In this document: positions 1 through 64,000 of the stretch, one piece after another
Numbering within the stretch: the stretch's first letter is position 1
How the letters are laid out: each line of letters opens with the position of its first letter
Sequence record: OY720021
From: Escherichia phage vB_Eco_Solly
Length of the DNA: 64,000 nt
Direction: 5' to 3' (one strand)
Made by a program: the position numbers and the translations under genes
Notes under the pieces: generated by a model
Seen by the model: only the letters and a program-made list of their open reading frames with translations
Told to the model about the DNA's origin: nothing
Database searches by the model: none

Positions 1-888
1 GGTATGGCTACTTCTATCGCTGAACTTCAGGAAGGTTTCAACGGTTCTACCGATAACCCATGGAATGAAATGGGCTTCCGTATCGATAAACAAGTTATCG
101 AAGCTAAATCTCGCCAGCTGAAAGCTGCTTACTCTATCGAATTAGCACAAGACCTCCGCGCTGTTCACGGTATGGATGCTGATGCTGAACTGTCTGGTAT
201 TCTGGCTACCGAAATCATGCTGGAAATCAACCGTGAAGTTGTTGATTGGATTAACTACTCAGCTCAGGTTGGTAAATCTGGTATGACCCTGACTCCGGGT
301 TCTAAAGCTGGTGTATTTGACTTCCAGGATCCGATTGATATTCGTGGTGCTCGCTGGGCGGGTGAATCCTTTAAAGCTCTGTTGTTCCAGATTGACAAAG
401 AAGCAGTTGAAATTGCTCGTCAGACCGGTCGTGGTGAAGGTAACTTCATTATCGCTTCCCGTAACGTAGTTAACGTTCTGGCTTCAGTTGATACTGGCAT
501 TTCTTATGCTGCACAGGGTCTGGCTACCGGCTTTAACACTGATACTACCAAGTCAGTATTTGCTGGTGTTCTGGGTGGTAAATACCGCGTATATATCGAC
601 CAGTATGCTAAACAGGATTATTTCACTGTAGGTTATAAAGGTCCGAACGAAATGGATGCTGGTATTTACTATGCTCCATATGTAGCTCTGACTCCGCTGC
701 GTGGTTCCGATCCGAAGAACTTCCAACCAGTAATGGGATTCAAAACTCGTTACGGTATCGGTATCAACCCATTTGCAGAATCCGCTGCTCAGGCTCCGGC
801 TTCTCGCATTCAGAGTGGTATGCCTTCTATCCTGAACAGCCTTGGTAAGAACGCTTACTTCCGCCGTGTATATGTTAAAGGTATCTAA
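1..888 (+). CDS. 23: Major capsid protein gp23, C-terminal 294 codons (5' end lies outside window)
   Basis: ORF track 4..888 in frame with window edge; shares ELAQDL / ATE(I/M) / YYAPY motifs with the downstream gp24 paralog; followed by GC hairpin and the gene 24 late promoter. Confidence 0.92.
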   Translation, partial: GMATSIAELQEGFNGSTDNPWNEMGFRIDKQVIEAKSRQLKAAYSIELAQDLRAVHGMDADAELSGILATEIMLEINREVVDWINYSAQVGKSGMTLTPGSKAGVFDFQDPIDIRGARWAGESFKALLFQIDKEAVEIARQTGRGEGNFIIASRNVVNVLASVDTGISYAAQGLATGFNTDTTKSVFAGVLGGKYRVYIDQYAKQDYFTVGYKGPNEMDAGIYYAPYVALTPLRGSDPKNFQPVMGFKTRYGIGINPFAESAAQAPASRIQSGMPSILNSLGKNAYFRRVYVKGI

Positions 889-902
889 TCTTTGACGATT
901 TA

Positions 903-932
903 AGGGACCTTCGGGTCCCTTTAGTTGTTTTT
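903..932 (+). terminator. Intrinsic terminator hairpin after gene 23
   Basis: AGGGACC-TTCG-GGTCCCT stem-loop followed by T-rich tract. Confidence 0.7.
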
Positions 933-936
933 ATGG

Positions 937-944
937 TATAAATA
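937..944 (+). promoter_or_regulatory. Late promoter TATAAATA for gene 24
   Basis: Exact TATAAATA 28 nt upstream of gene 24 ATG. Confidence 0.7.
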
Positions 945-971
945 AATCATATAAACTGAAAGGAAAGCGCA

Positions 972-2255
972 ATGGCTAAAATCAACGAACTTCTGCGCGA
1001 ATCAACCACAACGAATAGCAACTCAATCGGTCGCCCAAATCTCGTTGCTTTGACTCGCGCTACCACTAAATTAATATATTCTGACATTGTAGCAACGCAA
1101 AGAACTAATCAACCTGTTGCTGCTTTTTATGGTATCAAATACCTTAACCCAGACAATGAATTTACATTTAAAACTGGTGCTACTTACGCTGGCGAAGCTG
1201 GATATGTAGACCGAGAACAAATCACAGAATTAACAGAAGAGTCTAAATTAACTCTCAATAAAGGCGATTTATTCAAATATAATAATATCGTTTATAAAGT
1301 ATTAGAAGATACTCCATTTGCTGATATTGAAGAAAGCGACTTAGAGTTAGCTCTTCAAATTGCAATCGTTCTTTTAAAGGTTCGTCTATTTTCTGACGCA
1401 GCGTCAACAAGCAAATTTGAAAGCTCTGATAGTGAAATTGCGGATGCTAGATTCCAGATTAATAAATGGCAAACCGCAGTTAAATCTCGTAAACTTAAAA
1501 CTGGTATCACAGTTGAATTAGCGCAAGATTTAGAAGCAAATGGATTCGATGCTCCTAATTTCTTAGAAGATTTGCTTGCAACTGAAATGGCAGATGAAAT
1601 CAATAAAGATATTCTGCAGTCTTTGATTACAGTGTCAAAACGCTATAAAGTTACAGGAATTACTGATAGTGGATTCATCGATTTGAGTTATGCATCTGCA
1701 CCTGAAGCGGGTCGTTCATTATATCGAATGGTATGTGAAATGGTTTCGCATATCCAAAAAGAATCAACTTATACAGCAACGTTCTGTGTTGCTTCTGCTC
1801 GTGCCGCTGCGATTCTTGCTGCTTCAGGTTGGTTAAAACATAAACCAGAAGATGACAAATATCTTTCACAAAATGCCTACGGGTTCTTAGCTAATGGTTT
1901 ACCACTTTATTGCGATACTAACAGCCCATTAGATTATGTAATCGTTGGCGTAGTAGAAAATATCGGTGAAAAAGAAATTGTTGGATCAATTTTCTATGCT
2001 CCGTATACAGAAGGTCTTGACTTAGATGACCCTGAACATGTAGGTGCATTTAAAGTTGTGGTTGATCCAGAAAGCTTACAACCGTCTATCGGTTTATTAG
2101 TTAGATATGCTTTATCAGCAAATCCTTATACCGTAGCAAAAGATGAAAAAGAAGCAAGAATAATTGACGGTGGAGACATGGATAAAATGGCGGGTCGTTC
2201 AGATTTGTCTGTTTTATTAGGTGTTAAATTACCAAAAATTATTATTGATGAATAA
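972..2255 (+). CDS. 24: Capsid vertex protein gp24 (gp23 paralog)
   Basis: 427 aa; clear paralogy to the gp23 fragment; TATAAATA at 937..944 and SD upstream. Confidence 0.9.
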   Translation: MAKINELLRESTTTNSNSIGRPNLVALTRATTKLIYSDIVATQRTNQPVAAFYGIKYLNPDNEFTFKTGATYAGEAGYVDREQITELTEESKLTLNKGDLFKYNNIVYKVLEDTPFADIEESDLELALQIAIVLLKVRLFSDAASTSKFESSDSEIADARFQINKWQTAVKSRKLKTGITVELAQDLEANGFDAPNFLEDLLATEMADEINKDILQSLITVSKRYKVTGITDSGFIDLSYASAPEAGRSLYRMVCEMVSHIQKESTYTATFCVASARAAAILAASGWLKHKPEDDKYLSQNAYGFLANGLPLYCDTNSPLDYVIVGVVENIGEKEIVGSIFYAPYTEGLDLDDPEHVGAFKVVVDPESLQPSIGLLVRYALSANPYTVAKDEKEARIIDGGDMDKMAGRSDLSVLLGVKLPKIIIDE

Positions 2256-2257
2256 AG

Positions 2258-2282
2258 CAAAGGGACCGAAAGGTCCCTTTTT
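2258..2282. terminator. Bidirectional terminator between convergent genes 24 and rnlB
   Basis: AAAGGGACC-GAAA-GGTCCCTTT with A/T runs on both sides. Confidence 0.7.
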
Positions 2283-2284
2283 AT

Positions 2285-3289
2285 TTAGCTCACCAACTCA
2301 ATCCAAGCTGGACGAAGTACATCTTGTACCATTTTAACTAATTCCTTTTTAATCAAAGAAGGATTATCTGCTTGAGTTAGAGTAATACCTTCACGAGAAG
2401 TTTCTTCCAAAATATCTTGAACAGTTAGCCCCATCACCTTTCCAAAATCTTTAGGACCAATTTCGCCAATTTTAGAAATAACGTTATTTACTCGGTTCAG
2501 TGTAACGTAACAAGCTAAAATTCCCACCAATTTGTTATCAGCTTCTGATAGTTCAACTTTAGCTTTAATAGGCTTATCGGACTTTTTCTTTTCACTAAAT
2601 TTGGAATTCTTGCATTTAATTGCTACACGATTTCCATTACGAAGCCAAGAAGGATAACAAGGTTTCAATACATATCCTTCAGCGGTAAATACTTCGCCTT
2701 TTGCTTCGGCATTCCAAACGCATTTATTTGCATCAACTAATCCAGCATGGTCTACTGTAAAATTATAATCTTGGACGACAGAATCTAAATCATTTGGCAA
2801 TTTAATAAGCTCTTCAAATTTACCGCGACCTAAAAGTGGAGCCATTTTAAATTTAAATGTATTGCAGAATGATTCCATCATATAATCATCGACATAAGTC
2901 ACATCACCACTTTCTGTAATAACAATAATGTCAAATACATAAAAATCTTTATCACCATAATCGACATTCTTCTGAATGCCAGGTCCAGCGAATTCGCCAA
3001 AGACTTGATAAGATACAACCGCTGAAGTTTCCATAATATCTTGTACTGCTTTAATGGAATCAGCGTAATTCTTTAAAATAATTTCATACCCAAAGAAATC
3101 TTCAGCAGGAAGAATGGGGCCAGTACGTTTAGCGCAAGTCACTTTATCACGCTCAATAATCAACGAGAAATTTGTGCCGTGAATCTTTTCACGAGCTACC
3201 CATTCCCCACCAGTCAATCCCAAACTATAAAGTTTTTCAATAAATTTAGAGTTGTAATGATTTTCAAGACTGCTATACTTTTTAAACAT
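2285..3289 (-). CDS. rnlB: RNA ligase 2 (Rnl2)
   Basis: 334 aa; nucleotidyltransferase motif I KIHGTN near N-terminus; T4 rnlB position after gene 24. Confidence 0.85.
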
Positions 3290-3298
3290 AATTAATCC

Positions 3299-3577
3299 TC
3301 AAAATGTAATTTCTAACCAATCACCATCACGCTGATCACTATTGACTTTAAAGCTGAATCCTTCTTTTCTCAGCCAATCACCAATTTCTTCAGTAATCAA
3401 TTTATCACGAGCAATACAATAATAATTAAAATGTGTTTTACCTTGTTCAGCTGCTTTATTAGCAAGTTCCGAAAAATCTTTAATAAAACACTCTAGCTTA
3501 AACTGTTTACTTTTGAATGCTTTTTCGCGTAATTGATTAGCAAAAGATTCATTTTCATAAAGATCATACTGTTCCAT
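3299..3577 (-). CDS. Hypothetical protein (T4 24.2-like position)
   Basis: 92 aa ORF tightly packed between rnlB and hoc. Confidence 0.5.
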   Translation of the reverse strand: MEQYDLYENESFANQLREKAFKSKQFKLECFIKDFSELANKAAEQGKTHFNYYCIARDKLITEEIGDWLRKEGFSFKVNSDQRDGDWLEITF

Positions 3578-3779
3578 TTTTCACCTTTTTATTGATATGT
3601 CTTTTTCTATAGACAACTTTTTCTCGAGTTTCAAATTTATTCTTAGCAGTCATAGCTCGAGCCCATAATACAGCCACTTCTTTCACCTGTAAGTTTAATT
3701 CACGAGCAATTTCAATGAATGACTTTCCAGACTCATGAAGAGTAAACACCACAACCTCAGTTCTCATAATCAATCTCAT
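3564..3779 (-). CDS. Small helix-turn-helix protein (T4 24.3-like position)
   Basis: 71 aa; HTH-like segment SGKSFIEIARELNLQVKEV; true start may be an internal Met. Confidence 0.5.
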   Translation of the reverse strand: MRLIMRTEVVVFTLHESGKSFIEIARELNLQVKEVAVLWARAMTAKNKFETREKVVYRKRHINKKVKNGTV

Positions 3780-3868
3780 GTTATCGAGTTGGTGCCATTA
3801 TATACATCATTTTCTGATTGTGTTTTGTGTGCTTTCAAAATGAAGAAAGGGGCCGAAGCCCCTTATGA

Positions 3869-5287
3869 TTATGGATAGGTATAGATGATACCAGTTTCTA
3901 AAGCAGTTTTGTGAATGATGTATCCATTACGCGATTCTTGGACATCAACTTCTGGATAGTCTTTCATCATCTTCTGAAGAGTGTAACGATGCAGGTAGTA
4001 TTTACTATCTGGATCTTCAGTTTTCCAATCTTTACCTTCTTCAGTCATTTTTTGGATTTCATCCATAACCCACCAACCGCACCAGATGTAAGCTGAGCTA
4101 CGGTGTGGAAGAGGATGAACATAAGGTAATTCACCTTCTGGTTCTGGAGCAACTTTATCAGTTACCTGAACTTGACCTTCTGCCGTAATAGTTTTGCTAT
4201 CATAATCAGCAGCAGTAACAGTTGCAGTAACTTCAATAGTTTGACTTCCAATAGATGAGGTATCAACTGTATATACATTAGTTGACCCTTCTACAGGAGA
4301 AGAATCTTTCTTCCATGAATACTCAATTTGCGCTTCTTCTGGAGCATCAGTGACATTAGCAGTAAATGTAGCCGAAGCATCTTGCTGAACGTTAATAGAA
4401 GGAGGAGACAATGTAACCTGTGGATTCATTGTCTTCTTATTAACCGTTAATGATACTTCATTCGAAGTAACTTCCTTTTCATTGTAATTTTCAGCAGTTA
4501 CTTGGGCTACGCATTTAATTCTTTTTACTCCACTTGTAGTTGGAGTATAGTTAAATGTAGAGTTAGTTTCTCCACCAACTTGTGAATCATCTACATACCA
4601 CTGATACGTAGCAGATGCTCCATCAGGTTGAGAAGCTAAGGCAGCAGTAAATTGAACTGGGGTTCCGATTACTCCTGCTGGAGGACTATCAGGAGTTACT
4701 GCCAAGGTAGTTGTCTGCTCCTTTTTATTAACAGTCAGTGATACTTCATTAGAAGTAACGCTTAGTGCATCATAATCTGTCGCAGTTACTTGAGCCACAC
4801 ACTTAATTCTTTTTACCCCGCTTTCGGCAGGAGTGTAATTGAACGTAGCGTTAGTTGCTTCGCCCACAGGAGAATCATCTACATACCATTGATAAGTAGC
4901 GTTTGCGCCCGATGGCTGCGAAGCTAAAGCGGCAGTAAATTCAATAGCTGTTCCGATTACTCCAGCGTCAGGGCTATTAGGAGTTACAGCTAAGGTGGTC
5001 GTTTGTGTCTTATTTTGAACTGTGATAGTTGTAGTAGCTTCTGCTGTTTCAGCATCAGTATCTGGGACTGGGTTTGTTGCAACTACTTTAATAGTCTTTT
5101 GACCGGCAGGTCCTTTTAATACATAATTAAAAGTTGCTTCAGCTCCATCTTGTGGAACATCATCTACAGTCCAAGCATATGTAATAGGTCCATCTCCAGT
5201 TTGACCACTGGGTGTAGCAGTAAACTGCTGAGTCTGATCTATAACTCCAGTAGGTGTTTTAGGAGTTATATCAACTGTAAAAGCCAT
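3869..5287 (-). CDS. hoc: Highly immunogenic outer capsid protein Hoc with four Ig-like domains
   Basis: 472 aa; Ig-like repeats rich in T/V/S with YxW and KCVAQVTA motifs; two near-identical 96-aa tandem units; aromatic C-terminal capsid-binding region. Confidence 0.85.
   Translation of the reverse strand: MAFTVDITPKTPTGVIDQTQQFTATPSGQTGDGPITYAWTVDDVPQDGAEATFNYVLKGPAGQKTIKVVATNPVPDTDAETAEATTTITVQNKTQTTTLAVTPNSPDAGVIGTAIEFTAALASQPSGANATYQWYVDDSPVGEATNATFNYTPAESGVKRIKCVAQVTATDYDALSVTSNEVSLTVNKKEQTTTLAVTPDSPPAGVIGTPVQFTAALASQPDGASATYQWYVDDSQVGGETNSTFNYTPTTSGVKRIKCVAQVTAENYNEKEVTSNEVSLTVNKKTMNPQVTLSPPSINVQQDASATFTANVTDAPEEAQIEYSWKKDSSPVEGSTNVYTVDTSSIGSQTIEVTATVTAADYDSKTITAEGQVQVTDKVAPEPEGELPYVHPLPHRSSAYIWCGWWVMDEIQKMTEEGKDWKTEDPDSKYYLHRYTLQKMMKDYPEVDVQESRNGYIIHKTALETGIIYTYP
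4433..5008 (-). repeat. Tandem direct duplication of a 288-bp Ig-domain unit inside hoc
   Basis: Units about 4433..4720 and 4721..5008 align with mostly synonymous or conservative differences. Confidence 0.8.
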
Positions 5288-5296
5288 AAGTTATCC

Positions 5297-5977
5297 TTAT
5301 TTTAATGTTACGAAAGAAGAATTGCGTGTTTCACGAATTAAAACTGATCCGTCACGGTTAATGTAATAAATTAAGCTAAATAAAGTTTGGTGTGCTGACG
5401 CATGCTCAAAACTAGTTGGGTGAGATTTCCAATCAGGAGTTTCAGCAATCCATTGATAAATCCACCAAGGAACAGTGCAGAATCCTGGATTTTTTCCAAT
5501 CAGCTGAAGATTCGGACTAAAGTTTTCCGGAAGAGTAAATACAGACGGCTTTTCAGATTCAATAATCTCAGCTACAGCCTGTTCAAACTTTTCTTCAACA
5601 AAGGGAGTATCTTCAATCAAAACTGAGGTATTTTCAGGAATTTTATCCGTTTCTACTACTTCAATTTTAATGTCAGATTTAACCGGAGAATCAATCAGAA
5701 GTGCTGCTTCTGGATTGACTTCTTCATCGTCATATTTTAATCCCTCTGCGGCATCAGCAGCATCAATTAAGTCTTTAATAGATAACCCATCAGTCTCTGG
5801 CATAGGTTCACTAGCGAGCTTCTGGAGGGCTTCTTCAATATCAACAACGATATTATCAAAAGATTTATTCTTTTTGACCTTTATACCAAACTGTTCAGCA
5901 TATTCAGCTAATTTAGCTTTAGCTTCTTTATTATCATCAAGAGCCTTCAGCTCTGCAATATAATCTTTATCTATCAT
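5297..5977 (-). CDS. inh: Inh-like acidic protein (inhibitor of prohead protease)
   Basis: 226 aa acidic ORF between hoc and uvsW; SD GAGGAAA upstream of ATG. Confidence 0.65.
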   Translation of the reverse strand: MIDKDYIAELKALDDNKEAKAKLAEYAEQFGIKVKKNKSFDNIVVDIEEALQKLASEPMPETDGLSIKDLIDAADAAEGLKYDDEEVNPEAALLIDSPVKSDIKIEVVETDKIPENTSVLIEDTPFVEEKFEQAVAEIIESEKPSVFTLPENFSPNLQLIGKNPGFCTVPWWIYQWIAETPDWKSHPTSFEHASAHQTLFSLIYYINRDGSVLIRETRNSSFVTLK

Positions 5978-5990
5978 AATATTTCCTCAG

Positions 5991-5998
5991 TATAAATA
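5991..5998 (+). promoter_or_regulatory. Late promoter TATAAATA upstream of uvsW
   Basis: Exact TATAAATA 30 nt upstream of uvsW ATG. Confidence 0.6.
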
Positions 5999-6027
5999 TA
6001 GATATATTTATTACATGGTATTTAGAC

Positions 6028-7539
6028 ATGATTGACATTAAAGCACATTTTTATGATTTTAGTCACGTGAGAATTGACTGTGAAGAAAGTACATTTCATG
6101 AACTCCGTGATTTCTTTAGCTTTGAAGCTGATGGGTATCGTTTTAATCCGAAATACAAATATGGCCACTGGGATGGACGAATCCGTCTTTTAGATTATAA
6201 TCGTCTTCTTCCATTCGGCTTAGTCGGGCAAATTAAAAAGTTCTGTGATAACTTTGGCTATAAAGCCTGGATTGACCCGCAAATTAACGAAAAAGAAGAA
6301 TTATCAAGAAAAGATTTTGATGAATGGCTTTCTAAATTAGAAATCTATTCAGGAAATAAAAGAATTGAACCGCACTGGTATCAAAAAGATGCAGTGTTCG
6401 AAGGATTAGTTAATCGTCGTAGAATTCTTAATCTTCCAACATCCGCTGGTAAATCGTTAATTCAAGCTTTGCTTGCTCGGTATTATTTGGAAAATTATGA
6501 AGGTAAAATTCTTATCATTGTTCCAACAACTGCCTTAACAACTCAGATGGCTGATGACTTCGTCGACTATCGTCTATTCAGTCATGCAATGATAAAGAAA
6601 ATTGGTGGCGGAGCATCAAAAGATGATAAATATAAAAATGATGCACCAGTCGTTGTTGGTACATGGCAAACTGTAGTTAAACAACCAAAAGAATGGTTCT
6701 CACAGTTTGGAATGATGATGAATGATGAATGCCATCTTGCTACAGGAAAAAGTATTTCATCTATCATATCAGGTTTAAATAACTGCATGTTCAAATTCGG
6801 TTTGTCTGGTTCATTACGTGATGGCAAAGCTAATATCATGCAGTATGTTGGGATGTTTGGTGAAATATTTAAACCAGTAACGACTTCTAAATTAATGGAA
6901 GATGGACAAGTAACTGAGCTAAAAATTAATAGTATTTTTCTTCGCTATCCCGATGAGTTCACTACTAAATTAAAGGGAAAAACTTATCAAGAAGAAATAA
7001 AAATTATTACGGGGCTTAGTAAAAGAAATAAATGGATCGCTAAATTAGCTATTAAGCTTGCGCAAAAAGATGAAAACGCTTTTGTCATGTTTAAACATGT
7101 ATCACATGGTAAAGCTATTTTCGATTTAATTAAAAATGAATACGATAAAGTTTATTACGTATCAGGGGAAGTTGATACCGAAACCCGCAATATAATGAAA
7201 ACCTTAGCTGAAAATGGTAAAGGAATAATTATAGTAGCTAGTTATGGTGTATTTTCTACTGGTATTTCAGTTAAAAATCTGCATCACGTTGTTTTAGCGC
7301 ACGGTGTTAAATCAAAAATCATTGTATTACAAACAATCGGTCGTGTATTACGTAAGCATGGTTCTAAGACAATAGCAACCGTCTGGGACCTCATAGATGA
7401 TTGTGGCGTTAAGCCAAAATCTGCTAATACGAAAAAGAAATATGTTCATTTGAACTATCTTTTAAAACACGGCATTGATCGTATTCAGCGCTATGCAGAT
7501 GAAAAATTTAATTACGTAATGAAAACAGTTAATTTATAA
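6028..7539 (+). CDS. uvsW: UvsW SF2 DNA helicase, helicase core (ORF ends prematurely relative to a fused 587-aa form)
   Basis: 503 aa; Walker A PTSAGKS and DECH box; stop TAA 7537..7539 inside a stretch where the downstream frame is already open. Confidence 0.9.
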   Translation: MIDIKAHFYDFSHVRIDCEESTFHELRDFFSFEADGYRFNPKYKYGHWDGRIRLLDYNRLLPFGLVGQIKKFCDNFGYKAWIDPQINEKEELSRKDFDEWLSKLEIYSGNKRIEPHWYQKDAVFEGLVNRRRILNLPTSAGKSLIQALLARYYLENYEGKILIIVPTTALTTQMADDFVDYRLFSHAMIKKIGGGASKDDKYKNDAPVVVGTWQTVVKQPKEWFSQFGMMMNDECHLATGKSISSIISGLNNCMFKFGLSGSLRDGKANIMQYVGMFGEIFKPVTTSKLMEDGQVTELKINSIFLRYPDEFTTKLKGKTYQEEIKIITGLSKRNKWIAKLAIKLAQKDENAFVMFKHVSHGKAIFDLIKNEYDKVYYVSGEVDTETRNIMKTLAENGKGIIIVASYGVFSTGISVKNLHHVVLAHGVKSKIIVLQTIGRVLRKHGSKTIATVWDLIDDCGVKPKSANTKKKYVHLNYLLKHGIDRIQRYADEKFNYVMKTVNL

Positions 7540-7552
7540 GGGCTTCGGCCCT
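7540..7552 (+). terminator. GC hairpin at the uvsW / uvsW.1 junction
   Basis: GGGC-TTCG-GCCC then TTT; lies within the frame-break region. Confidence 0.4.
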
Positions 7553-7564
7553 TTGGAGAAAAAG

Positions 7565-7795
7565 ATGTTACTAGAATTTAAACAATTTCTTTATGAAGCT
7601 TCTATTGATGAATTTATGGGTAAAATTGCCTCTTGTCAAACATTAGAAGGTTTAGAAGAACTTGAAGCTTATTACAAGAAAAGAGTCAAAGAAACTGAAT
7701 TAAAAGATACTGATGACATCTCAGTTAGAGATGCTTTGGCAGGAAAAAGAGCTGAATTAGAAGATTCAGACGATGAAGTAGAAGAAAGCTTTTAA
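7565..7795 (+). CDS. uvsW.1: UvsW.1-like ORF = C-terminal domain of UvsW in a different frame
   Basis: Frame +1 relative to uvsW, open from 7523; ATG at 7565 preceded by GGAG; acidic C-terminus. Confidence 0.65.
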   Translation: MLLEFKQFLYEASIDEFMGKIASCQTLEGLEELEAYYKKRVKETELKDTDDISVRDALAGKRAELEDSDDEVEESF

Positions 7796-7850
7796 ATTAA
7801 AAAAGGCCCAACCAAAAAGGAAGGGCCAAAACTATAGACTAAAGGTCACA

Positions 7851-8018
7851 CTATAGCAAAAGTTGTGTTTCATTTAATTGTTCTTCCGAACTTTCTGAAA
7901 CTGGTAGTTCTTTAATGTAATTATAGCAAGGCCCAGGATGTACAGGACCTTTGTCTGTTTCAACAACCAATGCAGAATCGATTGGAGTTTTACAGACAAC
8001 ACAAATCTTATCTGACAT
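7851..8018 (-). CDS. Small Cys-containing protein (55 aa), below ORF-track threshold
   Basis: Manual translation MSDKICVVCKTPIDS...; strong SD GAGGAG 6 nt upstream of ATG. Confidence 0.35.
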   Translation of the reverse strand: MSDKICVVCKTPIDSALVVETDKGPVHPGPCYNYIKELPVSESSEEQLNETQLLL

Positions 8019-8046
8019 GATTGTCTCCTCTGAATTATATATCTAT

Positions 8047-8271
8047 TTATACAACTCTCATATGCATATCAATGCCCATATCTTTAGAATAAAAATATTC
8101 ATCAAGATATCCGGCAAATTTTCCTTTAATATAAAGGACATCTTCACCACACGGGTGGTCGGCCAGGATACGAATATCCTGACGCTTAAGATTATGCTTT
8201 TTCATTAAGAATTGAATTTCCATTTCAAATTCTTCTTCATAATTAAAAGCATCATCAATGCTATATCTCAT
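8047..8271 (-). CDS. Hypothetical protein immediately downstream of uvsY
   Basis: 74 aa ORF; its start overlaps the uvsY stop. Confidence 0.5.
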   Translation of the reverse strand: MRYSIDDAFNYEEEFEMEIQFLMKKHNLKRQDIRILADHPCGEDVLYIKGKFAGYLDEYFYSKDMGIDMHMRVV

Positions 8272-8684
8272 TATTTTCCAGCCTCAAATGCTCGCATGTC
8301 TTGAATGTGCTTAATAGCAAATCCACGTGATTTAATAGCATCAAGAGCTCCGCTACAGAAATCTAATAAAATCCCCCAATACTGCAACGAGGTATCAACC
8401 TTTAAAACATCCTTATCAGCTGATAGAACTGTTTTCATTTCTGATTTCTCGTAACGATCCATACTAAATTCATCACCATCTCCTCGTCCCGAGTAGTAGT
8501 CTAATTTAGCTTTAAGAGCAACTTTTTTCTGTGCATCAATTCTAAGCATTTCCTTTTTAATACTTGAATGCTTATTAAGCCATTTACTATATAACATCAC
8601 ATTATTAGCTGCTTCATACTGTAATTTAGTCGAATCTATAAACACATCTTTCTTCAATTCTTCTTGAAGATCTTCTAATCTCAT
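8271..8684 (-). CDS. uvsY: UvsY recombination mediator
   Basis: 137 aa, the T4 UvsY length; MotA-box middle promoter upstream. Confidence 0.9.
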   Translation of the reverse strand: MRLEDLQEELKKDVFIDSTKLQYEAANNVMLYSKWLNKHSSIKKEMLRIDAQKKVALKAKLDYYSGRGDGDEFSMDRYEKSEMKTVLSADKDVLKVDTSLQYWGILLDFCSGALDAIKSRGFAIKHIQDMRAFEAGK

Positions 8685-8724
8685 ATTGTTCTCTATTCAA
8701 TTGTTATTGGATGGACTTAGATTC

Positions 8725-8750
8725 ATTATACCACGTTTATACGTGAAGCA
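8725..8750 (-). promoter_or_regulatory. MotA-dependent middle promoter of uvsY
   Basis: Minus strand reads TGCTTCA, 13-nt spacer, TATAAT. Confidence 0.6.
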
Positions 8751-9149
8751 TTATACTCTATTACTGGAAGCCAGTTGCAGTTTTATCTGCTCAATATCAT
8801 CGGGGTTATCGATGACCGAAAAGCGTATTTCTACTATCAGAGTATAATCATCATAAACGGGTATCACATTAACTGCTAATTTATCAATACGTGGCTCATA
8901 GTTTCTTACTGCGCTTTCGATATTGCGCTCAACTGTGTCAGCAGTAAGAGGAGTCATATTTTCAAAAAGTTGGTCTGATAAATCACATCCAAATTCAGGG
9001 TCAAACGGTCTTGAACCTTTTCTTGTTGTAATAATTCCCAAAAGACTGTTTTTAATTGACCTTAATCCAAGCGATCTGGAAACGTCTTTGTTCCAATCCA
9101 TTTTCATTTCCGGGTCAATGTCAGAATAAAGCTTATTAATATTTGACAT
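8751..9149 (-). CDS. 25: Baseplate wedge protein gp25
   Basis: 132 aa; synteny 25-26-51-27-28-29-48-54 and size match T4. Confidence 0.8.
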   Translation of the reverse strand: MSNINKLYSDIDPEMKMDWNKDVSRSLGLRSIKNSLLGIITTRKGSRPFDPEFGCDLSDQLFENMTPLTADTVERNIESAVRNYEPRIDKLAVNVIPVYDDYTLIVEIRFSVIDNPDDIEQIKLQLASSNRV

Positions 9150-9775
9150 TATAGTAACTCAAAGAACTCTTTGAGGCCTCTTATTACGTGAGCATGGGTT
9201 TTTCCACACTCTGGACACTTAATTGGAACAGCCAAATAAACAGTAGGCTTTAAAAGCATATCTTTTATAGCTACAATATCTGACTCTGTGATGATAGAAT
9301 ATAAATCTTCCAGTTCTTTTTCATTTAAGTCTTCAACTGGAATGCTTTCCCCGTTAGCGTGAATCGTTTCTATACATGATACTATCATGTGGGCTATATT
9401 TTTATCATCAAAAATTTTAGGGTATCGGAATTTAATTTTAATGTCACCCAGTGTATACCAGAGGTCTTCTGGTGCATCTATTTGTGTATGTAATAGATTT
9501 ATATGGGTTGGTATTTCAGTTCCACAGGTGCACTTCCAGGAGTTTTCGTGATTAACTTCGCCGAGAGAATGTGCCCATAAATGAATCAGCAGTAGTTCTG
9601 ATTCTTGGCGGTTTAAATCTTTTGCATTTGTGCAGTCTTTGATTAGCTTTTTAACAATTACTTCTACAGAACCATTATTTTTGGCAGTAATAAGTTCTAG
9701 ATATTCTTTAAGCGTGAATGCGCGACAATTGATTATTTTAGAACCAACTCTCACATCAAATTTGTATTCATACAT
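9149..9775 (-). CDS. 26: Baseplate hub protein gp26
   Basis: 208 aa; late promoter and SD AAGGAG upstream; overlaps gene 25 start. Confidence 0.8.
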
Positions 9776-9796
9776 ATTTAGCTCCTTTATTTATCA

Positions 9797-9808
9797 TATT
9801 TATAAATA
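9797..9808. promoter_or_regulatory. Overlapping divergent late promoters for genes 26 and 51
   Basis: TATTTATAAATA reads TATAAATA on both strands (9797..9804 minus, 9801..9808 plus). Confidence 0.7.
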
Positions 9809-9825
9809 GAATAAAAGGAGCATCT

Positions 9826-10575
9826 ATGGCAAACATTATTCGTTGTAAATTACCAGATGGTGTTCATCGTTTTAAACCATTTACGGTAGAAGATTATCGA
9901 GATTTTTTGTTAGTTCGAAACGATATAGAACATCGGTCACCACAAGAACAAAAAGAAATAATTGCTGATTTAATTGCCGATTATTTTGGAGACTATCCGA
10001 AGACTTGGCAACCATTTATATTTTTGCAGGTATTTGTAGGGTCAATAGGTAAAACAAAAGTACCAGTCACATTCGTATGTCCAAAATGTAAAAAAGAAAA
10101 GACAGTTCCATTTGAAATATACCAAAAAGAATTAAAGGAACCTGTTTTTGATGTAGCTAATGTTAAAATTAAATTAAAGTTTCCTTCTGAGTTTTATGAA
10201 AATAAAGCAAAGATGATTACTGAAAATATTCATTCTGTTCAAGTAGATGAAATTTGGTATGATTGGAAGGAAATTAGCGAGTCTAGTCAAATAGAACTCG
10301 TTGACGCCATCGAGATAGAAACATTAGAACAAATTCTCGATGCAATGAATCCTATTAATTTAACTCTACATATGTCATGCTGTAATAAGTACATTAAAAA
10401 ATACACTGATATAGTAGACGTGTTTAAGCTATTAGTTAACCCAGATGAGATATTTACTTTTTATCAAATTAATCACACACTCGTAAAAAGTAATTATAGC
10501 TTAAATTCAATAATGAAAATGATTCCTGCTGAGCGCGGATTCGTATTAAAACTGATTGAGAAGGATAAACAATAA
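9826..10575 (+). CDS. 51: Baseplate hub assembly protein gp51
   Basis: 249 aa; late promoter TATAAATA 9801..9808 and SD GGAG. Confidence 0.8.
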
Positions 10576-11750
10576 TGAGTATGTTGCAACGCCCCGGATA
10601 TCCAAATCTCAGCGTTAAATTATTTGATAGCTACGACGCTTGGAGTAATAATAGATTTGTTGAATTAGCTGCTACTATTACCACATTAACTATGCGGGAT
10701 TCTCTTTATGGACGAAATGAAGGAATGCTGCAGTTTTATGATTCTAAAAATATCCACACAAAAATGGATGGAAATGAAATAATTCAAATTTCTGTAGCTA
10801 ATGCAAACGATATTAATAATGTTAAAACACGAATTTATGGATGCAAGCATTTTTCCGTGTCAGTAGATTCAAAAGGTGATAACATCATTGCTATTGAATT
10901 GGGAACTATTCATTCTATAGAAAATCTTAAATTTGGTAGACCATTTTTCCCTGATGCAGGTGAATCTATAAAAGAAATGCTTGGTGTCATTTATCAGGAT
11001 CGCACATTATTAACTCCAGCAATAAATGCTATAAATGCTTATGTTCCTGATATTCCATGGACTAGCACATTTGAAAACTATTTGTCATATGTAAGAGAAG
11101 TTGCTCTAGCTGTAGGAAGCGACAAATTTGTATTTGTATGGCAAGACATCATGGGAGTTAACATGATGGACTATGATATGATGATAAATCAAGAACCATA
11201 TCCAATGATTGTCGGTGAGCCATCTTTAATAGGTCAATTTGTCCAAGAATTAAAATATCCATTAGCATATGATTTCGTTTGGTTGACTAAATCGAATCCT
11301 CACAAACGCGACCCAATGAAAAATGCTACTATCTATGCTCATTCATTTTTAGATTCTTCACTGCCAATGATTACTACAGGAAAGGGTGAAAACTCTATTG
11401 TAGTGTCAAGGTCAGGTGCTTATTCTGAAATGACTTATAGGAATGGCTATGAAGAAGCTATTCGTCTTCAAACTATGGCGCAATACGATGGCTATGCTAA
11501 ATGTTCTACTGTCGGTAATTTTAACTTGACTCCTGGCGTTAAAATTATTTTTAATGATAGTAAAAACCAATTTAAAACAGAATTTTACGTTGATGAAGTT
11601 ATCCATGAATTATCCAATAATAATTCAGTAACTCATCTATATATGTTCACTAATGCAACGAAACTGGAAACAATAGACCCAGTTAAGGTTAAAAATGAAT
11701 TTAAATCTGATACTACCACTGAAGAAAGTAGTTCTTCCAATAAGCAATAA
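10575..11750 (+). CDS. 27: Baseplate hub protein gp27
   Basis: 391 aa; start overlaps gene 51 stop. Confidence 0.8.
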
Positions 11751-12228
11751 AGAAGTTTCTATTCCTAAAATGGGTCTTAAACACTATAACATTTTAAAAG
11801 ATGTTAAAGGTCCTGATGAAAATTTAAAACTTCTTATTGATTCTATTTGTCCGAATTTATCACCGGCAGAAGTTGATTTCGTTTCTATTCATCTATTGGA
11901 ATTTAATGGAAAGATTAAATCTCGTAAAGAAATAGATGGTTATACTTATGACATTAATGATGTTTATGTATGCCAAAGATTGGAATTTCAATACCAAGGA
12001 AATACATTTTATTTTAGACCTCCTGGAAAATTTGAACAATTTTTAACTGTAAGCGATATGTTATCCAAATGCTTGCTTAAGGTCAATGATGAAGTTAAAG
12101 AAATTAATTTTCTTGAGATGCCAGCATTCGTTTTAAAATGGGCAAATGATATTTTTACAACTTTAGCAATTCCTGGCCCTAATGGTCCAATAACCGGAAT
12201 TGGCAATATTATTGGATTATTTGAATGA
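11695..12228 (+). CDS. 28: Baseplate hub distal protein gp28
   Basis: 177 aa; overlaps the 3' end of gene 27 out of frame. Confidence 0.7.
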
Positions 12229-13997
12229 AAAAGCCACAAGAAATGCAAACGATGCGTAGAAAAGTTATTTCAGATAATAAACCAACACAGGAAGCGGCTA
12301 AATCCGCTTCCAACACTTTATCTGGACTTAACGATATATCTACGAAATTGGATGATGCTCAAGCTGCCTCTGAATTAATAGCTCAAACTGTCGAAGAAAA
12401 ATCGAATGAAATAGTTGGAGCAATTGACAACGTAGAAAGCGCAGTGAGTGATACTACCGCAGGTTCTGAGTTAATTGCCGAAACTGTTGAAATTGGCAAT
12501 AATATCAATAAAGAAATAGGCGAATCACTCGGAAGCAAATTAGATAAATTAACGAGTTTATTAGAACAAAAAATTCAGACAGCTGGAATTCAACAGACTG
12601 GAACGAGTTTAGCAGTAGTCGAAAATGCTATTCCTGTTAAAGTTGTTGAGGATGATACAGCTGAATCTGTGGGTCCTTTATTACCGGCCCCTGAAGCAGT
12701 TAATAATGATCCTGACGCTGATTTTTTCCCTACCCCTCAGCCAGTTGAACCCAAACAAGAATCGCCAGAAGAAAAACAGAAAAAAGAAGCATTTAACTTA
12801 AAATTATCTCAAGCTTTAGATAAATTAACGAAGACTGTTGATTTTGGATTTAAAAAATCCATTTCAATTACTGATAAAATATCAAGCATGCTATTTAAGT
12901 ACACCGTCAGTGCTGCTATTGAAGCTGCTAAAATGACTGCAATGATATTGGCTGTTGTTGTTGGAATAGACCTGTTGATGGTTCATTTTAAATACTGGTC
13001 AGATAAATTTTCAAAAGCCTGGGATTTATATAGTGGCAACTTTACTAAATTCTCTAGCGAAACTGGAACATGGGGTCCTTTATTACAGAGCATCTTTGAT
13101 TCTATTGATAAAATTAAACAACTTTGGGAAGCGGGAGATTGGGGTGGATTGACAACAGCTATTGTTGAAGGGCTCGGAAGTGTTCTTTTTAATTTAGGAG
13201 AGCTTATTCAATTAGGTATGGCTAAATTATCTGCAGCAATTCTTCGAGTCATTCCTGGCATGAAGGATACTGCTGATGAAGTAGAAGGAAGAGCACTGGA
13301 AAATTTCCAAAATACTACTGGAGCATCTCTCAATAAAGAAGACCAGGAAAAAGTTGCAAATTATCAAGATAAACGAATGAACGGAGACCTTGGTCCGATA
13401 GCAAAAGGATTAGATAAAATTGCTAATTGGAAAACTCGTGCATCTAATTGGATTCGTGGGGTTGATAATAAAGAAGCACTAACTACCGACGAAGAACGTG
13501 CAGCAGAAGAAGAAAAATTAAAGCAACTTTTACCTGAAGAAAGAAAAAATGCTTTAATGAAGGCTAATGAAGCCCGTGCCGCAATGATTCGCTTTGAAAA
13601 ATATGCTGATTCAGCTGATATGAGTAAAGACTCAACGGTTAAATCTGTTGAATCTGCCTATGAAGACCTTAAAAAACGGATGGATGACCAGGATTTAAAT
13701 AATTCACCGGCAGTTAAAAAAGAACTTGCTGCTAGATTTTCTAAAATTGATGCTACTTATCAAGAGCTCAAGAAAAATCAGCCTAATGCCAAACCTGAAA
13801 CTTCTGCTAAATCGCCAGAAGCAAAACAAGTCCAGGTAATAGAAAAGAACAAAGCACAGCAAGCTCCTGTTCAACAAGCATCTCCTTCAATCAACAATAC
13901 TAATAATGTTATTAAGAAAAATACTGTCGTTCATAATATGACACCTGTCACAAGCACAACTGCTCCTGGTGTATTTGATGCGACTGGGGTTAATTAA
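12225..13997 (+). CDS. 29: Tail tape-measure / baseplate hub protein gp29
   Basis: 590 aa; long Ala/Glu/Lys-rich helical regions; position. Confidence 0.8.
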   Translation: MKKPQEMQTMRRKVISDNKPTQEAAKSASNTLSGLNDISTKLDDAQAASELIAQTVEEKSNEIVGAIDNVESAVSDTTAGSELIAETVEIGNNINKEIGESLGSKLDKLTSLLEQKIQTAGIQQTGTSLAVVENAIPVKVVEDDTAESVGPLLPAPEAVNNDPDADFFPTPQPVEPKQESPEEKQKKEAFNLKLSQALDKLTKTVDFGFKKSISITDKISSMLFKYTVSAAIEAAKMTAMILAVVVGIDLLMVHFKYWSDKFSKAWDLYSGNFTKFSSETGTWGPLLQSIFDSIDKIKQLWEAGDWGGLTTAIVEGLGSVLFNLGELIQLGMAKLSAAILRVIPGMKDTADEVEGRALENFQNTTGASLNKEDQEKVANYQDKRMNGDLGPIAKGLDKIANWKTRASNWIRGVDNKEALTTDEERAAEEEKLKQLLPEERKNALMKANEARAAMIRFEKYADSADMSKDSTVKSVESAYEDLKKRMDDQDLNNSPAVKKELAARFSKIDATYQELKKNQPNAKPETSAKSPEAKQVQVIEKNKAQQAPVQQASPSINNTNNVIKKNTVVHNMTPVTSTTAPGVFDATGVN

Positions 13998-14005
13998 GGA
14001 ATAAT

Positions 14006-15100
14006 ATGGCAATTGTTAAAGAAATAACTGCTGATTTAATTAAAAAGTCCGGTGAGAAAATTTCAGCCGGACAGAGTACTAAATCAGAAGTAGGAACTAA
14101 AACATACACAGCCCAGTTTCCAACTGGGCGTGCTAGTGGTAATGACACTACAGGGGACTTCCAGGTAACAGATCTATATAAGAATGGATTATTATTTACT
14201 GCATACAATATGTCATCTAGGGATTCTGGAAGTCTTAGATCGATGAGATCTAACTACTCTTCTTCATCTTCGAGTATTTTACGTACAGCCAGAAACACTA
14301 TCAGTAATACAGTATCAAAACTGTCAAATGGATTAATATCAGATAATAATTCAGGAACAATAAGTAAAGCCCCTGTTGCAAATATTCTTTTACCAAGATC
14401 TAAATCCGATGTTGATACATCATCACATAGATTTAATGATGTTCAAGAAAGTCTTATCAGCAGAGGCGGAGGTACTGCTACTGGTGTGCTAAGTAATATT
14501 GCTTCAACTGCAGTATTTGGAGCACTGGAAAGTATAACACAAGGTATAATGGCTGATAATAATGAACAAATATACACTACGGCTCGAAGTATGTATGGTG
14601 GTGCTGAAAATAGAACTAAAGTGTTTACATGGGATTTGACTCCACGTTCAACAGAAGATTTAATGGCTATTATTAATATCTATCAATATTTTAACTATTT
14701 TTCTTATGGTGAAACTGGTAAATCTCAATATGCTGCTGAAATAAAGGGGTATTTAGATGATTGGTATCGTTCTACGTTAATTGAACCTTTATCTCCGGAA
14801 GACGCAGCTAAAAATAAAACACTATTTGAGAAAATGACATCGAGTTTAACTAACGTTCTAGTAGTTTCAAACCCGACAATTTGGATGGTGAAAAACTTTG
14901 GTGCAACATCTAAGTTTGATGGAAAAACGGAAATATTTGGCCCATGCCAAATACAAAGCATCAGATTTGATAAAACACCTAATGGTAACTTTAACGGATT
15001 AGCTATTGCTCCAAACCTCCCTAGTACATTTACTCTTGAGATTACTATGAGAGAAATTATCACGTTAAACCGTGCTTCTTTATATGCGGGGACTTTTTAA
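14006..15100 (+). CDS. 48: Baseplate tail-tube cap protein gp48
   Basis: 364 aa; synteny. Confidence 0.8.
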   Translation: MAIVKEITADLIKKSGEKISAGQSTKSEVGTKTYTAQFPTGRASGNDTTGDFQVTDLYKNGLLFTAYNMSSRDSGSLRSMRSNYSSSSSSILRTARNTISNTVSKLSNGLISDNNSGTISKAPVANILLPRSKSDVDTSSHRFNDVQESLISRGGGTATGVLSNIASTAVFGALESITQGIMADNNEQIYTTARSMYGGAENRTKVFTWDLTPRSTEDLMAIINIYQYFNYFSYGETGKSQYAAEIKGYLDDWYRSTLIEPLSPEDAAKNKTLFEKMTSSLTNVLVVSNPTIWMVKNFGATSKFDGKTEIFGPCQIQSIRFDKTPNGNFNGLAIAPNLPSTFTLEITMREIITLNRASLYAGTF

Positions 15101-16065
15101 TGTATTCTTTAGAGGAATTTAATAATCAAGCAATAAACGCAGATTTCCAACGTAATAATATGTTTAGCTGCGTTTTTGCGACAACTCCATCAACTAAAAG
15201 CTCTTCGTTGATAAGTTCAATTAGCAACTTTTCTTATAATAACTTGGGCCTAAATTCAGATTGGTTAGGATTGACTCAAGGTGATATTAATCAGGGAATT
15301 ACCACGCTAATTACTGCTGGCACACAAAAACTGATAAGAAAATCAGGGGTTAGTAAATATCTTATTGGTGCCATGAGTCAACGTACAGTTCAAAGTTTAT
15401 TAGGCTCATTTACAGTTGGTACATATTTAATTGACTTCTTTAACATGGCATATAACTCATCTGGATTGATGATATACTCTGTAAAAATGCCAGAGAATAG
15501 ATTATCCTATGAAACTGACTGGAACTATAATTCTCCTAATATTCGTATAACTGGGAGAGAATTAGACCCTTTGGTTATTTCATTTAGAATGGATTCAGAA
15601 GCTTGTAACTATCGTGCAATGCAAGACTGGGTTAACTCCGTTCAAGACCCAGTAACTGGACTGCGTGCTTTGCCACAGGATGTCGAGGCAGATATTCAGG
15701 TTAATCTTCATTCTCGTAATGGATTGCCTCATACTGCGGTGATGTTCACTGGATGCATTCCAATATCAGTGAGCGCTCCTGAGTTATCATATGATGGAGA
15801 TAACCAAATAACTACATTTGACGTTACTTTTGCGTATAGAGTGATGCAGGCTGGAGCAGTTGATAGGCAAGCTGCGCTTGAATGGCTTGAATCTGCTGCT
15901 ATAAATGGTATTCAAAGCGTTCTCGGAAATAGTGGAGGTGTTACTGGACTATCTAATTCGCTTTCACGACTCAGTAGATTAGGGGGAACTGCAGGAAGCA
16001 TTTCAAACATTAATACTATGACAGGAATTGTCAATTCGCAAAGTAAAATATTAGGAGCAATATAA
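15100..16065 (+). CDS. 54: Baseplate tail-tube initiator gp54
   Basis: 321 aa; start overlaps gene 48 stop; followed by hairpin terminator. Confidence 0.8.
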   Translation: MYSLEEFNNQAINADFQRNNMFSCVFATTPSTKSSSLISSISNFSYNNLGLNSDWLGLTQGDINQGITTLITAGTQKLIRKSGVSKYLIGAMSQRTVQSLLGSFTVGTYLIDFFNMAYNSSGLMIYSVKMPENRLSYETDWNYNSPNIRITGRELDPLVISFRMDSEACNYRAMQDWVNSVQDPVTGLRALPQDVEADIQVNLHSRNGLPHTAVMFTGCIPISVSAPELSYDGDNQITTFDVTFAYRVMQAGAVDRQAALEWLESAAINGIQSVLGNSGGVTGLSNSLSRLSRLGGTAGSISNINTMTGIVNSQSKILGAI

Positions 16066-16067
16066 CA

Positions 16068-16097
16068 ATGGGGACCTTTCGGTCCCCATATTTTTAT
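16068..16097 (+). terminator. Intrinsic terminator after gene 54
   Basis: ATGGGGACC-TTTC-GGTCCCCAT followed by ATTTTTATTT. Confidence 0.7.
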
Positions 16098-16384
16098 TTA
16101 CGGAATGAAATAAAAGCAGCAACTGAAGCAACTAAACTGTCTTCAATATAAACCTCAATTTTTACCGGAGCTTCTGACTCAAATTTACCTGTTACTACAC
16201 CTTGGAAAATACTTTCAGTCTGTTCTGGCTTTGAAAAATTTTCAGAAGGAAAAATTCCGAACTTTTTATCTGTTCCAAAAATTTTGATAAATTCATCGTA
16301 AACTGCTTCATTAAAAGCATTATCAGCAGGAATAACGCCTTCAACTACAAGTTCTTGACCCAAAAAGCGCAAAGAAGATTTCAT
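16094..16384 (-). CDS. Hypothetical protein downstream of alt
   Basis: 96 aa; early promoter and SD GAGGAAC upstream. Confidence 0.5.
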   Translation of the reverse strand: MKSSLRFLGQELVVEGVIPADNAFNEAVYDEFIKIFGTDKKFGIFPSENFSKPEQTESIFQGVVTGKFESEAPVKIEVYIEDSLVASVAAFISFRK

Positions 16385-16415
16385 TTTGTGTTCCTCATGT
16401 TATGTCAGTAAGACT

Positions 16416-16445
16416 ACTATAACACAACATGAGGGACTTGTAAAC
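16416..16445 (-). promoter_or_regulatory. Early promoter (GTTTAC -35, 18-nt spacer, TATAGT -10)
   Basis: Minus strand GTTTAC ... TATAGT; same cassette repeated at 31760..31789. Confidence 0.6.
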
Positions 16446-18502
16446 TACATTTTGAACTTTTTAGACATTCCGTTGATGTTAACCAAAGAAGCTAAGATTT
16501 GAGAAACTTCGTTTTCCTCTTCTTTTGATTCTTCTACAAGGAATTGATTAAATCCAGTCATTGGACGAACTTCACCAGTTTCCATCAAATGATCGCCATC
16601 ATATACTGATTCCTCTAATTGTTCAGAAGGAGGAACGATTGTACCTTCGATTAGATACTTGTTATAAGCAGTTTCTTTCATAAAGTAAGTACTTACTTTA
16701 TTAATCTTCAGTAAAATTCCACGTGGTAGAATAACTTCAGCTTCTGATGGAAATCCTGATAAATGACCTGGAACGATAACTTTGATTCGCTCAGCTCCTT
16801 TAATTACCATACCCACGCTAGTTTCAGCATCTTCATTAGCATATGTAGAATGACTACCCATATGCATCAAATCTTCTGCATCAATGGAACCTTCTCCTTC
16901 ACCAGAAAATACTGCGCCAGAATCATCTAGAGCCATATAGTTTTTACCATGCTCACCGAAGATATTTGGTTTAAGCGATGTGGATACGAAGTTCTTGAAA
17001 TAGAACATTTTATTTTCAATGTTATGACGCAAAGTTTTAAAGGTAACTTCTTGCCCACGATAAAGAGTAGTTCCTGGAGGAAGAACTGAACCTTTAGCAA
17101 ATGCAGAATCCAACGTCTCGATGTGTTTAATAGCTCGTTCCATATATTCTTCACGGGTAGAATCAGGTTTACCTAAAAGGAACGAGTTCATTTCAACATA
17201 TGAATCTGCACAATAATCTTCAATTACATCAGACTCAGCCTGAGTTAATCCTTTTGGAGTTACTTCAGTGCTTGCGTATTCATATGCCTGAGCGGCAGAT
17301 TCATTAATCAATTTATAAATGCCATTCATGACAAATTGAATAATAGCTGTCTTTTCATCTGGTGTAGCTTTAGAACCTTTAACTAAATCATTGATAATTT
17401 TCTTAATAACATCAAAGCTATTAGAAATATTAATGTCAGCAAGATCGCTTAAAATTTTATCAGTTTTATAATCAAAGAATTCTTTATTCTTTAAATATTC
17501 TTGAGAACCTTGATATGTTATATCGCTCTGCAACTTGATAGATGGATCACGTAAACGTGCATGGGCTAATGCAATATGATTTCGGAAACTTTCTAGTTCA
17601 TAATCGTTAGATTTAAAACGAGAAGCACTTCTCATACCACCGATAGCTCCTTTGCTAAAGTTTGAACCAATCTGAATAACGCCAGAGTTCATCGGACCTT
17701 CTGCTTTATATACCGGAACTTTAGATTCAAACTCTTGATATTTCTTAGCAGCGAAGCTATCACCCTGAAGTGAAGCATCAACAGTAGAATATTGAGCTTG
17801 TGCTGCTAATCGACGACTAATTTTAGTTTTCTGAATAACAGCTTGATCCGTGCGCTTATCATTTTCTAAAGCAATAGAAGCAGCAACAGCGACAGCTTTA
17901 GGAACAGCATTACCTGTTTTAACGTCTACATAAACATCACCAACCTTTGATTCAACTTTTGTGAATAACTCAGTTGAAATAGGAGGTACACCTGGAATGT
18001 CTTCTAAATTGGCATTTTTACGGTAAACCATAATATATGCATATTTCTTATCATAGTCCCAGATTTCCTTTAAAAGAACATATCGACCTGCTCCTTTAGT
18101 ACGTACTAAACGGTCAGCAATAACTTGCATTTGACGAGCTGCGCCATTTGTTTTACTTTTTAGTACGCGGAATAGGCATGCGTCGATTTTATACTGTTTC
18201 ATTGTTTGAAGAGCAGTATCAAAAACAGCATTAATGACGCCAATTGGATTTCCACCCAAGTTTCTAAGCTTGACTAACGATAATTTCTCATTAACACCTA
18301 TCATTACGATATGCATCATTTTGTCGCCTGGCTTAACGTTTTTATTCGTATCACCGCCAGAGGTGTATGTACAAAATCTAAATCCAGGAAGCACGCTTTC
18401 TTCACCGGCTTGAATAGCAAAAATTTGTGGTATTTTATGCTTAGGATTTAAGTTAACAACCGGCGCCGAAGCGCCGTCAAATAATTCTGTAATAAGTTCC
18501 AT
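16445..18502 (-). CDS. alt: Alt-like mono-ADP-ribosyltransferase, paralog A (packaged head protein)
   Basis: 685 aa; N-terminus MELITELFD; C-terminal ART elements YRGQ, FVSTSL, SEAEVILPRG. Confidence 0.85.
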   Translation of the reverse strand: MELITELFDGASAPVVNLNPKHKIPQIFAIQAGEESVLPGFRFCTYTSGGDTNKNVKPGDKMMHIVMIGVNEKLSLVKLRNLGGNPIGVINAVFDTALQTMKQYKIDACLFRVLKSKTNGAARQMQVIADRLVRTKGAGRYVLLKEIWDYDKKYAYIMVYRKNANLEDIPGVPPISTELFTKVESKVGDVYVDVKTGNAVPKAVAVAASIALENDKRTDQAVIQKTKISRRLAAQAQYSTVDASLQGDSFAAKKYQEFESKVPVYKAEGPMNSGVIQIGSNFSKGAIGGMRSASRFKSNDYELESFRNHIALAHARLRDPSIKLQSDITYQGSQEYLKNKEFFDYKTDKILSDLADINISNSFDVIKKIINDLVKGSKATPDEKTAIIQFVMNGIYKLINESAAQAYEYASTEVTPKGLTQAESDVIEDYCADSYVEMNSFLLGKPDSTREEYMERAIKHIETLDSAFAKGSVLPPGTTLYRGQEVTFKTLRHNIENKMFYFKNFVSTSLKPNIFGEHGKNYMALDDSGAVFSGEGEGSIDAEDLMHMGSHSTYANEDAETSVGMVIKGAERIKVIVPGHLSGFPSEAEVILPRGILLKINKVSTYFMKETAYNKYLIEGTIVPPSEQLEESVYDGDHLMETGEVRPMTGFNQFLVEESKEEENEVSQILASLVNINGMSKKFKM

Positions 18503-18505
18503 GAT

Positions 18506-20599
18506 TTATCCTTGAACGAACTTGTAAGGCATGTTTGTAATATCTATGCAAGACGCAATAATTCCAAGAGATGATTCTACTTTCTGTTTAACGTTTGATG
18601 AAACAAATGATGCAAAGTCAACTCTGTCTTCTATTTCAATATCACCTGTCATTGCAACCAATTCACCAGTTTCCATTAAATGGTCTCCGTCATAGATTAC
18701 CGATTCAGTGAGCTCTTCCGTGGTCATAACTTCAGCTTGAATGAGTTTTGTATTATTAGATGTTGTTCCGTCATTATTAGAAGCATCAGTTATTTTATTA
18801 ACTTTGACCATCAATCCACGTGGTAGAATAACTTCAGCTTCTGTTGCTATTCCGAGACTTCCTGGATATACAACATTAACTTTATGAGCTCCATCAATTG
18901 CCCATCCTATTTGAACTTTAACGTATTCAGGATTTTCTTTATACGCTCTTATTTCGTTTGGATTAATAGTTATTCCTTCTTCATTTTTATCAACTGTTAA
19001 TTCGTTGCGAGCTTCTGGTTCTAAAAGACCAATACCAGCGTGTGTAATTCCAAAACGTCCAAAAATGATAGGAGTTAAAGAAGTAGATACAAAATTTCTA
19101 AAATAGAACACTTTATTTTTAACTAACGCTTCATATATAGGAGCAGTCATACTTTGAGCACGATAAACTGTAATGCCTTCTGGTATACGGTCACCATTTT
19201 CAAAAGCTGAATCTAAGTTATTTATAGCAGATTCAATTTCTTTTTCACTCATTACATCATATCGTTCTGGATTGTAACGACCTAAAAGAAGATTATTGAT
19301 GTCAGTATATCCTGAACCGCAATATTCTCTAATGCCACGCTTTTGTGATGGAGTATATTTAGAACCATCGCGGGCAATAGTAATATCAATCATTGGACCA
19401 GCACCAATTCCAGAAAAACTGTAAATCATTCGTTTGAGGAATTTAGTTTTTGCTGCGTTCCAGGAATTTTTAGTTATTTCTTCCCAGACTTCATCTGGTT
19501 GTCCTTTACGATTTTTATTATGATTAGCAAGCCATTTATCTTTATAATCTTCAAAGAATTGATTTACAGCTGCTGCGTATTTCTCTAAACATTTTATTGA
19601 AGTAGTTGGTTCATTTTTAATTGCATTAAAAATTACTTCTTTAATTTTTTCTGAAACTTCACCGACTTGACTCATTGGAAAGAATTTATAATCATAGTGA
19701 AGTTCATCTGCCGTTCCTTCAGCAATAATTTTTGCTGCCTTTGTTTTAGAAGCTAATGAATTAATTCCAATTTTCATTTCTTCTGCTTCGGGAATTAAAG
19801 GTGCAGTAGCTGGTTTATTAAAATTAGCTGCTGTAGATTCATACTTCTGGAATAATTCACTTTCAAATCTAGAAGATTCCAATGACTGACTTTGTGCAAT
19901 TGCTCTACGGGAAATTTTAACTTTAACGATTACGGCTTGGTCAGAACGTTTATCATTTTCTTGTGCAATTGATGCTGCAATTGCCTCATTTTTAGTTACT
20001 TGGGCTCCAGTATCTTTATTGATATAAACATCACCGACTTTCGATTCAACTTTAGTAAAGAGCTCGGTACTAATTTCCGGAACTCCTGGAATGTCTTCTA
20101 GTGATACATTTTTGCGATGTATAAGAATATATGCATACTTTTTATCGTAATCCCAGAGTTCCTTAAGAAGGACGTATCTACCACCTGAACGACTACGGAT
20201 AAGTCTATCAGCAATAACTTGAATTTGTCGAGCTTGACCGGCGGTTTTAGACTTAAGAATACGAAGCATACAAGCATCAATTTTATATTGACGCATTGTT
20301 TGCATTGCAACAGTAAAAACTGAATTGATATAATTAATTGGGCTTGGACCAAGACCTTTTAATTTAGCAATTGAACCTTTAGCAGTTAATGTAAAAGGAA
20401 CAATATGCATCATTTTATCGCCCATCTTTAAATCGCGATTAGTATCACCTCCAGATGTATAGGTACATAAACGAAAGCCTGGTTGTTCAATTGCATCATC
20501 AACATGAACTGAAAAAATTTGTGGTATTTTCTTCTTTGGATTTAAGTTTGTAATCGGAAGAGTAGTATCTTCGTCAAATAATTCTGTAATGAGTTCCAT
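18506..20599 (-). CDS. Alt-like mono-ADP-ribosyltransferase, paralog B
   Basis: About 697 aa from second ATG; N-terminal 200 aa near-identical to paralog A; C-terminal VYRAQ, FVSTSL, TEAEVILPRG; late promoter 20623..20630. Confidence 0.85.
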   Translation of the reverse strand: MELITELFDEDTTLPITNLNPKKKIPQIFSVHVDDAIEQPGFRLCTYTSGGDTNRDLKMGDKMMHIVPFTLTAKGSIAKLKGLGPSPINYINSVFTVAMQTMRQYKIDACMLRILKSKTAGQARQIQVIADRLIRSRSGGRYVLLKELWDYDKKYAYILIHRKNVSLEDIPGVPEISTELFTKVESKVGDVYINKDTGAQVTKNEAIAASIAQENDKRSDQAVIVKVKISRRAIAQSQSLESSRFESELFQKYESTAANFNKPATAPLIPEAEEMKIGINSLASKTKAAKIIAEGTADELHYDYKFFPMSQVGEVSEKIKEVIFNAIKNEPTTSIKCLEKYAAAVNQFFEDYKDKWLANHNKNRKGQPDEVWEEITKNSWNAAKTKFLKRMIYSFSGIGAGPMIDITIARDGSKYTPSQKRGIREYCGSGYTDINNLLLGRYNPERYDVMSEKEIESAINNLDSAFENGDRIPEGITVYRAQSMTAPIYEALVKNKVFYFRNFVSTSLTPIIFGRFGITHAGIGLLEPEARNELTVDKNEEGITINPNEIRAYKENPEYVKVQIGWAIDGAHKVNVVYPGSLGIATEAEVILPRGLMVKVNKITDASNNDGTTSNNTKLIQAEVMTTEELTESVIYDGDHLMETGELVAMTGDIEIEDRVDFASFVSSNVKQKVESSLGIIASCIDITNMPYKFVQG

Positions 20600-20622
20600 C
20601 ATATCCTCTCTAGTGTTTATTC

Positions 20623-20630
20623 TATTTATA
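20623..20630 (-). promoter_or_regulatory. Late promoter TATAAATA for the alt paralog operon
   Basis: Plus-strand TATTTATA 24 nt upstream of alt paralog B ATG. Confidence 0.6.
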
Positions 20631-20651
20631 AAATTAAAGGCCCGAAGGCCT

Positions 20652-20840
20652 TTAATAATCTATTGGTAAGAGAGTACGATATATTTCAAACTTTGGACCT
20701 TTTTCATAGGCATCAAATGTTTCTGTGAATTTATTATAAGCATATGCATCTATAAATTCAATCATGATTTGTGATACAGAAGTAGAAACATCTCCACCTT
20801 CTTTTTGAGCCACGACAATTGTTTCTAAGTAAGCTTTCAT
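20652..20840 (-). CDS. Hypothetical small protein between ligase and alt
   Basis: 62 aa ORF; start overlaps gene 30 stop. Confidence 0.45.
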   Translation of the reverse strand: MKAYLETIVVAQKEGGDVSTSVSQIMIEFIDAYAYNKFTETFDAYEKGPKFEIYRTLLPIDY

Positions 20841-22300
20841 AAACCAGTTACCTCATGAAAATCGCCAAATACATCTTCGAACGTATTAGCTTTAGTTTTA
20901 TCTTCACGTAAACGAATCGCAATCGGAAGAAATAATTTAACGTAATCAGTGCGGCCATCAGATTTTAACCAACCGTTGCATTCGCACTCTAGAATTTTTC
21001 CAATATAATAATTTTGGTTTTCCATAATGCGAGTGCGGTCAAGTTCATGTGATTTTACGCCGGCTTTATCTTTTAAGCCTGAACCGGCATTTACCTTAAT
21101 TTTTCCACACTCTGACTCAAGAATAAATCCACCTGCTTTAGTAGGGTCTTTACGGTGAGGATAAATTCCTACAATTTTTAAATCAACATCAATTACTTCT
21201 TTAAATTTATAGAGATTTTTTGAACGAGCATTTTCCCATAATCCATCGATATTTTTGAGAATAATACCTTCAAGACCTTGGTCAATATACTTTTTATAAA
21301 TTACCTTAGCTTCATCTAGGTTATTTACTACTTGGTTTTCAATTAAAATTACTTTATCATATCCTGATGTCATTTGTTCTAATTTAGAAAAACGTACATC
21401 ATATTTTAAACGAAATGCTGGAAGACCGTATATTTCTACCAACGGAACATAATCCCAGACCTGAAACTTCATGCATTGTGCTTCTTTTTCAGAAATGGTT
21501 CCCTTTAAAGATTTATTGGCGATTCCATTAGAAGCAGTACGTGATTCAGCTACTTCGGCGAATTCTTTAGCTTTACTAATTTCAGGATAAGCATCAAAAA
21601 GAAAATCTAGGCCTTCTGGCTCCTTTTTAACTTGCTCATGGTATACCAATTCGCCATCAATTAACACACCTTCTGGATGAATCTGGCGGGCTTCAGCAGT
21701 CATTTTGATTAACTCTTCCTTAAGAAGATCTAATCCTAGATATTCATTACCAGCTCGTGATAAAAGACGAACATCATCTAATTCATCACCTCTGACTTCA
21801 GCAAAGCACCGAGCTCCATCAGCTTTTAATTGGGCAAAGGCTGGAAATTTGATATTCTTATTAATGCCTTTTTCATCATAAGAACTTGCCAGCATTTGAG
21901 GTTGTTCAGGAATTAAACCTGGCCAAACTTTGTTTGCAATAGATACTGATGCACCACATTCAAGGTCTCGCATCATCACCCGACGCAAAACTTCAACGTC
22001 ATCTTTTTTACCGTCAGCAATATATCCAGTTAATTCCTCAATTGCCGCATTTCCGGTCAATTTCCGAGTAGCTAACGTGAATTCAATGAAGTCAAGCATA
22101 TCGGTAAGAGTCAACATTCCAAAACTCTGGGTAGCAATACCAGGTTTAGGCCATTTCTTGATATAATACTGTAACCCACGAGAATAAGTCAGACGATATA
22201 CTCGTTTAAGCAATTCATTATCTTTATTCTTTTCAAGAATTGCTTGCTTCTGCTTAGTTGAACCAATAGATGCTATTTCGTTTAGAATTTTAAGAATCAT
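20837..22300 (-). CDS. 30: ATP-dependent DNA ligase gp30
   Basis: 487 aa; adenylation motif I KADGAR. Confidence 0.9.
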   Translation of the reverse strand: MILKILNEIASIGSTKQKQAILEKNKDNELLKRVYRLTYSRGLQYYIKKWPKPGIATQSFGMLTLTDMLDFIEFTLATRKLTGNAAIEELTGYIADGKKDDVEVLRRVMMRDLECGASVSIANKVWPGLIPEQPQMLASSYDEKGINKNIKFPAFAQLKADGARCFAEVRGDELDDVRLLSRAGNEYLGLDLLKEELIKMTAEARQIHPEGVLIDGELVYHEQVKKEPEGLDFLFDAYPEISKAKEFAEVAESRTASNGIANKSLKGTISEKEAQCMKFQVWDYVPLVEIYGLPAFRLKYDVRFSKLEQMTSGYDKVILIENQVVNNLDEAKVIYKKYIDQGLEGIILKNIDGLWENARSKNLYKFKEVIDVDLKIVGIYPHRKDPTKAGGFILESECGKIKVNAGSGLKDKAGVKSHELDRTRIMENQNYYIGKILECECNGWLKSDGRTDYVKLFLPIAIRLREDKTKANTFEDVFGDFHEVTGL

Positions 22301-22566
22301 TGTTCATCCTTTAGAGTTTGGTTTACAGCTCTATTATAAATCAATTCATCATTAAGCTCAGTCAAAGACCTGTGGTACGTTGTTCTAACTTTATTTCCTT
22401 GCATCCAGTGCTTGACGTAAATGAAACCTTGCTCTACACATTTTTTAAAAATTCGTTCGTCTTTTTGAGCTCGGAATTCTGGATTGCATCTAAAAAATTG
22501 ATTTACGTGACCGTAATCACGTGTAGTATTACCTTCATTTTCATAAATAGTATGAACGACAAACAT
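22297..22566 (-). CDS. Hypothetical protein (30.1-like position)
   Basis: 89 aa; stop overlaps gene 30 start. Confidence 0.5.
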   Translation of the reverse strand: MFVVHTIYENEGNTTRDYGHVNQFFRCNPEFRAQKDERIFKKCVEQGFIYVKHWMQGNKVRTTYHRSLTELNDELIYNRAVNQTLKDEQ

Positions 22567-23402
22567 TAGAATGCTCCTTGGAAAATATTATCACCACTAG
22601 TAGGTCTATTATACAAATACTCTATGCCACCGGGTTTAATATAATTCCATGTCTGAAACGGATGTGTATAATATGGATGATATGGATTATAAGGATTAAA
22701 TCCAGGAGTTCTCCAGGTAGTGTTCCAACGAAAAGAATCATTTTTAATCATCTTTTCAATTATATTTTTTATAGCTTTTTCGCTATCAAAACTTTCTTTA
22801 TTTTCCTTTGGTGAAAAAAGCTTATTTTCTACATCATTCCATGTATAAACTCGCTGAGCGGTTTTTGGAATATTGTCACGCTCTCCTCGCGCCATCCAAT
22901 AAACAGGAACATTTAATATTTCACTCGCATGGTCGCAGTGGTGAGCGAGATCGTCAATATAACAAATTACGTTATATTTCTCTTTTGCCTTTTTAAATAA
23001 CTCTTCTTTTGAAGAATCATGACCACACATCATTACTTCTGAGAAGGCACCAGGAAAAAGAGCATTCAAATTAAATTGACGATTCAGCAGAGCGTCAATA
23101 GAATCACCCAATGCTGTAACAGCTACAAAATTATAATCTTCTTTTAGTTTGTTAATTACGCACAGGGCATCTTTATATGGAGACAAGTAACGAATAAAAT
23201 CTGATCGATTGTATTTTTCAATTAACTTAACGCCAAGTTCTTCGTCACAATTAAAGAGTTTACCTGGAGAAATAAATTTCTCATCTTGGATCATTTTTAA
23301 AATATGTTCTAACGGAAGATTATATTTCTGAGCAAAATAAGGAAGACCTGATTGCCAGCTTAAACATACTCCATCAATATCAGTTAAAATAGTAGGCTTC
23401 AT
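22566..23402 (-). CDS. HAD-superfamily phosphatase-like protein (30.2-like position)
   Basis: 278 aa; N-terminal HAD motif I LTDIDGV. Confidence 0.6.
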   Translation of the reverse strand: MKPTILTDIDGVCLSWQSGLPYFAQKYNLPLEHILKMIQDEKFISPGKLFNCDEELGVKLIEKYNRSDFIRYLSPYKDALCVINKLKEDYNFVAVTALGDSIDALLNRQFNLNALFPGAFSEVMMCGHDSSKEELFKKAKEKYNVICYIDDLAHHCDHASEILNVPVYWMARGERDNIPKTAQRVYTWNDVENKLFSPKENKESFDSEKAIKNIIEKMIKNDSFRWNTTWRTPGFNPYNPYHPYYTHPFQTWNYIKPGGIEYLYNRPTSGDNIFQGAF

Positions 23403-23863
23403 AGAGAGTCTCTTAATAGGTTTAACACATCAATAAATTCAGCTTCGGTTAGTATTGTATCATCTTTTGTTAGACCACTAGCCATGCTGTGCTTCAAAAC
23501 TTTTCCTTTCGAGGCTTGTAATGCATCACGAAAGCCCCTGTTTTGGATCGCTGCTTCAAAATATGCATTTGTGTATAATTCTTTCCATGCTTCGGAATAT
23601 CTTGAAAACGGAACTCCAAGCCAGAAGAGGGTCCCACGGTCCTGAGCTCTAGCATAAGACCTTCCAGCTTGTTGGGCGGCAAGCCCGGATAACCCAAATA
23701 TACGACGTTGTTGTTCAACATTTTTCACCTTACATCCTTGGAGGAATCCTTCGAGACCTCCGAATTGAATACCATCCATGACGAAAGGCCATTGGGCGAA
23801 ATTACTTAATGCGCATGATGGCCATCTAAAATTGCTTCTTATCTCTAACTCAGACATTTTCAA
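23399..23863 (-). CDS. NADAR / YbiA-like protein (30.3-like position)
   Basis: 154 aa; LSNFAQWPFVMDG resembles the YbiA FSNFAAWPIKVDG core as recalled. Confidence 0.7.
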   Translation of the reverse strand: MKMSELEIRSNFRWPSCALSNFAQWPFVMDGIQFGGLEGFLQGCKVKNVEQQRRIFGLSGLAAQQAGRSYARAQDRGTLFWLGVPFSRYSEAWKELYTNAYFEAAIQNRGFRDALQASKGKVLKHSMASGLTKDDTILTEAEFIDVLNLLRDSL

Positions 23864-24056
23864 TACTTATAATTTCAACATCAGCCCAATGACCATAGCA
23901 AGGAAGACGAAATTCAACTGGCCAGTTAGGATCCTTTTCTAATATAATAGACTGAACTTGTGGCTCTTCATGTTCATCGGTATACGGACCTTTATACGTT
24001 ACTTTATATGTAACCTTAATGTACTGAATTCCAAAAATCTTATTAATTATATTCAT
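23850..24056 (-). CDS. Hypothetical small protein
   Basis: 68 aa ORF in tightly overlapped early block. Confidence 0.45.
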   Translation of the reverse strand: MNIINKIFGIQYIKVTYKVTYKGPYTDEHEEPQVQSIILEKDPNWPVEFRLPCYGHWADVEIISIENV

Positions 24057-24250
24057 ATTAATTCCTTTAATCCGTAAATAGGAGATAATTCATCACCCAT
24101 ACGAAGGTCTTCATTTCCATCTACCCAGGAAACAATATAAGCCTCTTTTATTTGAATACCACTCCATTTAAATGGAGGTAGAACCTTAGAAATTAATCCA
24201 GGTATACCAACCCCCTTTAATTCAACAGTTTGACCTAAAAAGAATTTCAT
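24053..24250 (-). CDS. Hypothetical small protein
   Basis: 65 aa ORF; overlaps neighbours by 4 nt. Confidence 0.45.
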   Translation of the reverse strand: MKFFLGQTVELKGVGIPGLISKVLPPFKWSGIQIKEAYIVSWVDGNEDLRMGDELSPIYGLKELI

Positions 24251-24537
24251 TAGAACCTCATCTGAAAACCATGCGATTTAACATTACCGCCGCCGATATC
24301 AGAAATGTTAATTTCGCGCGCGATTGAAGGGTCAATGTCAATTTCACGGTTGAGTTTAGTGATAGCTAGAGTATCACGCCCATTTACAGTACGGAACTCT
24401 AAAGGACATACTACATTAACATAGTTTTTAATCGATTCACTGGTAGGCTGCAAATGAGCAGGAAGGTCTTTAGGCGCCTTAGAGAAAACTACTTCGCAGA
24501 AGTTTTTACGAGTATCAAAATAAGTAGTCATAAACAT
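24250..24537 (-). CDS. Hypothetical protein
   Basis: 95 aa ORF. Confidence 0.5.
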   Translation of the reverse strand: MFMTTYFDTRKNFCEVVFSKAPKDLPAHLQPTSESIKNYVNVVCPLEFRTVNGRDTLAITKLNREIDIDPSIAREINISDIGGGNVKSHGFQMRF

Positions 24538-24578
24538 AGTATTTTCCTCAGTAAGGGGCCGAAGCCCCTTATTTTATT

Positions 24579-24944
24579 TTAAATATCAAATTCGTTAAGA
24601 ACTACATCAAAGATTGCTTCAAGATGCTCAGGTTTAGCTCTGTTACTCAGAATATGACGAATCCAAGTTTTAACCAGAAGCTTACGATTAACGCCATTCC
24701 AGCAAGGATGAGTCCCTAAATCACGTTGACGGAAATCATCATCCAAAGCGATTTTAAAAGAAGAACCTTCTTTCGTGATTGAAACCGTAATGCCATTTTC
24801 AAATCGCATATAAACGTAGTTAGGAGTCATATACTGTTCAATTTCGCATACTGATCCATTTTGATGTTTCCAAAGGCAAATAGTATCAATAGAACCTGCA
24901 ATACCGTTAGAAACATATTTACGTTCAAAGTTGATGTAGTTCAT
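24579..24944 (-). CDS. Hypothetical protein
   Basis: 121 aa ORF; early promoter-like element at 24950..25010. Confidence 0.5.
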   Translation of the reverse strand: MNYINFERKYVSNGIAGSIDTICLWKHQNGSVCEIEQYMTPNYVYMRFENGITVSITKEGSSFKIALDDDFRQRDLGTHPCWNGVNRKLLVKTWIRHILSNRAKPEHLEAIFDVVLNEFDI

Positions 24945-25012
24945 TTTTATTCTCCGAGATGTTTAATTGTGGTACAGGTATATAATATCATGTCCTGTAC
25001 CAAAGTAAACAA

Positions 25013-25345
25013 TTATTTTACTACTTTCCAATGCTTCATGTCAAGTTTACCAACTTTTTTCATCTTCTCAATTAAGCGTTCGGCACGTTGGCGAGCTGTA
25101 ACATAATGCCATTCGCCTAATTCATTTTGTTCAATTTTTCCAACGATTACTGTATTCAATTCATAAATCCAACCAGTAAAGAAATTATGAACTTGAATTG
25201 TAAAGGTGAAATCTGTTCCCATACCTTCTGTTGTTTCTACTTCAATAATATCACCTTCAACTGCCATTAAGAACCACATAGTTTCATCATATTTACCATT
25301 GAAGCATTTAGTTTTAACTGCAGCGTTCAGATTAATCGTTTTCAT
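25013..25345 (-). CDS. Hypothetical protein
   Basis: 110 aa ORF; early promoter-like element at 25350..25400. Confidence 0.5.
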   Translation of the reverse strand: MKTINLNAAVKTKCFNGKYDETMWFLMAVEGDIIEVETTEGMGTDFTFTIQVHNFFTGWIYELNTVIVGKIEQNELGEWHYVTARQRAERLIEKMKKVGKLDMKHWKVVK

Positions 25346-25455
25346 TTTATTCTCCTTTGTTTGTGTAAGATAATACTATCACAAAGGAACTATACTGTAA
25401 ACAACTTTATGCAATCTTTGGAAAATAAAAAAGGACTCCCGAAGGAGTCCTCAAC

Positions 25456-25632
25456 TTATGCTTTCTGCTTACCAAAACGAGAAGCATCATCTCGAAGAAC
25501 CGCACGTGCTCGACGCATGATCTTCTCAACAGTTTGATTGATACGAGAGTTCGACACACGCTTGTAGCCAGCGCGTTTAGAATCACCAACTTTCTTTTCA
25601 ACTGCTTTCTTTGCTTTAACTTGTTTTGCCAT
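25456..25632 (-). CDS. Small highly basic Lys/Arg-rich protein (58 aa), possible nucleic-acid binder
   Basis: MAKQVKAKKAVEKK...; start taken at ATG 25632 rather than the track start at 25674. Confidence 0.45.
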   Translation of the reverse strand: MAKQVKAKKAVEKKVGDSKRAGYKRVSNSRINQTVEKIMRRARAVLRDDASRFGKQKA

Positions 25633-25921
25633 TATAAATTCTCTTTTAAATGAAAATGCAGGACTTATTGACATTGCCTGCGCAAGCCCTCAAGGGGAAC
25701 ATAGGTTTTTGGATATTTAACGACCAGGATAACCATAAACCCGTCATCATACCACCAAGACTTACACAGATAACACTTTTCTGACGCATGATAGTAACAT
25801 TCAAGAGGTACACCGTAAAACTGTCGGGGTCTTAAAACTATAATGATTCGCAAATCATTAATCAGACAGTTCGACGGCTCCTCGTTTTAACTTCACACTA
25901 AGGCAGTGACTCTCCAATAAA

Positions 25922-26170
25922 TTATTTCAGTGTTACCACAAAGTGACGAACTGCTTTTCGTGCAGCAGAAGCCAGAGGCTTAGCATACTTAAGTTCATCT
26001 TTTTCCTGAAGCTCAGCAGCTAATGCAGTTTGAGCAGGATTCAGATGTTTGAAATAACGCAGGATTTCAAGAGCTTCGGCTTCAACATCAATAGATGCGC
26101 CATAGTTTTCGTGACCATTATTCCATGCGTTTCGTTGCAGTTCAAGAGCGTGTTGTAATTGTTTAATCAT
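25922..26170 (-). CDS. rIII: rIII-like lysis-inhibition accessory protein
   Basis: 82 aa immediately downstream of gene 31, the T4 rIII size and position; late promoter at 26310..26317. Confidence 0.6.
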   Translation of the reverse strand: MIKQLQHALELQRNAWNNGHENYGASIDVEAEALEILRYFKHLNPAQTALAAELQEKDELKYAKPLASAARKAVRHFVVTLK

Positions 26171-26309
26171 TTAAAAATTCTCGTTAGAGATTAAAACTCG
26201 GTAGTCACGTTCTTCTGAATTTCATCTTCTTTCGACAGATCTCTCAGTTGTAGACTACCACATAGAATTGTTCGGTTAACTTATTATTCCGACACCCAAT
26301 TCATATTAT

Positions 26310-26317
26310 TATTTATA
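26310..26317 (-). promoter_or_regulatory. Late promoter TATAAATA upstream of rIII
   Basis: Plus-strand TATTTATA between gene 31 stop and rIII start. Confidence 0.5.
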
Positions 26318-26653
26318 TCACTTATAAAGACACGGAATAGCTTTATAGTGACAGGTAACGAATTTTTGTTTAATTTCTTTTGGCTGCTTAAGACCCAGAG
26401 CTACAAAAGGATGCGGAACGTTTCGAATTTGACCAACTGGAAGAGAAGTCAAATCACCAACTTCGCAGAAACCTTCAGGAACATCAGGACCAACAGAGTG
26501 AACTACACACAGTTCAGGAACTTCACCTTGAACACGTTTACCGATAATAAGTCCTGATTCTGTAACTTCTTCATCACCGGCTTGTGCAGGTTCAGAAACT
26601 AAAATAACATATTCACCGACAGCACGAATTGGTAGCTGTTGTACTTCAGACAT
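26318..26653 (-). CDS. 31: Co-chaperonin gp31 (GroES-like)
   Basis: 111 aa, the T4 gp31 length; position between 30 block and cd. Confidence 0.8.
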
Positions 26654-26709
26654 CGTTTTTCCTTTTTGTTAACAGATGAGTTAATAATAACAAATAATTC
26701 TTAAAGCAT

Positions 26710-27018
26710 TTATTTACCAATAAATTGAAGCAAATGCTCAACTTTCATACCATTAACGGAAATCAATTTGTCAATAGAAAAGCCTCGCCATGCACCAAGC
26801 TCAACATCAAATACTGGAATCATATCAATAGATTCTTTCCGAGTAGATTCAGTCAATTTACCGGTTTGCATAGTTGGCATAAAGTCAGCATCACGAGTGC
26901 CTTTCATAGTACGAATAGTACCATCAGACTTTTCAAAAACCACGTTTGAAATACCCATGGACAATTTAGTTTTCAAAATTTCACGAATTGCTTGCTTCTG
27001 CTTAGTTGTCAGTTTCAT
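26710..27018 (-). CDS. Hypothetical protein (31.1-like position)
   Basis: 102 aa ORF. Confidence 0.5.
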   Translation of the reverse strand: MKLTTKQKQAIREILKTKLSMGISNVVFEKSDGTIRTMKGTRDADFMPTMQTGKLTESTRKESIDMIPVFDVELGAWRGFSIDKLISVNGMKVEHLLQFIGK

Positions 27019-27255
27019 TTATTTACCTATTACAGTTTTAATATGGGTTGTTCCACGTTCTTTAAGAGTGGAAAGCAATTTTTGGCATTTTTCTAAATCA
27101 GATTTCCAACTATATGGTCTATCAATACAAACCCATTCTGACTTATAATACTGCTTCCATTTAGAGAAAAAATATTTCTTATACTCTACAGCAAATGAAA
27201 TGTTCTCATTAGAATAAGAACTAATTGCTGTGAGTTGTACCAAACGAAATTTCAT
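27019..27255 (-). CDS. Hypothetical protein (31.2-like position)
   Basis: 78 aa ORF. Confidence 0.5.
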   Translation of the reverse strand: MKFRLVQLTAISSYSNENISFAVEYKKYFFSKWKQYYKSEWVCIDRPYSWKSDLEKCQKLLSTLKERGTTHIKTVIGK

Positions 27256-27836
27256 TATTCACCACAGAATTCGTTGATATTTTCCCAATTTAACTTATTC
27301 AAGTTTTTCTTAGGAACATTAAACACTTCAATACCTGCATTTCGCAGAATATCATCCCAGCCAGGTTTATTCTTATCGTATGTTTCGCAATAAACCAGCT
27401 TTTTAATTCCAGATTGAGCTATCGCTTTTGCACAATCTGGGCAAGGAGAAAGTGTTACATACATAGTAGCACCTTCAATTGAAGAACCGTTTCGCGCAGC
27501 AAACAAAATTGCATTTAGCTCAGCATGAATTTCATTTTTAGACGACCATTCAGAGTGAGCGCCGCGATGTTCTTTCGCCAAAACAAAACGATCAGTTGAA
27601 CCAAACGATACACATTCGGGCTTATGACCTTGAATGATAGTATGTTTAGGTTTATTCAGCAACCAACCTTGCTCAGCAGCATAATCACAACAGTTCACAC
27701 CGCCTGCGGGCGAACCATTATACCCAGTAGAAATAATACGTCCATTCTTTTCAATTACTGCTCCTACCTTCCAGGAGCAACATTTGGATTCTTGTGATAC
27801 TAAATATGCAATTTGAAGTACTGTACTCGCTTTCAT
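27255..27836 (-). CDS. cd: dCMP deaminase
   Basis: 193 aa; zinc-binding HAELNAI and PCPDCA motifs. Confidence 0.9.
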   Translation of the reverse strand: MKASTVLQIAYLVSQESKCCSWKVGAVIEKNGRIISTGYNGSPAGGVNCCDYAAEQGWLLNKPKHTIIQGHKPECVSFGSTDRFVLAKEHRGAHSEWSSKNEIHAELNAILFAARNGSSIEGATMYVTLSPCPDCAKAIAQSGIKKLVYCETYDKNKPGWDDILRNAGIEVFNVPKKNLNKLNWENINEFCGE

Positions 27837-28171
27837 TTCATAATCACCAGATAAGCAGATTTAGCAGTTTCAACACGATAAATTTCATGACGAAGTTTAG
27901 TTATACTTTTAATAACAGAACTAATTATATTCTGCCCATCTTTAAAGCGGTTTTTCTTATCAATGAAAATTGCACCAGCCATCTTTTTGTGAAGCTCAAC
28001 TGGATACTTCGTCACAATAATAGCATCATACACAGAAGGATGAATACTATTCACTAGAGTATCGTTCATTAAAGTTATTCTAATGAACTGTGCTGTTTCA
28101 GAATCAAGCGCTCTATGATCGCCAGTATCATTTTCAAGACAATTATCAATTATATCAGTTAAATTCATCAT
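27833..28171 (-). CDS. Hypothetical protein (cd.1-like)
   Basis: 112 aa; 4-nt overlap with cd. Confidence 0.5.
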   Translation of the reverse strand: MMNLTDIIDNCLENDTGDHRALDSETAQFIRITLMNDTLVNSIHPSVYDAIIVTKYPVELHKKMAGAIFIDKKNRFKDGQNIISSVIKSITKLRHEIYRVETAKSAYLVIMK

Positions 28172-28404
28172 AGTACGCCATACACCCTTTGTGCTTCAAC
28201 TAATCCATCAAAATCCAATTTGAGATGTGTTATTTGGTCACCATCGCCTGGATTCACAATTACTAATACTGAACGAGGAGTTTCGGTAATAACACGAACC
28301 GATGTTTCAGGAAATCGTTCAGAAACCTTATTTACCAATTCCTGAGCAAATAGTTTAACTTTTTCTTGGAATTCTTTAACAGTAATTGGTTTTTCACTTA
28401 GCAT
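28168..28404 (-). CDS. Hypothetical protein (cd.2-like)
   Basis: 78 aa; early promoter-like element 28410..28470. Confidence 0.5.
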   Translation of the reverse strand: MLSEKPITVKEFQEKVKLFAQELVNKVSERFPETSVRVITETPRSVLVIVNPGDGDQITHLKLDFDGLVEAQRVYGVL

Positions 28405-28466
28405 TTCAATTTCCTCATTTATTTTGGTAGAGCTATAATATCACAACTCTACCGTAAAGTAAACTA

Positions 28467-28742
28467 TTAAATTGCTTTGAATTCTGATGTCTGCGATTCA
28501 AAACGAATATCGCCTTTAATGACTAGCTCAGCATCAAGACCGAATACGACAATGATATGCGCGGAACCTGGATACAGCGTAATGGCGATAGAATCAACCT
28601 GGTCTGGAAGCAAAGTGTTCAATACATGAGTCACTTGAGCATGAATTCGAAGCTCAGCTGCGTTATCAAGCTTTTCAAACATATTATTAGCGATAATTTG
28701 GCTAAACACTACTTCTACGATTTTAGAATAAGTCGGAAACAT
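28467..28742 (-). CDS. Hypothetical protein (cd.3-like)
   Basis: 91 aa ORF. Confidence 0.5.
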   Translation of the reverse strand: MFPTYSKIVEVVFSQIIANNMFEKLDNAAELRIHAQVTHVLNTLLPDQVDSIAITLYPGSAHIIVVFGLDAELVIKGDIRFESQTSEFKAI

Positions 28743-28744
28743 AT

Positions 28745-28937
28745 TTACCTCACATAATTTTCTTCAAGCCAATCAATAACATCCAACGCATTATCAAAAG
28801 TTGAACCATCTACTTTTTCTTCTGTTTCATAATCAAGAACATCTAAGCCTACTCTTCCATCAACAATAGGCCATAAACAAAATAGATATTTCTTTTCTTT
28901 TTCAATCTTATCGCAAAGACGATAAATCTTTTCTAGG

Positions 28938-28945
<8 letters not shown>
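28745..28945 (-). CDS. Hypothetical protein (cd.4-like)
   Basis: 66 aa ORF. Confidence 0.45.
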
Positions 28946-30360
<1,415 letters not shown>

Positions 30361-30594
30361 TTATTTTTTCTCAACCAATGATTGAATATAATCATGCAGG
30401 TCTTTAGATGCTTTACCCCACTTATTTTGATATTCATTTTTGAGATTAGCGCGTGATTGAGCTAATAAAACATCATTAGTTGGAGGTAAAGATTCTAATC
30501 GCTGAATCTGGCGTCCATAAATCATTGCAGCCATCTCGGATTCATAAATCAATCCTTTAAGATGTTCAAATTGATGCCATGAAATCATTTGCAT
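30361..30594 (-). CDS. Hypothetical protein
   Basis: 77 aa ORF. Confidence 0.45.
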   Translation of the reverse strand: MQMISWHQFEHLKGLIYESEMAAMIYGRQIQRLESLPPTNDVLLAQSRANLKNEYQNKWGKASKDLHDYIQSLVEKK

Positions 30595-30884
30595 TTATCC
30601 TCTTTTAACTCTTGACGATAATAACATATCATAGTTTTCTGGTCATGTACATATCGTTTTACATCATTAAGCCAAATACGAAATTCCTGGGAATCTTCAA
30701 ATGGCATACCGACCCAAGCTTTACCATCAATAACTTTAACTTGCCAAGATAGTTTAGCTTCATCATATGACTTTATCTGCACAGGCCAATTAGGATGAAC
30801 TGTTTCTTTCTTTACTTCTAGAGGCTTTGTCGAACAACCAACTAGAAGACCAATAGATAATATTACTGCTGATAGTCTAATCAT
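30585..30884 (-). CDS. Outer-membrane lipoprotein, o-spanin (Rz1-like)
   Basis: 99 aa; signal peptide with lipobox LLVGC; overlaps the upstream i-spanin ORF by 4 nt. Confidence 0.7.
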   Translation of the reverse strand: MIRLSAVILSIGLLVGCSTKPLEVKKETVHPNWPVQIKSYDEAKLSWQVKVIDGKAWVGMPFEDSQEFRIWLNDVKRYVHDQKTMICYYRQELKEDKCK

Positions 30885-31234
30885 TTAGAAAGGTCCTGGA
30901 TGTCTTCTGCGAACTTGTTGAAGGAGTTATTGATTTGTTTTTCAACCAATCCTGGCTTATGAGCCACCACATCCGCCTTCTTTGCGTCTTTGCGCAGTTT
31001 TTCATTTTCACGCTCAATAGCAGCAATTGCCTCACGATTTTTAGTATTCATCGCATCAATATAATTATACTGAATTCGCAAATTATTTAATGCTAAGGCG
31101 TTTTCATTGGCTGTTTTTGTAATTTCAGTAACTGATGTTTCTAATCTTTCTACCTTATTTTTTAAAATAATAGATGTTCCGCCAAATGCTATTACAAGTA
31201 ATAGCAATCCAGCTGTTGTATTACTTAATTGCAT
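30881..31234 (-). CDS. Inner-membrane i-spanin (Rz-like)
   Basis: 117 aa; N-terminal transmembrane helix then charged coiled-coil; directly upstream of lipoprotein ORF. Confidence 0.7.
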   Translation of the reverse strand: MQLSNTTAGLLLLVIAFGGTSIILKNKVERLETSVTEITKTANENALALNNLRIQYNYIDAMNTKNREAIAAIERENEKLRKDAKKADVVAHKPGLVEKQINNSFNKFAEDIQDLSK

Positions 31235-31731
31235 AAAGTTTTAATAACCTCTATAATATCGTCTTGAGAAAGACCGTTAATTAAAATATGATGTTCAGCT
31301 GGAGATTTAGAAATTTTAAAGCATGCCTCAACATCTTCTGCCATATCCGATGCACTACGATTTGGATTACTAATTCCAAGACGATGTTTTCCCGTTAAAG
31401 GATTAACGATGATATAGCATTTGCAGCTATTGATATGAACATTAGGTTGAGTCTGATTAATGAACACTTCACAATCATACTTAGCGAGTTGATTTTCTAA
31501 AAAGACTTTCATCTCTTCAACCGCATCAGGAAGCATATCACGGGCTTGCTCAAGACGACGATTTCGATATTCTTTAATGGTCGTTTTCCGCTTGACTTGC
31601 TTAGCTAAATCTTTCTTAAGATCGGTGATATATCCAACTCGACGATTTCCTTTGAATACAGAAATCCCATCTGTAGTATCACCGTATGCTTCAACGACCA
31701 TTTCAGTAGTAATAAGCTGCAAATCCATCAT
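31225..31731 (-). CDS. alc: Alc-like protein (inhibitor of transcription on cytosine-containing DNA)
   Basis: 168 aa at the T4 alc position; early promoter 31760..31789 directly upstream. Confidence 0.7.
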   Translation of the reverse strand: MMDLQLITTEMVVEAYGDTTDGISVFKGNRRVGYITDLKKDLAKQVKRKTTIKEYRNRRLEQARDMLPDAVEEMKVFLENQLAKYDCEVFINQTQPNVHINSCKCYIIVNPLTGKHRLGISNPNRSASDMAEDVEACFKISKSPAEHHILINGLSQDDIIEVIKTLCN

Positions 31732-31759
31732 AAAGTCCTCATGTTATGTCAGTAAGACT

Positions 31760-31789
31760 ACTATAACACAACACGAGGGACTTGTAAAC
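31760..31789 (-). promoter_or_regulatory. Early promoter upstream of alc
   Basis: Near-identical copy of the 16416..16445 promoter and leader. Confidence 0.6.
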
Positions 31790-31792
31790 AGC

Positions 31793-33380
<1,588 letters not shown>

Positions 33381-33407
33381 AATAAAATGGGCCTTACGGC
33401 CCACTCC

Positions 33408-34586
33408 TTAAAAGTATTTTTTAAAACTCATCATAACTTTATCATCAACATCATTATCAATCTGTGCAACAAGATAAGATGACAGTTCTACTTCTTGTGG
33501 CGCGGATTGAACATTATCAGAATTAAGATATTCACGAATCCAAGGATATGGATGTTTAACCGGAGCATCGGTAATTGGGTATGGAAGACCACACTGTTTC
33601 ATACGAGATACAGTTAAGTAATCAATAAAGCTCCACATGCTATTTGTATTTAATCCAGGAACATCGCCATCTTTAAATAAATGAACTGCCCAATCTTTTT
33701 CTTGGCGGTTAACTTCCATGAAAATATCAACTGCTTCTTGTTCACACTCTTGAGCAATTTTAACCCATTCATCGCCGTCAGTGCCAAGTTGAAGTTGACG
33801 AATAATATATTGGGTGCCTTTAAGATGAAGCTGCTCATCACGTGCAATGAACTTCATAATCTTGGCATTACCTTCCATGATTTCCATGTTCTTATGGAAG
33901 TTAAAGGTACATGCGAAAGATACATAAAAACGAATAGCTTCCAATGCGTTGATTACATGCAAGCAGAGGTAAAGACATTTCATTAAAGCACGTTTAGCTT
34001 CGACTTCTTGTTTAATAGCTCGGTTTAAACGAAAGTCGGCATCGGGAGATTCTTTAGCTAGTTCTACAAATTCTTTAGCATTTTCCCATTCACGGGTTTT
34101 AGTCAGAACATCATCATAATAGCGTCCAATAGATTCGGCTCGTTTCATGATTGCTTCATCTAATACAATCTCATCAAATACCTTCGATGGATCAGTATAA
34201 AGATTTCGCATGATATGTGTATATGAACGACTGTGAATAGTTTCACTAAAAGTCCATGTAGCAACCCATGTATCAAGACTTGGGTCTGAAATTAACGACA
34301 TAAGTACAGCAGACGGTGCACGACCCTGAATGCTATCTAGAAGTGATTGATACTTCAGGTTATTAGTAAAAATATCTTGCTGATATTGAGGAAGCTTGTT
34401 AAATTGCGCAGCATCCATCATTAAGTTTACTTCTTCAGGACGCCAGAAAAATGACAACTGCTTTTCGGTTAAATCTTCAAAAACTTTATGACGTTGAATA
34501 TCATAACGCGCAATACCAAGACCTGAACCAAAAAACATAGGTTCTTTTAAAACATCAACTGGATTTGTATTAAAAACTGTGCTCAT
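33408..34586 (-). CDS. nrdB: Ribonucleotide reductase small subunit, uninterrupted
   Basis: 392 aa continuous ORF; no intron. Confidence 0.9.
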   Translation of the reverse strand: MSTVFNTNPVDVLKEPMFFGSGLGIARYDIQRHKVFEDLTEKQLSFFWRPEEVNLMMDAAQFNKLPQYQQDIFTNNLKYQSLLDSIQGRAPSAVLMSLISDPSLDTWVATWTFSETIHSRSYTHIMRNLYTDPSKVFDEIVLDEAIMKRAESIGRYYDDVLTKTREWENAKEFVELAKESPDADFRLNRAIKQEVEAKRALMKCLYLCLHVINALEAIRFYVSFACTFNFHKNMEIMEGNAKIMKFIARDEQLHLKGTQYIIRQLQLGTDGDEWVKIAQECEQEAVDIFMEVNRQEKDWAVHLFKDGDVPGLNTNSMWSFIDYLTVSRMKQCGLPYPITDAPVKHPYPWIREYLNSDNVQSAPQEVELSSYLVAQIDNDVDDKVMMSFKKYF

Positions 34587-34637
34587 AAATTTTCCACTTA
34601 GTTAATAGATAGTGACTCGTCCATGAGTCAAATTATA

Positions 34638-36902
34638 TCATAATTTACAGGATGAACAATCTTCAGCTTTTGGAGTTTCTATTTCATAATCATCAGTACC
34701 AGAACCATCGCGGGTATTATGATAATAGAAATTTTTTCCGCCAAAATACCAAAAATACAAAAGGTCATCAATCATTATTGACATTGGAACCTTTCCTTTT
34801 GGAAAAATCTGTGGGTCATAATATGTATTCGCCGAAGCTGATTGACAAACCCATTTCAGCATAATAGCTACCTGCGTAAGATAAGGTTTATTACCTTTCT
34901 TAGCTAATTTCCATGTATAATCATAGAGGTCTATGTTATGCTCAATATTGGGCACGACTTGATTAAAGGAGCCCTCTTTTGATTCTTTAACAGAGACTGG
35001 TCCACGTGGAGGCTCGATACCGTTTGTACTGTTAGAAACTTGGGAAGATGACTCACATGGCATAAGTGCTGATAATGTGCTATTACGGATGCCAAAGAGC
35101 TTAAGGTCTTCCCGCAGCGACGACCAGTCACAAACGTATTTTGGAGCTGCGATTTGGTCAATCTTTTTATTGTACCAGTCGATAGGTAATTCGCCTCGAG
35201 ACCAACGAGTGTCTGAATAATATTCGCAAGGTCCTTTTTCTTTGGCGAGCTTAATGGATGCTTTAATGAGTCCATACTGTAATCTCTCAAATAGTTCATG
35301 TGTTAAATCGTTAGCATCTTCATAAGAAGCAAAGTTACTTGCCAGCCAAGCTGCATAGTTAGTAACACCTACACCAAGGTTTCGACGCTTTTTAGCTTTT
35401 TCTGCTTCAGGAACTGGATATCCTTGGTAATCCAAAAGATTATCAAGAGCACGAACTTGAACTTCTGCCAATTCATTAATTTTATCTTGGTCTTGCCAAT
35501 CGAAGTTATCCAGCACAAATGCAGATAACGTGCACAATCCAATTTCAGCATCGGGGCTATTCACATCATTTGTTGGAATAGCAATTTCACAGCACAAGTT
35601 ACTCTGACGAATAGGTGCCTTTTCACGAATAAACGGAGTATAGTTATTCGTATTATCAATGAACTGTACATAAATCCTTGCTGTTCCTGAACGTTCAGTC
35701 ATGAGCAATTCAAATAGTTCACGGGCTTTAATACGCTTTTTACGAATATTAGGGTCTTTTTCTGCGGCTTCGTATAATTCACGGAAACGGTCTTGGTCTT
35801 TAAAATAAGAATAATAAAGCTCGCCACCCATTTCATGCGGACTGAACAAAGTAATGTAATCGTTCTTTCCGAATCGTTCCATCATCAAATCATTCAGCTG
35901 AACACCATAATCCATATGACGAATGCGGTTTTCTTCTACGCCTTTGTTATTTTTCAAAACGAGAAGATTTTCAACTTCCAAATGCCAAATAGGATAATAA
36001 GCAGTAGCAGCGCCGCCACGAATTCCACCCTGTGAACATGATTTAACTGCAGTCTGAAAATGTTTCCAAAAAGGAATAACACCAGTATGACGTACTTCAC
36101 CCATGCCAATCTTAGAACCTTCAGCACGAATCATACCAACATTAATACCAATTCCAGCGCGTTTAGAGATATATTCAACAATTGAAGCGGAAGCCTTATT
36201 GATAGACTTCAATGAATCACCTGCCTCAATAACAACACATGAACTAAACTGTCGAGTTGGAGTACGGCAACCAGCCATAATAGGAGTCGGCAATGAAATC
36301 TGTCGAGTAGATACTGCTTCATAAAAACGAATAACATGTTTTAATCTATCAACAGGTTCATCTTGATGCAGTGCCATTCCAATAGTCATAAATGCAAACT
36401 GCGGAGTTTCATAAATTTGACCAGTGGTTTTATCTTTAACTAGATATTTTTCTTTTAATTGCATCGCCCCGGAATAAGTAAATTCCATATCCCGTTCGTG
36501 CTTAATTTTTGATTCTAAAAATGTAATTTCTTCTGCTGAATATTTTGACAATAATTCAGGGTCATATTTACCTGCATTTACACAGTAAGAAATATGGTCA
36601 ATAAATGAACGCGGTTCATACTGCCCATAAACATGCTTACGAAGAGCAAACATTAAACAGCGTGCAGCTACATATTGATAATCAGGTTCTTCAACCGAAA
36701 TAGAATTCGCAGCAGCCTTAATGACAATAGTCTGAATATCATCAGTTGTCATTCCATCACGGAGATAAGATTTAATATTTTCATATAATTCATAAGGATC
36801 TACTGATGTTCCCTCAGCTGCCCAAGATAAAACTTTAATAATTTTTTGTGGGTCAAAGCTCTGAGAAACACCACTACTTTTGATAACATTAATTAATTGC
36901 AT
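34638..36902 (-). CDS. nrdA: Ribonucleotide reductase large subunit
   Basis: 754 aa; only 51 bp separates it from nrdB. Confidence 0.9.
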   Translation of the reverse strand: MQLINVIKSSGVSQSFDPQKIIKVLSWAAEGTSVDPYELYENIKSYLRDGMTTDDIQTIVIKAAANSISVEEPDYQYVAARCLMFALRKHVYGQYEPRSFIDHISYCVNAGKYDPELLSKYSAEEITFLESKIKHERDMEFTYSGAMQLKEKYLVKDKTTGQIYETPQFAFMTIGMALHQDEPVDRLKHVIRFYEAVSTRQISLPTPIMAGCRTPTRQFSSCVVIEAGDSLKSINKASASIVEYISKRAGIGINVGMIRAEGSKIGMGEVRHTGVIPFWKHFQTAVKSCSQGGIRGGAATAYYPIWHLEVENLLVLKNNKGVEENRIRHMDYGVQLNDLMMERFGKNDYITLFSPHEMGGELYYSYFKDQDRFRELYEAAEKDPNIRKKRIKARELFELLMTERSGTARIYVQFIDNTNNYTPFIREKAPIRQSNLCCEIAIPTNDVNSPDAEIGLCTLSAFVLDNFDWQDQDKINELAEVQVRALDNLLDYQGYPVPEAEKAKKRRNLGVGVTNYAAWLASNFASYEDANDLTHELFERLQYGLIKASIKLAKEKGPCEYYSDTRWSRGELPIDWYNKKIDQIAAPKYVCDWSSLREDLKLFGIRNSTLSALMPCESSSQVSNSTNGIEPPRGPVSVKESKEGSFNQVVPNIEHNIDLYDYTWKLAKKGNKPYLTQVAIMLKWVCQSASANTYYDPQIFPKGKVPMSIMIDDLLYFWYFGGKNFYYHNTRDGSGTDDYEIETPKAEDCSSCKL

Positions 36903-37219
36903 AAGTCCTCAACTTGAAAATCGTCTTTAAACAATCGGTTAACTATATGAGCTATTATATCACCATGACACGGCTTTGGTTTACATGTGCATCCTAGCCT
37001 CATTCCACGTAAAGGCTCTAAATGTGCTTTAGTTATTTCTCCGGATTTAATTCGACGTATAAAATCTTTTTTGAATAATTCAATGGCAGCCTCCCGGCTG
37101 CCAGCATCTTTACCGACGTAATTTCCCCAAAATGTACCACGGTGAATATTAACATCAAAGTCGGATTTATATTTATTCACTACCCGGCATAGACGGCCCG
37201 CGCGGTGATAATTCGTCAT
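36893..37219 (-). CDS. Hypothetical Cys/His-motif protein (nrdA.1-like)
   Basis: 108 aa; [12 protein letters not shown] motif. Confidence 0.5.
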
Positions 37220-37436
37220 ATTGTTTTTCCGTTAATACAGTAATATCATAGTAACAATCGGAAGAAGTTTTAACTGTGGAAATTTTATTATCAAAATACT
37301 CACGAGTCATTTTATGAGTATAGTATTTTTTACCATAAATGGTAATAGGCTGTTCTGGTCCTGGAACTTCTAACTCGCTTGGGTTAGGAAGTGTAAAAAG
37401 AACAACGCCAGAAGTATCTTTAAATCGTAAAATCAT
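37173..37436 (-). CDS. Hypothetical protein (nrdA.2-like)
   Basis: 87 aa; stop overlaps td start. Confidence 0.5.
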
Positions 37437-38293
37437 ATTGCCATTTTCCCTTTAATTGCCGGATGCGATTCATAATTTTCAAGGATAAAATCTTTCGGTT
37501 TCATGTATTCAGTTAACCAGTAAAGCTGTGTTTCGGTGTCACAATTTCCAAACTCTATAGGCCAATCAATTTTAAGTTCACACAGTTCTTTAGGCTCACG
37601 ACGTAAAATTTCTTTACATTGTTCTACGTGATTCATATAGATATGAGTATTACCACCAGAAAATATCAAATCTCCTGGGATAAGATTACACATCTTAGCC
37701 ATAATATGCGTCAAGGCAGCGTACGAGGCAATGTTGAATGGCAAGCCCAAGAAAACATCTACACTTCTTTGGTACCACTGTAAATCAAGATAACCATTAC
37801 GCACATTAAACTGATAGAACATATGACAGGGTGGTAATGCCATTTGATTGATTTCAGCTGGATTCCATGCTGAAACGATTTGACGTCGATCAGTTGGTAA
37901 TTTTTTAATACGATCAATAGTTTCAACTAATTGATCCACACCACCGAAATCACGCCATTGTTTACCATATATAGGACCCAGTTCACCACTATGATATCCT
38001 AGGTCTTTAGCTTGGTTTTCATAATTGTCATCCCAGATAGTTTTACCTTGAATAAGACTACCGTGAGTAAGAAGACGTAAATCATTAACATTGGTAGAAC
38101 CGGAAATAAACCATAAAAGCTCAGCAATGCATGCATTCCAGGCGAGCTTCTTAGTTGTTACTGCAGGAAAACCTTTACTTAAATCCCAGCGTAATTTAGT
38201 ACCGAACAAAGCAATTGTTCCTGTGCCCGTTCGGTCATCGGTTTCATAGCCATTTTCAAAAATGTCTTTAATTAAATCTTGGTATTGTTTCAT
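37433..38293 (-). CDS. td: Thymidylate synthase, uninterrupted
   Basis: 286 aa continuous ORF; active-site [12 protein letters not shown]; no group I intron. Confidence 0.95.
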
Positions 38294-38338
38294 TTAGTAC
38301 CTTATATAAATTATAATACATTTTATGAAGCTAAATAA

Positions 38339-38686
38339 TCAATACGGTTTAGCATCAAATTTTCTCTCAATTTCAGGCGTGAAATATAATTCTTTACCGC
38401 GTTTGGAAAAGCGACCAATAATATGATAATTATTCTCATCAAACGTGATATTACCAATATCCATAGCTTTCAACCAAATATCGATATTTCTATCCAACTT
38501 TATGTCAAAATTCCAATACGGAGAACTATTACCGAAAATACTGCAAGCGGATTCAGTAAAACAACTACTATAAATCTTATCTTTAGGAACTACTAATTGA
38601 TAGACACCTTTAATAAACTGAGGACCCTGCCATTTTGGTTGTTTCGTGTCTTTTTCTAATAGAATAGGGTAATAATTAAAATTCAT
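38339..38686 (-). CDS. Hypothetical protein inserted between frd and td
   Basis: 115 aa ORF, 19 bp downstream of frd stop and 45 bp upstream of td start; weak SD. Confidence 0.55.
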   Translation of the reverse strand: MNFNYYPILLEKDTKQPKWQGPQFIKGVYQLVVPKDKIYSSCFTESACSIFGNSSPYWNFDIKLDRNIDIWLKAMDIGNITFDENNYHIIGRFSKRGKELYFTPEIERKFDAKPY

Positions 38687-38705
38687 ATTTCCGCCACGCG
38701 TTATT

Positions 38706-39532
<827 letters not shown>

Positions 39533-39542
39533 ATTATTTTCC

Positions 39543-39785
39543 TTAAACAGACTTTTTCACATTTTTCCAATCAGCTTTAAACTGCTCGACGTCAGAATGG
39601 TAAATCCAAAATCCTGCGCTTTCTCCATCCTCATAAAGAGGGCATCCATCACATTCATCTTCCCATCCCATATCACGTAAAAGTTGTTCAGCTTTTTCAA
39701 CAAGTTCAGAATCTTTACCGATGATATTAAAATACCATTTACCTTTAACTTCTGAATCTTTGATGCTCTGGCGTTGTAATCTCAT
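39543..39785 (-). CDS. Hypothetical protein (frd.2-like)
   Basis: 80 aa; early promoter at 39790..39840. Confidence 0.5.
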   Translation of the reverse strand: MRLQRQSIKDSEVKGKWYFNIIGKDSELVEKAEQLLRDMGWEDECDGCPLYEDGESAGFWIYHSDVEQFKADWKNVKKSV

Positions 39786-39839
39786 TTTATTCTCCTTAGT
39801 TGATAGGGTAATAGTATCACACTACTACCCTGATGTAAA

Positions 39840-40205
39840 CTACTTTTTGAAAGTTTTTCGCAAAAGTTCAATAATTTCATCTACATTGTTTTCGTCAACA
39901 ATGCAGTGAATTTTCGTTACGCCGGAAACCTTGTCTTCGACTTCATCTTCTTCAGAAGTCGATTCTTTATACTCACGAAAACAATGAAATTCGTCTTCAC
40001 AAACGTTAAAGTAAAAATGCTTTCCATTTGCGCATTCAATGTGTTTTATTACTCTAAATCCATCAGCAGAGAAAGCTTCTTTAACTTCAAACCATCCGCC
40101 ATTTTCTTGAATAATTTTAACTATTGCTGAATTAGAACGTGGGCGATAATTAATAAATGTATCAATAAGTCTTGGAACAAGTTCATACTTTTTACCGATA
40201 TACAT
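39840..40205 (-). CDS. Hypothetical protein (frd.3-like)
   Basis: 121 aa ORF. Confidence 0.5.
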   Translation of the reverse strand: MYIGKKYELVPRLIDTFINYRPRSNSAIVKIIQENGGWFEVKEAFSADGFRVIKHIECANGKHFYFNVCEDEFHCFREYKESTSEEDEVEDKVSGVTKIHCIVDENNVDEIIELLRKTFKK

Positions 40206-40249
40206 TTTCTTTTCCTCATTTTAATAGGGGCTTGATAGCCCCTTGATAA

Positions 40250-40501
40250 TTACTGTTCAATAAATCCTGTGTAAAATTCTACATCTTCAGCATCCATACC
40301 GTCGCAGTATTCATTAACCATAAACTGTTTAAGACGATCTAAAGGACCTTCAATAACAACTGAAACATTACAATTAGGATCATCTAATGCGCTTATGATA
40401 CTAAGTTCAGGATAACGATTACGAATAATTTCTTCAATATATTCAAAATCAACAACATCAATATCAATTTTAGCCATATTATTTTCCTCTTTAATTATCA
40501 A
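40250..40501 (-). CDS. Hypothetical acidic protein
   Basis: 83 aa; preceded by repeated early-promoter cassette 40517..40607. Confidence 0.5.
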
Positions 40502-40520
40502 CAGTATTGCCGATAATTGT

Positions 40521-40582
40521 ATAGTACCACAGTATGCTTTGGTTGTAAACCGTTTTGTGAAAAAATTTTTGAAATAAAAAAG
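40521..40582 (-). promoter_or_regulatory. Early promoter with A/T-rich UP element
   Basis: Minus strand GTTTAC, 18-nt spacer, TACTAT; A/T tract upstream; identical copy at 57846..57908. Confidence 0.6.
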
Positions 40583-40622
40583 GGGACCCTAGAGGTCCCC
40601 AATTAATTAGTAATATAATCTG

Positions 40623-41531
40623 TTAAAGGTCATTCAAAAGGTCATCCAGGTCCGTGTCATCAGCACTAGATGAACTGCCAGAGCTTGAGCTCATAAAATC
40701 ATCTTCAGTTTTTGTTTTGAAGTCATCAACATTGAATGCATCCAAATCATCAGCAACTTTATCAGCTTTCTTAGCGGCAGTTGCTGCGGCACCACCCATA
40801 GCAGCAGTTCCCATAACTTGACTGAACTTAGTGCTCAGTTCTTCAAATGATTTGAATTTATCTTTAGAAGTCATTTCAGAAAGGTCAACCATTTGTTCGA
40901 ACAGTTCTTTCTGGAAAGATTCATCGTCAATGTTTGGAATCGCAGATTGATTCAGGAATTTAGATTCGTCGTAGTTACTAAATCCAGAAACTTGTTTAAC
41001 TTTTAGTACAAAGTTAGCACCTTCCCACGGACAAGTTACATCAACCGGAGTTTCACCCATTTCAACATCAACCGCAATCATTGCATTGATTTTATCCCAG
41101 ATTTTCTTACCGAAACGGTATTTAAATACTTTACCTTCATTTTCTGGAGCAGCTGGGTCTTTTACTACAAGAATGTTAGCCCAGTAAGAAGTTTTACGTT
41201 TAACAAGACTGTACTCTTTATTGTCAGTGTTGTACAGATCATTTTTACTAATGTATTGACATACTGGGCAAGAATCGTAATCACCGTGGGTAGATGAACA
41301 ATTTTCGATATACCATTTACCATTTTTCTTGAAACCGTGATTTACAAGAATTGCGAATGGTGCTTGTTCATCATTTTTAGACGGAAGAAAACGAATTACT
41401 GCTTGACCGTTACCCGCATTGTCGAGTTTCAGTTTCCACTCGCCTTTATCTTCAGAAGAAAAACCACCTTTATTTCCAGCCAGTTTAGCCATTTGCGCAG
41501 CGAGTTCAGCAGTAGATTTACGTTTAAACAT
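40623..41531 (-). CDS. 32: Single-stranded DNA-binding protein gp32
   Basis: 302 aa; acidic Ser/Asp-rich C-terminus; conserved leader upstream. Confidence 0.9.
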
Positions 41532-41630
41532 TTTTATTTCCTTTTTAATTTAATTAACAGTTGGTGCTATGACGATGTATGACCTCATAGCTGGTCAGTG
41601 AGATAATTATAATCTATTTATAATAAGCAA
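41532..41630 (-). promoter_or_regulatory. Gene 32 leader: A/U-rich translational operator with upstream structured element
   Basis: Minus strand ends UUAAAUUAAAAAGGAAAUAAAAAUG, preceded by self-complementary segment and TATAAATA. Confidence 0.6.
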
Positions 41631-42284
41631 TTAATACTTGCAAGATTTCACAGTTTCAATGAAAACATTTTTAGCTTTCTGCGAATCAATATTTAAAATT
41701 TTTCTATAAGCCTTTAACTTTATAGAATAATTATTCCAGACTAAATTATCAGTCTGTTCATCATGTTTATCAATTATATTTAAAAATGAATCAAGCAAGA
41801 TAAACGTCTCAAACGAAATTATATTCGATTGAAGTAGTTTAAAAATATAGCTTGATTGAACCTTTGGATTATACTCAAAGATTTCTTTAAAAGCAGAAAC
41901 TTCAACTTTTTTACTAAAATAATAAATGTTGCGAATATCTTCTTCAAACTTAAATTTAATTTGTTTTAAGCGTCCGATATATTCACGATAAAACACAAGT
42001 GCATCAGCGTCAGAGATGTCACCAATCCAAGCATCTTGGTTAGCAACCAAATTACTTATAAAGATTAAAGCAAGTTCCTTTAATTTATATTTTTCTGATA
42101 ACTTCTGGAAAAAATACTTATCCCTTCGCTTTTGATAAGCGGCATCAGACACCCGCATGCACCAATTATACTTAATTACATCATACTTTCCATTCATGTG
42201 TTGTTTTATCATTAAGTATAATTTATAAACTGATTTACCATCAATGTATCTTTCACCACCAGCAGGCATGCGGAGTTTAATCAT
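41631..42284 (-). CDS. 59: Helicase loader gp59
   Basis: 217 aa basic protein between 33 and 32. Confidence 0.8.
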   Translation of the reverse strand: MIKLRMPAGGERYIDGKSVYKLYLMIKQHMNGKYDVIKYNWCMRVSDAAYQKRRDKYFFQKLSEKYKLKELALIFISNLVANQDAWIGDISDADALVFYREYIGRLKQIKFKFEEDIRNIYYFSKKVEVSAFKEIFEYNPKVQSSYIFKLLQSNIISFETFILLDSFLNIIDKHDEQTDNLVWNNYSIKLKAYRKILNIDSQKAKNVFIETVKSCKY

Positions 42285-42619
42285 AGTAGAAAATCTAATG
42301 TATTAGTTTTTTCACAACGAACAACAGAAGGACGTAAAAGATTTTCGTCAATAGCTTCTGACTGAATTTTTTCAATTATACCCGAAGGAATAAATTTAGC
42401 AAATTGAGTTTCAGGAATAGAATTTTCTTCCAAGAATGCTGTCGTAGCTTCAAGATAACTCATTCCAAACTCTTCTACCATTTTTTCAATAATAAATCCA
42501 TTTTCTTGACGATCAAGAAGCTTTGCTATTTCATCCTTTTCTTTCTTGATTGAAAGTTCTTTTTCTGAAAGACCGGTCTCATCGACCGGACGAATATCAT
42601 TTAGAGAAAACTGTGTCAT
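42281..42619 (-). CDS. 33: Late transcription co-activator gp33
   Basis: 112 aa from ATG 42619 (MTQFSLN...); overlaps gene 59 start by 4 nt. Confidence 0.75.
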   Translation of the reverse strand: MTQFSLNDIRPVDETGLSEKELSIKKEKDEIAKLLDRQENGFIIEKMVEEFGMSYLEATTAFLEENSIPETQFAKFIPSGIIEKIQSEAIDENLLRPSVVRCEKTNTLDFLL

Positions 42620-42866
42620 AAAGTTCAACTACCTCTTCAGTTTCAGCTTCAAACACATCACGGTTATCTTTATGATACAAAGCTAATAGACGATTAAACA
42701 TCTTGCCATCAACACCAAGTTCATCTTTAGCACGAATTCGAATATCTTTAATCAGTTCATTATAACCGGAAATTTTCAGTTTATGATCAGATGCTTCTTT
42801 AATAAATTTAGCCAAGTCTTCGCCATGGATAGCTTCATCAAATTCAACCATTTCTTTTTTAGCCAT
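42597..42866 (-). CDS. dsbA: Double-stranded DNA-binding protein DsbA
   Basis: 89 aa ORF between rnh and 33. Confidence 0.7.
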   Translation of the reverse strand: MAKKEMVEFDEAIHGEDLAKFIKEASDHKLKISGYNELIKDIRIRAKDELGVDGKMFNRLLALYHKDNRDVFEAETEEVVELYDTVFSK

Positions 42867-42874
42867 TATTCACC

Positions 42875-43792
42875 TCAAAATTCATTAATGCTATTAGTTA
42901 ATTTAGAAAGACCCGCTTTTACAAAATATGAATAAATTTTGCCACGCGGTGGTAATTTATATGAATTATAGTAATTCACAATGTTTGAAGCAATATTATC
43001 AGGAATATAATCAAAATCAATTAGAACTAAATTTTCTTTATAACGATTATATTCAGATTCTGTGAGAAGCACCTTAGCTTGCTCACGGTCATTAGCAATG
43101 GCTTCAACGATTGAAGTTTTCATTGAAGGAGTTCGTTCACCTTCAACTCTGGTAAACCAAAAGTCAGATCGTACTTTAACTGAAGCAACGTTATCCTTTT
43201 TGTCGCCTTTAAGGATTTTAGTCATACAGTCAATTTCAGCAGAACCGCTTTTAATTTTAACCCATTTCTTATGCATCGGCGACCATTGCTTGACATTTGG
43301 ATATTTGTGAAGCTGCGTAAAGTCACCATCCGACGAAATGATTAAAATCTTATGTCCTTCTAAAGAGAACTTTTTAACAAGAACGGCAATATGGTCATCT
43401 GCTTCATACTTATCAATATCCATAACAATGTATGGCATATAAGCTTTCAATTCATCTATAACTTTATGGCTGGATTCAAAATAACCTTCCCAGTCCCAAG
43501 TCGATTCTTCTCGTGCTTTTCCACGGTTTTTCTTATAATAATACGCGAAATCACGACGCCAGTATCCAGATTTCGCGTTATCAATACACAGTACAATTTT
43601 AGTGTATCCAAGCGTTTTTGCTTTTTTGACATTAAACTTAATTGAGTTCAATATCAAATGACGAACCATTGATAAATTAATTTTTTCTTTATCTGGGAAG
43701 TTTACTAAAGCAGTTGAAAGCGCAATTTGACTAAAGTCAATAAAGCAAATTCCTTCTTTGTAATCTTCATCCAGCATCATTTCTAAATCCAT
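42875..43792 (-). CDS. rnh: RNase H / 5'-3' flap exonuclease
   Basis: 305 aa from ATG 43792 (MDLEMM...) with GAGG SD. Confidence 0.85.
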   Translation of the reverse strand: MDLEMMLDEDYKEGICFIDFSQIALSTALVNFPDKEKINLSMVRHLILNSIKFNVKKAKTLGYTKIVLCIDNAKSGYWRRDFAYYYKKNRGKAREESTWDWEGYFESSHKVIDELKAYMPYIVMDIDKYEADDHIAVLVKKFSLEGHKILIISSDGDFTQLHKYPNVKQWSPMHKKWVKIKSGSAEIDCMTKILKGDKKDNVASVKVRSDFWFTRVEGERTPSMKTSIVEAIANDREQAKVLLTESEYNRYKENLVLIDFDYIPDNIASNIVNYYNSYKLPPRGKIYSYFVKAGLSKLTNSINEF

Positions 43793-43854
43793 ATGAACCT
43801 CGTTCAATTAGTGAGATTTCTATTATATACCATCCAAATCTTAAAGTAAACAAG

Positions 43855-43862
43855 TATAAATA
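43855..43862 (+). promoter_or_regulatory. Late promoter TATAAATA for tail fibre gene 34
   Basis: Exact TATAAATA 35 nt upstream of gene 34 ATG. Confidence 0.7.
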
Positions 43863-43896
43863 CTTATTATTGAAAACACAATAGGAGCCCGGGAGA

Positions 43897-46800
43897 ATGG
43901 CCGAGATTAAAAGAAAGTTCAGAGCAGAAGACGGTCTGGACGCAGGTGGCGATAAAATAATCAACGTAGCTTTAGCTGATCGTACCGTAGGAACTGACGG
44001 TGTTAACGTTGATTACTTAATTCAAGAAAACACAGTTCAACAATACGATCCAACTCGTGGATATTTAAAAGATTTTGTAATCATTTATGATAACCGCTTT
44101 TGGGCTGCTATAAATGATATTCCAAAACCAGCAGGAGCTTTTAATAGCGGACGCTGGAGAGCATTACGTACCGATGCTAACTGGATTACGGTTTCATCTG
44201 GTTCATATCAATTAAAATCCGGTGAAGCTATTTCGGTTAACACTGCAGCTGGAAATGACATCACGTTTACTTTACCATCTACTCCAATTGATGGTGATAC
44301 TATCGTTCTCCAAGATATTGGAGGAAAACCTGGAGTTAACCAAGTTTTAATTGTAGCTCCAGTGCAAAGTATTGTAAACTTTAGAGGTGAACAAGTACGT
44401 TCAGTACTAATGACTCATCCAAAGTCACAGCTAGTTTTAATTTTTAGTAATCGTCTGTGGCAAATGTATGTAGCTGATTATAGTAGAGAAGCTGTAGTTG
44501 TAACACCAGCGAATACTTATCAAGCGCAATCTAATGATTTTATCGTACGTAGATTTACTTCTGCTGCACCAATTAATGTCAAACTTCCAAGATTTGCTAA
44601 TCATGGCGATATTATTAATTTCGTCGATTTAGATAAACTAAATCCACTTTATCATACAATTGTTACTACATACGATGAAACGACTTCAGTACAAGAAGTT
44701 GGAACTCATTCCATTGAAGGCCGTACATCGATTGACGGTTTCTTGATGTTTGATGATAATGAGAAATTGTGGAGATTGTTTGACGGGGATAGTAAAGCAC
44801 GTTTACGCATTATAACGACTAATTCTAATATTCGTCCAAACGAAGAAGTTATGGTATTTGGTGCGAATAACGGAACAACTCAAACAATTGAGCTTCAGCT
44901 TCCTACTGATATCTCTGTTGGTGATACTGTTAAAATTTCCATGAATTACATGAGAAAAGGACAAACAGTTAAAATCAAAGCTGCCGGTGAAGATAAAATT
45001 GCTTCTTCAGTTCAATTGCTGCAATTCCCAAAACGTTCAGAATATCCGCCTGAAACTAAATGGGTAACTGTTCAAGAATTAGTTTTTAACGGTGAAACTA
45101 ATTATGTTCCAGTTTTACAGCTTGCTTATATAGAAGATTCTGATGGAAAATACTGGGTTGTACAGCAAAACGTTCCAACTGTAGAAAGAGTAGATTCTTT
45201 AAATGATTCTACTAGAGCAAGATTAGGCGTAATTGCTTTAGCTACACAGGCTCAAGCTAACGTCGATTTAGAAAATTCTCCACAAAAAGAATTAGCAATT
45301 ACTCCAGAAACATTAGCTAACCGTACTGCTACAGAAACTCGTAGAGGTATCGCAAGAATAGCAACTACTGCTCAAGTGAATCAGAACACCACATTCTCTT
45401 TTGCAGATGACCTTATCATTACTCCTAAAAAGCTGAATGAAAGAACTGCTACAGAAACTCGCAGAGGTGTTGCAGAAATTGCTACTCAGCAAGAAACAAA
45501 CGCAGGAACAGATGATACAACCATCATTACTCCTAAAAAGCTTCAAGCTCGTCAAGGTTCTGAATCATTATCCGGTATTGTAACTTTTGTATCTACCGCG
45601 GGAGCTACTCCAGCTTCTAGTCGTGAATTAAATGGTACAAACGTTTATAATAAAAACACTAATAATTTAGTTGTTTCGCCTAAAGCTCTAGATCAGTATA
45701 AAGCTACTCCAACGCAACAAGGTGCAGTAATTTTAGCAGTTGAAAGTGAAGTAATTGCTGGTCAAAGTCAAGAAGGATGGGCAAATGCTGTTGTAACGCC
45801 AGAAACGTTACACAAAAAGACATCAACTGATGGAAGAATTGGTTTAATTGAAATTGCTACGCAAAGTGAAGTTAATACAGGAACTGATTATACTCGTGCA
45901 GTCACTCCTAAAACTTTAAATGACCGTAGAGCAACTGAAAGTTTAAGTGGTATAGCTGAAATTGCTACGCAAGTTGAATTCGACGCAGGCGTCGACGATA
46001 CTCGTATCTCTACACCATTAAAAATTAAAACCAGATTTAATAGTACTGATCGTACTTCTGTTGTTGCTCTATCTGGATTAGTTGAATCAGGAACTCTCTG
46101 GGACCATTATACCCTTAATATTCTTGAAGCAAATGAGACACAGCGTGGTACACTTCGTGTAGCTACACAGGTTGAAGCTGCTGCAGGAACATTAGATAAT
46201 GTTTTAATAACTCCTAAAAAGCTTTTAGGTACTAAATCTACCGAATCGCAGGAAGGTGTTATTAAAGTTGCAACTCAGTCTGAAACTGTGACTGGAACGT
46301 CAGCAAATACTGCTGTATCTCCAAAAAATTTAAAATGGATTGTGCAGAGTGAACCTACCTGGGCAGCTACTACTGCGGTAAGAGGTTTTGTTAAAACTTC
46401 ATCTGGTTCAATTACGTTCGTTGGTAATGATACAGTCGGTTCTACCCAAGATTTAGAACTGTATGAGAAAAATAGCTATGCAATATCACCATATGAATTA
46501 AACCGTGTATTAGCAAATTATTTGCCATTAAAAGCAAAAGCTGCTGATACAAATTTATTGGATGGTCTAGATTCATCTCAATTCATTCGTAGGGATATTG
46601 CACAGACGGTTAATGGTTCACTAACCTTAACCCAACAAACGAATCTGAGTGCCCCTCTTGTATCATCTAGTACTGCTACGTTTGGTGGATCAGTTTCGGC
46701 AAATAGTACATTAACTATTTCTAATACTGGAACGGCAACTCGTCTGATTTTTGAGAAAGGACCTCAAACTGGAACTAACCCAGCGCAGACGATGACTATC

Positions 46801-47766
46801 AGAGTTTGGGGAAATCAGTTTGGTGGTGGATCAGATACAACACGTTCTACTGTATTTGAAGTTGGTGATGAAACATCTAATCACTTTTATTCTCAACGTA
46901 ATAAAGCTGGTAATATTACGTTTAGCATTAATGGTACTGTGATGCCAATAAATGTTAACGCTTCCGGTTCATTGAATGCGAATGGCGTTGCAACATTTGG
47001 TAGTTCAGTTACTGCTAATGGTGAATTCATCAGCAAGTCTGCAAATGCTTTCAGAGCAATAAACGGTGATTATGGATTCTTTATTCGCAACGATGCTGCT
47101 AACACCTATTTCATGCTTACTGCATCGGGTGATCAGACTGGCGGATTTAATGGATTACGTCCTTTAGCTATTAACAATCAGTCCGGTCAAGTAACGATTG
47201 GTGAAAGCTTAATCATTGCCAAAGGTGCTACTATAAATTCAGGTGGTTTAACTGTTAACTCGAGAATTCGTTCTCAGGGTACTAAAACCGCTGATTTATA
47301 CACCCGTGCACCGACATCTGATACTGTAGGATTCTGGTCAATCGATATTAATGATTCAGCTACTTATAACCAATTCCCGGGTTATTTTAAAATGGTTGAA
47401 AAAACTAATGAAGTGACTGGACTTCCATACTTAGAACGTGGCGAAGAAGTTAAATCTCCTGGTACATTGACTCAGTTTGGTAACACACTTGATTCGCTTT
47501 ACCAAGATTGGATTACTTATCCAACGACTCCAGAAGCACGTACCACTCGCTGGACACGTACATGGCAGAAAACCAAAAATTCTTGGTCGAGTTTTGTTCA
47601 GGTATTTGATGGAGGTAACCCTCCTCAGCCGTCTGATATCGGTGCTTTGCCATCTGATAATGCTACAATGGGGAATCTTACTATTCGTGATTTCTTACGA
47701 ATTGGTAATGTTCGCATTATTCCTGACCCAGTGAATAAATCTGTTAAATTTGAATGGATTGAATAA
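43897..47766 (+). CDS. 34: Long tail fibre proximal subunit gp34
   Basis: 1289 aa; internal ~37-aa repeats; late promoter at 43855..43862. Confidence 0.85.
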   Translation: MAEIKRKFRAEDGLDAGGDKIINVALADRTVGTDGVNVDYLIQENTVQQYDPTRGYLKDFVIIYDNRFWAAINDIPKPAGAFNSGRWRALRTDANWITVSSGSYQLKSGEAISVNTAAGNDITFTLPSTPIDGDTIVLQDIGGKPGVNQVLIVAPVQSIVNFRGEQVRSVLMTHPKSQLVLIFSNRLWQMYVADYSREAVVVTPANTYQAQSNDFIVRRFTSAAPINVKLPRFANHGDIINFVDLDKLNPLYHTIVTTYDETTSVQEVGTHSIEGRTSIDGFLMFDDNEKLWRLFDGDSKARLRIITTNSNIRPNEEVMVFGANNGTTQTIELQLPTDISVGDTVKISMNYMRKGQTVKIKAAGEDKIASSVQLLQFPKRSEYPPETKWVTVQELVFNGETNYVPVLQLAYIEDSDGKYWVVQQNVPTVERVDSLNDSTRARLGVIALATQAQANVDLENSPQKELAITPETLANRTATETRRGIARIATTAQVNQNTTFSFADDLIITPKKLNERTATETRRGVAEIATQQETNAGTDDTTIITPKKLQARQGSESLSGIVTFVSTAGATPASSRELNGTNVYNKNTNNLVVSPKALDQYKATPTQQGAVILAVESEVIAGQSQEGWANAVVTPETLHKKTSTDGRIGLIEIATQSEVNTGTDYTRAVTPKTLNDRRATESLSGIAEIATQVEFDAGVDDTRISTPLKIKTRFNSTDRTSVVALSGLVESGTLWDHYTLNILEANETQRGTLRVATQVEAAAGTLDNVLITPKKLLGTKSTESQEGVIKVATQSETVTGTSANTAVSPKNLKWIVQSEPTWAATTAVRGFVKTSSGSITFVGNDTVGSTQDLELYEKNSYAISPYELNRVLANYLPLKAKAADTNLLDGLDSSQFIRRDIAQTVNGSLTLTQQTNLSAPLVSSSTATFGGSVSANSTLTISNTGTATRLIFEKGPQTGTNPAQTMTIRVWGNQFGGGSDTTRSTVFEVGDETSNHFYSQRNKAGNITFSINGTVMPINVNASGSLNANGVATFGSSVTANGEFISKSANAFRAINGDYGFFIRNDAANTYFMLTASGDQTGGFNGLRPLAINNQSGQVTIGESLIIAKGATINSGGLTVNSRIRSQGTKTADLYTRAPTSDTVGFWSIDINDSATYNQFPGYFKMVEKTNEVTGLPYLERGEEVKSPGTLTQFGNTLDSLYQDWITYPTTPEARTTRWTRTWQKTKNSWSSFVQVFDGGNPPQPSDIGALPSDNATMGNLTIRDFLRIGNVRIIPDPVNKSVKFEWIE
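45200..46320 (+). repeat. Array of ~111-bp (37-codon) repeats inside gene 34
   Basis: Recurrent TPxxLxxRTATE(T/S)xRG(I/V)AxIATQ motif, at least 8 copies. Confidence 0.7.
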
Positions 47767-47774
47767 GAGGTATT

Positions 47775-48890
47775 ATGGAAAAATTTATGGCAGAGTTTGG
47801 ACAAGGATATGTCCAAACGCCATTTTTATCGGAAAGTAATTCAGTAAGATACAAAATAAGTATAGCGGGTTCTTGCCCGCTTTCTACTGCAGGACCATAC
47901 GTTAAATTTCAAGATAATCCTGTTGGAAGTCAAACATTTAGCGCAGGTCTTCATCTAAGAGTTTTTGACCCTTCTACAGGAGCATTAGTTGATAGTAAGT
48001 CATATGCTTTTTCGACTTCAAATGATACTACATCAGCTGCTTTTGTTAGTTTCATGAATTCTTTGACGAATAATCGAATTGTTGCTATATTAACTAACGG
48101 AAAGGTTAATTTTCCTCCTGAAGTAGTATCTTGGTTAAGAACCTCCGGAACGTCTGCTTTTCCATCTGACTCTATATTGTCGAGATTTGATGTATCATAT
48201 GCTGCTTTTTATACTTCTTCTAAAAGAGCTATCGCATTAGAACATGTTAAATTAAGTAACAGAAAAAGCACAGATGATTATCAAACTGTATTAGATGTAG
48301 TATTTGATAGTTTAGAAGATGTTGGAGCGACAGGATTTCCTAAAAGAACATACGAAAGCGTTGAGCAATTTATGTCAGCTGTTGGTGGAACTAATAACGA
48401 AATTGCGCGTTTACCGACTTCATCAGCGATAAGTAAACTATCTGACTACAATTTAATTCCTGGCGATGTTCTTTATCTTAAAGCACAACTATATGCTGAT
48501 GCCGATTTACTTGCGCTTGGAACTACAAATATATCTATCCGTTTTTATAATGCATCGAATGGATATATTTCCTCGACACAAGCTGAGTTTACTGGGCAAG
48601 CTGGGTCATGGGAATTAAAGGAAGATTATGTAGTTGTTCCAGAAAATGCAGTTGGATTTACGATATATGCACAAAGAACTGCTAAAGCTGGCCAAGGTGG
48701 CATGAGAAATTTAAGCTTTTCTGAAGTATCAAGAAACGGCGGAATTTCAAAACCTGCTGAATTTGGCGTCAATGGTATTCGAGTTAATTATGTCTGTGAA
48801 TCTGCTTCACCTCCGGATATAATGGTACTTCCTACACAAGCATCGTCTAAAACTGGTAAAGTGTTTGGGCAAGAATTTAGAGAAGTATAA
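47775..48890 (+). CDS. 35: Long tail fibre hinge protein gp35
   Basis: 371 aa; immediately after gene 34. Confidence 0.8.
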   Translation: MEKFMAEFGQGYVQTPFLSESNSVRYKISIAGSCPLSTAGPYVKFQDNPVGSQTFSAGLHLRVFDPSTGALVDSKSYAFSTSNDTTSAAFVSFMNSLTNNRIVAILTNGKVNFPPEVVSWLRTSGTSAFPSDSILSRFDVSYAAFYTSSKRAIALEHVKLSNRKSTDDYQTVLDVVFDSLEDVGATGFPKRTYESVEQFMSAVGGTNNEIARLPTSSAISKLSDYNLIPGDVLYLKAQLYADADLLALGTTNISIRFYNASNGYISSTQAEFTGQAGSWELKEDYVVVPENAVGFTIYAQRTAKAGQGGMRNLSFSEVSRNGGISKPAEFGVNGIRVNYVCESASPPDIMVLPTQASSKTGKVFGQEFREV

Positions 48891-48893
48891 ATT

Positions 48894-48920
48894 GAGGGAG
48901 CCTTCGGGTTCCCTTTTTCT
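48894..48920 (+). terminator. Intrinsic terminator after gene 35
   Basis: GAGGGAGCC-TTCG-GGTTCCC followed by TTTTTCTTT. Confidence 0.7.
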
Positions 48921-48921
48921 T

Positions 48922-48929
48922 TATAAATA
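48922..48929 (+). promoter_or_regulatory. Late promoter TATAAATA for gene 36
   Basis: Exact TATAAATA 24 nt upstream of gene 36 ATG, downstream of hairpin. Confidence 0.7.
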
Positions 48930-48952
48930 CTATTAAAATAAAGGGGCATACA

Positions 48953-49615
48953 ATGGCTGATTTAAAAGTAGGTTCAACAACCGGAGGCTCTGTCATTTGG
49001 CATCAAGGAAATTTTCCATTGAATCCAGCCGGTGACGATGTACTCTATAAATCATTTAAAATATATTCAGAATATAATAAACCACAAGCTGCTGATAACG
49101 ATTTCGTTTCTAAAGCTAATGGTGGTACTTACGCCGCGACTGTTCGATTTAATGGAGGAGTACATGTTCCTACTATAGGTAGTAGTCAACAGTGCGGTGT
49201 TTATCCGGGTAACGGTGATGCAGCTACTTTTGCTATGGCAAATATTGACATCGTTTCGTGGAATGGTATTGGTTTTAAATCATCACAAGGTTCAGCAGAC
49301 CGAACTGTTGTAATTAATGCACGTAATGGTGATATTAGTACAAAAGGCGTTGTGACAGCAGTAGGTCAAATAAGAAGTAATGCAGTTTCTCCTGTATCAG
49401 CAAATGACCTTACTAGAAAGGACTATGTTGATGGAGCAATAAATACTGTTACGGCAAATGCGAACTCTAGAGTGTTACGATCTGGTGACACTATGACGGG
49501 AAACTTAACCGCACCAAACTTTTTTTCGCAGAATCCTGCATCTCAACCTTCACACGTTCCACGATTTGACCAAATCGTAATTAAGGATTCTGTTCAAGAT
49601 TTCGGCTATTATTAA
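48953..49615 (+). CDS. 36: Long tail fibre distal connector gp36
   Basis: 220 aa; late promoter 48922..48929. Confidence 0.8.
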
Positions 49616-49623
49616 GAGGACTT

Positions 49624-52600
49624 ATGGCTACTTTAAAACAAATACAATTTAAAAGAAGCAAAACCGCAGGTGCACGTCCTGCTGCTTCAGTATTAGCCGA
49701 AGGCGAATTGGCTATAAACTTAAAAGATAGAACAATTTTTACTAAAGATGATTCAGGAAATATCATTGATTTAAGCATTTCCGCTGGCGGTAATATCAGT
49801 GGAAATATCACACAAACTGGAGATTATTTACAGAACGGTACATACAATCTCAATGGAAATCAGTTTGTTTATGCAGGAAAATATATTGAATTTTTACCTA
49901 AAACAGCTGGTAATGGTGCGTGGGCAAATCAACACCTAAATAAAGCTCCTATCTTTACAGATTTAAGTTCAACTACTTCTATTTCAGAATATCATCCACT
50001 CATTAAGCAACGCTATAAAGATGGAACTTTTTCAGCGGGTACATTGGTTGCTGAAGGAAGTTTTAAGATTCATTACATCAATGAATCTGGGGATTCGAAA
50101 TATTGGACTTTTAATCGTAATGGTAATTTCCAAGTTGACACAGGCGATTTATTTGTCAGCAAAGGTAATATTTCCGCTTCAGGCAATATTAATTCAGCTA
50201 CTGGAATAGTTTCTGCTCCACAGATTAATACAAAAACCATAGTTTTTGATACAAAGGCATTCGGACAATACGATTCGCAGTCATTAGTTCAATATGTTTA
50301 TCCTGGAACAGGTGAAGAAAATGGTATAAACTATCTTCGTAAAGTTCGAGCTAAATCAGGCGGAACTATTTATCATGAAATCGCTTCAGCTCAAACTGGT
50401 AAGAATGATGAAATTTCTTGGTGGACCGGAAATACACTTACTACTAAATTAATGGGTCTTCGTAATGATGGAGCAATGGTATTACGTCGTTCACTTGCTA
50501 TTGGCACAATTACTGCTGACGAAAATACTAACAACTATGGTTCTCCTACTCCAATGGGAGAAAGATATATTGCTTTGGGCGATGCCGCCACTGGTTTAAA
50601 ATACGTCAAGCAGGGTGTTTATGATTTAGTAGGTAATTGGAATTCTGTTGCTTCTATCACTCCTGACAGTTTCCGTAGTACTCGTAAAGGTATATTTGGT
50701 CGTTCCGAGGACCAAGGCGCAACTTGGATAATGCCTGGTACAAATGCTGCTCTCTTGTCTGTTCAAACCCAAGCTGATAATAACAATGCTGGAGACGGAC
50801 AAACCCATATCGGGTACAATGCTGGCGGTAAAATGAACCACTATTTCCGTGGTACAGGTCAGATGAATATCAATACCCAACAAGGTATGGAAATTAACCC
50901 GGGTATTTTAAAATTGGTAACTGGCTCTAATAAAGTACAGTTTTATGCTGACGGCGGTATTACATCTGTTAAGCAGCTTTCAATATATAATGGCGTATAT
51001 TTAGCAGCTAATAATTCTACTGCTGGGCTAACATTCGCTCCAACTACTACAGTTGATGGCACTAAGCAAATTTTGTGGGAAGGTGGTACTCGTGCTGGGC
51101 AGAATAAAAGCTACGTAACTGTTAAAGCATGGGGTAATTCATTTAACGCATCCGGCGATCGTACTCGTGAAACTGTATTTGAAGTTAGTGACGGGCAAGG
51201 ATATTATTTTTATTCACAGCGTTTGGCTCCAAGTGGCTCTGAAACTACTGGGCCTGTTGTAACCCAGTTCAATGGACAAGTTAATGCTAGAGGGAGCATT
51301 ATCACCGATGGAAGTCTTAGAGTTAATGGATTAAGTACATTATCCGGACAAGTTACTATGGATAACGGGCTTGTTTTATCCGGCGGTGGTTCTATTACCG
51401 GTCAAGTTAAAATTGGTAATACCGTAGATGCTTTCCGTATTTACAATGCTGAATATGGAGCTATTTTCCGTCGTTCTGAAGCGTCTTTGCATATTATACC
51501 TACACTTAAAGATGCAGGTGAAAGTGGCGGTATTTCTAACCTTCGCCCATTGAGCATCTCACTTAACAATGGTATGGTTCAAATGCGCCATTCTGTTACG
51601 TTAGGTGATGATGGTGCAGGCGGTAATATGGTGACGGTTGATAATGATTCTAAAGTTATGGTAATGACGACTAATAGCCGTATTAGTCCTAACTTCCGTA
51701 TGCAAATTGGACAGTCGTCTTATATTGATGTGGAATGTACTGATGCTGTGAGACCTGCTGGAGCCGGTTCTTTTGCTTCACAAAATAATGAAAATGTACG
51801 TGCGCCGTTCTATATGAATATTGATAGAACTGATACTAGTACATATGTTCCTATTGTGAAACAAAGATACGTTCAAAATAATAGTTGCTATTCTATTGGT
51901 ACTTTAATTAATGGTGGTAACTTTAGAGTTCATTATCACGAAGGTGGTGACGGCGTTTCTACTGGCGCAATTATAAAGGATTTAGGTTGGGAATTTAATA
52001 AAAACGGTGATTTTTATTCTCCTGGTAAATTAGGCGCTGGTAATGTTCGTATTGGTACGGATGGTAATATCACTGGCGGTTCATTACCTAACTTTGCTAA
52101 CTTGAACTTGACATTAGACCGTAAAGTCAATACCCGAATGGTTTCTTATTCAGGTACTGGCGGTTGGTATAAATTAGCCACTGTAACAATGCCACAATCC
52201 ACTTCAACCGTCACATTCGAAATTGCTGGTGGTAATGGATATAATATCAACATCCCACACCAATGCGTTACTTCGAAAATCGTTTTAAGAACTTCGAACA
52301 ATAACCCGAAAGGTATTAACGCTGTTGTTTGGTCGATGGATACCGATCAGGGTATTAAGAATGTTGCAACGGTTAATACATCAGGCGATGTTTATGACAT
52401 CTATGTAAACGTTGGTACTTATGCTCAGGCGTTAGCAGTTTCTTATTATGCTACTCCTAATGCTACCATTAATCAGATATTTGCAACGGACCAACCGGGT
52501 GCAACAGAAACTGCGGTTGAACTTCCTGAGACGGCTATTCAAGGACAGGTTGCTAGTGTTCTGAACAACTTGGCTCCTACCCCTAACGGTGTGAAGCGTT

Positions 52601-53571
52601 ATGAAGCCGATTCTGAAATAGCTATTAATAGCCAAACCGGTATTCGTATCAGAAGCAATGCCGATAAAACTGGTTCTGTGGCTACAATGTTACGAAATGA
52701 CGGCGGTAGTTTTTATATTCTGTTTACAGATAAAAATGACACCGATGGCGCAGCAACTGTTAATGGTGATTGGAATAGTAAACGTCCTTTCGCAATTAAC
52801 TTAACAACCGGCGAAGTGATGATGAATAATGGCATAGCTGTTCGCAGCGCTGCTTTATTCTATAATAGCATAAACGTCAAAGATAATGGTTCTATTAACT
52901 TTGATAAATCAGGTGCTAACCCGAGAAATATGAGAATATTTCATGCTGGCGATGCTTCTCGCGGTAACCGTATTGAAATTGCCGATGAAACTAACTATAT
53001 TGCTTACTTTGAAAAGACTCCAGGTGGAGCTAACCGCTTTGTAGTAAATAATGCTACTGTAGCTGGTGTTAACCAAATGAATTCATTTGGTATTAATATC
53101 AATAACGCACTTGGTGGAAATAGTATAGCATTTGGTGATAATGATACCGGAATTAAACAATCCGCTGACGGAGTTCTTGATATCATTACTAATGCCGCAC
53201 GCCGAATGAGATTCCGAACGGGTGACACTTATTCTGACATGAATATAAATGCCCCAAACGTTTATATTCGTTCTGATATTCGTTTGAAATCTAATTTCAG
53301 ACCTATTGAAAATGCTCTTGAAAAGGTTGAACAGCTTGATGGTTTAATCTATGATAAAGCTGACTATATAGGCGGTGAAATTGTTCAAACTGAAGCGGGT
53401 ATTGTGGCTCAAACACTGCAAGATGTTTTACCAGAAGCAGTTCGTGAAGTTGAAGATATTAAGGGTAATAAAATACTCACTGTTTCTTCTCAATCCCAGA
53501 TTGCTCTTCTGGTTGAAGCTGTGAAAACACTTTCTTCTCGTGTAAAAGAACTTGAATCTAAACTTATGTAA
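49624..53571 (+). CDS. 37: Long tail fibre distal subunit gp37 with C-terminal intramolecular-chaperone-like domain
   Basis: 1315 aa; shares motifs with gp34; C-terminal ~99 aa begin SDIRLK and end in a heptad-like coiled-coil segment. Confidence 0.85.
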
Positions 53572-53572
53572 A

Positions 53573-53600
53573 AGAGGGCTTCGGCCCTCTAAGGATTTTT
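53573..53600 (+). terminator. Hairpin between genes 37 and 38
   Basis: AGAGGGC-TTCG-GCCCTCT directly after gene 37 stop; weak T-tract. Confidence 0.5.
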
Positions 53601-53601
53601 A

Positions 53602-54387
53602 ATGGCAATTGTAGGTGTTCCTGGCTGGATTGGCGAATCTGCCGTGAATGAAACTGGACAACGTTGGATGGATGCTGCGATGAGAGCAGTTCGTGTTTCA
53701 GTTCCCGGTTGGATGAGTTCAATGGCTGGGCAATCTAAAGAAGTATATTATAGCATTGGTGCTAGTAATTCTTATAATAAAGATACATTAATAAACTGGA
53801 TAAAAGCACAAGGGTCCACGCCTGTTGTTATTACTATTACAGGAAATATTGTTTCTCAATCTACTGGTGTTCCATGCTTAGATTTTCCTAGCTCATTAAC
53901 TAATGCATACGTGACACTTAATATCAATTCAGGCGTGCACGTTTGGGGCCGTGGCGGGAATGGCGGAAATAACTCTGCCGGTGGAGCAGGAGGAACTGCA
54001 ATAAATAATGGAATTGGAACTAGATTGCGTATTAACAACAATGGTGTTATCGCAGGAGGCGGTGGAGGCGGTGGAGGCGGATATTATTCTCCTTTTTCAC
54101 AAATGAGATTAACCTTTGGCGGCGGTGGTGGGCGTCCGTTTGGTGCTGCCGGTGGGTCTGCTAATATGGAACAGGGTGCTACTGCTGGTACTATTTCTGC
54201 ACCAGGTAAAGGGTCTGTCAACGGTATCTATAATGGCGGGAATGGTGGTGATGCCGGAGCCGCAGGAGGTAAATGTAATATTCGCGGTCAAGGATCAGAA
54301 TATAACGGCGGTGCGGCCGGTAAAGCTGTTACTGGTAATGCTCCAACTTGGACTAAGGTTGGTACAATATACGGTTCAAGAGTATAA
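53602..54387 (+). CDS. 38: Receptor-recognising adhesin gp38, T2-type with glycine-rich motifs
   Basis: 261 aa; N-terminal attachment region then poly-Gly blocks separated by variable segments. Confidence 0.85.
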   Translation: MAIVGVPGWIGESAVNETGQRWMDAAMRAVRVSVPGWMSSMAGQSKEVYYSIGASNSYNKDTLINWIKAQGSTPVVITITGNIVSQSTGVPCLDFPSSLTNAYVTLNINSGVHVWGRGGNGGNNSAGGAGGTAINNGIGTRLRINNNGVIAGGGGGGGGGYYSPFSQMRLTFGGGGGRPFGAAGGSANMEQGATAGTISAPGKGSVNGIYNGGNGGDAGAAGGKCNIRGQGSEYNGGAAGKAVTGNAPTWTKVGTIYGSRV

Positions 54388-54419
54388 TTTTTGAATAAAT
54401 ATCCTTAAAAGGAGGGTCT

Positions 54420-55076
54420 ATGGCAGCACCTAGAATATCATTTTCGCCCTCTGATATTCTATTTGGTGTTCTAGATCGCTTGTTCAAAGATAACGCTACC
54501 GGGAAAGTTCTTGCTTCCCGGGTAGCTGTCGTAATTCTTTTATTTATGATGGCGATTGTTTGGTATAGGGGAGATAGTTTCTTTGAGTACTATAAGCAAT
54601 CAAAGTATGAAACATACAGTGAAATTATTGAAAAGGAAAGAAATGCACGCTTTGAATCTGTCGCCCTGGAACAACTCCAGATAGTTCATATATCATCTGA
54701 GGCAGACTTTAGTGCGGTGTATTCTTTCCGCCCTAAAAACTTAAACTATTTTGTTGATATTATAGCATACGAAGGAAGATTACCTTCAACAATAACTGAA
54801 AAATCACTTGGAGGATATCCTGTTGATAAAACTATGGATGAATATATAGTTCATTTAAATGGACGTCATTATTATTCTGACTCAAAATTTGCTTTTTTAC
54901 CAACTAAAAAGCCTACTCCCGAAATAAACTACATGTACAGTTGTCCATATTTTAATTTGGATAATATCTATGCTGGAACGATAACCATGTACTGGTATAG
55001 AAATGATCATATAAGTAATGACCGCCTTGAATCAATATGCGCTCAGGCGGCCAGAATATTAGGAAGGGCTAAATAA
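54420..55076 (+). CDS. t: Holin T
   Basis: 218 aa; single N-terminal TM segment (VAVVILLFMMAIVWY) and large periplasmic domain. Confidence 0.85.
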   Translation: MAAPRISFSPSDILFGVLDRLFKDNATGKVLASRVAVVILLFMMAIVWYRGDSFFEYYKQSKYETYSEIIEKERNARFESVALEQLQIVHISSEADFSAVYSFRPKNLNYFVDIIAYEGRLPSTITEKSLGGYPVDKTMDEYIVHLNGRHYYSDSKFAFLPTKKPTPEINYMYSCPYFNLDNIYAGTITMYWYRNDHISNDRLESICAQAARILGRAK

Positions 55077-55349
55077 TTATTTGTTCGTATACATCTCTAG
55101 ATATCGATATACACCCTCAAAACCCTCGTTGAATTCGTCGATGAGGGTTTTCTTATCTTCTTGAGTTAATTCAGAAACAATTTTACGGAATGAATTCTGA
55201 TTTAATTTTCTACCTTCATGCGTTACTCCAATCTCATTCAGAAATGCAATAAAATTAGCACGATTCTCAACAATATCTTCTCTGGAAAATTTAATCAAAA
55301 TAGACGCAACAGTAATAATTTCACGAACTGTATCAATGTTTTTATTCAT
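55077..55349 (-). CDS. asiA: Anti-sigma-70 factor AsiA
   Basis: 90 aa convergent with t. Confidence 0.85.
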   Translation of the reverse strand: MNKNIDTVREIITVASILIKFSREDIVENRANFIAFLNEIGVTHEGRKLNQNSFRKIVSELTQEDKKTLIDEFNEGFEGVYRYLEMYTNK

Positions 55350-55361
55350 TAACTATACCAC

Positions 55362-55514
55362 TCAATTAGTTGACTTTGTTATAATATCATCAGACGCTTG
55401 ATTTGTAAACTGGTCTGTGTTATTTTCTTCAAAAATTTTTTCTACGAATTCCTTGAACGACTTACGTTCCTGAGCTACATTATGCTCGATTACTTTTTCA
55501 AGATTATGACTCAT
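55362..55514 (-). CDS. Small ORF (about 50 aa) between arn and asiA, below ORF-track threshold
   Basis: Manual translation MSHNLEKVIEHNVAQ...; ATG overlaps arn stop; contains the asiA early promoter. Confidence 0.3.
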   Translation of the reverse strand: MSHNLEKVIEHNVAQERKSFKEFVEKIFEENNTDQFTNQASDDIITKSTN

Positions 55515-55789
55515 TCGAAATAATCTTCAATTTCATAATCATGGACGTAAATCATTATAGTTTTTAATACATCATCAATACTTTTTCCTGGAGCTGGAAT
55601 TACGTAGAAATATCCTGCTTTTGAGAGGTCTTTATAAGTTCCAATCAAGAAATCATTATTCTCAAGATGTAGTTCTTCAACTAATTCATTAACAATTGAA
55701 TGGTATAGGTTTGGTAGAAACTTATATAGCTTTTCTAGAATATCAATTTTGATTGTGTATTGAACCACGGATTGAGAATCAATAATCAT
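55511..55789 (-). CDS. arn: Arn-like acidic protein (candidate anti-restriction DNA mimic)
   Basis: 92 aa acidic protein adjacent to asiA. Confidence 0.6.
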   Translation of the reverse strand: MIIDSQSVVQYTIKIDILEKLYKFLPNLYHSIVNELVEELHLENNDFLIGTYKDLSKAGYFYVIPAPGKSIDDVLKTIMIYVHDYEIEDYFE

Positions 55790-55872
55790 AGACCTTCCCC
55801 TTATGTTTCTGTTTGCGATTAGATTCTTTAAACGCTTTCTTCTTATCCTTATGAACAGAAGCTTTATTAAAA

Positions 55873-56091
55873 TTATGTTTTGCGACTAAATTGTTCATAG
55901 TGCTGAATTACCTCTCTTAAACATTTGCATGTGAATGAAAACTTTTTAGCTACACCACATTCAAATATATGTTCTCTTAAATCACGTGTATCGGTATATC
56001 CCATCTCAACGATAAAATGCCGTATTAGATTTTTATCTTTATCATTGAGAGAATTAAAATAATCGGATTTTGAATTAATTTCCCTGGCCAA
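55873..56091 (-). CDS. Hypothetical protein
   Basis: 72 aa ORF. Confidence 0.45.
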   Translation of the reverse strand: MAREINSKSDYFNSLNDKDKNLIRHFIVEMGYTDTRDLREHIFECGVAKKFSFTCKCLREVIQHYEQFSRKT

Positions 56092-56371
56092 ATTGAATCA
56101 CCTTCAGTTGACGTTTTAATTCTTTTATCATCTCTTCGTTCATCGCAATATAAAGATCGCGTAAAGCAGGTTTTAGCATGTCATTTATTATAGAACTAAA
56201 TGGACATACATAATCTTTTCCTACGAGCTTTTTGGTGAATTCCATATCACAGAACTTAAATCCCGGCTCATTGGTATAAATTCCCCAATTAGTTGACATC
56301 ATTTTATTGGCATGTTCTAGTGCCTGGATTTGATTCATAATTCCATCAATTTGAAACTTTTTAATATTCAT
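56075..56371 (-). CDS. Hypothetical protein
   Basis: 98 aa ORF. Confidence 0.45.
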   Translation of the reverse strand: MNIKKFQIDGIMNQIQALEHANKMMSTNWGIYTNEPGFKFCDMEFTKKLVGKDYVCPFSSIINDMLKPALRDLYIAMNEEMIKELKRQLKVIQFGQGN

Positions 56372-56832
56372 TAGTAAAGGTCCTCAGAGTAAAGTTCTTT
56401 TTCACTACCACCACGTTCAATACGTACTTGTCCAGCGTAAGTTGCAATAATCATTGCTTCTTCACGTGTCCAATAATTACTATATTGGTCAATAAACCCT
56501 TGGTCATCATTACAAACTTGTTGAGTAACTAATTGAGGTTTAACTACATCTAAAACTTCTGCCATATCTTTAGAATAATGACGAGCACCTGGAATAATAA
56601 GAGTTCGTCCATCTTTTAATTTAAAACGGTTGGCTGCACAAACAATTCGTCGTTGATACTTTTGGTTTTCATCCCAATACGCAGTCTGCCAACAGATTTC
56701 AGGAACTTCTTTCAGAATATCTTCTTCTGTGCATTTATAACCATGCGCTTTAAATTTTTCAACAAGACTTTCTGGAGTCTCACGAGATAAAGGAACATTC
56801 AGCATTTTTAAACGATTAATAAATGGGTTCAT
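56371..56832 (-). CDS. Hypothetical protein
   Basis: 153 aa ORF. Confidence 0.5.
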
Positions 56833-57158
56833 TTAAACCATCCTTTAATACGCTGCCACAAAGTTTTCTGCTGAGCTTTGTTAACACCAATTGAGCGAAT
56901 AACCGGTTGAGATTCCTGGAATTCTTTATAATCATCAAGGTAAATTTCGTAAGCTGCATCTGTAAATGAACTTATTGCTGCCATAAAATTATTGCGAATA
57001 CCTACTGGAGCATCTTTACTTTCACGAATAATCATGTATTTACCAGTCTTAATCTTTACGATAGTTCCAAGATAAGCTCCATGGTACCAGATGTCCCAAC
57101 CCTCTTGAGTAGGTTCTGCGCAACGACGAAGTTCATTAACAATTTCTAACTTGTTCAT
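56829..57158 (-). CDS. Hypothetical protein
   Basis: 109 aa ORF. Confidence 0.5.
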
Positions 57159-57168
57159 TATTTATTCC

Positions 57169-57804
57169 TCACAGTTCAGATGCTACAGTGATTACAGCTT
57201 CAATGTTTTCTGCCGAGCGTTTAATGTCAAGATACACATTACCGTTTTTAGCGATTTTACATGACATTCCGATGTCAGTAAATTTCTGAATATGATGTTC
57301 CATCATTTTGTATCCAAAAATTCGCATATTTCCGTTGTTGTTAATTTCAAAATTACGAATTCCGTGAGTGCGTTTTTCTAAAATAGCGAGATAGTTACTG
57401 CGATAAGTTTCAACCTTTTTAAGAACAAATCCATTTTCATCTAAAAGTTTTAACATGAGGTCTTTATCTTCTTCCATATCTGAAGTAATCTCGCGAGCTT
57501 TACGAGTTGCTCGTTTTTTCAGTAGTTCCGGAGCATTTTCCTGTGCATATAAAGTTGCTGCATTTGAAATAATATCCTGAGCTTCACCTGTAATGATTAA
57601 TCCATCACCAGATTTCTCCACTAGGCCTTTTTTAATCAATACCCCAATATTACTATTAACTACTGCGTTACCTAAATCTGGATGTACCTCACGAACTTCT
57701 GCAGCTGTAATGAAATCTTTCTTAGCAATAGTAATTAAAATCGCAGCAGTTTTTTCATTCAGAACATCGTTAGAAGCTTTGATGATGTAAGTTACTTTAG
57801 ACAT
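57169..57804 (-). CDS. motA: Middle-transcription activator MotA
   Basis: 211 aa; preceded by early promoter cassette 57846..57908. Confidence 0.85.
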   Translation of the reverse strand: MSKVTYIIKASNDVLNEKTAAILITIAKKDFITAAEVREVHPDLGNAVVNSNIGVLIKKGLVEKSGDGLIITGEAQDIISNAATLYAQENAPELLKKRATRKAREITSDMEEDKDLMLKLLDENGFVLKKVETYRSNYLAILEKRTHGIRNFEINNNGNMRIFGYKMMEHHIQKFTDIGMSCKIAKNGNVYLDIKRSAENIEAVITVASEL

Positions 57805-57845
57805 TTTCTAATCTCCGTAATTCTGTATCAGTAGTTGATAGTTGT

Positions 57846-57908
57846 ATAGTACCACAGTATGCTTTGGTTGTAAACCGTTTTGTGAAAAAATTTTTGAAAT
57901 AAAAAAAA
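57846..57908 (-). promoter_or_regulatory. Early promoter with A/T-rich UP element upstream of motA
   Basis: About 66 bp identical to 40517..40582. Confidence 0.6.
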
Positions 57909-57933
57909 GGGAGAGCCTCGGCTCTCCCTAAAA

Positions 57934-58083
57934 TTACTGCATGACTGTGATAACTGTCATGATAACACGTTGAATTCCGAACGCAAGAAGACCTCCTGCT
58001 ACGGCAGGAACAACACCTAACCCCGCCAGTAAAATGCCACCGGATACTAATGCGGCGCTTGTAATACCAATGAATGGACTCAT
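57934..58083 (-). CDS. Small hydrophobic membrane protein (49 aa), below ORF-track threshold
   Basis: Manual translation MSPFIGITSAALVSGGILLAGLGVVPAVAGG...; ATG overlaps gene 52 stop. Confidence 0.35.
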   Translation of the reverse strand: MSPFIGITSAALVSGGILLAGLGVVPAVAGGLLAFGIQRVIMTVITVMQ

Positions 58084-59408
58084 TTGATTTCCTCTAAATC
58101 TTTAGTGTATTCGGTAACTACATCAGTAGTTTTCCAATATTCGTTTTCTTCTTTTTTGGCTTTAGCTTCTTCAGCAAGTTTCTTTGCTTCGTCGGAAGTC
58201 ATATGAAAAATGTTCATTCCAACTAGTTTATCAACATAAGAAGAATACATATCAATTTTAGAAAGTTCTTCTGTCAGCTCTTTACGAGTTTTACCTTGTA
58301 CAACAATTTCACCTGAAATTACTTTCTTAATGAAATGTGCCTTGGCAAAAGCTAAACGAAATGCTGATTCAGTTTCTTTGATTTTGTTATCAATTCGTTT
58401 TTGGACATAAGTTTTACGAACTTCAACGAAGTCTTTGATTAAATCAACTACGTTATCGTAAACTTGCAGCTTTCCTTTCTCATTAATGACGGTAATATTC
58501 TGGGAACGACGCTCAATCAAGCCGAAGTCTTTCATAATTTTTGCATGGCGTTCTTCTTCGTTATCACTCAAAGAGTATTCTTTACGGAATTTAACTTTGA
58601 AGCCAAAACCATGCTCACCGCAAGCATCATCCCACGTAATGAAGCCTTTATCTTCAAGCGGGTCTAAGATTTTACTCACATAAGTTTCACGATCATACTT
58701 ATACGGAATCTCAGTGATATTCATTTGAGTTCGTGAAGTAAACTTGTACGTTCCACGAATTTCATATTGACCGTCAATTTCAACGACTTCACCACGAAAT
58801 TCTGGGAATTCTACCTTCGGTTTAGTTACTTTCTTTCCTTGAAGAGCTTGCAGTACAGCTTTCTTGACAGAAGAAACGCTATGAGGAAGAATGTAAGTTG
58901 CATAACCAGTTGCAATACCGGAAACACCATTAAGAAGAACAGTAGGAATAATAGGCAAATAGAAAGCAGGCGGAATGTGTTCTTTATCTTGATGTACCGG
59001 AGCATATTCAGTATCTTTATATACATTATAGAAATTTTTACTTACACGAGCAAAAATATAACGACTTGCCGCTGCTTTTTGAACGGTACGAGAACCAAAG
59101 TTTCCTTGACCATCTAACAAAGGAAAGTTATTATTCCAAGTGTTAGCCATCAAAGCACCTGCGTCTTGTGCAGAGTTTTCACCATGATGATATCCAAGGT
59201 CTGCTACACCACCTGCAATAGAAGCGAGTTTGTGAAACTTATCTTTATTTCCTCGTGCCAAATCAAGAGCTCGAGCAATAACAAATCGTTGAACTGGCTT
59301 AAATCCATCAATCATATTTGGGATAGCACGATTTTCAACCGTGTACATAGCATAAGCCAATGCTTCATTATCAATGATACTTTTTAAATCGCGATTATTC
59401 AGTTGCAT
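58080..59408 (-). CDS. 52: DNA topoisomerase II medium subunit gp52
   Basis: 442 aa, the T4 gp52 length; position between motA and ac. Confidence 0.85.
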   Translation of the reverse strand: MQLNNRDLKSIIDNEALAYAMYTVENRAIPNMIDGFKPVQRFVIARALDLARGNKDKFHKLASIAGGVADLGYHHGENSAQDAGALMANTWNNNFPLLDGQGNFGSRTVQKAAASRYIFARVSKNFYNVYKDTEYAPVHQDKEHIPPAFYLPIIPTVLLNGVSGIATGYATYILPHSVSSVKKAVLQALQGKKVTKPKVEFPEFRGEVVEIDGQYEIRGTYKFTSRTQMNITEIPYKYDRETYVSKILDPLEDKGFITWDDACGEHGFGFKVKFRKEYSLSDNEEERHAKIMKDFGLIERRSQNITVINEKGKLQVYDNVVDLIKDFVEVRKTYVQKRIDNKIKETESAFRLAFAKAHFIKKVISGEIVVQGKTRKELTEELSKIDMYSSYVDKLVGMNIFHMTSDEAKKLAEEAKAKKEENEYWKTTDVVTEYTKDLEEIK

Positions 59409-59545
59409 AAATTTACCATACTAGTGAATGTAGTGCCATAATAACATCAGAAATGAAAAGCACGACTTGAATTAATCCGAACATTACTCCATAATATAGT
59501 GCTACCAATAAAGTAGCAAGGGCTAATGAATAGCCCAAGATTTTC

Positions 59546-59704
59546 TTAATCATTAGTAGATAACAACACAAATGTTAAATATGCACACATACCCTGGGCT
59601 AAAGCTTGTGAAAACACACTGCTAGCATCGATACAGATAGTTAAAACACATGCTACTATCCAACAAACAAATGAAATAACTCCTAATAATTTTGCGATAT
59701 TCAT
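59546..59704 (-). CDS. ac: Ac-like small membrane protein (acridine sensitivity)
   Basis: Manual translation, 52 aa hydrophobic MNIAKLLGVISFVCWIVACVLTICID... Confidence 0.6.
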   Translation of the reverse strand: MNIAKLLGVISFVCWIVACVLTICIDASSVFSQALAQGMCAYLTFVLLSTND

Positions 59705-59711
59705 ATTTTCC

Positions 59712-59792
59712 TCACTGGCGTCCGAAGACGCCTTTGGTTTTAAGATTGTTACGATAGAACTGCATCACATGTTCGTTATGGAAATTACTCAT
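59712..59792 (-). CDS. stp: Stp peptide (26 aa)
   Basis: Manual translation gives [26 protein letters not shown], the T4 Stp peptide as recalled. Confidence 0.8.
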
Positions 59793-59958
59793 ACACACCA
59801 CACATTTTGCATAAACGTTCAAAACAGATAAATCCGCCACCTACACACATCACGACAGCCACATTATCATTAAGAGGTAGACCTAAAGCCGTAAAGATTC
59901 CAGTCAATGTGAATAAGGCTAAAACTAATAGGTAACCCATTACAAATAGAGCTTTCAT
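59785..59958 (-). CDS. Small hydrophobic membrane protein (57 aa), below ORF-track threshold
   Basis: Manual translation [22 protein letters not shown]...; ATG overlaps ndd stop. Confidence 0.35.
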
Positions 59959-60416
59959 TAGTATGCCTGCAAAACAAATTTAAAGTTATCAGCTAACATA
60001 CGGTTCATTTCTTCAAGTGTTTGATACTCAGAATGATGATTACGAGTAAACGCTAAAGCTAACTGTCCTTTTCCAAATCCCGTCGTCAGAGGTTTCATCT
60101 TAGAAGCAGGCAGATAAAATACTGTGTATACCATATTGTTATTTGCAATAGTACGTGCAAGCTGAGACCGACGTTGACGAATATGACTTAGAACTGCACT
60201 GAATCCTTGCTTAGAACGCTGATTACCTACATAAAATCGTGCAGACACACATGGATTACTAAATGGACGACCATCTAATTTACTTACTAAAAAGTAAAAT
60301 CCAGGTTTAGATAAAATATCTTTATGCGGAGTTCCCAAAAACCACTCACCACCCTTGATTGTACCAATAACAGTTGCGCCTGCATTATTCAGATCAGTAA
60401 CAGTCATATATTTCAT
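59958..60416 (-). CDS. ndd: Nucleoid disruption protein Ndd
   Basis: 152 aa from ATG 60416 (MKYMTVTDL...) with SD GAGGAAA; track start is an upstream extension. Confidence 0.8.
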
Positions 60417-60476
60417 ATTAATTTCCTCTAAATTATTTTCTACTCCAAGGCCGCATGAATACACGCGGCCATTAAA

Positions 60477-60692
60477 TTAATCGTCGCAGTCGACGCTCAA
60501 TTCCCAAAACTCTTCTACGGTATAAGTTTCAGTATCATTTTCAATACAAAAACGTTCATTACTGTTATTTGCTAAAGTAGCATTAACTGTCGGTTTCTCG
60601 CTAGTGCTCTTAAGAGGTGAAATGCGAATTAACTGATCACCGTTATCTAAACAGAAAATTTCACCAACTTTTACATCTTTAAAACTTTTCAT
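60477..60692 (-). CDS. Hypothetical protein
   Basis: 71 aa ORF. Confidence 0.45.
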   Translation of the reverse strand: MKSFKDVKVGEIFCLDNGDQLIRISPLKSTSEKPTVNATLANNSNERFCIENDTETYTVEEFWELSVDCDD

Positions 60693-60807
60693 AATTCACC
60701 TCAAGGAGTATAAAATCCAAATGCAGTTGTTGACCATCCCATCCAATATGGAAAATTTGCACCAATGTAAAACATAAGAATATAAAACCAAATGTTTAGT
60801 AAATTCA

Positions 60808-61026
60808 TTATTTTACACCATTCCAAATTGTTTCAACTACAGATTTTAAGCCATTTTGATGAATGTCCATTCCGACTACCGCCATCAAATAGATTCCAAC
60901 TACAACTGAACCTAAGGCAAAAATCAGCATGAAAATGAATAAAGCCGGAAAAATATTATCGAAAAACCATTCAATAAATGTAAAAGCACTACGCTTACGT
61001 TTCATATTTTCCTCACATAAATCCAA
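60808..61026 (-). CDS. Small membrane protein
   Basis: 72 aa ORF with hydrophobic core FPALFIFMLIFALGSVVVGIYLMAVVG. Confidence 0.4.
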   Translation of the reverse strand: MDLCEENMKRKRSAFTFIEWFFDNIFPALFIFMLIFALGSVVVGIYLMAVVGMDIHQNGLKSVVETIWNGVK

Positions 61027-61126
61027 AATAAGCGTTTAACATATCAATCATTAAAACGATTGGGAATATACTCAAAACTATTAGTATTATAACTACATTC
61101 CATATAGCTTTAACAATCTTTTTCAT
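61013..61126 (-). CDS. Small membrane protein (37 aa from internal ATG)
   Basis: MKKIVKAIWNVVIILIVLSIFPIVLM...; strong SD GGAGGAA; early promoter 61155..61184. Confidence 0.4.
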   Translation of the reverse strand: MKKIVKAIWNVVIILIVLSIFPIVLMIDMLNAYFGFM

Positions 61127-61154
61127 TTTCTGTTCCTCCGTAGTTGATAGGGTA

Positions 61155-61184
61155 ATAGTACCACGGAAGAACAGTCCTGTAAAC
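61155..61184 (-). promoter_or_regulatory. Early promoter
   Basis: Minus strand GTTTAC, 18-nt spacer, TACTAT, then GGAGGAA SD. Confidence 0.55.
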
Positions 61185-61368
61185 AACTTTTTAAAAATAT
61201 TCGTAATAAATGTGAATACCAACTACTACCGCTGAAACCTGTGCAACCCACCACGCACAAGCAATAAGTACAGAATTCAAAATTTTCATAATAACCTCAT
61301 CACAAAAGTAAATGTTAAACAAATTACTGGAATACTAATTAACCAAACAAAACACCACCATAATGAAC

Positions 61369-61632
61369 TCATAGTTCAATCTCAATGATTTCAAGATTAT
61401 TTTCTTTAATAGCTTTCTTTAAATCATCGTAAATAAGAACTTCCCAAGAATTGTTTAAATCACCATTCAACAAACGCTCTTGTTGCAATTTATCAGTAAG
61501 ATACGGTTGATCTGATTCATATTTAGACAATCCCAATGAAATAAATGATGTTGCATCGTCAATTTCAGAATATTGTACATGAACAAATTCACCTGTGATT
61601 TTATGTTTAACATAAAAGAATTTAAATTTCAT
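61369..61632 (-). CDS. Hypothetical protein
   Basis: 87 aa; SD GGAGGAG; early promoter 61661..61690. Confidence 0.5.
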   Translation of the reverse strand: MKFKFFYVKHKITGEFVHVQYSEIDDATSFISLGLSKYESDQPYLTDKLQQERLLNGDLNNSWEVLIYDDLKKAIKENNLEIIEIEL

Positions 61633-61660
61633 TTTCCGCTCCTCCGTAGTTGATAGTTGT

Positions 61661-61690
61661 ATAGTACCACGGTCCTTGTGGTATGTAAAC
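61661..61690 (-). promoter_or_regulatory. Early promoter
   Basis: Minus strand GTTTAC, 18-nt spacer, TACTAT, then GGAGGAG SD. Confidence 0.55.
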
Positions 61691-61706
61691 TAGTTTATGA
61701 AAATTT

Positions 61707-62264
61707 TTAGATGGAAAGATACCAGCCGTTGTAGTTGCTTTTTCTTACAACCTTACGAAGGTCTTCTCTATCACCAATGAACTTCGGAGTGTACTGGATG
61801 ACACCTGGATGAATTTCTTTAGTGTTGAATATAATTATACAGTCCGCGACCTGGTGATTTAGAATGGGCCCTAGATTTATTCCAGAACCATATGGATACT
61901 CTCCGCTGCATCCCGTTGTTACCGAAATCCAACGCGAGTCAGTTTGATGTGTCTTAACTTCTACACGGAGCCCACAGTATTTTGGATGCGCCAAAACATC
62001 CCATGCATACGTGTACGGATCATCGACATCTTCTTGACCTTTGTTAACATATCCACTCAACCAATCTGCTACCACATACTCGGCATACACAGCAATACGG
62101 CATCTTTCGATAACTTCTGCCTTATCCTGATTTGGGTTTTGTTTTAAAGAGTATCTTGCAGTATCAGCAATTTTGACCTTCATTTCACTAGTCAAGTCAC
62201 TGTTCGATAGGGTAAATGTCGGAATCTGAAATAGTCTCTGTAGCCCCGGATTCGTTTTCTGCAT
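61707..62264 (-). CDS. denB: Endonuclease IV
   Basis: 185 aa, the T4 DenB length; position next to rIIB. Confidence 0.7.
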   Translation of the reverse strand: MQKTNPGLQRLFQIPTFTLSNSDLTSEMKVKIADTARYSLKQNPNQDKAEVIERCRIAVYAEYVVADWLSGYVNKGQEDVDDPYTYAWDVLAHPKYCGLRVEVKTHQTDSRWISVTTGCSGEYPYGSGINLGPILNHQVADCIIIFNTKEIHPGVIQYTPKFIGDREDLRKVVRKSNYNGWYLSI

Positions 62265-62526
62265 TTAAACTTTCCTTTTTACCGCTGAGATAAGCGTTAT
62301 ACACTTTAAGAGTACCGTAGTAAATTCGGTCATTTTCATCTAAAGACACACGGTCAAGTTCATCAAGTTCCTTTTTATCCATGACTATAACATCATTGCA
62401 ATAAAGAAACCCAAGTTTTTCGTGACCAAACTCAAATTTATTACAGTACACAATATTAGCGTGATGATTTCCGTGCAGTTTAATCTCTTTTATGTCGGAA
62501 TCACCGATATTCATACAATAAATCAT
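62197..62526 (-). CDS. Hypothetical protein (denB.1-like)
   Basis: 109 aa ORF overlapping denB 5' end. Confidence 0.45.
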   Translation of the reverse strand: MIYCMNIGDSDIKEIKLHGNHHANIVYCNKFEFGHEKLGFLYCNDVIVMDKKELDELDRVSLDENDRIYYGTLKVYNAYLSGKKESLNAENESGATETISDSDIYPIEQ

Positions 62527-62564
62527 AATTTTTCCTTAAAACAAAAGGGCCGAAGCCCTTTATT

Positions 62565-62759
62565 TTACTTGAATTGTGCAATTCTTTTCTCTAGACATTC
62601 AGCATAAGATTTCATTGAGATGAACTGTGAAAGCAGCAGTTCTTGCTCAACTGCACTAACCGTTAGAAACTTTGTGCTTTCTAAAAATTTGCTCAGTGCA
62701 TTAATTTTGAGCATTAATTGATCGTATTCTTCTTTTACTCGTGCTTGATAACCTAACAT
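62565..62759 (-). CDS. Hypothetical small protein
   Basis: 64 aa ORF flanked by GC hairpins. Confidence 0.45.
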   Translation of the reverse strand: MLGYQARVKEEYDQLMLKINALSKFLESTKFLTVSAVEQELLLSQFISMKSYAECLEKRIAQFK

Positions 62760-62787
62760 AATTTTCCTTAGTTAAGGGCCGAAGCCC

Positions 62788-63726
62788 TTATTTAAATTGC
62801 TCAGTAACGTCTTCAACTACTTCGTATTGGCAAGTACGCATTTTAGCATCGTTGTAATCAATCGGAATTGATACTACATCACGCGGATGTACTTTAACTT
62901 TTACAACTCGGCTAGTTGAACTACCAAAGTGACGAATATAAGATTTAGAACACACATGCAGACCACGAGAACAAGTTTGTGTATCATCGTCGTTCACACG
63001 AGTACGTGGCATTTTAACTACTTTACCAGGACTGTTATCAAAGGTATTTGAGTGACAATCAAAGTAATTGCTACGAACTACTTTCCAAGCATAGAAGTAA
63101 CCATCTTCTGTAATTTCAATATCGTTTGCTACCAAGAAATCAAAGAGTCGAGATACCGCTTTTTGGCTTGGGTTTTCCAGCAGATTTTCCAAGAACGGAA
63201 AATAAAATTCAAAGTTTTCACCTTTTTCCATCGAATCGAGAATACGATCAACTAAACCAGACCGTAATTCGATATTTTGATAGAACAAGCTTCCGCCTTC
63301 AATTCGAACATCGCCGGAAATATATTTTTCAACAGCGCGACGAACATTAATTTTTTGTGCAGCTTCTTCCAGCTTATCCGCTACAAGCAGATTAAGAATT
63401 TCCTGGAAGTTTGAATGAGTATTAGGTGTTGCGTTATAAGTTACACCGTCGACAGTAATTGAAATGAATTTTTTAGATGCATTCCAAATAATGTCAGATT
63501 TAGCAACTGGAGCAATAACTGCATCGCTATTAACTTTAACTGTAATATCACCGCTAATAGTAACTTTAGAGCGTTTAGCTTCTTCAGCATTTTTCAAAAC
63601 ACGACGGATTGTGTCAACCGATACATCCTTCCAATAAGCCAATTCCTGTTGGGTGTAATTACCGCTTGAATACAGTTTAACAATTTCAGCTTGTTCGTTT
63701 TTGGTCAGGCATTTAATATTGTACAT
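62788..63726 (-). CDS. rIIB: rIIB protein
   Basis: 312 aa, the T4 rIIB length; adjacent to rIIA. Confidence 0.85.
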   Translation of the reverse strand: MYNIKCLTKNEQAEIVKLYSSGNYTQQELAYWKDVSVDTIRRVLKNAEEAKRSKVTISGDITVKVNSDAVIAPVAKSDIIWNASKKFISITVDGVTYNATPNTHSNFQEILNLLVADKLEEAAQKINVRRAVEKYISGDVRIEGGSLFYQNIELRSGLVDRILDSMEKGENFEFYFPFLENLLENPSQKAVSRLFDFLVANDIEITEDGYFYAWKVVRSNYFDCHSNTFDNSPGKVVKMPRTRVNDDDTQTCSRGLHVCSKSYIRHFGSSTSRVVKVKVHPRDVVSIPIDYNDAKMRTCQYEVVEDVTEQFK

Positions 63727-63737
63727 AATTTTCCTTA

Positions 63738-64000
63738 TTAGGCCGCAAGGGCCTTCATAGTTTTAGCGATTTGGGAAACTTCATCATCACTTAAAGAGTT
63801 GCGATAACCGATGAAGTCGGAAACAATACGGAATTTCTTGGTAAACTCAGCAACCATTTTATCACTGTTTTTTGAAGCATTATTTGATAATACATCAAAA
63901 AGATTAGTTACTGTCCAGATGTCATGACCAATGGTATCTTTTCCACCATTAAAATATACACCGCGCAATGAACTAACTATATTAGCGAGTCGTGTATATT
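63738..64000 (-). CDS. rIIA: rIIA protein, C-terminal part (5' end outside window)
   Basis: ORF open to window edge on minus strand, ends 11 bp upstream of rIIB start. Confidence 0.7.

What the first reader, a model, noticed from the sequence alone, without database searches (positions are those of the whole stretch)
25456..25921. Small very basic protein preceded by a long GC-enriched leader
The 58-aa Lys/Arg-rich ORF lies downstream of ~250 bp that is more GC-rich than surrounding DNA and has no convincing ORF. The region holds an early-promoter-like element near 25770..25800 and a long inverted repeat (GCAGG ... CCTGC) overlapping the longer upstream start. The leader could be a regulatory RNA structure or a small RNA.
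Basis: seen in the sequence. Interest (0 to 1): 0.4.

Follow-up and report, generated by a model that had tools for sequence, protein, structure and literature searches.

The report
Conserved RNA folds before gene 30.9
The 289-base gap between the lysis-inhibition gene rIII and the tiny basic gene 30.9 of this T4-like phage is a string of evolutionarily conserved RNA folds (a long hairpin, a pseudoknot, smaller hairpins) that no RNA database describes and whose job is still unknown.

Summary
The window is a T4-type (Tequatrovirus) phage. The ORF at 25456-25632 (minus strand) is T4 gene 30.9: 58 aa, 19 Lys/Arg, function unknown. The "leader" is the 289-nt rIII-30.9 gap, which the T4 reference record leaves unannotated.

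The gap is non-coding. Relatives differ by 1-nt indels and no upstream start is conserved. Its aligned positions are 84-94% identical where rIII third codon positions are only 48-65% identical.

It is built from discrete base-paired modules:
- Long hairpin B: 7 pairs with compensatory changes against 2.0±1.0 in shuffles.
- H-type pseudoknot D (25700-25745): 83.7% of cells paired against 66.8% in shuffles, 8 of 12 pairs with double changes. It is present once in 46 of 50 related loci.
- Smaller hairpins A, X and F, and a weak Shine-Dalgarno-occluding hairpin G.

Module order and content differ between phage genera. At the site where this window has X, T4 has nothing and many relatives have a 144-nt seven-helix RNA. 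D also occurs beside tRNA genes in Aeromonas and other T4-like phages.

No Rfam family matches. The promoter-like element is not conserved, and the GC enrichment is modest.

Verdict: real, conserved, undescribed structured RNA. The function is inferred only.

The parts
25456..25632 (-). Gene 30.9: 58-aa very basic protein. The model gives a disordered N-terminal tail and one helix at residues 29-53.
   Evidence: T4 annotation; phrog_1427; 66 clusters, with T4-like phage names wherever a name is given; AF2, pLDDT 67.5.
25633..25921 (-). rIII-30.9 intergenic region, 289 nt, non-coding, made of modules A-B-X-D-E-F-G.
   Evidence: Nothing is annotated here in T4 AF158101.
25885..25915 (-). Module A: small hairpin UCAC-UGCCUUAGU-GUGA (stem and loop at 25893-25909) with conserved flanks.
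   Evidence: The stem is UCAC/GUGA here, UCGC/GCGG, UUGC/GCAG or CGC/GCG in relatives, so 2 of 4 pairs covary. Read directly from the sequences; not tested statistically.
25805..25883 (-). Module B: long imperfect hairpin (GAGG/CCUC, then a 13-bp helix, then inner hairpin AAUGAUU-UGCG-AAUCAUU).
   Evidence: alifold; 98.7% of cells paired, 7 pairs with double changes against 2.0±1.0 in shuffles (0/500), two invariant G·U pairs; z = -3.55.
25791..25819 (-). Sigma-70-like TTTACG-N17-TGtTACTAT. It is not conserved.
   Evidence: below the scan threshold; absent in T4, spacer 23 in L142-type relatives.
25751..25795 (-). Module X: hairpin ACUAUCAUG...CUUGGUGGU with inner stem CAGA/UCUG. It occupies the site that is empty in T4 and holds the 144-nt module C in ECO07P5.
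   Evidence: The inner stem becomes CAGC/GCUG in L147 and L159. The outer stem has three U·G pairs. Support is moderate.
25700..25745 (-). Module D: H-type pseudoknot.
- H1: 25740-25745 with 25722-25728.
- H2: 25731-25737 with 25700-25707.
- Conserved A-rich loop 3: 25708-25721.
   Evidence: 83.7% of cells paired against 66.8±1.7 in shuffles (0/500), 48.6% or less when slid, 8 of 12 pairs with double changes. (H2 register). CM hit at 25697-25754, 65.5 bits, single copy; 46 of 50 loci.
25683..25700 (-). Module E: conserved element GUUCCCCUUGAGGGCUUG, a short CCC/GGG hairpin.
   Evidence: The sequence is highly conserved across genera. Covariation is limited (UCC/GGA, CCUC/GAGG).
25658..25681 (-). 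Its loop holds the non-conserved upstream AUG.
   Evidence: The stem is ACUGG/CCAGU in L156 and L172 with the same loop.
25638..25657 (-). Module G: weak hairpin AUUUUC-auuuaaaa-GAGAAU that pairs the Shine-Dalgarno region of 30.9.
   Evidence: Other clades have UCUCC/GGAAGA or CCUC/GAGG at the same place.
25431..25452 (-). Intrinsic terminator ending the cd-31-rIII-30.9 transcription unit. An early promoter for 30.8 follows at 25373-25401.
   Evidence: it is annotated as a terminator in G9062.
25922..26170 (-). Gene rIII, the lysis-inhibition accessory protein and upstream neighbour on the same transcript.
26198..26261 (-). Module H, in the gp31-rIII gap: a hairpin with conserved internal loops UACAAC and GAACGUG. 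The same module sits directly upstream of 30.9 in Klebsiella- and Citrobacter-type relatives.
   Evidence: 9 of 16 pairs compensatory; 86.9 bits, single copy.

Best explanation
SHOWN.
- The rIII-30.9 gap is a non-coding stretch of the cd-31-rIII-30.9 transcription unit.
- It consists of independent, stem-closed RNA modules kept by selection on base pairing.
- In this window these are hairpin A, long hairpin B, hairpin X, H-type pseudoknot D, element E, hairpin F and the SD-pairing hairpin G.
- Modules are gained, lost and re-ordered between T4-like genera.
- D is the constant one, and it is also found beside tRNA genes in other T4-like phages.

INFERRED (most likely mechanism).
- The distal modules, D above all, are autonomous functional RNA domains.
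- They act by being bound, by a host or phage RNA-binding protein or less likely by a small ligand. That would make them a stable RNA/RNP or decoy carried on, or processed out of, the mRNA.
- This reading rests on the covarying stems combined with near-invariant loops (L1 UU, L2 AUC, L3 GUUAAAUAUCCAAAA).
- Only the proximal F and G hairpins act in cis. They hold the weak SD of 30.9 in a hairpin and so limit translation of the basic protein.

My confidence that this is selected RNA structure on the gene strand is about 0.9. My confidence in the autonomous-domain mechanism is about 0.45, and that is the figure given as the confidence of this explanation.
For: Identity and context.

Non-coding.

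Selective constraint: aligned gap positions are 84-94% identical where rIII third codon positions are 48-65% identical.

Covariation:
- D: 83.7% against 66.8±1.7 paired, covariation score 0.434 against 0.165, 0/500 shuffles, slid registers 48.6% or less.
- B: 7 against 2.0±1.0 double-change pairs, 0/500.
- H. Module C in relatives: 20 of 43 pairs.

Strand: invariant G·U pairs in B and many in C would be A·C mismatches on the other strand. Every D copy lies on the gene strand.

Autonomy of D:
- One copy per locus in 46 of 50 loci, at changing positions relative to A, C and E.
- Complete copies lie inside the tRNA cluster of Aeromonas phage 44RR2.8t, 6 nt after a tRNA-Met in L300, and in an ORF-free stretch in L299.
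- Ten chance matches to the same 18-nt pattern lack the H1 partner strand.

Proximal control: the SD and anti-SD change together between clades. They are AUUUUC/GAGAAU, UCUCC/GGAAGA and CCUC/GAGG. The same hairpin-plus-SD-hairpin layout precedes rIII.

Not a known family.
Against: - No transcript, processing or binding data could be consulted, so 'stable RNA' and 'bound by a protein' are inferences.
- Single-sequence folding gives no signal for D (z = -0.66) or for 25633-25800 (z = +0.12). Only B stands out.
- In this window and in T4, helix H2 of D is the weakest of the family: 4 contiguous pairs, or 7 only if one U is bulged.
- T4 itself lacks X and C, so at least those modules are dispensable in the laboratory.
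- High conservation could partly reflect recent recombination between phages rather than constraint.
- The G hairpin is weak and A-U rich in the T4 type, and covaries only between three sequence classes.
- D's own G·U against A·C count (7 against 4) does not fix the strand by itself.
Confidence: 0.45

Rival explanations
1. The whole gap is a cis-acting translational operator for 30.9. The basic protein gp30.9, or another repressor such as RegA or gp32, binds pseudoknot D and hairpin F and controls its own translation, as gp32 does at its leader pseudoknot and ribosomal protein S15 at the rpsO pseudoknot.
For: - The gap lies immediately upstream of a small, highly basic, probably RNA-binding protein.
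- The SD is paired in a hairpin that changes together with its partner between clades.
- Two relatives with a 30.9 homologue that lacks the Lys-rich N-terminal tail also lack the whole structured gap (L177 and L179).
- The T4 gene 32 precedent is described in PMC3014915.
Against: - D is 60 to more than 250 nt from the 30.9 start, and other modules are inserted between them in different orders.
- D is kept where 30.9 is truncated or fused (L173).
- D occurs next to tRNA genes with no 30.9 nearby.
- Hairpin type F does not track gp30.9 similarity. L181 has a 95% identical protein but a different F and G.
Confidence: 0.25
2. The structures are passive mRNA architecture. They could be stable stem-loops that protect the rIII message from 3' exonucleases, offer RNase III or RNase E processing sites, or keep a long untranslated stretch from loading Rho.
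For: - B is a stable helix of about 20 bp (z = -3.55), compatible with an RNase III substrate.
- The gap is an untranslated stretch inside a polycistronic unit that ends at the terminator after 30.9.
- Relatives without the gap have a terminator hairpin directly after rIII (L174 and L178).
Against: Passive stability elements do not need near-invariant loop sequences or a pseudoknot kept across at least six genera. The occurrence of D in tRNA clusters is also not explained.
Confidence: 0.15
3. A separately transcribed small RNA starts from the promoter-like element at 25791-25819 and covers X-D-E-F.
For: TTTACG-N17-TACTAT with an extended -10 TG is present in this window.
Against: - It is below the consensus threshold of the scan.
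- The -10 is deleted in T4 and the spacer is 23 nt in L142-type phages.
- There is no terminator before the one after 30.9.
Confidence: 0.05
4. The gap is a DNA-level or decaying element: a dead gene, a remnant of a mobile element, or a recombination cassette with no RNA function.
For: - Presence/absence polymorphism occurs at exact sites (empty, X or C).
- Modules are shuffled between phages.
- One hairpin is exactly inverted between two phages (L085 and L161).
- Some records annotate ORFs here.
Against: - Compensatory double changes keep the pairing.
- G·U pairs work on one strand only.
- The gap is conserved above synonymous sites.
- No conserved reading frame exists.
- The two module motifs scanned (one from C, one from D) gave no genuine copy in bacterial genomes.
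Confidence: 0.05

Closest known systems
T4 gene 32 mRNA leader pseudoknot (autogenous translational operator)
   Same: An H-type pseudoknot in an untranslated leader of a T4-type phage mRNA, tens of nucleotides upstream of the start codon and followed by A/U-rich sequence (PMC3014915).
   Different: Different gene and a different sequence. D is not at a fixed distance from any start codon, its order relative to other modules changes, and it also occurs by tRNA genes. No binding protein is known for it.
T4 stable RNAs rnaC and rnaD (species 1 and 2) in the tRNA cluster
   Same: Small structured phage RNAs of unknown function that are co-transcribed and processed with neighbouring genes. D-type pseudoknots of Aeromonas and other T4-like phages sit in the same kind of place.
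   Different: There is no D copy in T4's tRNA region. rnaC and rnaD end in tRNA-like 3' parts, which D lacks. No discrete transcript has been shown for the rIII-30.9 gap.
H-type pseudoknot riboswitch aptamers (preQ1-I, SAM-II and similar)
   Same: Compact pseudoknot of about 46 nt with a short loop 1, an A-rich loop 3, covarying stems and near-invariant loop nucleotides.
   Different: No Rfam model matches even at E ≤ 10. There is no adjacent expression platform, and the distance to the SD is variable. No associated metabolic gene points to a ligand.
Ribosomal-protein leaders such as the rpsO (S15) pseudoknot
   Same: Structured leader upstream of a very small, very basic protein, with the SD involved in pairing.
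   Different: Only a chance-level S15 hit appears in one relative (E = 0.72, 20.5 bits against a gathering score of 39.5). The pseudoknot here does not include the SD or start codon.
SD-sequestering hairpins of T4 mRNAs (genes e, soc, 49, I-TevI; from my own knowledge of the T4 literature)
   Same: A local hairpin pairs the Shine-Dalgarno sequence. This matches G before 30.9 and the UCUC/GAGA hairpin before rIII.
   Different: In the classic cases a late promoter lies inside the hairpin, so late transcripts escape it. No such promoter arrangement is seen here.
PeSL cassettes (promoter-early stem-loop) of T4-type genomes (Arbiol et al. 2010; from my own knowledge)
   Same: Short regulatory modules that are shuffled between T4-type genomes. 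The terminator plus early promoter at 25373-25452 fits that description.
   Different: The gap modules carry no promoter or terminator. They are defined by RNA pairing and conserved loops.

Membership tests
Any Rfam 15 family | Covariance-model match at or near the gathering score. | tested here: not met
   The only hit inside the gap at E ≤ 10 is a 10-bit mcrA match on the opposite strand. There are none in the relatives' gaps. The whole window has no gathering-level hit.
preQ1 / SAM-II type pseudoknot riboswitch | H-type pseudoknot topology with an A-rich 3' loop. | tested here: met
   H1 and H2 are both supported by covariation, and loop 3 is GUUAAAUAUCCAAAA.
preQ1 / SAM-II type pseudoknot riboswitch | Match to the family model, and an expression platform directly coupled to the aptamer. 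| tested here: not met
   No model match. D is separated from the SD by E, F and, in relatives, A and C, in varying order.
preQ1 / SAM-II type pseudoknot riboswitch | Specific ligand binding. | not testable with these tools
   This needs in-line probing or ITC.
Autogenous translational operator (gp32 / S15 type) | The encoded protein binds its own leader and represses translation. | not testable with these tools
   Only indirect evidence is available. The protein is basic with one helix. The position of D relative to 30.9 is not fixed.
tRNA or tRNA-like gene | Cloverleaf detected by ARAGORN or the Rfam tRNA model. | tested here: not met
   No tRNA in the window or in L004.
Sigma-70 / T4 early promoter | -35 and -10 hexamers with a 16-18 nt spacer, conserved in relatives. 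| tested here: not met
   The hexamers match 8 of 12 positions, with an extended -10, in this window only. The -10 is deleted in T4 and the spacer is 23 nt in L142-type phages.
Intrinsic terminator | GC-rich hairpin followed by a U run. | tested here: not met
   None is found inside 25633-25921. The only strong one is at 25431-25452, after 30.9.
Protein-coding gene in the gap | Reading frame conserved among relatives. | tested here: not met
   The gap has 1-nt indels among relatives 90% or more identical. Extended N-termini are unrelated to one another. No Pfam or PDB relatives were found for 30.9 itself.
RegB/S1 cleavage site | Single-stranded GGAGRAYARAA (PMC1702504). | tested here: not met
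   The two GGAG motifs read GGAGAGUCACU and GGAGCCGUCGA. The second is partly paired in B.

The most novel reading that the evidence does not exclude
Pseudoknot D, together with modules A, C, E and H, would be a previously unrecognised family of autonomous phage RNA domains. They would be 'beads on a string' aptamers that T4-like phages move between the rIII-30.9 locus and their tRNA clusters. They would bind, and sequester or recruit, a host translation, tRNA-processing or defence factor, or sense a small ligand. That would make them the first new class of functional non-coding RNA in T4-type phages since the tRNA-cluster stable RNAs.
Probability: 0.3. Interest if true: 0.8.

Novelty: new member of a known kind. 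Interest (0 to 1): 0.55.

Why it matters
T4 is the reference phage of molecular biology, yet its record leaves this 244-289-nt gap blank. I found no Rfam family or paper that covers it.

The evidence here shows that the gap carries covariation-supported RNA folds shared by hundreds of sequenced phages of E. coli, Shigella, Klebsiella, Enterobacter, Citrobacter, Serratia and Yersinia. One of these folds is a pseudoknot that is also found in tRNA clusters of Aeromonas phages.

This gives concrete, testable RNA targets next to a lysis-timing gene and an uncharacterised basic protein. If the modules bind host factors, they could reveal a new layer of phage takeover or anti-defence. If they only tune 30.9 translation, they add a second pseudoknot-containing leader to T4 biology.

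The modular gain, loss and re-ordering also offers a natural experiment on how RNA domains are shuffled.

Tried and rejected
- **Rfam.** Searched at lax thresholds on the gap, on the relatives' gaps and on the whole window. Nothing relevant.
- **tRNA or tRNA-like reading of the ECO07P5 insertion.** ARAGORN was negative.
Uninformative except for B.
- **gp30.9 homology.** No Pfam family above threshold, no PDB relative, PHROG of unknown function. The model is a single helix plus a disordered tail, so I ran no fold search.
- **RegB sites.** The GGAG motifs do not fit GGAGRAYARAA.
- **S1-binding pseudoknot idea.** It was prompted by the RIII-S1 interaction in PMC9409239. D's loops lack the conserved GGA/ACA of the S1 SELEX pseudoknots mentioned in PMC1702504. 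It stays a speculation.
- **Pairing of the recurrent UAAG(U/A)C motif with E's GG(G/A)CUUG.** Not supported; the changes do not compensate (read directly).
- **Long-range helix GAAUGU/GCAUUU enclosing X-D-E-F.** No compensatory change, so undecided.
- **Copies elsewhere.** D and H are single-copy in the window. Bacterial genomes hold no C-module motif, and only chance matches to D's loop.
- **T4's own tRNA region.** No D copy.
- **Small basic ORF near D in L299.** It is DUF7230 and unrelated to gp30.9.
- **Literature.** Seven full-text searches found nothing on gene 30.9 or on this gap. Miller et al. 2003 is not held.

Full report
**What the region is**

The window is a T4-type phage. The genes around the finding, all on the minus strand, run in this order:
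- dCMP deaminase (cd), 31.2, 31.1 and the co-chaperonin gene 31
- rIII at 25922-26170
- a 289-nt gap at 25633-25921
- gene 30.9 at 25456-25632
- a strong intrinsic terminator at 25431-25452
- the early promoter of 30.8

A 601-nt query across the gap matches 760 phage records, mostly of Escherichia and Shigella phages. The T4 reference record AF158101 annotates nothing between rIII and 30.9.

**Checking the observation**

The 58-aa ORF is real. It is gene 30.9, with 11 Lys, 8 Arg and a net charge of about +14.
- Its family is phrog_1427, of unknown function.
- It comprises 66 protein clusters, with T4-like phage names wherever a name is given.
- A model built on 33 homologues gives a disordered basic tail (residues 1-28) and one helix (29-53), at mean pLDDT 67.5.

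Longer annotated versions of 72, 97 and 102 aa have unrelated N-termini. The upstream in-frame ATG at 25674 is ACG in several relatives. The 58-aa start is therefore the real one.

The gap has no conserved frame. Relatives more than 90% identical differ by many 1-nt indels there, and by none in rIII or 30.9.

GC content is 39.1%, against 36.0±3.8% for all 289-nt windows. That is only the top 20%, although it is above most other non-coding gaps, which are 27-35%.

The 'early-promoter-like element' is TTTACG-N17-TGtTACTAT at 25819-25791. It falls below the scan threshold. It is not conserved: T4 lacks the -10 and L142-type phages have a 23-nt spacer.

The GCAGG/CCTGC repeat is a 5-bp hairpin (F), not a long one.

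Folding 25633-25800 alone gives z = +0.12, and the whole gap gives z = -1.13. Thermodynamics by itself says nothing here.

**Anatomy from comparison**

I collected the rIII-to-30.9 region from 48 distinct relatives, whose rIII proteins are 63-100% identical to the window's, plus annotated records. Where present, the gap is 120-422 nt long and built from recognisable modules.

In this window the order is A-B-X-D-E-F-G, at these coordinates:

| Module | Coordinates |
|---|---|
| A | 25885-25915 |
| B | 25805-25883 |
| X | 25751-25795 |
| D | 25700-25745 |
| E | 25683-25700 |
| F | 25658-25681 |
| G | 25638-25657 |

The order differs in other phages:

| Phage | Order |
|---|---|
| ECO07P5 | A-B-C-D-E-F-G |
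| Klebsiella phage KPV15 type | hairpin-D-A-C-E-F'-G' |
| L014 | E-C-D-...-F'' |
| L016 | D-A-C-E-F |
| L159 and L161 | E-D-F-G |

At one exact site, T4 has nothing, this window has the 45-nt hairpin X, and ECO07P5 has a 155-nt insertion containing the 144-nt module C. Two relatives have 30.9 directly after rIII with no gap, and two have only a terminator after rIII.

**Evidence that the modules are base-paired RNA**

*Pseudoknot D.* This is the constant module. The covariance model finds exactly one copy, always on the gene strand, in 46 of 50 loci, and one in the window (65.5 bits, with the next hit at 16 bits).

Its layout is H1 5' strand, UU, H2 5' strand, AU(C), H1 3' strand, a conserved 14-15-nt A-rich loop (GUUAAAUAUCCAAAA), then H2 3' strand. 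That is a classical H-type topology.

On 30 distinct sequences:
- 83.7% of cells are paired, against 66.8±1.7% in shuffles (0/500) and 48.6% or less when the partner is slid.
- The covariation score is 0.434 against 0.165.
- 8 of 12 pairs show changes on both sides. Examples are GAC/GUC, GGC/GCC, GUU/AAC and GUG/CAC in H1, and GGUU/AACC, GUAGU/ACUAC, GUGAG/CUCAC and GAUGG/CCAUC in H2.

With the 3' strand anchored on the end of the A run, the non-T4-type sequences pair in 105 of 116 H2 cells, against 42% or less when slid.

One caveat applies to the window itself. In this window and in T4, H2 is the weakest version: GGUU/AACC, extended to 7 pairs only if one U is bulged.

*Hairpin B.* On 12 closely related sequences, including VR7:
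- 98.7% of cells are paired.
- 7 pairs show double changes, against 2.0±1.0 in shuffles (0/500).
- Two G·U pairs are invariant.
- It is the only module with a clear single-sequence signal, z = -3.55.

*Smaller elements.*
- F keeps its loop CAAUGYCAAUAAG while its stem changes from GCAGG/CCUGC to ACUGG/CCAGU.
- A changes UCAC/GUGA to UCGC/GCGG or UUGC/GCAG.
- X changes its inner stem CAGA/UCUG to CAGC/GCUG.
- G pairs the SD. The SD and its partner differ together between clades: AUUUUC/GAGAAU, UCUCC/GGAAGA and CCUC/GAGG. The hairpin is weak in the T4 type.

*Strand and constraint.*
- The G·U pairs in B, and many in C, would be A·C mismatches on the other strand. The functional strand is therefore the gene strand.
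- Aligned gap positions are 84-94% identical in relatives whose rIII third codon positions are 48-65% identical. That fits selection, although recombination could contribute.

**Wider context**

*Module C.* This is a 144-nt domain of seven helices closed by its own P1.
- It is present in 403 phage records, almost all unannotated.
- It is very well supported: 96.6% of cells paired, 20 of 43 pairs with double changes, 0/500 shuffles.
- Its conserved 19-nt motif is absent from bacterial genomes, and it has no Rfam match.
- The window and T4 have lost it.

*The gap upstream of rIII.* It is built the same way:
- a late-promoter TATAAATA
- a hairpin
- module H at 26198-26261 (9 of 16 pairs compensatory; single copy)
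- an SD-pairing hairpin, UCUC/GAGA here and CCUC/GAGG in most relatives

Module H is the very element that serves as the 'F' hairpin in front of 30.9 in Klebsiella-, Enterobacter- and Citrobacter-type phages.

*D outside this locus.* A degenerate pattern scan found three complete D copies elsewhere:
- inside the 16-tRNA cluster of Aeromonas phage 44RR2.8t/31, enclosed by a 12-bp helix
- 6 nt after a tRNA-Met in another contig
- in an 850-nt ORF-free stretch after a gp52-like gene

All three keep H1 with its bulge, the UU linker and H2. Ten other matches to an 18-nt core pattern lack the H1 partner strand and serve as chance controls. T4's own tRNA region, with the stable RNAs rnaC and rnaD, has no D copy.

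**How it most likely works**

Shown:
- The gap is selected, modular RNA structure on the mRNA strand.
- D is an autonomous unit, not tied to a fixed distance from 30.9 or even to this locus.
- The 30.9 SD lies in a small hairpin.

Inferred: covarying stems combined with near-invariant loops are the signature of an RNA recognised by a partner. The tRNA-cluster copies suggest a stable or processed RNA rather than a gene-specific leader.

My best reading, at about 0.45, has two parts:
- The distal modules are autonomous RNA domains. They would act as a protein-binding, or less likely ligand-binding, RNP or decoy.
- Only F and G act in cis, on 30.9 translation.

Rivals:
- Autogenous operator for gp30.9, about 0.25. 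The basic protein and the SD hairpin favour it. The variable geometry, L173 and the tRNA contexts count against it.
- Passive stability, processing or anti-Rho architecture, about 0.15.
- A separately promoted small RNA, about 0.05.
- Non-functional DNA, about 0.05.

**Comparison with what is known**

No Rfam 15 family matches at any threshold tried.

The closest analogues, and how they compare:
- T4 gene 32 leader pseudoknot (PMC3014915): same topology and kind of place, but a different sequence and behaviour.
- T4's tRNA-cluster stable RNAs: same genomic habit as the Aeromonas copy, but no homology.
- Pseudoknot riboswitch aptamers: same topology, but no model match and no coupled expression platform.
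- r-protein leaders.
- T4's SD-sequestering hairpins.

Seven full-text searches found no paper on gene 30.9 or on this gap. A 2023 survey of viral structured RNAs (PMC10690425) does not mention this locus in its text, and its tables are not held.

**Verdict**

The leader holds conserved RNA structure. The promoter is not conserved and the GC signal is weak.

I rate this a new member of a known kind: conserved structured RNA elements in a phage transcript. It has a real chance of being a new class of autonomous phage RNA domains.

Interest is 0.55. The structure is solid and widely conserved in the best-studied phage group, but the function is unknown and cannot be tested here.

Noticed in passing
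L004 806-949 (ECO07P5); L013 about 1250-1395; absent from the window (the site corresponds to window 25751-25795): Module C is a 144-nt, seven-helix RNA domain closed by its own stem. It is present once in 403 phage records (Klebsiella, Escherichia, Enterobacter, Shigella, Yersinia, Serratia and others), almost all unannotated. On the alignment, 96.6% of cells are paired and 20 of 43 pairs have compensatory changes. It has no Rfam match, and its conserved motif is not found in bacterial genomes. T4 and this window have lost it.
   Followed up: partly
window 26171-26317 (minus strand), especially 26198-26261: The gp31-rIII gap is also a structured leader. It holds a late-promoter TATAAATA just after the gene 31 stop, a hairpin, module H (conserved internal loops UACAAC and GAACGUG; 9 of 16 pairs compensatory) and an SD-pairing hairpin UCUC-UAAC-GAGA before rIII. 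Module H is the element found directly upstream of 30.9 in Klebsiella-, Enterobacter- and Citrobacter-type phages. The rIII and 30.9 ribosome-binding regions of this window are nearly identical: GAGAAUUUUUAAAUG and GAGAAUUUAUAAUG.
   Followed up: partly
L292 2107-2138 (-), L300 838-884 (+), L299 3191-3248 (+): Complete D-type pseudoknots occur outside the rIII-30.9 locus. One is between tRNA-Pro and tRNA-Thr in the 16-tRNA cluster of Aeromonas phage 44RR2.8t/31, inside a domain closed by a 12-bp helix. One is 6 nt after a tRNA-Met. One is in an 850-nt ORF-free stretch after a gp52-like gene. All are unannotated.
   Followed up: partly
window 25373-25452 (minus strand): A terminator hairpin (GAGGACUCCUUCGGGAGUCCUUUUUU) is followed at once by a T4 early-type promoter (GTTTACA...TGaTAGTAT) for gene 30.8. 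This terminator-plus-early-promoter cassette resembles the PeSL type described for T4-type genomes (the comparison is from my own knowledge).
   Followed up: no
window 11751-12224, 61006-61368, 62265-62564, 55790-56074, 37220-37432: These are other unusually long stretches (213-474 nt) without an ATG-started ORF of 45 aa or more, in a genome that is otherwise tightly packed. GC is 30-33%. I did not examine them for RNA structure. The window has no Rfam gathering-level hit at all.
   Followed up: no
L085 and L161, hairpin just upstream of the 30.9 SD: The two hairpins, GAGAGGUGUAAGACCUCUC and GAGAGGUCUUACACCUCUC, are exact reverse complements of each other. This is a loop inversion of a palindromic stem between two related phages.
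   Followed up: no
P0002 (UniRef 'Uncharacterized 11.1 kDa protein in Gp30-rIII intergenic region'): An old 97-aa T4 database entry, and the 72-102-aa gene calls in several phage records, extend 30.9 into the structured gap. The extensions are unrelated to one another and look like annotation artefacts. One record even labels the 30.9 homologue '1,4-alpha-glucan branching enzyme'.
   Followed up: yes
L299 3740-3934 (+): A 64-aa very basic ORF (Pfam DUF7230, E = 4e-8) lies about 500 nt downstream of the D-type pseudoknot in this T4-like contig. It shows no similarity to gp30.9.
   Followed up: yes
modules X, F and C, and the relatives' F hairpins (window 25759-25764 and 25662-25667): A short motif UAAG(U/A)C recurs just 5' of the closing 3' strand of many of these hairpins, and in T4 rnaD (GGUAAGUCG). 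Its pairing with element E is not supported. Whether it is more than chance was not tested.
   Followed up: no

Follow-up and report, generated by a model that had tools for sequence, protein, structure and literature searches.

In the T4 annotation (NC_000866), segD occupies the 23–24 gap, segE the inh–uvsW gap, segG the 32–59 gap, and mobE together with nrdB.1 the nrdA–nrdB gap; I-TevI lies within the td intron and a defective I-TevIII within the nrdB intron. The positions that the initial annotation gave for segD, segE, mobE, I-TevI, and I-TevIII in T4 match this record. The question raised by the equivalent cluster in Escherichia phage vB_Eco_Solly is whether it carries any of these elements and, if it does not, whether it would receive them in a mixed infection. 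The window analyzed is a 64,000-nt stretch of record OY720021. We are highly confident that its nucleotide-precursor cluster is an ordinary "empty" T2-type Tequatrovirus cluster in which all genes are uninterrupted.

By the open reading frame (ORF) list and Pfam, the gene order is frd–td.1–td–nrdA.2–nrdA.1–nrdA–nrdB–denA, all on the minus strand. The dihydrofolate reductase gene frd (38706–39287, 193 aa) is identified by Pfam DHFR_1 and the annotation of relatives. It is followed by td.1 (38339–38686, 115 aa), an ORF that separates frd from td. The thymidylate synthase gene td (37433–38293) is one unbroken ORF of 286 aa that matches all of Thymidylat_synt (1–266/266, E 1.8e-96), and its product aligns end to end with the spliced T4 Td, also of 286 aa. 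Two small genes, nrdA.2 (37173–37436, 87 aa, DUF5496, E 7.5e-61) and nrdA.1 (36893–37219, 108 aa, DUF4326, E 5.5e-22), are assigned from Pfam and the T4 annotation. The large subunit of ribonucleotide reductase is encoded by nrdA (34638–36902), one unbroken ORF of 754 aa with ATP-cone, Ribonuc_red_lgN, and Ribonuc_red_lgC domains, the last matched over its full length (1–523/523); the gene is equal in length in Solly and T4. The small subunit gene nrdB (33408–34586, 392 aa) is likewise one unbroken ORF (Ribonuc_red_sm, E 7.9e-37), and its 1179 nt equal the length of nrdB in phage T2H. The claim of the initial annotation that td and nrdB are single continuous ORFs is borne out by the ORF list, by full-length Pfam matches, and by colinearity with spliced T4 and with T2H. 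Because all genes in the cluster are uninterrupted, RNA splicing is not required for their expression. At the end of the cluster lies denA (32970–33404), the gene for endonuclease II, which is recognized by Pfam GIY-YIG. Although DenA has the GIY-YIG fold, its role is in host-DNA degradation and it is not a homing endonuclease.

The intergenic gaps were measured directly and have the values given in the initial annotation: 83 bp between 23 and 24 (889–971, plus strand), 50 bp between inh and uvsW (5978–6027, plus strand), and 51 bp between nrdA and nrdB (34587–34637, minus strand). To these we add the 99-bp gap between 32 and 59 (41532–41630, minus strand) and with it the absence of segG. With gaps of just 83, 50, and 99 bp, there is no room for segD, segE, or segG; between 23 and 24, ~789 bp of T4 are replaced by ~60 bp in Solly. 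Within the nrdA–nrdB gap are a TATAAT, located at the stop codon of nrdA, and a small hairpin (34613–34630); terminator-like matches around it are no more frequent than expected by chance.

A covariance-model scan with the group I intron family (Rfam RF00028, Intron_gpI) found no match in 32500–39600 up to E = 10 and none over the entire 64-kb window up to E = 0.05. Run in the same E-value mode, the scan recovered the T4 td intron at 40.3 bits (E 9e-8) and the T4 nrdB intron at 35.7 bits (E 2e-6). Both control introns are missed at the Rfam gathering score, so the negative result is valid only in E-value mode. For homing endonuclease genes, ten proteins (nine endonucleases and T4 NrdB.1) were used as tblastn queries against the full 64 kb, and none of the ten gave a match below E = 0.3. 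Among them, the GIY-YIG group (I-TevI from T4 and from phage Pu-Krd-SF3, SegD, SegE, and SegG) gave none below E = 0.4, and the HNH group (MobE, I-TevIII, and the nrdA insert of UFV-AREG1) none below E = 0.3. DenA, the sole GIY-YIG protein in the window, was recovered at 100% identity and serves as an internal control. The absence of introns and homing endonucleases from the cluster, as first proposed from the sequence, thus agrees with both searches and their T4 controls; a group I core within td or nrdB, named at that stage as the finding that would overturn the proposal, did not appear in the structure-aware scan.

Alignment to T4 shows what is missing and where. The T4-only blocks are the td intron, 1017 nt between window positions 37745 and 37744; mobE with nrdB.1, about 635–645 nt within 34587–34637; and the nrdB intron, 598 nt between 33911 and 33910. 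UFV-AREG1 bears a further 1127-nt endonuclease insert in nrdA, near 35517–35535, that Solly does not have. All insertion hot spots are empty in Solly: the td intron site, the nrdA–nrdB gap, the nrdB intron site, and the UFV-AREG1 site in nrdA. The core genes and their order are the same in Solly and T4, and the DenA proteins are 100% identical. From nrdA through td exon II the nucleotide identity is 94%, and over nrdB exon II and denA it is 97.4%, but in td exon I and in nrdB exon I it drops to ~84%, starting precisely from the insertion sites. While T4 has the td intron, mobE with nrdB.1, and the nrdB intron but no td.1, Solly shows the reverse. The presence of td.1 here and its absence from T4 mean that the Solly cluster is not merely T4 minus its mobile elements.

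The initial annotation left td.1 unmentioned. Its distribution invites the idea that it is itself a mobile element of a kind not yet described, a free-standing homing endonuclease that lacks known motifs, present in Solly and T2 and not in T4. It shows a presence/absence polymorphism between two conserved genes, with states of a 115-aa ORF, a 68-aa ORF, or none, and the motif-less Hef provides a precedent in this region (PMC2988022). Against this, neither Pfam nor PADLOC annotates td.1 and PHROG assigns it no function, its conserved residues (Q16, W19, G27, G91, K95, and G97) make up no nuclease-like acidic or histidine motif, and its 115 aa would be few for a homing endonuclease with two domains. 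We regard an endonuclease role for td.1 as highly improbable.

Set beside its other relatives, T4 is the outlier in this cluster and Solly is not. Phage T2H (GenBank AY262132.2) has the order frd–td.1–td–nrdA.2–nrdA.1–nrdA–nrdB and the same gene lengths as Solly (td 861 nt, nrdB 1179 nt), and the two align in a single alignment of 5424 columns at 93.1% nucleotide identity. The 51-nt nrdA–nrdB gap is 100% identical, and td.1 is identical at 114/115 aa. Solly thus has the gene order, the unbroken td and nrdB, and the short nrdA–nrdB spacer of the T2-type empty td–nrd cluster. T2H does differ in carrying a different td allele, with a CAACG-type I-TevI site and 20/70 differences from Solly around the insertion site. 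Colinear insert-free clusters with td.1 are also found in RB18, JK1, vB_Eco_EL, and slur07, at 96.6–97.6% identity over the region. Such colinear Tequatroviruses differ from Solly only by point changes, and RB18 and AREG1 also by another haplotype of the nrdB variable block at 34071–33984. The insert-free span is colinear with Solly in 13 of 29 relatives, an even systematic sample of those at ≥90% identity. At ≥90% identity, I-TevI is found in about 161 of ~590 Tequatrovirus-like records, I-TevIII in 118, and T4-type MobE in 21. The intron-free layout is already known, since phage T2 and about half of the sequenced relatives share it.

Whether an empty cluster can be invaded depends on its target sites, which the initial annotation expected to be intact. 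For nrdB the expectation appears to hold. MobE-dependent nicks were mapped in T2 nrdB at nt 122–126 (PMC2790892), equivalent to 34461–34465 on the minus strand in Solly, at codons 41 (GAA) and 42 (AAG) just upstream of the sequence encoding FFWRPEE. The MobE target is described as a polymorphic block at nt 114–131, with AAG at codon 42, that precedes the conserved FFWRPEE-coding block; every phage without mobE has AAG at that codon (PMC2790892). Solly nrdB is the same as T2H over nt 100–160 (0/61 differences), so by sequence it has the features of a MobE target. The empty group I intron site lies at 33910–33911 (minus strand), between nrdB nt 676 and 677. I-TevIII cuts at −14/−16 (PMC1865063), which would correspond to window positions 33924/33926. 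From −40 to +30 the site differs from T4 at 2/70 positions (−5 and −2) and from T2H at 1/70, and the sequence around −14/−16 is identical. The two changes give TTCGCAT before the junction in Solly where T4 has TTTGCGT, with GTACC following in both.

The td site is a different matter, and here the expectation of intactness did not stand in full. I-TevI recognizes a homing site with 5′-CNNNG-3′, in which the C and G are critical, and cuts 23/25 nt upstream of the insertion site (PMC2988022, PMC5009752). With the site defined as in PMC2988022 (−27 to +11), its equivalent in Solly is 37734–37771 on the minus strand. The motif is present at the proper distance as CAAAG at −27 to −23 (37771–37767), in place of the CAACG of T4, with C−27 and G−23 kept. 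Aligned to the T4 exon junctions, the site differs from that of T4, the sole I-TevI substrate to have been characterized, at 10/38 positions (−24, −22, −21, −20, −19, −1, +1, +3, +6, and +9). The ~20-bp primary binding region, centered on the insertion site, is identical to T4 at 15/20 positions, the differences being those at −1, +1, +3, +6, and +9.

All ten differences are synonymous, and beside the cut the codons change from CAA-CGC-TCA in T4 to CAA-AGA-AGT in Solly, a codon-family switch for both Arg and Ser. Such a pattern could mean that the Solly td allele resists I-TevI in part or in full, protected by the recoding of the cleavage-site codons and the changes at −1, +1, +3, +6, and +9, and that the site is empty through resistance to invasion and not through never having been exposed. 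Many CNNNG motifs are not cleaved or are poor substrates, and substitution of motif position 4 alone (CAACG to CAAGG) lowered MegaTev survival to 1.6% (PMC5009752); no cleavage data on CAAAG were found in the published literature. Among 12 phages the split is perfect, with CAACG in every intron-bearing td allele and CAAAG in every window-type intronless allele, and the intronless alleles in the database sample get no nearer than 90% to the 70-mer from spliced T4. That split, however, is expected anyway from co-conversion between the cut site and the insertion site. Intronless CAACG alleles also occur (sb3, RB27, SH-1, and T2H), so the motif by itself does not decide occupancy. Retention of the critical C and G, and the general tolerance for site changes that is reported for I-TevI (PMC2988022), further argue against protection. 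A refractory td site therefore seems rather unlikely to us, and it is unlikely that the window-type allele (CAA-AGA-AGT, C at −1, and synonymous substitutions at four of the first nine positions of exon II) has been selected as one poorly cut by I-TevI. If it had been, empty td sites in half of the Tequatroviruses would persist via site-level resistance instead of a lack of exposure, and the allele would be a natural instance of target-site escape within the homing-endonuclease life cycle.

Near relatives that do carry introns bear on the same point. Pu-Krd-SF3 and vB_EcoM_G8 share the window-type backbone: both have td.1, along with window-type sequence in distal td exon I, in td exon II from +4, and in the nrdB variable block. 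Unlike Solly, they carry a td intron with I-TevI as well as an nrdB intron, each flanked by short stretches of T4-like sequence, and G8 has in addition an endonuclease ORF of 530 aa in its nrdA–nrdB gap. Their T4-like td tracts run just from 37994 or 37789 to 37742, and the window-type bases are kept at +6 and +9, so the intron is found in window-type exon II sequence. The pattern is that of co-conversion biased toward exon I, as has been described for I-TevI (PMC2988022). In nrdB, the intron of SF3, phiD1, and BGP (1090–1091 nt, between 33911 and 33910), and that of G8, adjoins the window-type variable block at 34071–33984, and T4-like sequence extends from 33976 to about 33774–33825. The alleles of SF3 and G8 seem to be of window type and to have acquired their introns along with short T4-like tracts, although their shared exon II junction means that they are perhaps not independent events. 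These mosaics support recipient status for Solly and do not prove it; ordinary recombination could be an alternative to endonuclease-initiated homing.

An empty cluster could also be a cured one, whose ancestor had introns and/or mobE that were later precisely removed. Degeneration and loss belong to the life cycle that homing endonucleases go through (PMC2988022), and relatives are found in degenerate states: I-TevIII is truncated in T4 and G8, and the td intron of U115 is 320 nt long and lacks an ORF. The nrdB of U115 is intronless yet has intron-type flanks. In Solly the flanks point the other way: td has C−1/T+1, while every intron-containing allele examined has T−1/C+1, and the TTCGCAT flank of nrdB is unlike the TTTGCGT of all intron-bearing alleles examined. 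The nrdA–nrdB gap is the same as in T2H, with no mobE remnant. We consider secondary loss quite improbable.

The favored reading remains an ordinary empty T2-type cluster, and phage T2 indicates how such a cluster may behave. In T2 × T4 crosses, T2 was an experimental recipient of mobE, I-TevIII, and I-TevI, which were inherited at roughly twice their input (PMC2790892). By analogy, the role of homing recipient that the initial annotation proposed for Solly is plausible, and in a mixed infection with an element-carrying phage its cluster would act like that of T2. MobE would nick nrdB near nt 122–126, and donor-templated repair would bring in mobE, often together with the nrdB intron. Where the donor encodes an intact I-TevIII, as RB3 and Pu-Krd-SF3 do, that enzyme would cut 14/16 bp upstream of the junction between 33911 and 33910. 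I-TevI would bind across the td junction between 37745 and 37744 and cut at CAAAG, 23/25 nt upstream, probably less efficiently than on a T4-type site.

The window is a segment of a Tequatrovirus (T4-like) genome, with the 3' part of gene 23 at one end and rIIB at the other. The best database matches to it reach 97–97.6% identity, and no identical record was found. Its nucleotide-metabolism genes all lie on the minus strand: denA (32970-33404), nrdB (33408-34586, 392 aa), nrdA (34638-36902, 754 aa), nrdA.1 (36893-37219), nrdA.2 (37173-37436), td (37433-38293, 286 aa), an unnamed ORF that corresponds to td.1 (38339-38686, 115 aa), and frd (38706-39287). The initial annotation described this cluster as free of introns and homing endonucleases, and its reading of the genes was accurate: td, nrdA, and nrdB are each one ORF with full-length Pfam matches, and the gaps have the claimed sizes (83 bp between genes 23 and 24, 50 bp between inh and uvsW, and 51 bp between nrdA and nrdB). 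The elements attributed to T4, i.e., segD, segE, mobE (with nrdB.1), I-TevI, and a defective I-TevIII, agree with the T4 record (NC_000866). A sixth T4 element of the interval is segG, found between genes 32 and 59, and its position is also empty here (99-bp gap). In a multiple alignment, the blocks present only in T4 are the td intron (1017 nt at window 37745|37744), mobE with nrdB.1 (~640 nt within 34587-34637), and the nrdB intron (598 nt at 33911|33910). In the nrdA–nrdB spacer of the window, the nrdA stop has a TATAAT that is closely followed by a hairpin (34613-34630, minus strand; 6-bp stem, TGACTC-ATGGAC-GAGTCA). The hairpin is 100% conserved with T2H and appears terminator-like in a simple scan; matches in the promoter and terminator scan were no more numerous than chance (25 versus 23.5 expected and 2 versus 3.9 expected).

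The layout without introns or endonucleases is the T2 arrangement, which is already known, ordinary, and about as common as the alternatives. T2H (AY262132.2), 93.1% identical to the window overall, shares the annotated order frd, td.1, td, nrdA.2, nrdA.1, nrdA, nrdB. It has a td of 861 nt, an nrdB of 1179 nt, and a 51-nt nrdA–nrdB spacer that is 100% identical to that of the window, and its Td.1 matches the 115-aa ORF at 114 of 115 residues. RB18 and many other relatives are also colinear with the window. Among 29 genomes (at least 90% identity) taken at even intervals from the ranking, the exact insert-free span occurs in 13, and the remaining 16 hold insertions of 0.6–4 kb. Against a background of ~590 Tequatrovirus-like records (region match of at least 80%), tblastn found I-TevI (at least 90% identity) in ~161 records. 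I-TevIII, with truncated versions counted as well as full ones, was found in 118, and T4-type MobE (at least 90%) in only 21. The known exception is T4, which carries 15 homing endonucleases. The discovery value of a layout that is real but ordinary is small.

Different occupants are found at these positions in other relatives. The nrdA–nrdB gap holds a 530-aa "homing endonuclease" ORF in G8 (vB_EcoM_G8) and a 247-aa hypothetical ORF in BGP. In UFV-AREG1, nrdA is split by an insert of 1127 nt (window equivalent ~35517-35535) in which an HNH-type ORF encodes 236 aa. Phage U115 has an ORF-less 320-nt intron in td at the same insertion site, with the hybrid cut-site flank CAACGCAGT; its nrdA–nrdB gap also holds an endonuclease ORF of 243 aa, and the flanks in its intronless nrdB are of the intron type.

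Establishing the absence of introns required care with the search mode. Rfam at gathering score gave no match across the whole window, a null that was dropped as evidence because the T4 control locus (T4 133000-148000), with both introns, was equally blank. In E-value mode, the T4 td intron scores 40.3 bits (E 9e-8) and the nrdB intron 35.7 bits (E 2e-6), against a gathering cutoff of 50. Presumably, the T4 introns are missed at gathering because endonuclease ORFs interrupt the Rfam model. A default Rfam "no hit" is not enough to rule out phage group I introns that carry ORFs. The structure-aware search proposed as a check on the intron-free claim was therefore read in E-value mode with the T4 control, and Intron_gpI had no match to E=10 in 32500-39600 nor to E=0.05 window-wide. 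Given these nulls, the colinearity of Td with spliced T4 Td at every residue, and an nrdB length equal to that of T2H nrdB, intron absence is settled. A weak Rfam match at 25417-25500 (minus strand) to the Rhizobiales sRNA Atu_C8 (31.4 bits, E 0.024, gathering score 50) is probably due to chance.

The absence of endonucleases was also upheld. Nine endonucleases, i.e., I-TevI (two versions), I-TevIII (defective and full length), MobE, SegD, SegE, SegG, and the UFV-AREG1 enzyme that splits nrdA, were used with the mobE-linked NrdB.1 as tblastn queries against the whole 64 kb, and nothing was found with E < 0.3. The control, DenA, was recovered at 100% identity; it is a GIY-YIG enzyme, but it is endonuclease II and not a homing endonuclease. 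The td.1 gene was checked as a candidate because it is the one item here that T4 lacks and because this region is known to harbor endonucleases without recognizable motifs, such as Hef (PMC2988022). Its product belongs to phrog_1928, a small family of 100–120-aa phage proteins with no assigned function, and an exhaustive search found 17 homologues. The predicted structure is confident (pLDDT 91), there is no match in Pfam or PADLOC, and the conserved residues show no likeness to a nuclease motif. Nothing points to td.1 as a homing endonuclease.

Sequence at the empty sites bears on how the layout arose. Every intron-bearing td allele examined carries T just before the insertion site (-1) and C just after it (+1); the window has C at -1 and T at +1. 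These opposite bases argue against recent precise intron loss in the lineage, which is disfavored. The identity between the window and T4 switches exactly at both empty intron sites (33910/33913 and 37741/37746). Identity is 97.4% across nrdB exon II and denA, 84.1% in nrdB exon I, 94.1% from nrdA through td exon II, and 84.6% in td exon I. This pattern is compatible with co-transfer of exon I sequence with the introns or elements.

The initial annotation also held that the homing targets in td and nrdB should be intact. For nrdB this essentially stands at the sequence level. MobE-dependent nicks were mapped to T2 nrdB nt 122-126, and every phage that lacks mobE has AAG as codon 42, followed by an FFWRPEE block (PMC2790892); across nt 100-160, the window and T2H show 0 differences in 61 positions. 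Around the nrdB intron site (-40 to +30), the window differs from T4 only at -5 and -2 and from T2H at one position. Some 70–160 nt upstream of the intron site is a hypervariable block (33984-34071, minus strand) with ~63% identity to T4, which explains the four-codon difference in length (392 versus 388 aa). Relatives show at least three haplotypes of the block, and that of the window is common to the intron-bearing phages SF3 (Pu-Krd-SF3), phiD1, BGP, and G8.

For td the claim does not hold literally. The 38-bp site of I-TevI, the td-intron endonuclease (-27 to +11), has 10 differences from T4, all synonymous (-24, -22, -21, -20, -19, -1, +1, +3, +6, and +9), 5 of them within the 20-bp primary binding region. 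The cut-site Arg and Ser codons switched codon family, from CGC-TCA to AGA-AGT. The resulting cleavage motif, CAAAG, keeps C-27 and G-23, the site bases reported as critical (PMC2988022, PMC5009752). Many CNNNG motifs are poor I-TevI substrates, and CAAGG gave 1.6% survival (PMC5009752); a literature search of main texts found no published cleavage data for CAAAG. In T2H, td, the proven recipient, has a CAACG-type site, and 20 of the 70 positions around it are not those of the window, so the T2 precedent is less clean for td than for nrdB. When the spliced T4 70-mer was compared with the phage collection, no sampled intronless allele was more than 90% identical, which is equally compatible with resistance and with co-conversion. 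The sole reading with some novelty, that the recoded site is a selected allele poorly cleaved by I-TevI, seems unlikely. The allele is a natural multi-substitution candidate target for I-TevI.

Relatives suggest that alleles of the window type, i.e., as in vB_Eco_Solly rather than T4-like, have been invaded. Positions that differ between the window and T4 were scored across ten relatives. In SF3 and G8, td contains the intron that encodes I-TevI and is otherwise window-type apart from one T4-like tract, which runs from 37994 to 37742 in SF3 (~250 nt of exon I) and from 37789 to 37742 in G8 (~45 nt). Cut site and insertion site both fall within the tract, which reaches into exon I only; in both phages, exon II is window-type from +4 on. 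In SF3, phiD1, BGP, and G8, the nrdB intron adjoins the window-type haplotype of the variable block (34071-33984), with T4-like tracts that start at 33976 and end between 33825 and 33774. We infer that these mosaics reflect the pattern expected from homing into window-type alleles; ordinary recombination could also produce them. Since SF3 and G8 share the exon II junction, a single event may underlie both. With the T2 precedent and the natural mosaics, the phage is likely a homing recipient, as initially proposed. It is a ready-made candidate recipient for homing and marker-exclusion crosses, with modest practical value, and SF3 and G8 compared with the window offer clean natural cases of short exon-I-biased tracts beside the td intron.

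Elsewhere in the window, Hoc (3869-5287, minus strand) has 472 aa versus 376 aa in T4, and ~300 nt of T4 hoc aligns to the window twice, which suggests one extra Ig-like domain via internal duplication. Tandem Alt-like ADP-ribosyltransferase ORFs (16445-18502 and 18506-20602, minus strand; 685 and 698 aa) are found in the window, and close relatives are likewise annotated with two. The tail-fiber region (49624-54387) has the lowest-coverage database matches. There, the gene 37 position (49624-53571, plus strand) holds an ORF of 1315 aa, against 1026 aa for T4 gp37, and the next ORF, at the gene 38 position (53602-54387, plus strand), encodes 261 aa; these sizes suggest a distal tail fiber and adhesin of the T2/T6 type rather than the T4 type.

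Follow-up and report, generated by a model that had tools for sequence, protein, structure and literature searches.

Escherichia phage vB_Eco_Solly is a Tequatrovirus (a T4-like phage), and the stretch of its genome analysed here, 64,000 nt of record OY720021 (the window), carries the same early promoter in front of two different genes that lie 17.3 kb apart. How did two dispersed promoters come to be identical, and were genes moved along with them? The first-pass annotation of this DNA had likened the pair to the promoter-early-stem-loop (PeSL) cassettes of T4-type genomes. We examined the two sites in the window, in T4 and in other relatives; a 2-kb piece around the copy at frd.3 is 97.8% identical to phage UFV-AREG1 and is covered over at least 80% of its length by 491 phage records.

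An exact 65-nt repeat with an early promoter

Comparison of the window with itself showed that positions 40517-40581 (copy A) and 57842-57906 (copy B), at an offset of 17325, are identical over all 65 nt, and that the repeat widens to 70 nt with a single mismatch (40512-40581 against 57837-57906, A at 40516 and G at 57841). When up to three mismatches were allowed, the two copies were the sole sites in the window, and 0.00 sites were expected from 100 dinucleotide-preserving shuffles. The near-identity that had been noted between 40517..40582 and 57842..57908 is therefore real and exact over 65 nt. Both copies lie on the minus strand. The repeat begins within the T-run 3' of a hairpin at each site and stops about 5-10 nt beyond the −10 element; next to the hairpin, a run of A (T on the minus strand) has 6 nt in copy A and 8 in copy B.

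Read on the minus strand, each copy has TTTACA and TACTAT separated by 17 nt, with TG preceding the −10 element, as detected by the promoter scan, and an A/T-rich region lies upstream, as the first-pass annotation had proposed for a pair of minus-strand early promoters. T4 early promoters are very strong UP/−35/TGn/−10 promoters that are used by the host polymerase immediately after infection, and their consensus is unusually long, reaching beyond the −35 and −10 elements (PMC2988021). Both copies have the features of this class, namely an UP region, a −35 element GTTTAC, a TGn-extended −10 element, and a position ahead of an early gene, on the strand that is transcribed early.

Other repeats were also seen in the window. 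A second pair of early promoters is nearly identical (16392-16445 and 31736-31789, minus strand, 54 nt, 98%). In each member GTTTACA is followed by a spacer, by TATAGT and by a hairpin in the 5'UTR that contains the Shine-Dalgarno sequence; the first precedes an alt.-3-like ORF (16094-16384), the second precedes alc (31225-31731), and the same pair is found in T4 at 123093 and 136336. Four sites (3847-3890, 24553-24596, 62544-62587 and 62761-62798) have almost the same terminator hairpin, AAGGGGCCGAAGCCCCTT with a T-rich tail, a tandem direct repeat of 288 nt with 74% identity lies at 4433-5008, and several repeat families about 2.09 kb apart (16554-18505 against 18645-20602) indicate two adjacent paralogous alt-like genes.

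Terminator-promoter modules at frd.3 and motA

According to the T4 comparison and the ORF lists, copy A is situated between gene 32 and frd.3. Gene 32, encoding the ssDNA-binding protein, is a 302-aa ORF at 40623..41531 (minus strand) that is annotated as gene 32 in the best relatives. The terminator scan placed an intrinsic terminator of this gene at 40572..40600 (minus strand), composed of the hairpin GGGGACCTCTAGGGTCCCC (40600-40582) and a T-run (40581-40572); the hairpin has a folding energy of −15.2 kcal/mol (z −2.99) and is annotated as a terminator in phage G29. This terminator is specific to the locus, and only its T-run is included in the repeat. Copy A, the early promoter of frd.3 (40517..40581, minus strand; repeat and promoter scan), comprises the T-run and UP region (40581-40551), the −35 element GTTTACA (40550-40544), a 17-nt spacer with TGG at its end (40543-40527) and the −10 element TACTAT (40526-40521). 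The −10 element of its T4 orthologue ends at T4 position 146846. Judged from these elements, transcription would start at about 40514-40516. The first gene behind copy A is frd.3 at 40250..40477 (minus strand), identified from the ORF list, the alignment with T4 frd.3 and a match to phrog_1764 (E 8e-29). Its start codon, ATG at 40477, is preceded by the Shine-Dalgarno sequence AAAGAGGAAAA as in T4, with GAGG at 40489-40486.

The neighbourhood of copy A is variable at some distance from the promoter. No segG was found between gene 59 (41631-42284) and gene 32, the interval 41532-41630 of the window being without a homing-endonuclease gene; segG is also absent from T2 and T4_ev240 and is present in T4, UFV-AREG1 and HY01. 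About 1 kb downstream of copy A, the frd.1-frd stretch (window 39287-39532; 20070-20659 in locus L007 and 23410-24008 in locus L009) varies in its number of small ORFs, with one of 81 aa in the window, none in T4 and two each in T4_ev240 and HY01. A further early promoter resembling the subfamily described below lies near this stretch, at 39840-39811.

Copy B is flanked by motA.1 and motA, again from the T4 comparison and the ORF lists. The upstream gene, motA.1 (57934..58083, minus strand; phrog_3487, E 7e-31), encodes a small membrane protein of 49 aa and closes the gene 52 unit. An intrinsic terminator found by the terminator scan 3' of motA.1 (57898..57929, minus strand) is formed by the hairpin AGGGAGAGCCGAGGCTCTCCCT (57929-57908; −19.1 kcal/mol, z −4.57) and a T-run (57907-57898). 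Copy B, the early promoter of motA (57842..57906, minus strand; repeat and promoter scan), has its −35 element GTTTACA at 57875-57869 and its −10 element TACTAT at 57851-57846, and the same GTTTACA and TACTAT are annotated as the −35 and −10 signals of T4 motA in GenBank Z48569. The start of transcription is predicted at about 57839-57841. Behind it lies motA (57169..57804, minus strand; ORF list and T4 comparison), whose 211-aa product is the activator of middle transcription.

The two hairpins have stems of 8 bp (module A) and 9 bp (module B) with six G-C pairs each and tails of T6 and T8, and the terminators lie 20 nt (gene 32) and 4 nt (motA.1) past the stop codon. Because of their gene neighbourhood, we take each to be an intrinsic terminator, one serving gene 32 and the other the gene 52/motA.1 unit. 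Orthology to T4 and agreement with the consensus suggest that both the early promoters and the terminators are active in Solly. A strong GC stem-loop upstream of each copy had been reported, and a hairpin with a T-run is indeed present at both; the further statement that the promoter-plus-hairpin units are identical was not borne out, since the hairpins are unrelated in sequence and both lie outside the repeat. The downstream genes, listed as an 83-aa ORF and motA, are unrelated as stated, but the ORF is frd.3 and has 75 aa from its ATG at 40477. Rfam scans of both module regions gave sub-threshold noise and no known RNA family.

Each terminator hairpin exists among phages in two forms that are exact reverse complements of one another (GGGGACCTCTAGGGTCCCC or GGGGACCCTAGAGGTCCCC for gene 32; a sequence containing GCCGAGGC or GCCTCGGC for motA.1), which looks like an inversion of the loop, as expected of template switching in a palindrome. 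Either orientation was found with each of the promoter spacer alleles described below (window 40582-40600 and 57908-57929; loci L001, L007-L010 and L014-L021). We considered the combinations of hairpin orientation and spacer type, in a four-gamete argument, as evidence of repeated ectopic events, and rejected it; ordinary allelic recombination would produce such combinations too when infections are mixed.

Shared flanks and individual spacers in a T4 promoter subfamily

The motA promoters of the window and T4 differ at 1 of 65 nt, and the frd.3 promoter of the window is orthologous to that of T4 both by its position and by its sequence. In T4, essentially the sole difference between the frd.3 and motA promoters is the spacer, which reads AGCATAAAGCTTTA at frd.3 and ACCAAAGCATACTG at motA. 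A scan of 150 kb of the 169-kb T4 genome (1-100,000 and 119,000-168,903) with a regular expression placed these promoters in a subfamily whose frame is AAAATTTTTTCACAAAAC-GTTTACA, 14 nt, TGG-TACTAT-ACAACTATC. Its core members have −10 elements ending at 27051, 55355, 70667, 146846 (frd.3), 163644 (motA) and 167057, and the promoters at 41677, 53914 and 166778 fit the frame more loosely, with flank identity down to 62%. Between loci the flanks of the subfamily are 66-96% identical. The mean identity is 77% for the flanks and 39% for the spacers, most spacer pairs being 29-36% identical, and the spacer can therefore be used as a barcode of each promoter.

By this barcode, the T4 frd.3 promoter is itself a twin of another promoter. 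It was found in both top pairs among 561 promoter pairs (median identity 41%), namely with the promoter at 55355 (91%, over 78 nt) and with the motA promoter (82%), and it has the same spacer as the promoter of nrdC.10, whose −10 element ends at 55355. Solly and T4 differ in this respect; the frd.3 promoter has the nrdC.10 spacer in T4, whereas in Solly, RB14 and others it is of the motA type. A third member of the subfamily in the window lies downstream of denB (61657..61721, minus strand, −35 to −10 at 61690-61661; 64% in the repeat family), and its spacer, ATACCACAAGGACCG, is the allele present at the frd.3 slot of phage HY01.

Mixed relationships were also noticed in other early promoters. 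The T4 promoters at 27051 and 166778 have spacers that agree at 13 of 14 nt and flanks that are just 68% identical, and such mosaicism (T4 27051, 53914 and 166778; window 61184-61155) suggests that exchange in patches is general in this family.

Spacers of other loci at the 32-frd.3 slot of relatives

At its home locus the motA promoter is nearly invariant. A Hamming scan found 0-3 mismatches per 65 nt in T4, T2, HY01, UFV-AREG1, T4_ev240 and three IMG/VR contigs, and a 54-mer specific to the motA type was present in 478 phage records, 404 of them with at least 99% identity. The slot between gene 32 and frd.3, by comparison, held at least five spacer alleles in 17 genomes, and four of these alleles match an early promoter at another locus. 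The motA barcode was found in the window, RB14, T4_ev240, ECO78, teqskov and PinkRuby, with a one-base variant in UFV-AREG1 and Pu-Krd-SF4; the nrdC.10 barcode in T4 and KIT03; a barcode one mismatch away from the e.8 copy of T4 in T2, RB51, G29, ACG-C40 and HP3.2; and the barcode of the denB-downstream promoter in HY01. A fifth type, accompanied by loss of the gene 32 hairpin, was found in ZN18.

We used allele-specific 54-mers and megablast to count the records that have an allele in two places. The motA 54-mer was in two places in 36 of 478 records, the nrdC.10 54-mer in 64 of 452, the e.8 54-mer in 38 of 309 and the denB-downstream 54-mer in 7 of 348. Diverged twins such as those of UFV-AREG1 and Pu-Krd-SF4 are missed by this procedure, so that the count for the motA type is at least 36. 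Counting alleles from megablast coverage of an 85-nt or 161-nt query was unreliable; the query aligns through a T4-type spacer, GATGATT variants of the UTR break the 28-nt seed, and T2- and HY01-type junctions were overlooked, so the two-place counts were used instead. The motA-type allele is a minority allele at the frd.3 slot, and the e.8-type allele is apparently commoner there than at the e.8 locus itself. An exact scan of IMG/VR for a conserved 23-mer gave four contigs, among them contig L005, which is too few for a survey.

The genes around the promoters did not vary in the same way. In Solly both sites show the canonical T4 gene order, with no gene gained or lost. The orders 32-frd.3-frd.2-frd.1 and 52-motA.1-motA and the length of the 32-frd.3 intergenic region are the same in the window, T4, T2, HY01, UFV-AREG1 and T4_ev240. 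Gene 32 was followed by frd.3 in 17 of 17 sampled junctions, with the canonical T4 order in 16 of the 17, the exception being ZN18 without the gene 32 hairpin. Beyond the promoter patch, the 5'UTR of frd.3 stays specific to frd.3.

The ZN18 junction deserves a separate description. In this Yersinia phage (L018, 40-240) the last codons of gene 32 and the terminator hairpin are absent, and the coding sequence directly adjoins the fifth-type promoter, whose upstream flank (ATTCC, continuing to AAAAATTTTTTCA) resembles those of the T4 e.8 and imm.1 promoters. The junction suggests a longer exchange tract or a deletion.

Comparison with PeSL cassettes

The published layout of a PeSL opens with a stem-loop and an A/T-rich tract, continues with an early promoter and closes with the Shine-Dalgarno sequence and the start codon of the gene behind it (Arbiol et al. 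2010, PMC2839356; Comeau et al. 2014, PMC4122927); the T4/PST promoter consensus is TTTACW-N17-TAYWAT (PMC4122927). Recombination between PeSLs was proposed to excise or insert small ORFs, and crossovers were sequenced between the −10 element and the ATG (PMC2839356, PMC4122927). Mini-circles were found by inverse PCR in RB49 and phi1 (PMC2839356), and the mode of exchange was left as "homologous or site-specific recombination" (PMC4122927).

Every sequence feature of this class was found in both Solly modules, and the suggested resemblance to T4-type shuffling cassettes was upheld in this respect. The hairpins (40600-40582 and 57929-57908), each followed by a T-run, lie about 30 nt 5' of the −35 element; TTTACA-17-TACTAT is present in both copies with TTTTTTATTTCAAAAATTTTTTCACAAAAC before it; and the Shine-Dalgarno sequence and start codon follow 35-45 nt past the −10 element, as AAAGAGGAAAATAATATG at frd.3 and ACGGAGATTAGAAAATG at motA. 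With regard to gain or loss of ORFs, relatives have an additional ORF and a second promoter at copy B, and at copy A there was no ORF insertion or deletion, but at least five promoter alleles. Borders without gene gain or loss in relatives had been named by the first-pass annotation as evidence against the resemblance; such constancy was what we observed at copy A, and it does not hold at copy B, where 138 records have the extra ORF.

The insertion at motA was seen in IMG/VR contig L005, in which the motA.1 terminator and promoter are identical to those of the window; behind them come an additional ORF of 75 aa, another early promoter and then motA. At least 80% of the 401-nt insertion region (L005:1300-1700) is covered by 138 phage records. 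The inserted ORF and second promoter sit directly 3' of the −10/start region of the motA-type promoter, and the left junction in Tequatrovirus is CTATCAA, just past the −10 element, in the same zone as the crossovers sequenced in PeSL mini-circles (PMC2839356). In Dhakavirus JS10 the same 75-aa ORF, with 97% nucleotide identity, lies between two near-identical hairpin-plus-promoter modules. We conclude that the insertion of the 75-aa ORF in the 138 relatives is PeSL-type shuffling.

The Solly modules resemble PeSL cassettes in their layout, in the T4/PST consensus and in the repeated copies that give homology for recombination, and in relatives an ORF cassette was gained or lost at the motA module. 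In contrast to PeSL cassettes, the modules adjoin conserved known genes (32 and motA) rather than orphan ORFs, their stem-loops are unrelated in sequence, and no ORF has moved in Solly. Where PeSL recombination excises or inserts, the event in Solly is the replacement of a promoter by its paralogue, giving a chimeric or converted PeSL.

The inserted 75-aa ORF of the relatives, with its own promoter and hairpin, is also a self-contained transcription unit between two genes, like the "morons" of lambdoid phages. Novel ORFs of T4-like phages were found to be unlike morons because they do not stand out from the remaining genome in G+C content (Nolan et al. 2006, PMC1524935), and the insertion at motA differs from morons in that it uses promoter homology and not illegitimate recombination.

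Probable overwriting of the frd.3 promoter by that of motA

On these grounds, each copy is very likely the promoter half of a PeSL-type terminator-plus-early-promoter module, and the motA promoter was probably copied non-reciprocally into the frd.3 slot. In each module, a locus-specific rho-independent terminator would end the upstream unit (gene 32 at A, gene 52 with motA.1 at B), and its T-run would pass directly into the A/T-rich UP region of a strong early promoter of the sigma-70 UP/−35/TGn/−10 type. Host RNA polymerase would fire these promoters immediately upon infection, as expected from orthology to the annotated T4 promoters, to transcribe frd.3 and the genes behind it in one case and motA in the other. 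Members of the subfamily may be viewed as an individual spacer of about 14 nt set in near-identical flanks, extending from about 40 nt upstream through GTTTACA and, downstream, over TGGTACTATACAACTATC. The motA promoter, including its spacer, would have overwritten the frd.3 promoter and left two identical copies of 65 nt; the common flanks probably primed this exchange, by ectopic homologous recombination or by gene conversion. Relatives also gain and lose small ORF cassettes by crossing over within these shared promoter sequences, as shown at the motA site.

Non-reciprocal copying from motA to frd.3 is indicated because the spacers at the frd.3 slot match paralogous loci and the motA promoter is nearly invariant. 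The direction is suggested by allele frequencies rather than by a dated phylogeny, and judging from the e.8 allele, the frd.3 slot seems not to be always simply the recipient. We estimate at least four independent ectopic events; once made, an allele can be spread by allelic recombination between co-infecting phages. For Solly itself, the repeat records the replacement of a promoter, not the movement of a gene.

A recent insertion or transposition in Solly of a mobile PeSL cassette, that is, a promoter together with its gene (frd.3 or motA, for instance), by integration of a mini-circle would also yield two copies. Mini-circles of PeSLs do exist in RB49 and phi1 (PMC2839356), and there is an insertion at the motA promoter in 138 relatives; however, the gene order and the 32-frd.3 intergenic length are unchanged with respect to T4, T2, HY01, UFV-AREG1 and T4_ev240, frd.3 follows gene 32 in all 17 junctions, and it is the promoter patch alone that differs, with the frd.3-specific 5'UTR kept. 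We regard such an insertion as improbable. A chance match or an assembly artefact, the general possibility of which exists for any short repeat, has a practically negligible probability, given that 100 shuffles produced 0 matches, that a repeat of 65 nt is shorter than typical reads, that the motA-type promoter occupies the frd.3 slot in the independently sequenced RB14, T4_ev240, ECO78, teqskov and PinkRuby, and that the motA-type 54-mer is in two places in 36 records.

Both genes might instead need the same optimal strong promoter, so that convergent or purifying selection made the sequences alike with no copying. The long consensus of T4 early promoters beyond the −35 and −10 elements (PMC2988021) and the 66-96% identity of the subfamily flanks across loci agree with selection on the flanks, but the spacer of about 14 nt is free to vary (29-36% identity in most subfamily pairs), at least five spacers occur at the single frd.3 slot of relatives with otherwise conserved flanks, and selection for strength does not predict that four alleles match spacers at other loci exactly or nearly. 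Agreement of a 14-nt barcode at unrelated loci, exact or with one mismatch, cannot come from convergence. Because five working alleles occupy one slot, selection of this kind is contradicted, and we give it very little credence. The same diversity bears on an additional dedicated role of the 65-nt unit, as a regulator site that co-regulates motA and frd.3, in replication priming, or as a site on which a site-specific recombinase acts. That the motA copy is exactly conserved in hundreds of phages could be read in favour of such a role, and site-specific recombination was left open for PeSLs (PMC4122927). Yet with at least five spacers serving the frd.3 slot no particular shared site is required there, no Rfam match was obtained, and the crossover points vary within the modules, as general homologous recombination predicts; a dedicated role is accordingly very improbable as well.

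The replacement proposed for Solly fits a pattern in which promoters have been overwritten repeatedly at this slot, and recurrent overwriting there is well supported. SegG cuts gene 32 in segG-less phages (PMC2988022), and one could envisage that the 32-frd.3 slot is a hot spot of overwriting by paralogous promoters, triggered by SegG breaks in gene 32 of segG-less phages such as Solly and their ectopic repair, leading to concerted promoter evolution with spacers as barcodes. Taken as a whole, this scheme is rather unlikely, and the link to SegG is purely inferential; in the six genomes for which both are known, segG status and frd.3 allele showed no pattern.

Discussion

Concerted evolution by ectopic gene conversion is known in bacterial rRNA operons and in tufA/tufB. 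The early promoters described here are similar in that paralogues within a genome are more alike than orthologues between genomes, and in that patches move non-reciprocally between dispersed copies with shared flanking homology. They differ in that the unit, about 65 nt in length, is a promoter and not a gene, that a tract need comprise no more than a spacer with its flanks, and that the machinery would be the phage's own recombination system.

The analysis adds little that is new on function, since each element has its orthologue in T4, among the early promoters of motA and frd.3 and the terminator of gene 32. The Solly modules belong to a published class of elements, and the same arrangement is present in RB14; at least 35 other database genomes have the motA-type 54-mer twice. 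In the literature searched, we found neither an earlier report of gene conversion between T4 early promoters nor a description of one promoter slot that carries the barcodes of several paralogous promoters across the genus, including the frd.3/nrdC.10 twin of T4. A slot with several barcodes is a modest extension of the PeSL model.

For annotation, assembly and the engineering of T4-like phages, the pair is a warning that exact repeats of 65 nt located 17 kb apart can recombine; a circle formed between copies A and B would carry 17.3 kb. With the variable spacer as a barcode, it also illustrates cleanly, from nature, the behaviour of repeated regulatory modules in T4-like phages, in which whole promoters are copied between distant loci and the same homology slots small genes in and out. 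The findings support PeSL modular shuffling in the T4 genus itself and point to a specific hot spot downstream of gene 32.

Follow-up and report, generated by a model that had tools for sequence, protein, structure and literature searches.

The end of gene 37 and the adjoining gene 38 of Escherichia phage vB_Eco_Solly, analysed here within a window of 64,000 nucleotides (OY720021), make up the receptor-binding module at the distal tip of the long tail fibre in a T2/T6-like Tequatrovirus, an ordinary and well-studied arrangement. We are confident in the overall account, in which a gp37 with a self-cleaving Peptidase_S74 domain is capped by a gp38 adhesin directed at Tsx; judging from its sequence, this adhesin almost certainly uses the E. 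coli outer-membrane protein Tsx as its receptor. The underlying reading of gp37 and gp38 is established knowledge and restates earlier work (Drexler 1986; Tetart 1998; Trojet 2011; Dunne 2018): the C-terminal processing of gp37 in T2 and T6, the autocleavage of the S16 chaperone and the layout of gp38 as glycine motifs and hypervariable segments have all been published.

According to the list of open reading frames, g36 (48953-49615), g37 (49624-53571) and g38 (53602-54387) follow one another on the plus strand, to which all coordinates refer unless stated otherwise, and the holin gene t (54420-55076) is the downstream neighbour. The distal long-tail-fibre subunit encoded by g37 is a precursor of 1315 aa and 141.3 kDa, and g38 encodes a tail-fibre-tip adhesin of the T2 type, assigned as such also by Pfam, with 261 aa and 25.8 kDa. 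The order of g37 with its S74 end, g38 and t is common to T2, T6, JK38, Bas39, EL, PinkRuby and the window. The exact gp37 protein is deposited as CAJ1578810.1 (vB_Eco_Solly) and remains a singleton at 90% clustering; the exact gp38 sequence is found at NCBI as WP_260939298.1 and CAJ1578812.1 (vB_Eco_Solly). The initial annotation had set the 1315 aa of gp37 against about 1026 aa in T4, and T4 gp37 is indeed 1026 aa long and without Peptidase_S74. Small ORFs overlapping g38 (53856-54041 and 54109-54291 on the minus strand and 54116-54394 on the plus strand) were set aside as by-products of GGN-rich coding.

The final 99 of the 1315 residues of gp37 (S1217-M1315; 53272-53568; 10.9 kDa) make up an intramolecular-chaperone or Peptidase_S74 domain (Pfam PF13884), and the gp37 proteins of T2 and T6 are arranged alike. 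The Pfam model matches residues 1217-1274 over its entire length (positions 1-58 of 58) at 51.3 bits (gathering score, 22), and what had been described as autochaperone-like can be called a bona fide Peptidase_S74 domain, for which cleavage is predicted by homology. The domain opens with SDIRLK (53272-53289), as had been noted earlier, the S1217 codon lying two bases downstream of the position given then (53270). This motif contains the predicted catalytic dyad of Ser1217 (53272-53274) and Lys1222 (53287-53289), and its S, D, R, L and K are the same in all six gp37 proteins aligned (window, T2, T6, Bas39, EL and JK38). It aligns with SDRRIK in S16, SDERLK in the 8jov tail fibre and ADLRAK in MYRF, the last with Ala at the Ser position. 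A PDB profile search with the six gp37 C-termini retrieved the S16 gp37 C-terminus (E 3.2e-07), the MYRF ICA domain (E 4.4e-06) and 8jov (E 2.6e-04); at E <=1 the same search returned neither endosialidase nor T5 pb1 chaperone structures.

Immediately 5' of the predicted cleavage site lies NVYIR (residues 1212-1216; 53257-53271), the putative post-cleavage C-terminus and docking surface for gp38. It aligns with DLNVS in S16 and DVYIR in the fPS phages, and all six aligned phages share VYIR. In S16, gp37 cleaves itself at DLNVS^SDRRIKK, which removes a chaperone of 113 residues and exposes the gp38 docking site (PMC7917993), and the T2 and T6 gp37 homologues have been reported as cleaved (Trojet 2011). 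The chaperone domain of vB_Eco_Solly by analogy probably cuts itself off between R1216 and S1217. The exact site is placed solely by the alignment with S16, because the T2 fragment that Drexler is said to have described in 1986 was reportedly about 120 residues long, against the 99 predicted here. Towards the end of the domain, residues 1293-1314 (53500-53565) show a heptad repeat with I1293, L1296, V1300, L1303, V1307, L1310 and L1314 at the a and d positions (spacing 3-4-3-4-3-4). The pattern favours a coiled coil and is clean enough to justify the label coiled-coil-like that the segment had been given; a single-sequence AF2 model of residues 1190-1315, of low confidence (pLDDT 52.9), contains three helices and renders 1293-1314 helical.

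The partner protein gp38 belongs to the T2-type adhesins. Both models of the Pfam pair PF05268 and PF21721 match it, with Gp38_N at residues 1-42 (64.6 bits) and GP38 at residues 47-261 (243.1 bits), both against a cut-off of 25; residues 8-259 match the S16 gp38 structure (6f45_D, E 2.4e-49), and the receptor-binding domain of PP01 gp38 is likewise recovered (9v85, E 2.4e-33). From these two structural matches we infer a polyglycine-II sandwich fold; a single-sequence AF2 model reached a pLDDT of 29.8, too poor for a fold search. The N-terminal attachment domain (residues 1-47; 53602-53742) is of the T2 subtype, with 46 of 47 residues identical to T2 (98%) and 31 of 47 identical to T6 (66%). 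Its residues W9, W22 and W37 align with Trp residues of S16 gp38, whose attachment by three Trp prongs has been described (PMC6851490), and they are predicted to be the prongs that plug into the cleaved gp37 tip.

The specificity domain (residues ~116-245; 53947-54336) alternates glycine-rich motifs with hypervariable loops in the manner described by Trojet (2011). The alternating poly-Gly blocks first pointed out in this 261-aa protein can be located as five runs (116-119, 127-131, 152-160 with nine Gly, 173-177 and 212-216), and glycine accounts for 49 of 146 residues (34%) over 116-261. Differences among T2, T6 and the window are concentrated between these runs. When the variable segments were compared with those of T2 and T6, part of a check that had been proposed at the outset, HVS2 (residues 161-172; 54082-54117), HVS3 (residues 186-211; 54157-54234) and HVS4 (residues 224-235; 54271-54306) all proved T6-like, with 11 of 12, 20 of 26 and 10 of 12 residues, respectively, identical to T6 as counted by hand from the gp38 alignment. 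Across residues 151-261 the protein shares 82% identity with T6 and 55% with T2, so the original description of the module as T2-type holds for its architecture and for the attachment half of gp38, and gives way to a T6-like specificity half.

Since the specificity half is T6-like, the predicted receptor is Tsx and not the FadL or OmpF of T2. The same prediction arises from close relatives: gp38 is 99.6% identical (260 of 261 residues) to that of JK38, Bas39 and EL, and the sole difference from Bas39 and JK38 is R169 (K169R; 54106-54108), an arginine that also occurs in T6 and PinkRuby. Bas39 is listed as a Tsx phage (BASEL supplement), and JK38 was assigned to Tsx/Kdo by RB-TnSeq. The one paper that mentions vB_Eco_Solly does not deal with receptors; the locus provides a confident and testable Tsx prediction for this Durham Collection phage, whose receptor is unpublished, and the prediction is useful for the composition of phage cocktails without common routes of resistance.

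Both genes bear the marks of segmental exchange. The gp37 shaft, which carries a Pfam Gp34_trimer match at residues 509-645, alternates in identity between T2, EL and Bas39 when scored in 50-aa bins; the OmpA phage PaulHMueller is the best match to bases 51500-52650 (94.5%), and the distal block from about residue 1000 onwards is the same as in Bas39 and JK38. In its central part the shaft combines, as a mosaic, segments common to different phages. Within g38 a recombination breakpoint falls in the interval 53980-54065, located at the poly-Gly run GGGGGGGGG (54055-54081) or shortly ahead of it: the upstream 464 nt contain 8 differences from JK38 and the downstream 322 nt contain 23 (Fisher p = 2.5e-4), and at 20 sites in 54066-54372 the window agrees with PinkRuby against JK38, Bas39 and EL alike. 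Identity over the 3' half of g38 reaches 98.6% with PinkRuby, compared with 94.3% or less for the others. The suspicion that the module would be a recombination hotspot was well founded, the locus being visibly mosaic against a backbone of 94-100% identity. We also considered whether the module is unusually diverged, given its 93-96% DNA identity to the nearest phages, and rejected this idea because the whole 21-kb region stands at ~94% too.

At the protein level the adhesin is held constant. The 28-36 nucleotide differences between g38 of the window and those of Bas39 and JK38 are nearly all synonymous, dN/dS is 0.01-0.03 at a dS of 0.15-0.19, and the adjoining t gene has a dS of <=0.03; gp38 is under strong purifying selection. 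The locus is a tidy illustration of how T-even host-range modules are built through recombination at conserved motifs, of the separate ancestries of the attachment and specificity halves of gp38, and of an adhesin allele that is frozen as a protein (dN/dS ~0.01) despite DNA divergence. It leaves the current understanding unchanged.

An intercistronic RNA hairpin, AGAGGGC-UUCG-GCCCUCU (53573-53590; -13.4 kcal/mol, z = -2.07), separates the stop codon of g37 (53569-53571) from the Shine-Dalgarno sequence of g38, AAGGA (53591-53595). Its sequence is identical in T2, JK38, Bas39, EL and PinkRuby, and T6 has a hairpin with a different sequence at the same position; because the T6 form is equivalent in structure yet different in sequence, there is a hint of selection on the structure itself. 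A search of 47000-57000 with Rfam at gathering thresholds gave no match, which places the hairpin outside the curated RNA families. It is conceivable, if doubtful, that it acts as an attenuator (a partial terminator, processing barrier or translational brake) that keeps gp38 below gp37, and if so the output of gp38 would fit the presumed 3:1 ratio of trimer to monomer at the tip. As to the transcript itself, an exact match to TATAAATA, which we take to be a promoter from the T4 late-promoter consensus, is present upstream of g36 (48922-48929), and a late transcript spanning g36, g37 and g38 probably starts there. With 12 copies against 9.2 expected, the window shows no excess of the motif. The nearest upstream sites are this one and another at 43855, before g34; exact copies are absent between 48922 and g38 and directly upstream of g38 or t, and the one-mismatch form AATAAATA precedes t.

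Taken together, these features suggest the following course of events. gp37 would be synthesised as a 141-kDa precursor whose last 99 residues, the Peptidase_S74 chaperone, nucleate the trimeric folding of the beta-helical fibre and then remove themselves through Ser1217/Lys1222 autoproteolysis between R1216 and S1217. The new C-terminus ending in NVYIR would form a threefold-symmetric docking surface, onto which a single gp38 monomer may dock via W9, W22 and W37 of its T2-subtype N-terminal domain, giving the virion a presumed 3:1 ratio of gp37 to gp38 at the tip. The C-terminal polyglycine-II sandwich would then present T6-type hypervariable loops to the nucleoside channel Tsx as the primary receptor. 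Both the self-cleavage and the location of gp38 in the virion are proposed here on grounds of homology. The locus itself would evolve by exchange of segments, with crossovers at conserved stretches including the Gly-rich motifs, each adhesin allele being kept constant by purifying selection.

Several alternative readings touch on individual parts of this scheme. The notion that gp38 is a T4-like assembly chaperone outside the virion, with the receptor read by gp37, draws on several database records in which the orthologue is still named 'distal long tail fiber assembly catalyst' or 'tail assembly protein', but these labels are legacy annotation derived from the T4 gene name. T4 gp38 is a protein of 183 aa without similarity (BLASTP E = 19), as had been anticipated in the initial annotation, and the RefSeq note on T4 gene 38 describes the 'gp38' of the T2 subfamily as unrelated; moreover, the protein of the window strongly matches two crystallised gp38 adhesins, and its gp37 is without the Collar and Phage_fiber tip domains of T4. 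We consider the chance of such a role to be next to nil. It is also highly improbable that the S74 domain is retained in the mature fibre, whether uncleaved or as a passive trimerisation tag, with gp38 attached elsewhere or only transiently. Cleavage of gp37 is a prediction here and the AF2 model is uninformative, but Ser and Lys never vary, whereas close relatives differ by 6-15 substitutions elsewhere in the domain, the T2/T6 and S16 homologues reportedly undergo cleavage, which in S16 exposes the docking surface, and the subtypes of the gp38 attachment domain and the gp37 C-terminus vary in step, both being T2 in this phage.

More room is left on the side of specificity. The architecture could be right and the primary receptor nevertheless not Tsx but OmpA, or a dual Tsx/OmpA or LPS specificity, if R169 in HVS2 or the unique gp37 shaft mosaic altered recognition. 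The substitution K169R leaves some doubt because single loop substitutions can switch receptors: Q206L changes OmpF to OmpW, and in phage PST Q167R/M168I, beside residue 169, broaden specificity (Trojet 2011), with G208I belonging to the same set. The OmpA 'type 1' adhesins are in addition phylogenetically near the Tsx adhesins, and the gp37 shaft is partly common to PaulHMueller. Against this, R169 is present in PinkRuby and in T6, the archetypal Tsx phage, at the remaining 260 positions gp38 is identical to the adhesins of two phages typed by experiment as Tsx-dependent, T2-type phages read their receptor through gp38 and not the gp37 shaft, and a switch from Tsx to OmpA has been achieved by a gp38 swap alone. 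A non-Tsx primary receptor is improbable; that R169 or the unique shaft mosaic might confer an extra receptor on vB_Eco_Solly is a weaker possibility than the attenuator role of the hairpin. The module had also been called the main determinant of host range, and there is an appreciable, if smaller, chance that it sets porin specificity while natural host range on wild E. coli depends chiefly on shielding by O-antigen or capsule, LPS-core recognition by the short-fibre protein gp12, and intracellular defence systems. Judging from a figure legend (Fig. 3), phages with identical Gp38 differ in their ECOR infection patterns; gp12 reads the secondary receptors (Kdo versus HepI), which can be swapped independently, and the BASEL tables cover many restriction and abortive-infection systems as well as O-antigen restoration, wbbL(+). 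Such observations merely temper the word 'main' and do not contradict the mechanism, and loss of the primary porin abolishes or strongly cuts plating of the BASEL T-even phages.

The preferred account, a self-cleaving gp37 capped by a Tsx adhesin, is best seen next to known systems. T4 shares the gene order 34-35-36-37-38-t and a gp37 with a Gp34_trimer-like internal domain, but in T4 the Collar and Phage_fiber receptor-binding domains form the end of gp37, and an S74 chaperone is absent. The endosialidase-type chaperones (PF13884 / MEROPS S74; K1F endosialidase, T5 pb1 and MYRF) belong to the same Pfam family and share Ser-x4-Lys at the start of the domain, a C-terminal position on a trimeric beta-helical fibre and a predicted helical end, whereas here the domain follows a T-even fibre as passenger, not a sialidase. 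The gp37-gp38 tip of S16 (PDB 6F45; Dunne et al. 2018) has the same two-gene architecture and S74 chaperone, and its gp38 has three Trp prongs and poly-Gly motifs that align with those of the window; it differs in its receptor, Salmonella OmpC, in its hypervariable loops, in the length of its chaperone (113 versus 99 residues) and in gp37 upstream of the last five residues. T6 (MH550421), with the archetypal Tsx adhesin, resembles the window in HVS2-4 and R169, but its gp37 is much shorter (994 aa), its attachment domain is of another subtype, and its chaperone domain is divergent (~41-46% identity) with a longer C-terminal tail. In T2 (LC348380) the chaperone domain is ~85% identical, the intergenic hairpin is identical and gp37 is similarly long (1341 aa against 1315 aa), whereas gp38 stands at 55% over residues 151-261 and the receptor is FadL; T2 also uses OmpF. 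FriedrichMiescher (Bas39) and Shigella phage JK38 have near-identical, Tsx-dependent gp38 adhesins, and they differ from vB_Eco_Solly in their gp37 shafts and in the 3' half of g38, which here belongs to a PinkRuby-like DNA lineage.

The plus-strand ORFs reproduce the canonical T-even long-tail-fibre operon; the ORF list of the window gives g34 (43897-47766, 1289 aa), g35 (47775-48890, 371 aa), g36 (48953-49615, 220 aa), g37 (49624-53571, 1315 aa, the length stated in the initial annotation), g38 (53602-54387, 261 aa) and the holin gene t (54420-55076, 218 aa); downstream come asiA, arn and other genes, all on the minus strand. The segment 53270-54387 comprises the last 99 g37 codons, a 30-nt spacer and the whole of g38. 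ORFs of 60-92 aa in other frames of g38 (53856-54041 and 54109-54291 on the minus strand, 54116-54394 on the plus strand) were rejected as genes; their translations, rich in Pro, Val and Leu, resemble side products of a coding strand full of GGN codons. Further upstream, residues 58-127 of the hinge protein gp35 (47946-48155) match Pfam ILEI (interleukin-like EMT inducer domain; 36.8 bits, cut-off 27), an unexpected label on a phage hinge connector.

The descriptive statements of the initial annotation are all correct. The gp37 tail does open with SDIRLK, at residue 1217 (codon 53272-53274), and its coiled-coil-like end forms a perfect a/d heptad (I1293, L1296, V1300, L1303, V1307, L1310, L1314). 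Residues 1217-1274 cover the full Pfam Peptidase_S74 model ('chaperone of endosialidase') and score 51.3 bits (cut-off 22). The same C-terminal domain is found in T2 (1341 aa) and T6 (994 aa) gp37, whereas T4 gp37 (1026 aa) carries Collar and Phage_fiber domains in its place. Searched against solved structures, the C-terminus matches the gp37 construct of Salmonella phage S16 (6f45_A). A profile made from six T-even gp37 C-termini (vB_Eco_Solly, T2, T6, FriedrichMiescher or Bas39, vB_Eco_EL or EL, and JK38) also matches 7dc3, the autoprocessing domain of MYRF (E 4.4e-06), and 8jov, a tail fibre (E 2.6e-04), with a Ser-x4-Lys motif aligned in every structure match; S1217, D1218, R1220, L1221 and K1222 are invariant in all six. 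C-terminal processing of T2 and T6 gp37 has been reported (Trojet et al., with Drexler 1986 cited there; PMC3157838). In S16 the last 113 residues are an intramolecular chaperone, autocleaved between the two serines of DLNVS^SDRRIKK, which exposes the gp38 docking surface; in Yersinia T4-like phages DVYIR^SDGRLK is the corresponding site (PMC7917993). The vB_Eco_Solly sequence, NVYIR^SDIRLK, resembles these sites, and a cut is therefore predicted between R1216 and S1217; it would yield a mature gp37 of 130.4 kDa and a released fragment of 10.9 kDa. For this fibre tip, cleavage, stoichiometry and virion location are inferred. In the shaft, residues 509-645 (51148-51558) match Pfam Gp34_trimer and, at E about 1e-13, structures solved by crystallography for the C-terminal region of T4 gp34, so the proximal and distal half-fibres have a domain in common; gp37 of T2, T6 and T4 contains it as well.

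The poly-Gly blocks ascribed to gp38 lie at residues 116-119, 127-131, 152-160, 173-177 and 212-216, and glycine makes up 34% of residues 116-261. Pfam matches are Gp38_N (64.6 bits) and GP38 (243.1 bits), and residues 8-259 match S16 gp38 (6f45_D; E 2.4e-49); the receptor-binding domain of PP01 gp38 is matched as well (9v85; E 2.4e-33). T4 gp38, the assembly chaperone from which the protein had been set apart, is indeed unrelated (183 aa; BLASTP E = 19). In S16 gp38, three Trp at the apices of the N-terminal helices enter symmetry-related pockets of the gp37 trimer, and hypervariable loops protrude from a polyglycine-II sandwich (PMC6851490); W9, W22 and W37 align with the three Trp.

On sequence evidence, the receptor of vB_Eco_Solly is very probably Tsx. 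Its gp38 differs from those of JK38, Bas39 and EL at one residue, K169R, in the hypervariable segment HVS2 (residues 161-172), and R169 is also present in T6 and PinkRuby. Bas39 is listed with Tsx and deep LPS core as receptors (BASEL supplementary table) and JK38 is Tsx/Kdo by RB-TnSeq (bioRxiv 10.64898/2026.04.02.716166). Identity of residues 1-47 is 98% to T2 and 66% to T6, that of residues 151-261 is 82% to T6 and 55% to T2; a T2-subtype attachment domain is therefore joined to a T6-subtype (Tsx) specificity domain. The chaperone region of gp37 is likewise of T2 subtype: over the last 115 residues its identity is about 82-93% with T2 and about 27-46% with T6. This agreement fits the lock-and-key pairing of gp37 C-terminal and gp38 N-terminal subtypes (Trojet, PMC3157838) and a PP01/T2 chimera in which gp38 required the T2 N-terminal 113 residues to function on T2 gp37 (PMC12892980). 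Some doubt about Tsx persists because single-residue receptor switches are documented (bioRxiv 10.64898/2026.04.02.716166) and phage PST gp38 has changes at residues 167 and 168 (PMC3157838).

The recombination hotspot proposed for the module is supported by a patchwork in g37 and a breakpoint inside g38. In DNA comparisons with JK38, Bas39, EL, T2 and T6, flanking g35, t, asiA and arn to arn.3 for the most part share 90-100% identity with each of the five phages; in the central part of g36 and at 49800-52600 in g37, identity drops to 60-88% or there is no alignment. The best-matching phage switches every few hundred bases across this variable stretch: in 50-aa bins of gp37 it is EL at 51-100 and 701-800 (94-100%), T2 at 251-350 (98-100%) and Bas39 at 451-550 (92-96%), and at 51500-52650 the closest is the OmpA phage PaulHMueller (94.5%). 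Clustering at 90% leaves full-length gp37 as a singleton. The annotation of gene 37 in Shigella phage JK38 (L001, its locus record, 1811-6302) is split into two CDSs that overlap, 1811-4531 and 4518-6302, which implies that the shaft region carries a frameshift or a sequencing error in a phage that is otherwise infectious. A JK38/EL-like block resumes at about 52600 and extends through g38, with a further breakpoint within g38. Of the window's sites from 54066 to 54372, 20 agree with PinkRuby where JK38, Bas39 and EL all differ; over the 3' 348 nt PinkRuby is 98.6% identical and every other record at most 94.3%. Differences from JK38 number 8/464 nt upstream and 23/322 nt downstream of the switch (Fisher p = 2.5e-4). 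The change falls within 53980-54065, at or just 5' of a nine-glycine run (54055-54081), the position predicted by the model of recombination at glycine-rich motifs (Tetart 1998, per PMC3157838).

Relative to JK38, Bas39 and EL, g38 has 28-36 nucleotide differences with only one amino-acid position changed (1-3 nonsynonymous steps counted, dS 0.15-0.19, dN/dS 0.01-0.03). In the adjoining t gene dS is 0.007-0.03, so that synonymous sites of g38 have diverged five to twenty times as far from the nearest relatives as those of t. The adhesin allele is therefore older or more foreign than its neighbourhood, yet constant as a protein, which indicates an imported, protein-frozen allele; variation in the adhesin is generated between alleles rather than within a single one. 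The gp37 chaperone domain tolerates more change than gp38 (dN/dS 0.13-0.25).

The spacer separating the g37 stop codon from the Shine-Dalgarno sequence of g38 contains, at 53573-53590, a hairpin of 7 bp capped by a UUCG loop (AGAGGGC-UUCG-GCCCUCU; -13.4 kcal/mol, z = -2.07) that matched no Rfam family. Its sequence is 100% conserved in T2, JK38, Bas39, EL and PinkRuby, and T6 has a hairpin of other sequence at the equivalent position (AAGGGGC-UUU-GCCCCUU). RNA stability, weak termination and translational tuning are candidate roles. The exact late-promoter motif TATAAATA occurs upstream of g34 (43855) and g36 (48922) and is lacking ahead of g38, which suggests that g36, g37 and g38 are co-transcribed. 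The g38-t spacer contains AATAAATA (54394-54401), which departs from the T4 late-promoter consensus by a single mismatch and is kept in 6/6 relatives examined, T6 included; it may be the late promoter of t.

vB_Eco_Solly is a Tequatrovirus of the Durham Collection (OY720021.1), published for its DNA modifications without receptor data; its head is reported there as 'more isometric', unlike the other 11 phages, and its GC content as 37% versus 35% (PMC13390438). Exact NCBI matches are CAJ1578810.1 for gp37 and CAJ1578812.1 for gp38, the latter also identical to WP_260939298.1, 'receptor-recognizing protein'. The initial annotation describes a known system correctly: the observation is confirmed and its interpretation supported. 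The tip architecture, a chaperone that cleaves itself, the arrangement of glycine-rich motifs and hypervariable segments, and the use of gp38 phylogeny to predict receptors are already published; the only additions to this knowledge are the Tsx prediction for vB_Eco_Solly and the fine-scale mosaic map.

Follow-up and report, generated by a model that had tools for sequence, protein, structure and literature searches.

The 64-kb stretch of phage DNA analysed here (the window) very probably belongs to a Tequatrovirus (T4/T2-like) genome, and positions 55350-57168 of it correspond, with the same high confidence, to the classical motA-asiA interval with its arn gene cluster. Comparison with related phages indicates that all seven ORFs of this interval are genuine coding genes, and that two of them, arn.1 and arn.4, begin further upstream than the T4 reference would have it. 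As a discovery the cluster matters little, since the regulation of the operon was already described in 2026; it has been annotated ever since the T4 genome was sequenced, and Arn has been characterised in structure and function. The value of the present analysis lies in the corrected models of arn.1 and arn.4, in a 39-aa gene that is unannotated in T4, and in the overlap of the site for the host sRNA ArcZ with the arn.1 initiation region, and further in the S70 allele of Arn and in an Arn.3 family that is without a structural assignment. The genes of the interval and its flanks are as follows.

55077-55349, minus strand: asiA, anti-sigma-70 factor (flank), 90 aa, 100% identical to T4 AsiA
55362-55514, minus strand: asiA.1, 50 aa, 96% identical to T4 AsiA.1
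55511-55789, minus strand: arn, 92 aa, 97.8% identical to T4 Arn
55779-55898, minus strand: 39-aa DUF7230 ORF, called on Pfam, PHROGs and conservation
55873-56091, minus strand: arn.1, 72 aa with a TTG start, C-terminal 43 aa 97.7% identical to T4 Arn.1
56075-56371, minus strand: arn.2, 98 aa, 94.9% identical to T4 Arn.2
56371-56832, minus strand: arn.3, 153 aa, 98% identical to T4 Arn.3
56829-57158, minus strand: arn.4, 109 aa, C-terminal 68 aa 98.5% identical to T4 Arn.4
57169-57804, minus strand: motA, middle-transcription activator (flank), 211 aa, 98.1% identical to T4 MotA

We assign the window to Tequatrovirus because its proteins are 95-100% identical to those of T4 and because its DNA is collinear with that of T4, with one 3-nt indel. 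In a megablast comparison with 50,697 phage records, 55350-57168 matched 641 records, 482 of them with a query cover of at least 80%; the closest was Escherichia phage teqsoen (99.0%), and T4 strains were about 97% identical. The corresponding T4 interval (NC_000866, 161163-162833) has the same genes, order, strand, overlaps and asiA and motA flanks, the differences being that the T4 record has no entry for the 39-aa gene and gives lengths of 43 aa for arn.1 and 68 aa for arn.4. The seven ORFs (50, 92, 39, 72, 98, 153 and 109 aa) follow one another on the minus strand and tile 55362-57158 without a gap, and a first-pass annotation of this DNA had thus rightly described, in size and packing, an island of small ORFs between asiA and motA, as the ORF listing confirms. 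Its further statement that the overlaps are of the ATGA type holds at two junctions, arn/asiA.1 and arn.4/arn.3, and not elsewhere, arn.3/arn.2 being joined by TAATG and the other three junctions by overlaps of 11, 17 and 26 nt. These small pre-late genes are transcribed leftwards, and in the direction of transcription the order is motA, arn.4, arn.3, arn.2, arn.1, the 39-aa DUF7230 gene, arn, asiA.1 and asiA, such that the succession arn.4-arn.3-arn.2-arn.1-arn on a single strand between motA and asiA, by which a T-even arn operon is recognised, is present. The proteins of the island are conserved across hundreds of phage records, and third positions account for 8/10 of the substitutions that separate arn from its counterpart in phage WFK, for 63/103 in arn.3 and for 49/75 in arn.4.

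Several observations converge on an Arn.1 of 72 aa, initiated at TTG, rather than of 43 aa. First, the frame, of which the T4 annotation includes just the C-terminal 43 aa (ATG at 56004), is open from a TTG at 56091 that has AAGGTG 7 nt upstream of it. Second, all four differences between the window and T4 in the 5' extension are synonymous, third-position changes. Third, in a tblastn search the 72-aa protein was covered to at least 80% in 802 of the 807 matching phage records, at identities that descend to 47% in Klebsiella phages. Fourth, an alignment of sequences from seven genera contains 11 invariant positions among the N-terminal 29 residues; the extension is the best-conserved part of the protein, and four of the seven sequences have Leu in place of the Met30 at which the T4 annotation begins. 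Finally, other genera have ATG or GTG where Tequatrovirus has TTG, and their proteins are annotated at 67-72 aa.

This correction bears on the single published account of arn.1-arn.4 that our literature search found, a preprint on T2 (Collins et al., June 2026, bioRxiv 10.64898/2026.06.19.733364), in which the arn operon is defined as arn.4-arn.3-arn.2-arn.1-arn. According to that work, ArcZ pairs at arn.2 +285 to +294 and thereby shields the transcript from RNase E, which acts at GcAUU, 11 nt before the ATG of arn.1; the replication defect of a delta-arcZ host is suppressed when mcrC is lost; and the 70-nt stretch between arn.2 and arn.1 is treated as intergenic and non-coding. The ArcZ/RNase E model thus comes from one source that has not been peer-reviewed. 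The window has the same five genes, from arn.4 to arn, as the T2 operon, and both of the T2 elements are unchanged in it.

56078-56087, minus strand: CCAGGGAAAT, putative ArcZ seed pairing site (arn.2 +285 to +294), in arn.2 codons 95-98 and arn.1 codons 2-5
56016-56020, minus strand: GCATT, proposed in T2 as a recognition motif of RNase E, 11 nt before the ATG at 56004

Using the ArcZ sequence located beside arcB in an E. coli genome (Rfam RF00081, 117.6 bits), we obtained for the seed and CCAGGGAAAT a predicted duplex of -26.3 kcal/mol, which is the single best among 25,584 overlapping 40-nt segments taken from both strands of the 64 kb. The site is also present at the arn.2/arn.1 junction of T4 and WFK, and is absent from the same junction in Mosigvirus, Kanagawavirus, Winklervirus, a Klebsiella phage and Marfavirus, where the values range from -8.5 to -17.5 kcal/mol. 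Whereas the preprint describes the sites as conserved in diverse phages, we thus find the ArcZ site only in Tequatrovirus-type sequences and not in five other genera, and the overlap of two reading frames at this place may largely account for its conservation within Tequatrovirus.

A 72-aa Arn.1 has perceivable consequences for how these elements are to be read. The published 70-nt intergenic region would then be coding sequence for residues 1-29; the ArcZ site would overlap arn.1 codons 2-5, and an extended duplex would cover the Shine-Dalgarno sequence too; the RNase E motif would fall in codons 24-26; and the published GcAUU-to-GcAGG mutation would alter His25 and the invariant Phe26, so that the corrected gene models change the reading of the published ArcZ and RNase E constructs. 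Following the T2 model, ArcZ, together with Hfq, would pair with the 3'-terminal part of arn.2 and keep RNase E from cutting about 57 nt further downstream. The same duplex would cover codons 2-5 of arn.1 and possibly extend across its Shine-Dalgarno sequence, and because it would thus lie over the arn.1 initiation region, we infer that, if the TTG start indeed sits inside it, ArcZ would throttle translation initiation on arn.1 while stabilising the downstream message that encodes Arn. It would also follow from a TTG start that the "intergenic" RNase E site lies within a translated frame, with its exposure depending on the translation of arn.1. That either such a dual action of ArcZ on the operon, or an Arn.3 that is an unrecognised enzyme or signal-binding module, should prove real is a tentative and rather unlikely proposition.

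The second gene model to need correction in the T4 reference is that of arn.4, which has an ATG start in the window and ATA at the same place in T4, giving 109 aa as against the 68 aa annotated. Conservation argues that 109 aa is the true length: 52 of 55 clusters of Arn.4 homologues are 107-119 aa long, the most conserved residues are found in the N-terminal 41 aa that are missing from the T4 annotation, and in the part of the gene encoding them 21 of the 29 substitutions relative to WFK are in third positions.

The 92-aa acidic protein had been noted before at the position of the T4 McrBC inhibitor, and its placement is borne out by a gene order as in T4, its acidity by a pI of 4.55. It had been labelled Arn-like, which names the family correctly and undersells the protein: to judge by a match to Pfam PF22134 (DM_Arn; 181.2 bits with a cut-off of 26, E=4.4e-54), by another to the crystal structure of T4 Arn (PDB 3WX4, E=1.1e-55) and by 97.8% identity to T4 Arn over 92/92 residues, it is Arn itself. 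With 16 D+E and 7 K+R it has the strongly negative charge that a DNA mimic should have. T4 Arn counteracts the restriction of non-glucosylated T4 by McrBC; in the model put forward for it, it mimics DNA and binds McrB, and it binds H-NS too (2025 review, PMC12707154). For T2 Arn, inhibition of McrBC is implied by the preprint (bioRxiv 10.64898/2026.06.19.733364). Going by this literature, the Arn of the window would sit where McrBC, a type IV restriction enzyme, binds DNA, and would in this way protect DNA in which hydroxymethylcytosine is incompletely glucosylated. Ocr of T7 and ArdA of Tn916 are likewise small, highly acidic, early proteins that take up the site at which a restriction enzyme binds DNA, and they also bind H-NS; they are not homologous to Arn, however, and their targets are type I enzymes (and BREX) rather than the type IV McrBC (PMC12707154).

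The allele deserves attention. Besides McrBC, T4 Arn counters the PUA-Cal-HAD defence, an activity that depends on the allele: the N70S change abolishes inhibition, and T2 Arn does not bind PUA-Cal (PMC12871103). The only differences between the window protein and T4 Arn are F13I and N70S, so that the Asn70 needed against PUA-Cal-HAD is absent, the window reading PGKSIDD with Ser70, besides Ile13. Because of Ser70 we predict that this Arn behaves like that of T2, i.e. that it is a T2-type allele which blocks McrBC and not PUA-Cal-HAD.

What the six other proteins do is less readily stated, and their distribution is instructive in this respect. In every Straboviridae genus sampled, arn.4, arn.3 and arn.1 stay beside motA, and the asiA-proximal genes, arn included, are swapped between genera; Arn itself is confined to Tequatrovirus-type genomes (at least 90% identity; tblastn, phage records), and unrelated ORFs take its place in Mosigvirus, Winklervirus and Klebsiella phages. 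Phages F1 and Bp7 carry extra inserted ORFs in the motA-asiA interval.

Two readings of the island can be weighed against this distribution, and to neither would we give more than a tentative place. The first, which we consider possible but doubtful, is that the whole island is an anti-defence cassette in which each of the six other proteins neutralises a particular host immune system, a suggestion that goes back to the first-pass annotation and was also raised, as speculation, for the T2 cluster (bioRxiv 10.64898/2026.06.19.733364). It is in keeping with the anti-restriction activity of Arn and its allele-specific block of PUA-Cal-HAD, with a promoter-distal end that varies between genera as accessory counter-defence loci usually do, with the insertions in F1 and Bp7, and with the resemblance, at E of about 3e-3, of Arn.3-like folds to BFVD proteins described as "large polyvalent protein associated domain". 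On the other hand, none of the six has homology to known anti-defence proteins in Pfam, PHROGs, NCBIfam or the PDB; where GenBank records say "anti-restriction nuclease", the name has been carried over from arn and is not evidence; and the fixed place of arn.4, arn.3 and arn.1 by motA, together with the occurrence of Arn.3 in 1,587 records, is more in line with a general function in take-over or metabolism than with strain-specific counter-defence. The second reading, also possible rather than probable, holds that arn.4, arn.3 and arn.1 are general take-over or gene-expression factors tied to MotA and AsiA (for example RNA polymerase modifiers, nucleoid proteins or factors of RNA metabolism) and that only the distal genes serve anti-defence. 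For the distal, asiA-proximal end, the distribution speaks in favour of an accessory function in counter-defence. For the motA-proximal genes, a general take-over role appears at least as likely as anti-defence, the fixed position of the three genes and the very wide spread of Arn.3 being our grounds for caution.

Arn.3 is conspicuous in its own right, and extends far beyond the T4-like phages: its 1,587 records come from many phage families and hosts, and the family comprises more than 3,000 clusters at 50% identity. The protein, which has one additional Gly relative to T4, consists of a short N-terminal helical part followed by a conserved core domain of about 95 aa. Since invariant His, Arg, Gln and Glu residues are found in a predicted fold that is compact and confident, Arn.3 is most likely an enzyme or a ligand-binding domain. 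Structure prediction, which the first-pass annotation had proposed as a check on the small proteins, was informative to the extent of this fold and of an Arn.4 model with a pLDDT of 81, and yielded no informative relative: the structure comparison of Arn.4 matched nothing informative, no solved structural relative of Arn.3 was found, and neither single sequences nor profiles of Arn.1, Arn.3 and Arn.4 had a significant match in the PDB. With Foldseek, three BFVD proteins that bear the name "large polyvalent protein associated domain" matched Arn.3 weakly (E=3e-3 to 2e-2, identity 19-25%); Arn.3 has no Pfam match to an LPD domain, genes of the Arn cluster go unmentioned in the paper on polyvalent proteins (Iyer et al. 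2017), and no fused Pfam domains were found in ten longer members of the Arn.3 family (214-434 aa). Arn.3 may be a not yet recognised enzyme or signal-binding module that serves host take-over or counter-defence, and a phage domain so widespread and without a structural relative merits biochemical study.

Scans of the seven proteins against Pfam, PHROGs and NCBIfam gave a function only for Arn, the rest being DUFs, PHROGs of unknown function or sub-threshold noise. The earlier statement that the other ORFs have no recognisable motifs needs qualification, and stands insofar as none of the Pfam families concerned carries a function: homologues of Arn.2, Arn.3 and Arn.4 are listed under PF26819, PF26092 and PF26821 in a precomputed Pfam column with no function attached, and the 39-aa ORF matches DUF7230 (PF23876; 44.9 bits with a cut-off of 27, E=1.2e-11). 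This last protein, which is lysine-rich (pI 10.2) and belongs to phrog_1359 (E=5e-23), has a translation that is 100% identical in T4 DNA and 79-82% identical in Mosigvirus and Dhakavirus, and is absent from the NC_000866 feature table; its ATG has a GAGG at the long spacing of 12 nt. Arn.2 belongs to phrog_1844 and has only 23 cluster representatives, mostly more than 90% identical, which is too little depth for predicting its structure usefully. AsiA.1 is acidic (pI 4.9; phrog_3762, E=1e-37); between the window and WFK, 5 nt differences in asiA.1 lead to 4 aa changes, such that purifying selection is weak, and five genera share its N-terminal motif MSHNLE.V in the gene that precedes asiA. 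Arn.1, Arn.2, Arn.4, the 39-aa protein and AsiA.1 are probably small binding proteins in host take-over.

The proposition that the 39-aa ORF, asiA.1 and the 5' extension of arn.1 are open frames due to chance or to regulatory overlap, and not genes, could appeal to the omission of the first and the last from the T4 reference, to the wide spacing of the GAGG, and to the presence of the asiA promoter within asiA.1 together with its mostly non-synonymous changes, but it is very improbable and we reject it on conservation, seeing that the 39-aa ORF scores above its Pfam threshold and retains its identity in two other genera, that the arn.1 extension is so well kept and has ATG or GTG starts elsewhere, and that MSHNLE.V is maintained across five genera.

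With all seven ORFs taken as genes, it can be asked from where they are transcribed. A consensus scan of the region yielded the following candidates.

55381-55409, minus strand: sigma-70/T4-early-type promoter-like site, TTTACA-17-TATTAT with a TG extension, inside asiA.1
57846-57874, minus strand: promoter-like site, TTTACA-17-TACTAT, upstream of motA
57929-57908, minus strand: terminator-like hairpin preceding the motA promoter-like site

The site inside asiA.1 had the top score of the scan (10/12) and its DNA is identical in T4; because promoter-like matches are not enriched as a class in the region (12 found, 15.1 expected), both promoter calls rest on their position and on identity with T4. 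An early promoter within the 50-aa ORF had been proposed before, with the island downstream of it. The promoter-like site is indeed there, but the island is not downstream: every gene is on the minus strand, and the site therefore lies at the island's 3' end, facing into asiA. The T2 arn cluster has been called a middle transcription unit (bioRxiv 10.64898/2026.06.19.733364); no acceptable MotA-box middle promoter was found on the minus strand of the island, where the sole match, TGCTTTA, is poorly spaced and is mutated in T4. An Rfam scan of 54500-58500 gave no credible RNA family, a weak match to CrcZ falling on the terminator hairpin. On the minus strand from 57804 to 55077 the scan detected no terminator-like site, and since none intervenes, the island would be transcribed by read-through from the sigma-70-type promoter that precedes motA, and the second promoter, within asiA.1, would serve asiA only.

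The arn operon model put forward for T2 (bioRxiv 10.64898/2026.06.19.733364), in which the host sRNA ArcZ pairs at the 3' end of arn.2 and shields the transcript from RNase E, treats 70 nt as intergenic, whereas on our reading of the window they code for the N-terminus of Arn.1:

56004-56091, minus strand: 5' part of arn.1 (residues 1-29), TTG start

On comparative evidence, Arn.1 is a 72-aa protein initiated at TTG, whose residues 1-29 are encoded in this "intergenic region". The RNase E-site mutation of the T2 study (GcAUU to GcAGG) would thus also alter His25 and the invariant Phe26 of the 72-aa protein. At the equivalent arn.2/arn.1 junction, the ArcZ pairing site was not found in two Mosigvirus sequences, a Kanagawavirus, a Winklervirus, a Klebsiella phage or a Marfavirus, in all of which arn.1 starts with ATG or GTG. 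Duplexes with ArcZ at this junction reach -8.5 to -17.5 kcal/mol in these genera versus -23 to -26 in Tequatrovirus-type sequence, and among the genera compared only the latter combines the TTG start with the ArcZ site.

Arn.1 is flanked by a small gene that overlaps it on one side and arn on the other, encoding a lysine-rich DUF7230 protein of pI 10.2:

55779-55898, minus strand (T4, L001 2084-2200): 39-aa DUF7230 gene
55511-55789, minus strand: arn, differing from T4 at codons 13 and 70

T4 DNA encodes an identical 39-aa protein, but the T4 reference annotation lacks the gene. Arn itself carries Ile13 and Ser70 in place of the Phe13 and Asn70 of T4. Since inhibition of PUA-Cal-HAD by T4-Arn is reported to be lost with N70S (2026 preprint, PMC12871103), vB_Eco_Solly is predicted from its Ser70 to be sensitive to this defence, like T2.

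A start codon also differs at the other end of the island:

57036-57158, minus strand (T4, L001 around 3335-3457): 5' part of arn.4

The window has ATG where T4 has ATA. The product is annotated at 68 aa in T4 but is 107-119 aa long as encoded in nearly all other phages, and its most conserved residues fall outside those 68 aa. Translation of arn.4 in T4 may begin at a non-canonical codon; otherwise, the start codon is mutated in the laboratory strain.

Identity to phage WFK (L003 901-2719) is mosaic: each gene from asiA.1 to arn.1 is nearly identical, with 0-5 differences, whereas in arn.3 and arn.4 identity falls to about 78%, which implies a putative recombination boundary near arn.2. The arn.4/arn.3 junction tolerates gene insertion, as judged from additional small ORFs:

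L006 2386-2541 (phage F1): 51-aa ORF
L007 2360-2707 (phage Bp7): 115-aa ORF

The gene directly upstream of asiA, 50 to 112 aa long, shares the N-terminal motif MSHNLE.V in five genera, beyond which the sequences are unrelated:

55362-55514, minus strand: window
L005 1057-1218: Mosigvirus
L007 1346-1504: Bp7
L010 2109-2447: Winklervirus
L011 2692-2958: Klebsiella phage

Outside the island, three further features were noted:

57934-58083, minus strand: motA.1, 49-aa hydrophobic ORF
57908-57929, minus strand: strong terminator-like hairpin with a T-run, its 9-bp stem containing 6 GC pairs
53602-54387, plus strand: 261-aa protein gene downstream of the long tail fibre gene

A weak Rfam match to CrcZ at 57908-57929 is accounted for by the hairpin alone, which on the minus strand follows motA.1 and precedes the motA promoter-like site. 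Phage teqsoen, the best match to the island, has a 261-aa gene at the position of the third feature, for which its annotation reads "distal long tail fiber assembly catalyst"; T4 gp38, a tail fibre assembly protein, is by contrast shorter (183 aa) and not its positional counterpart. Given this teqsoen-type gene and the T4 record note that gp38 of the T2 subfamily is unrelated and is the adhesin, the receptor-recognition module is probably T2-like. The 261-aa protein contains glycine-rich stretches.
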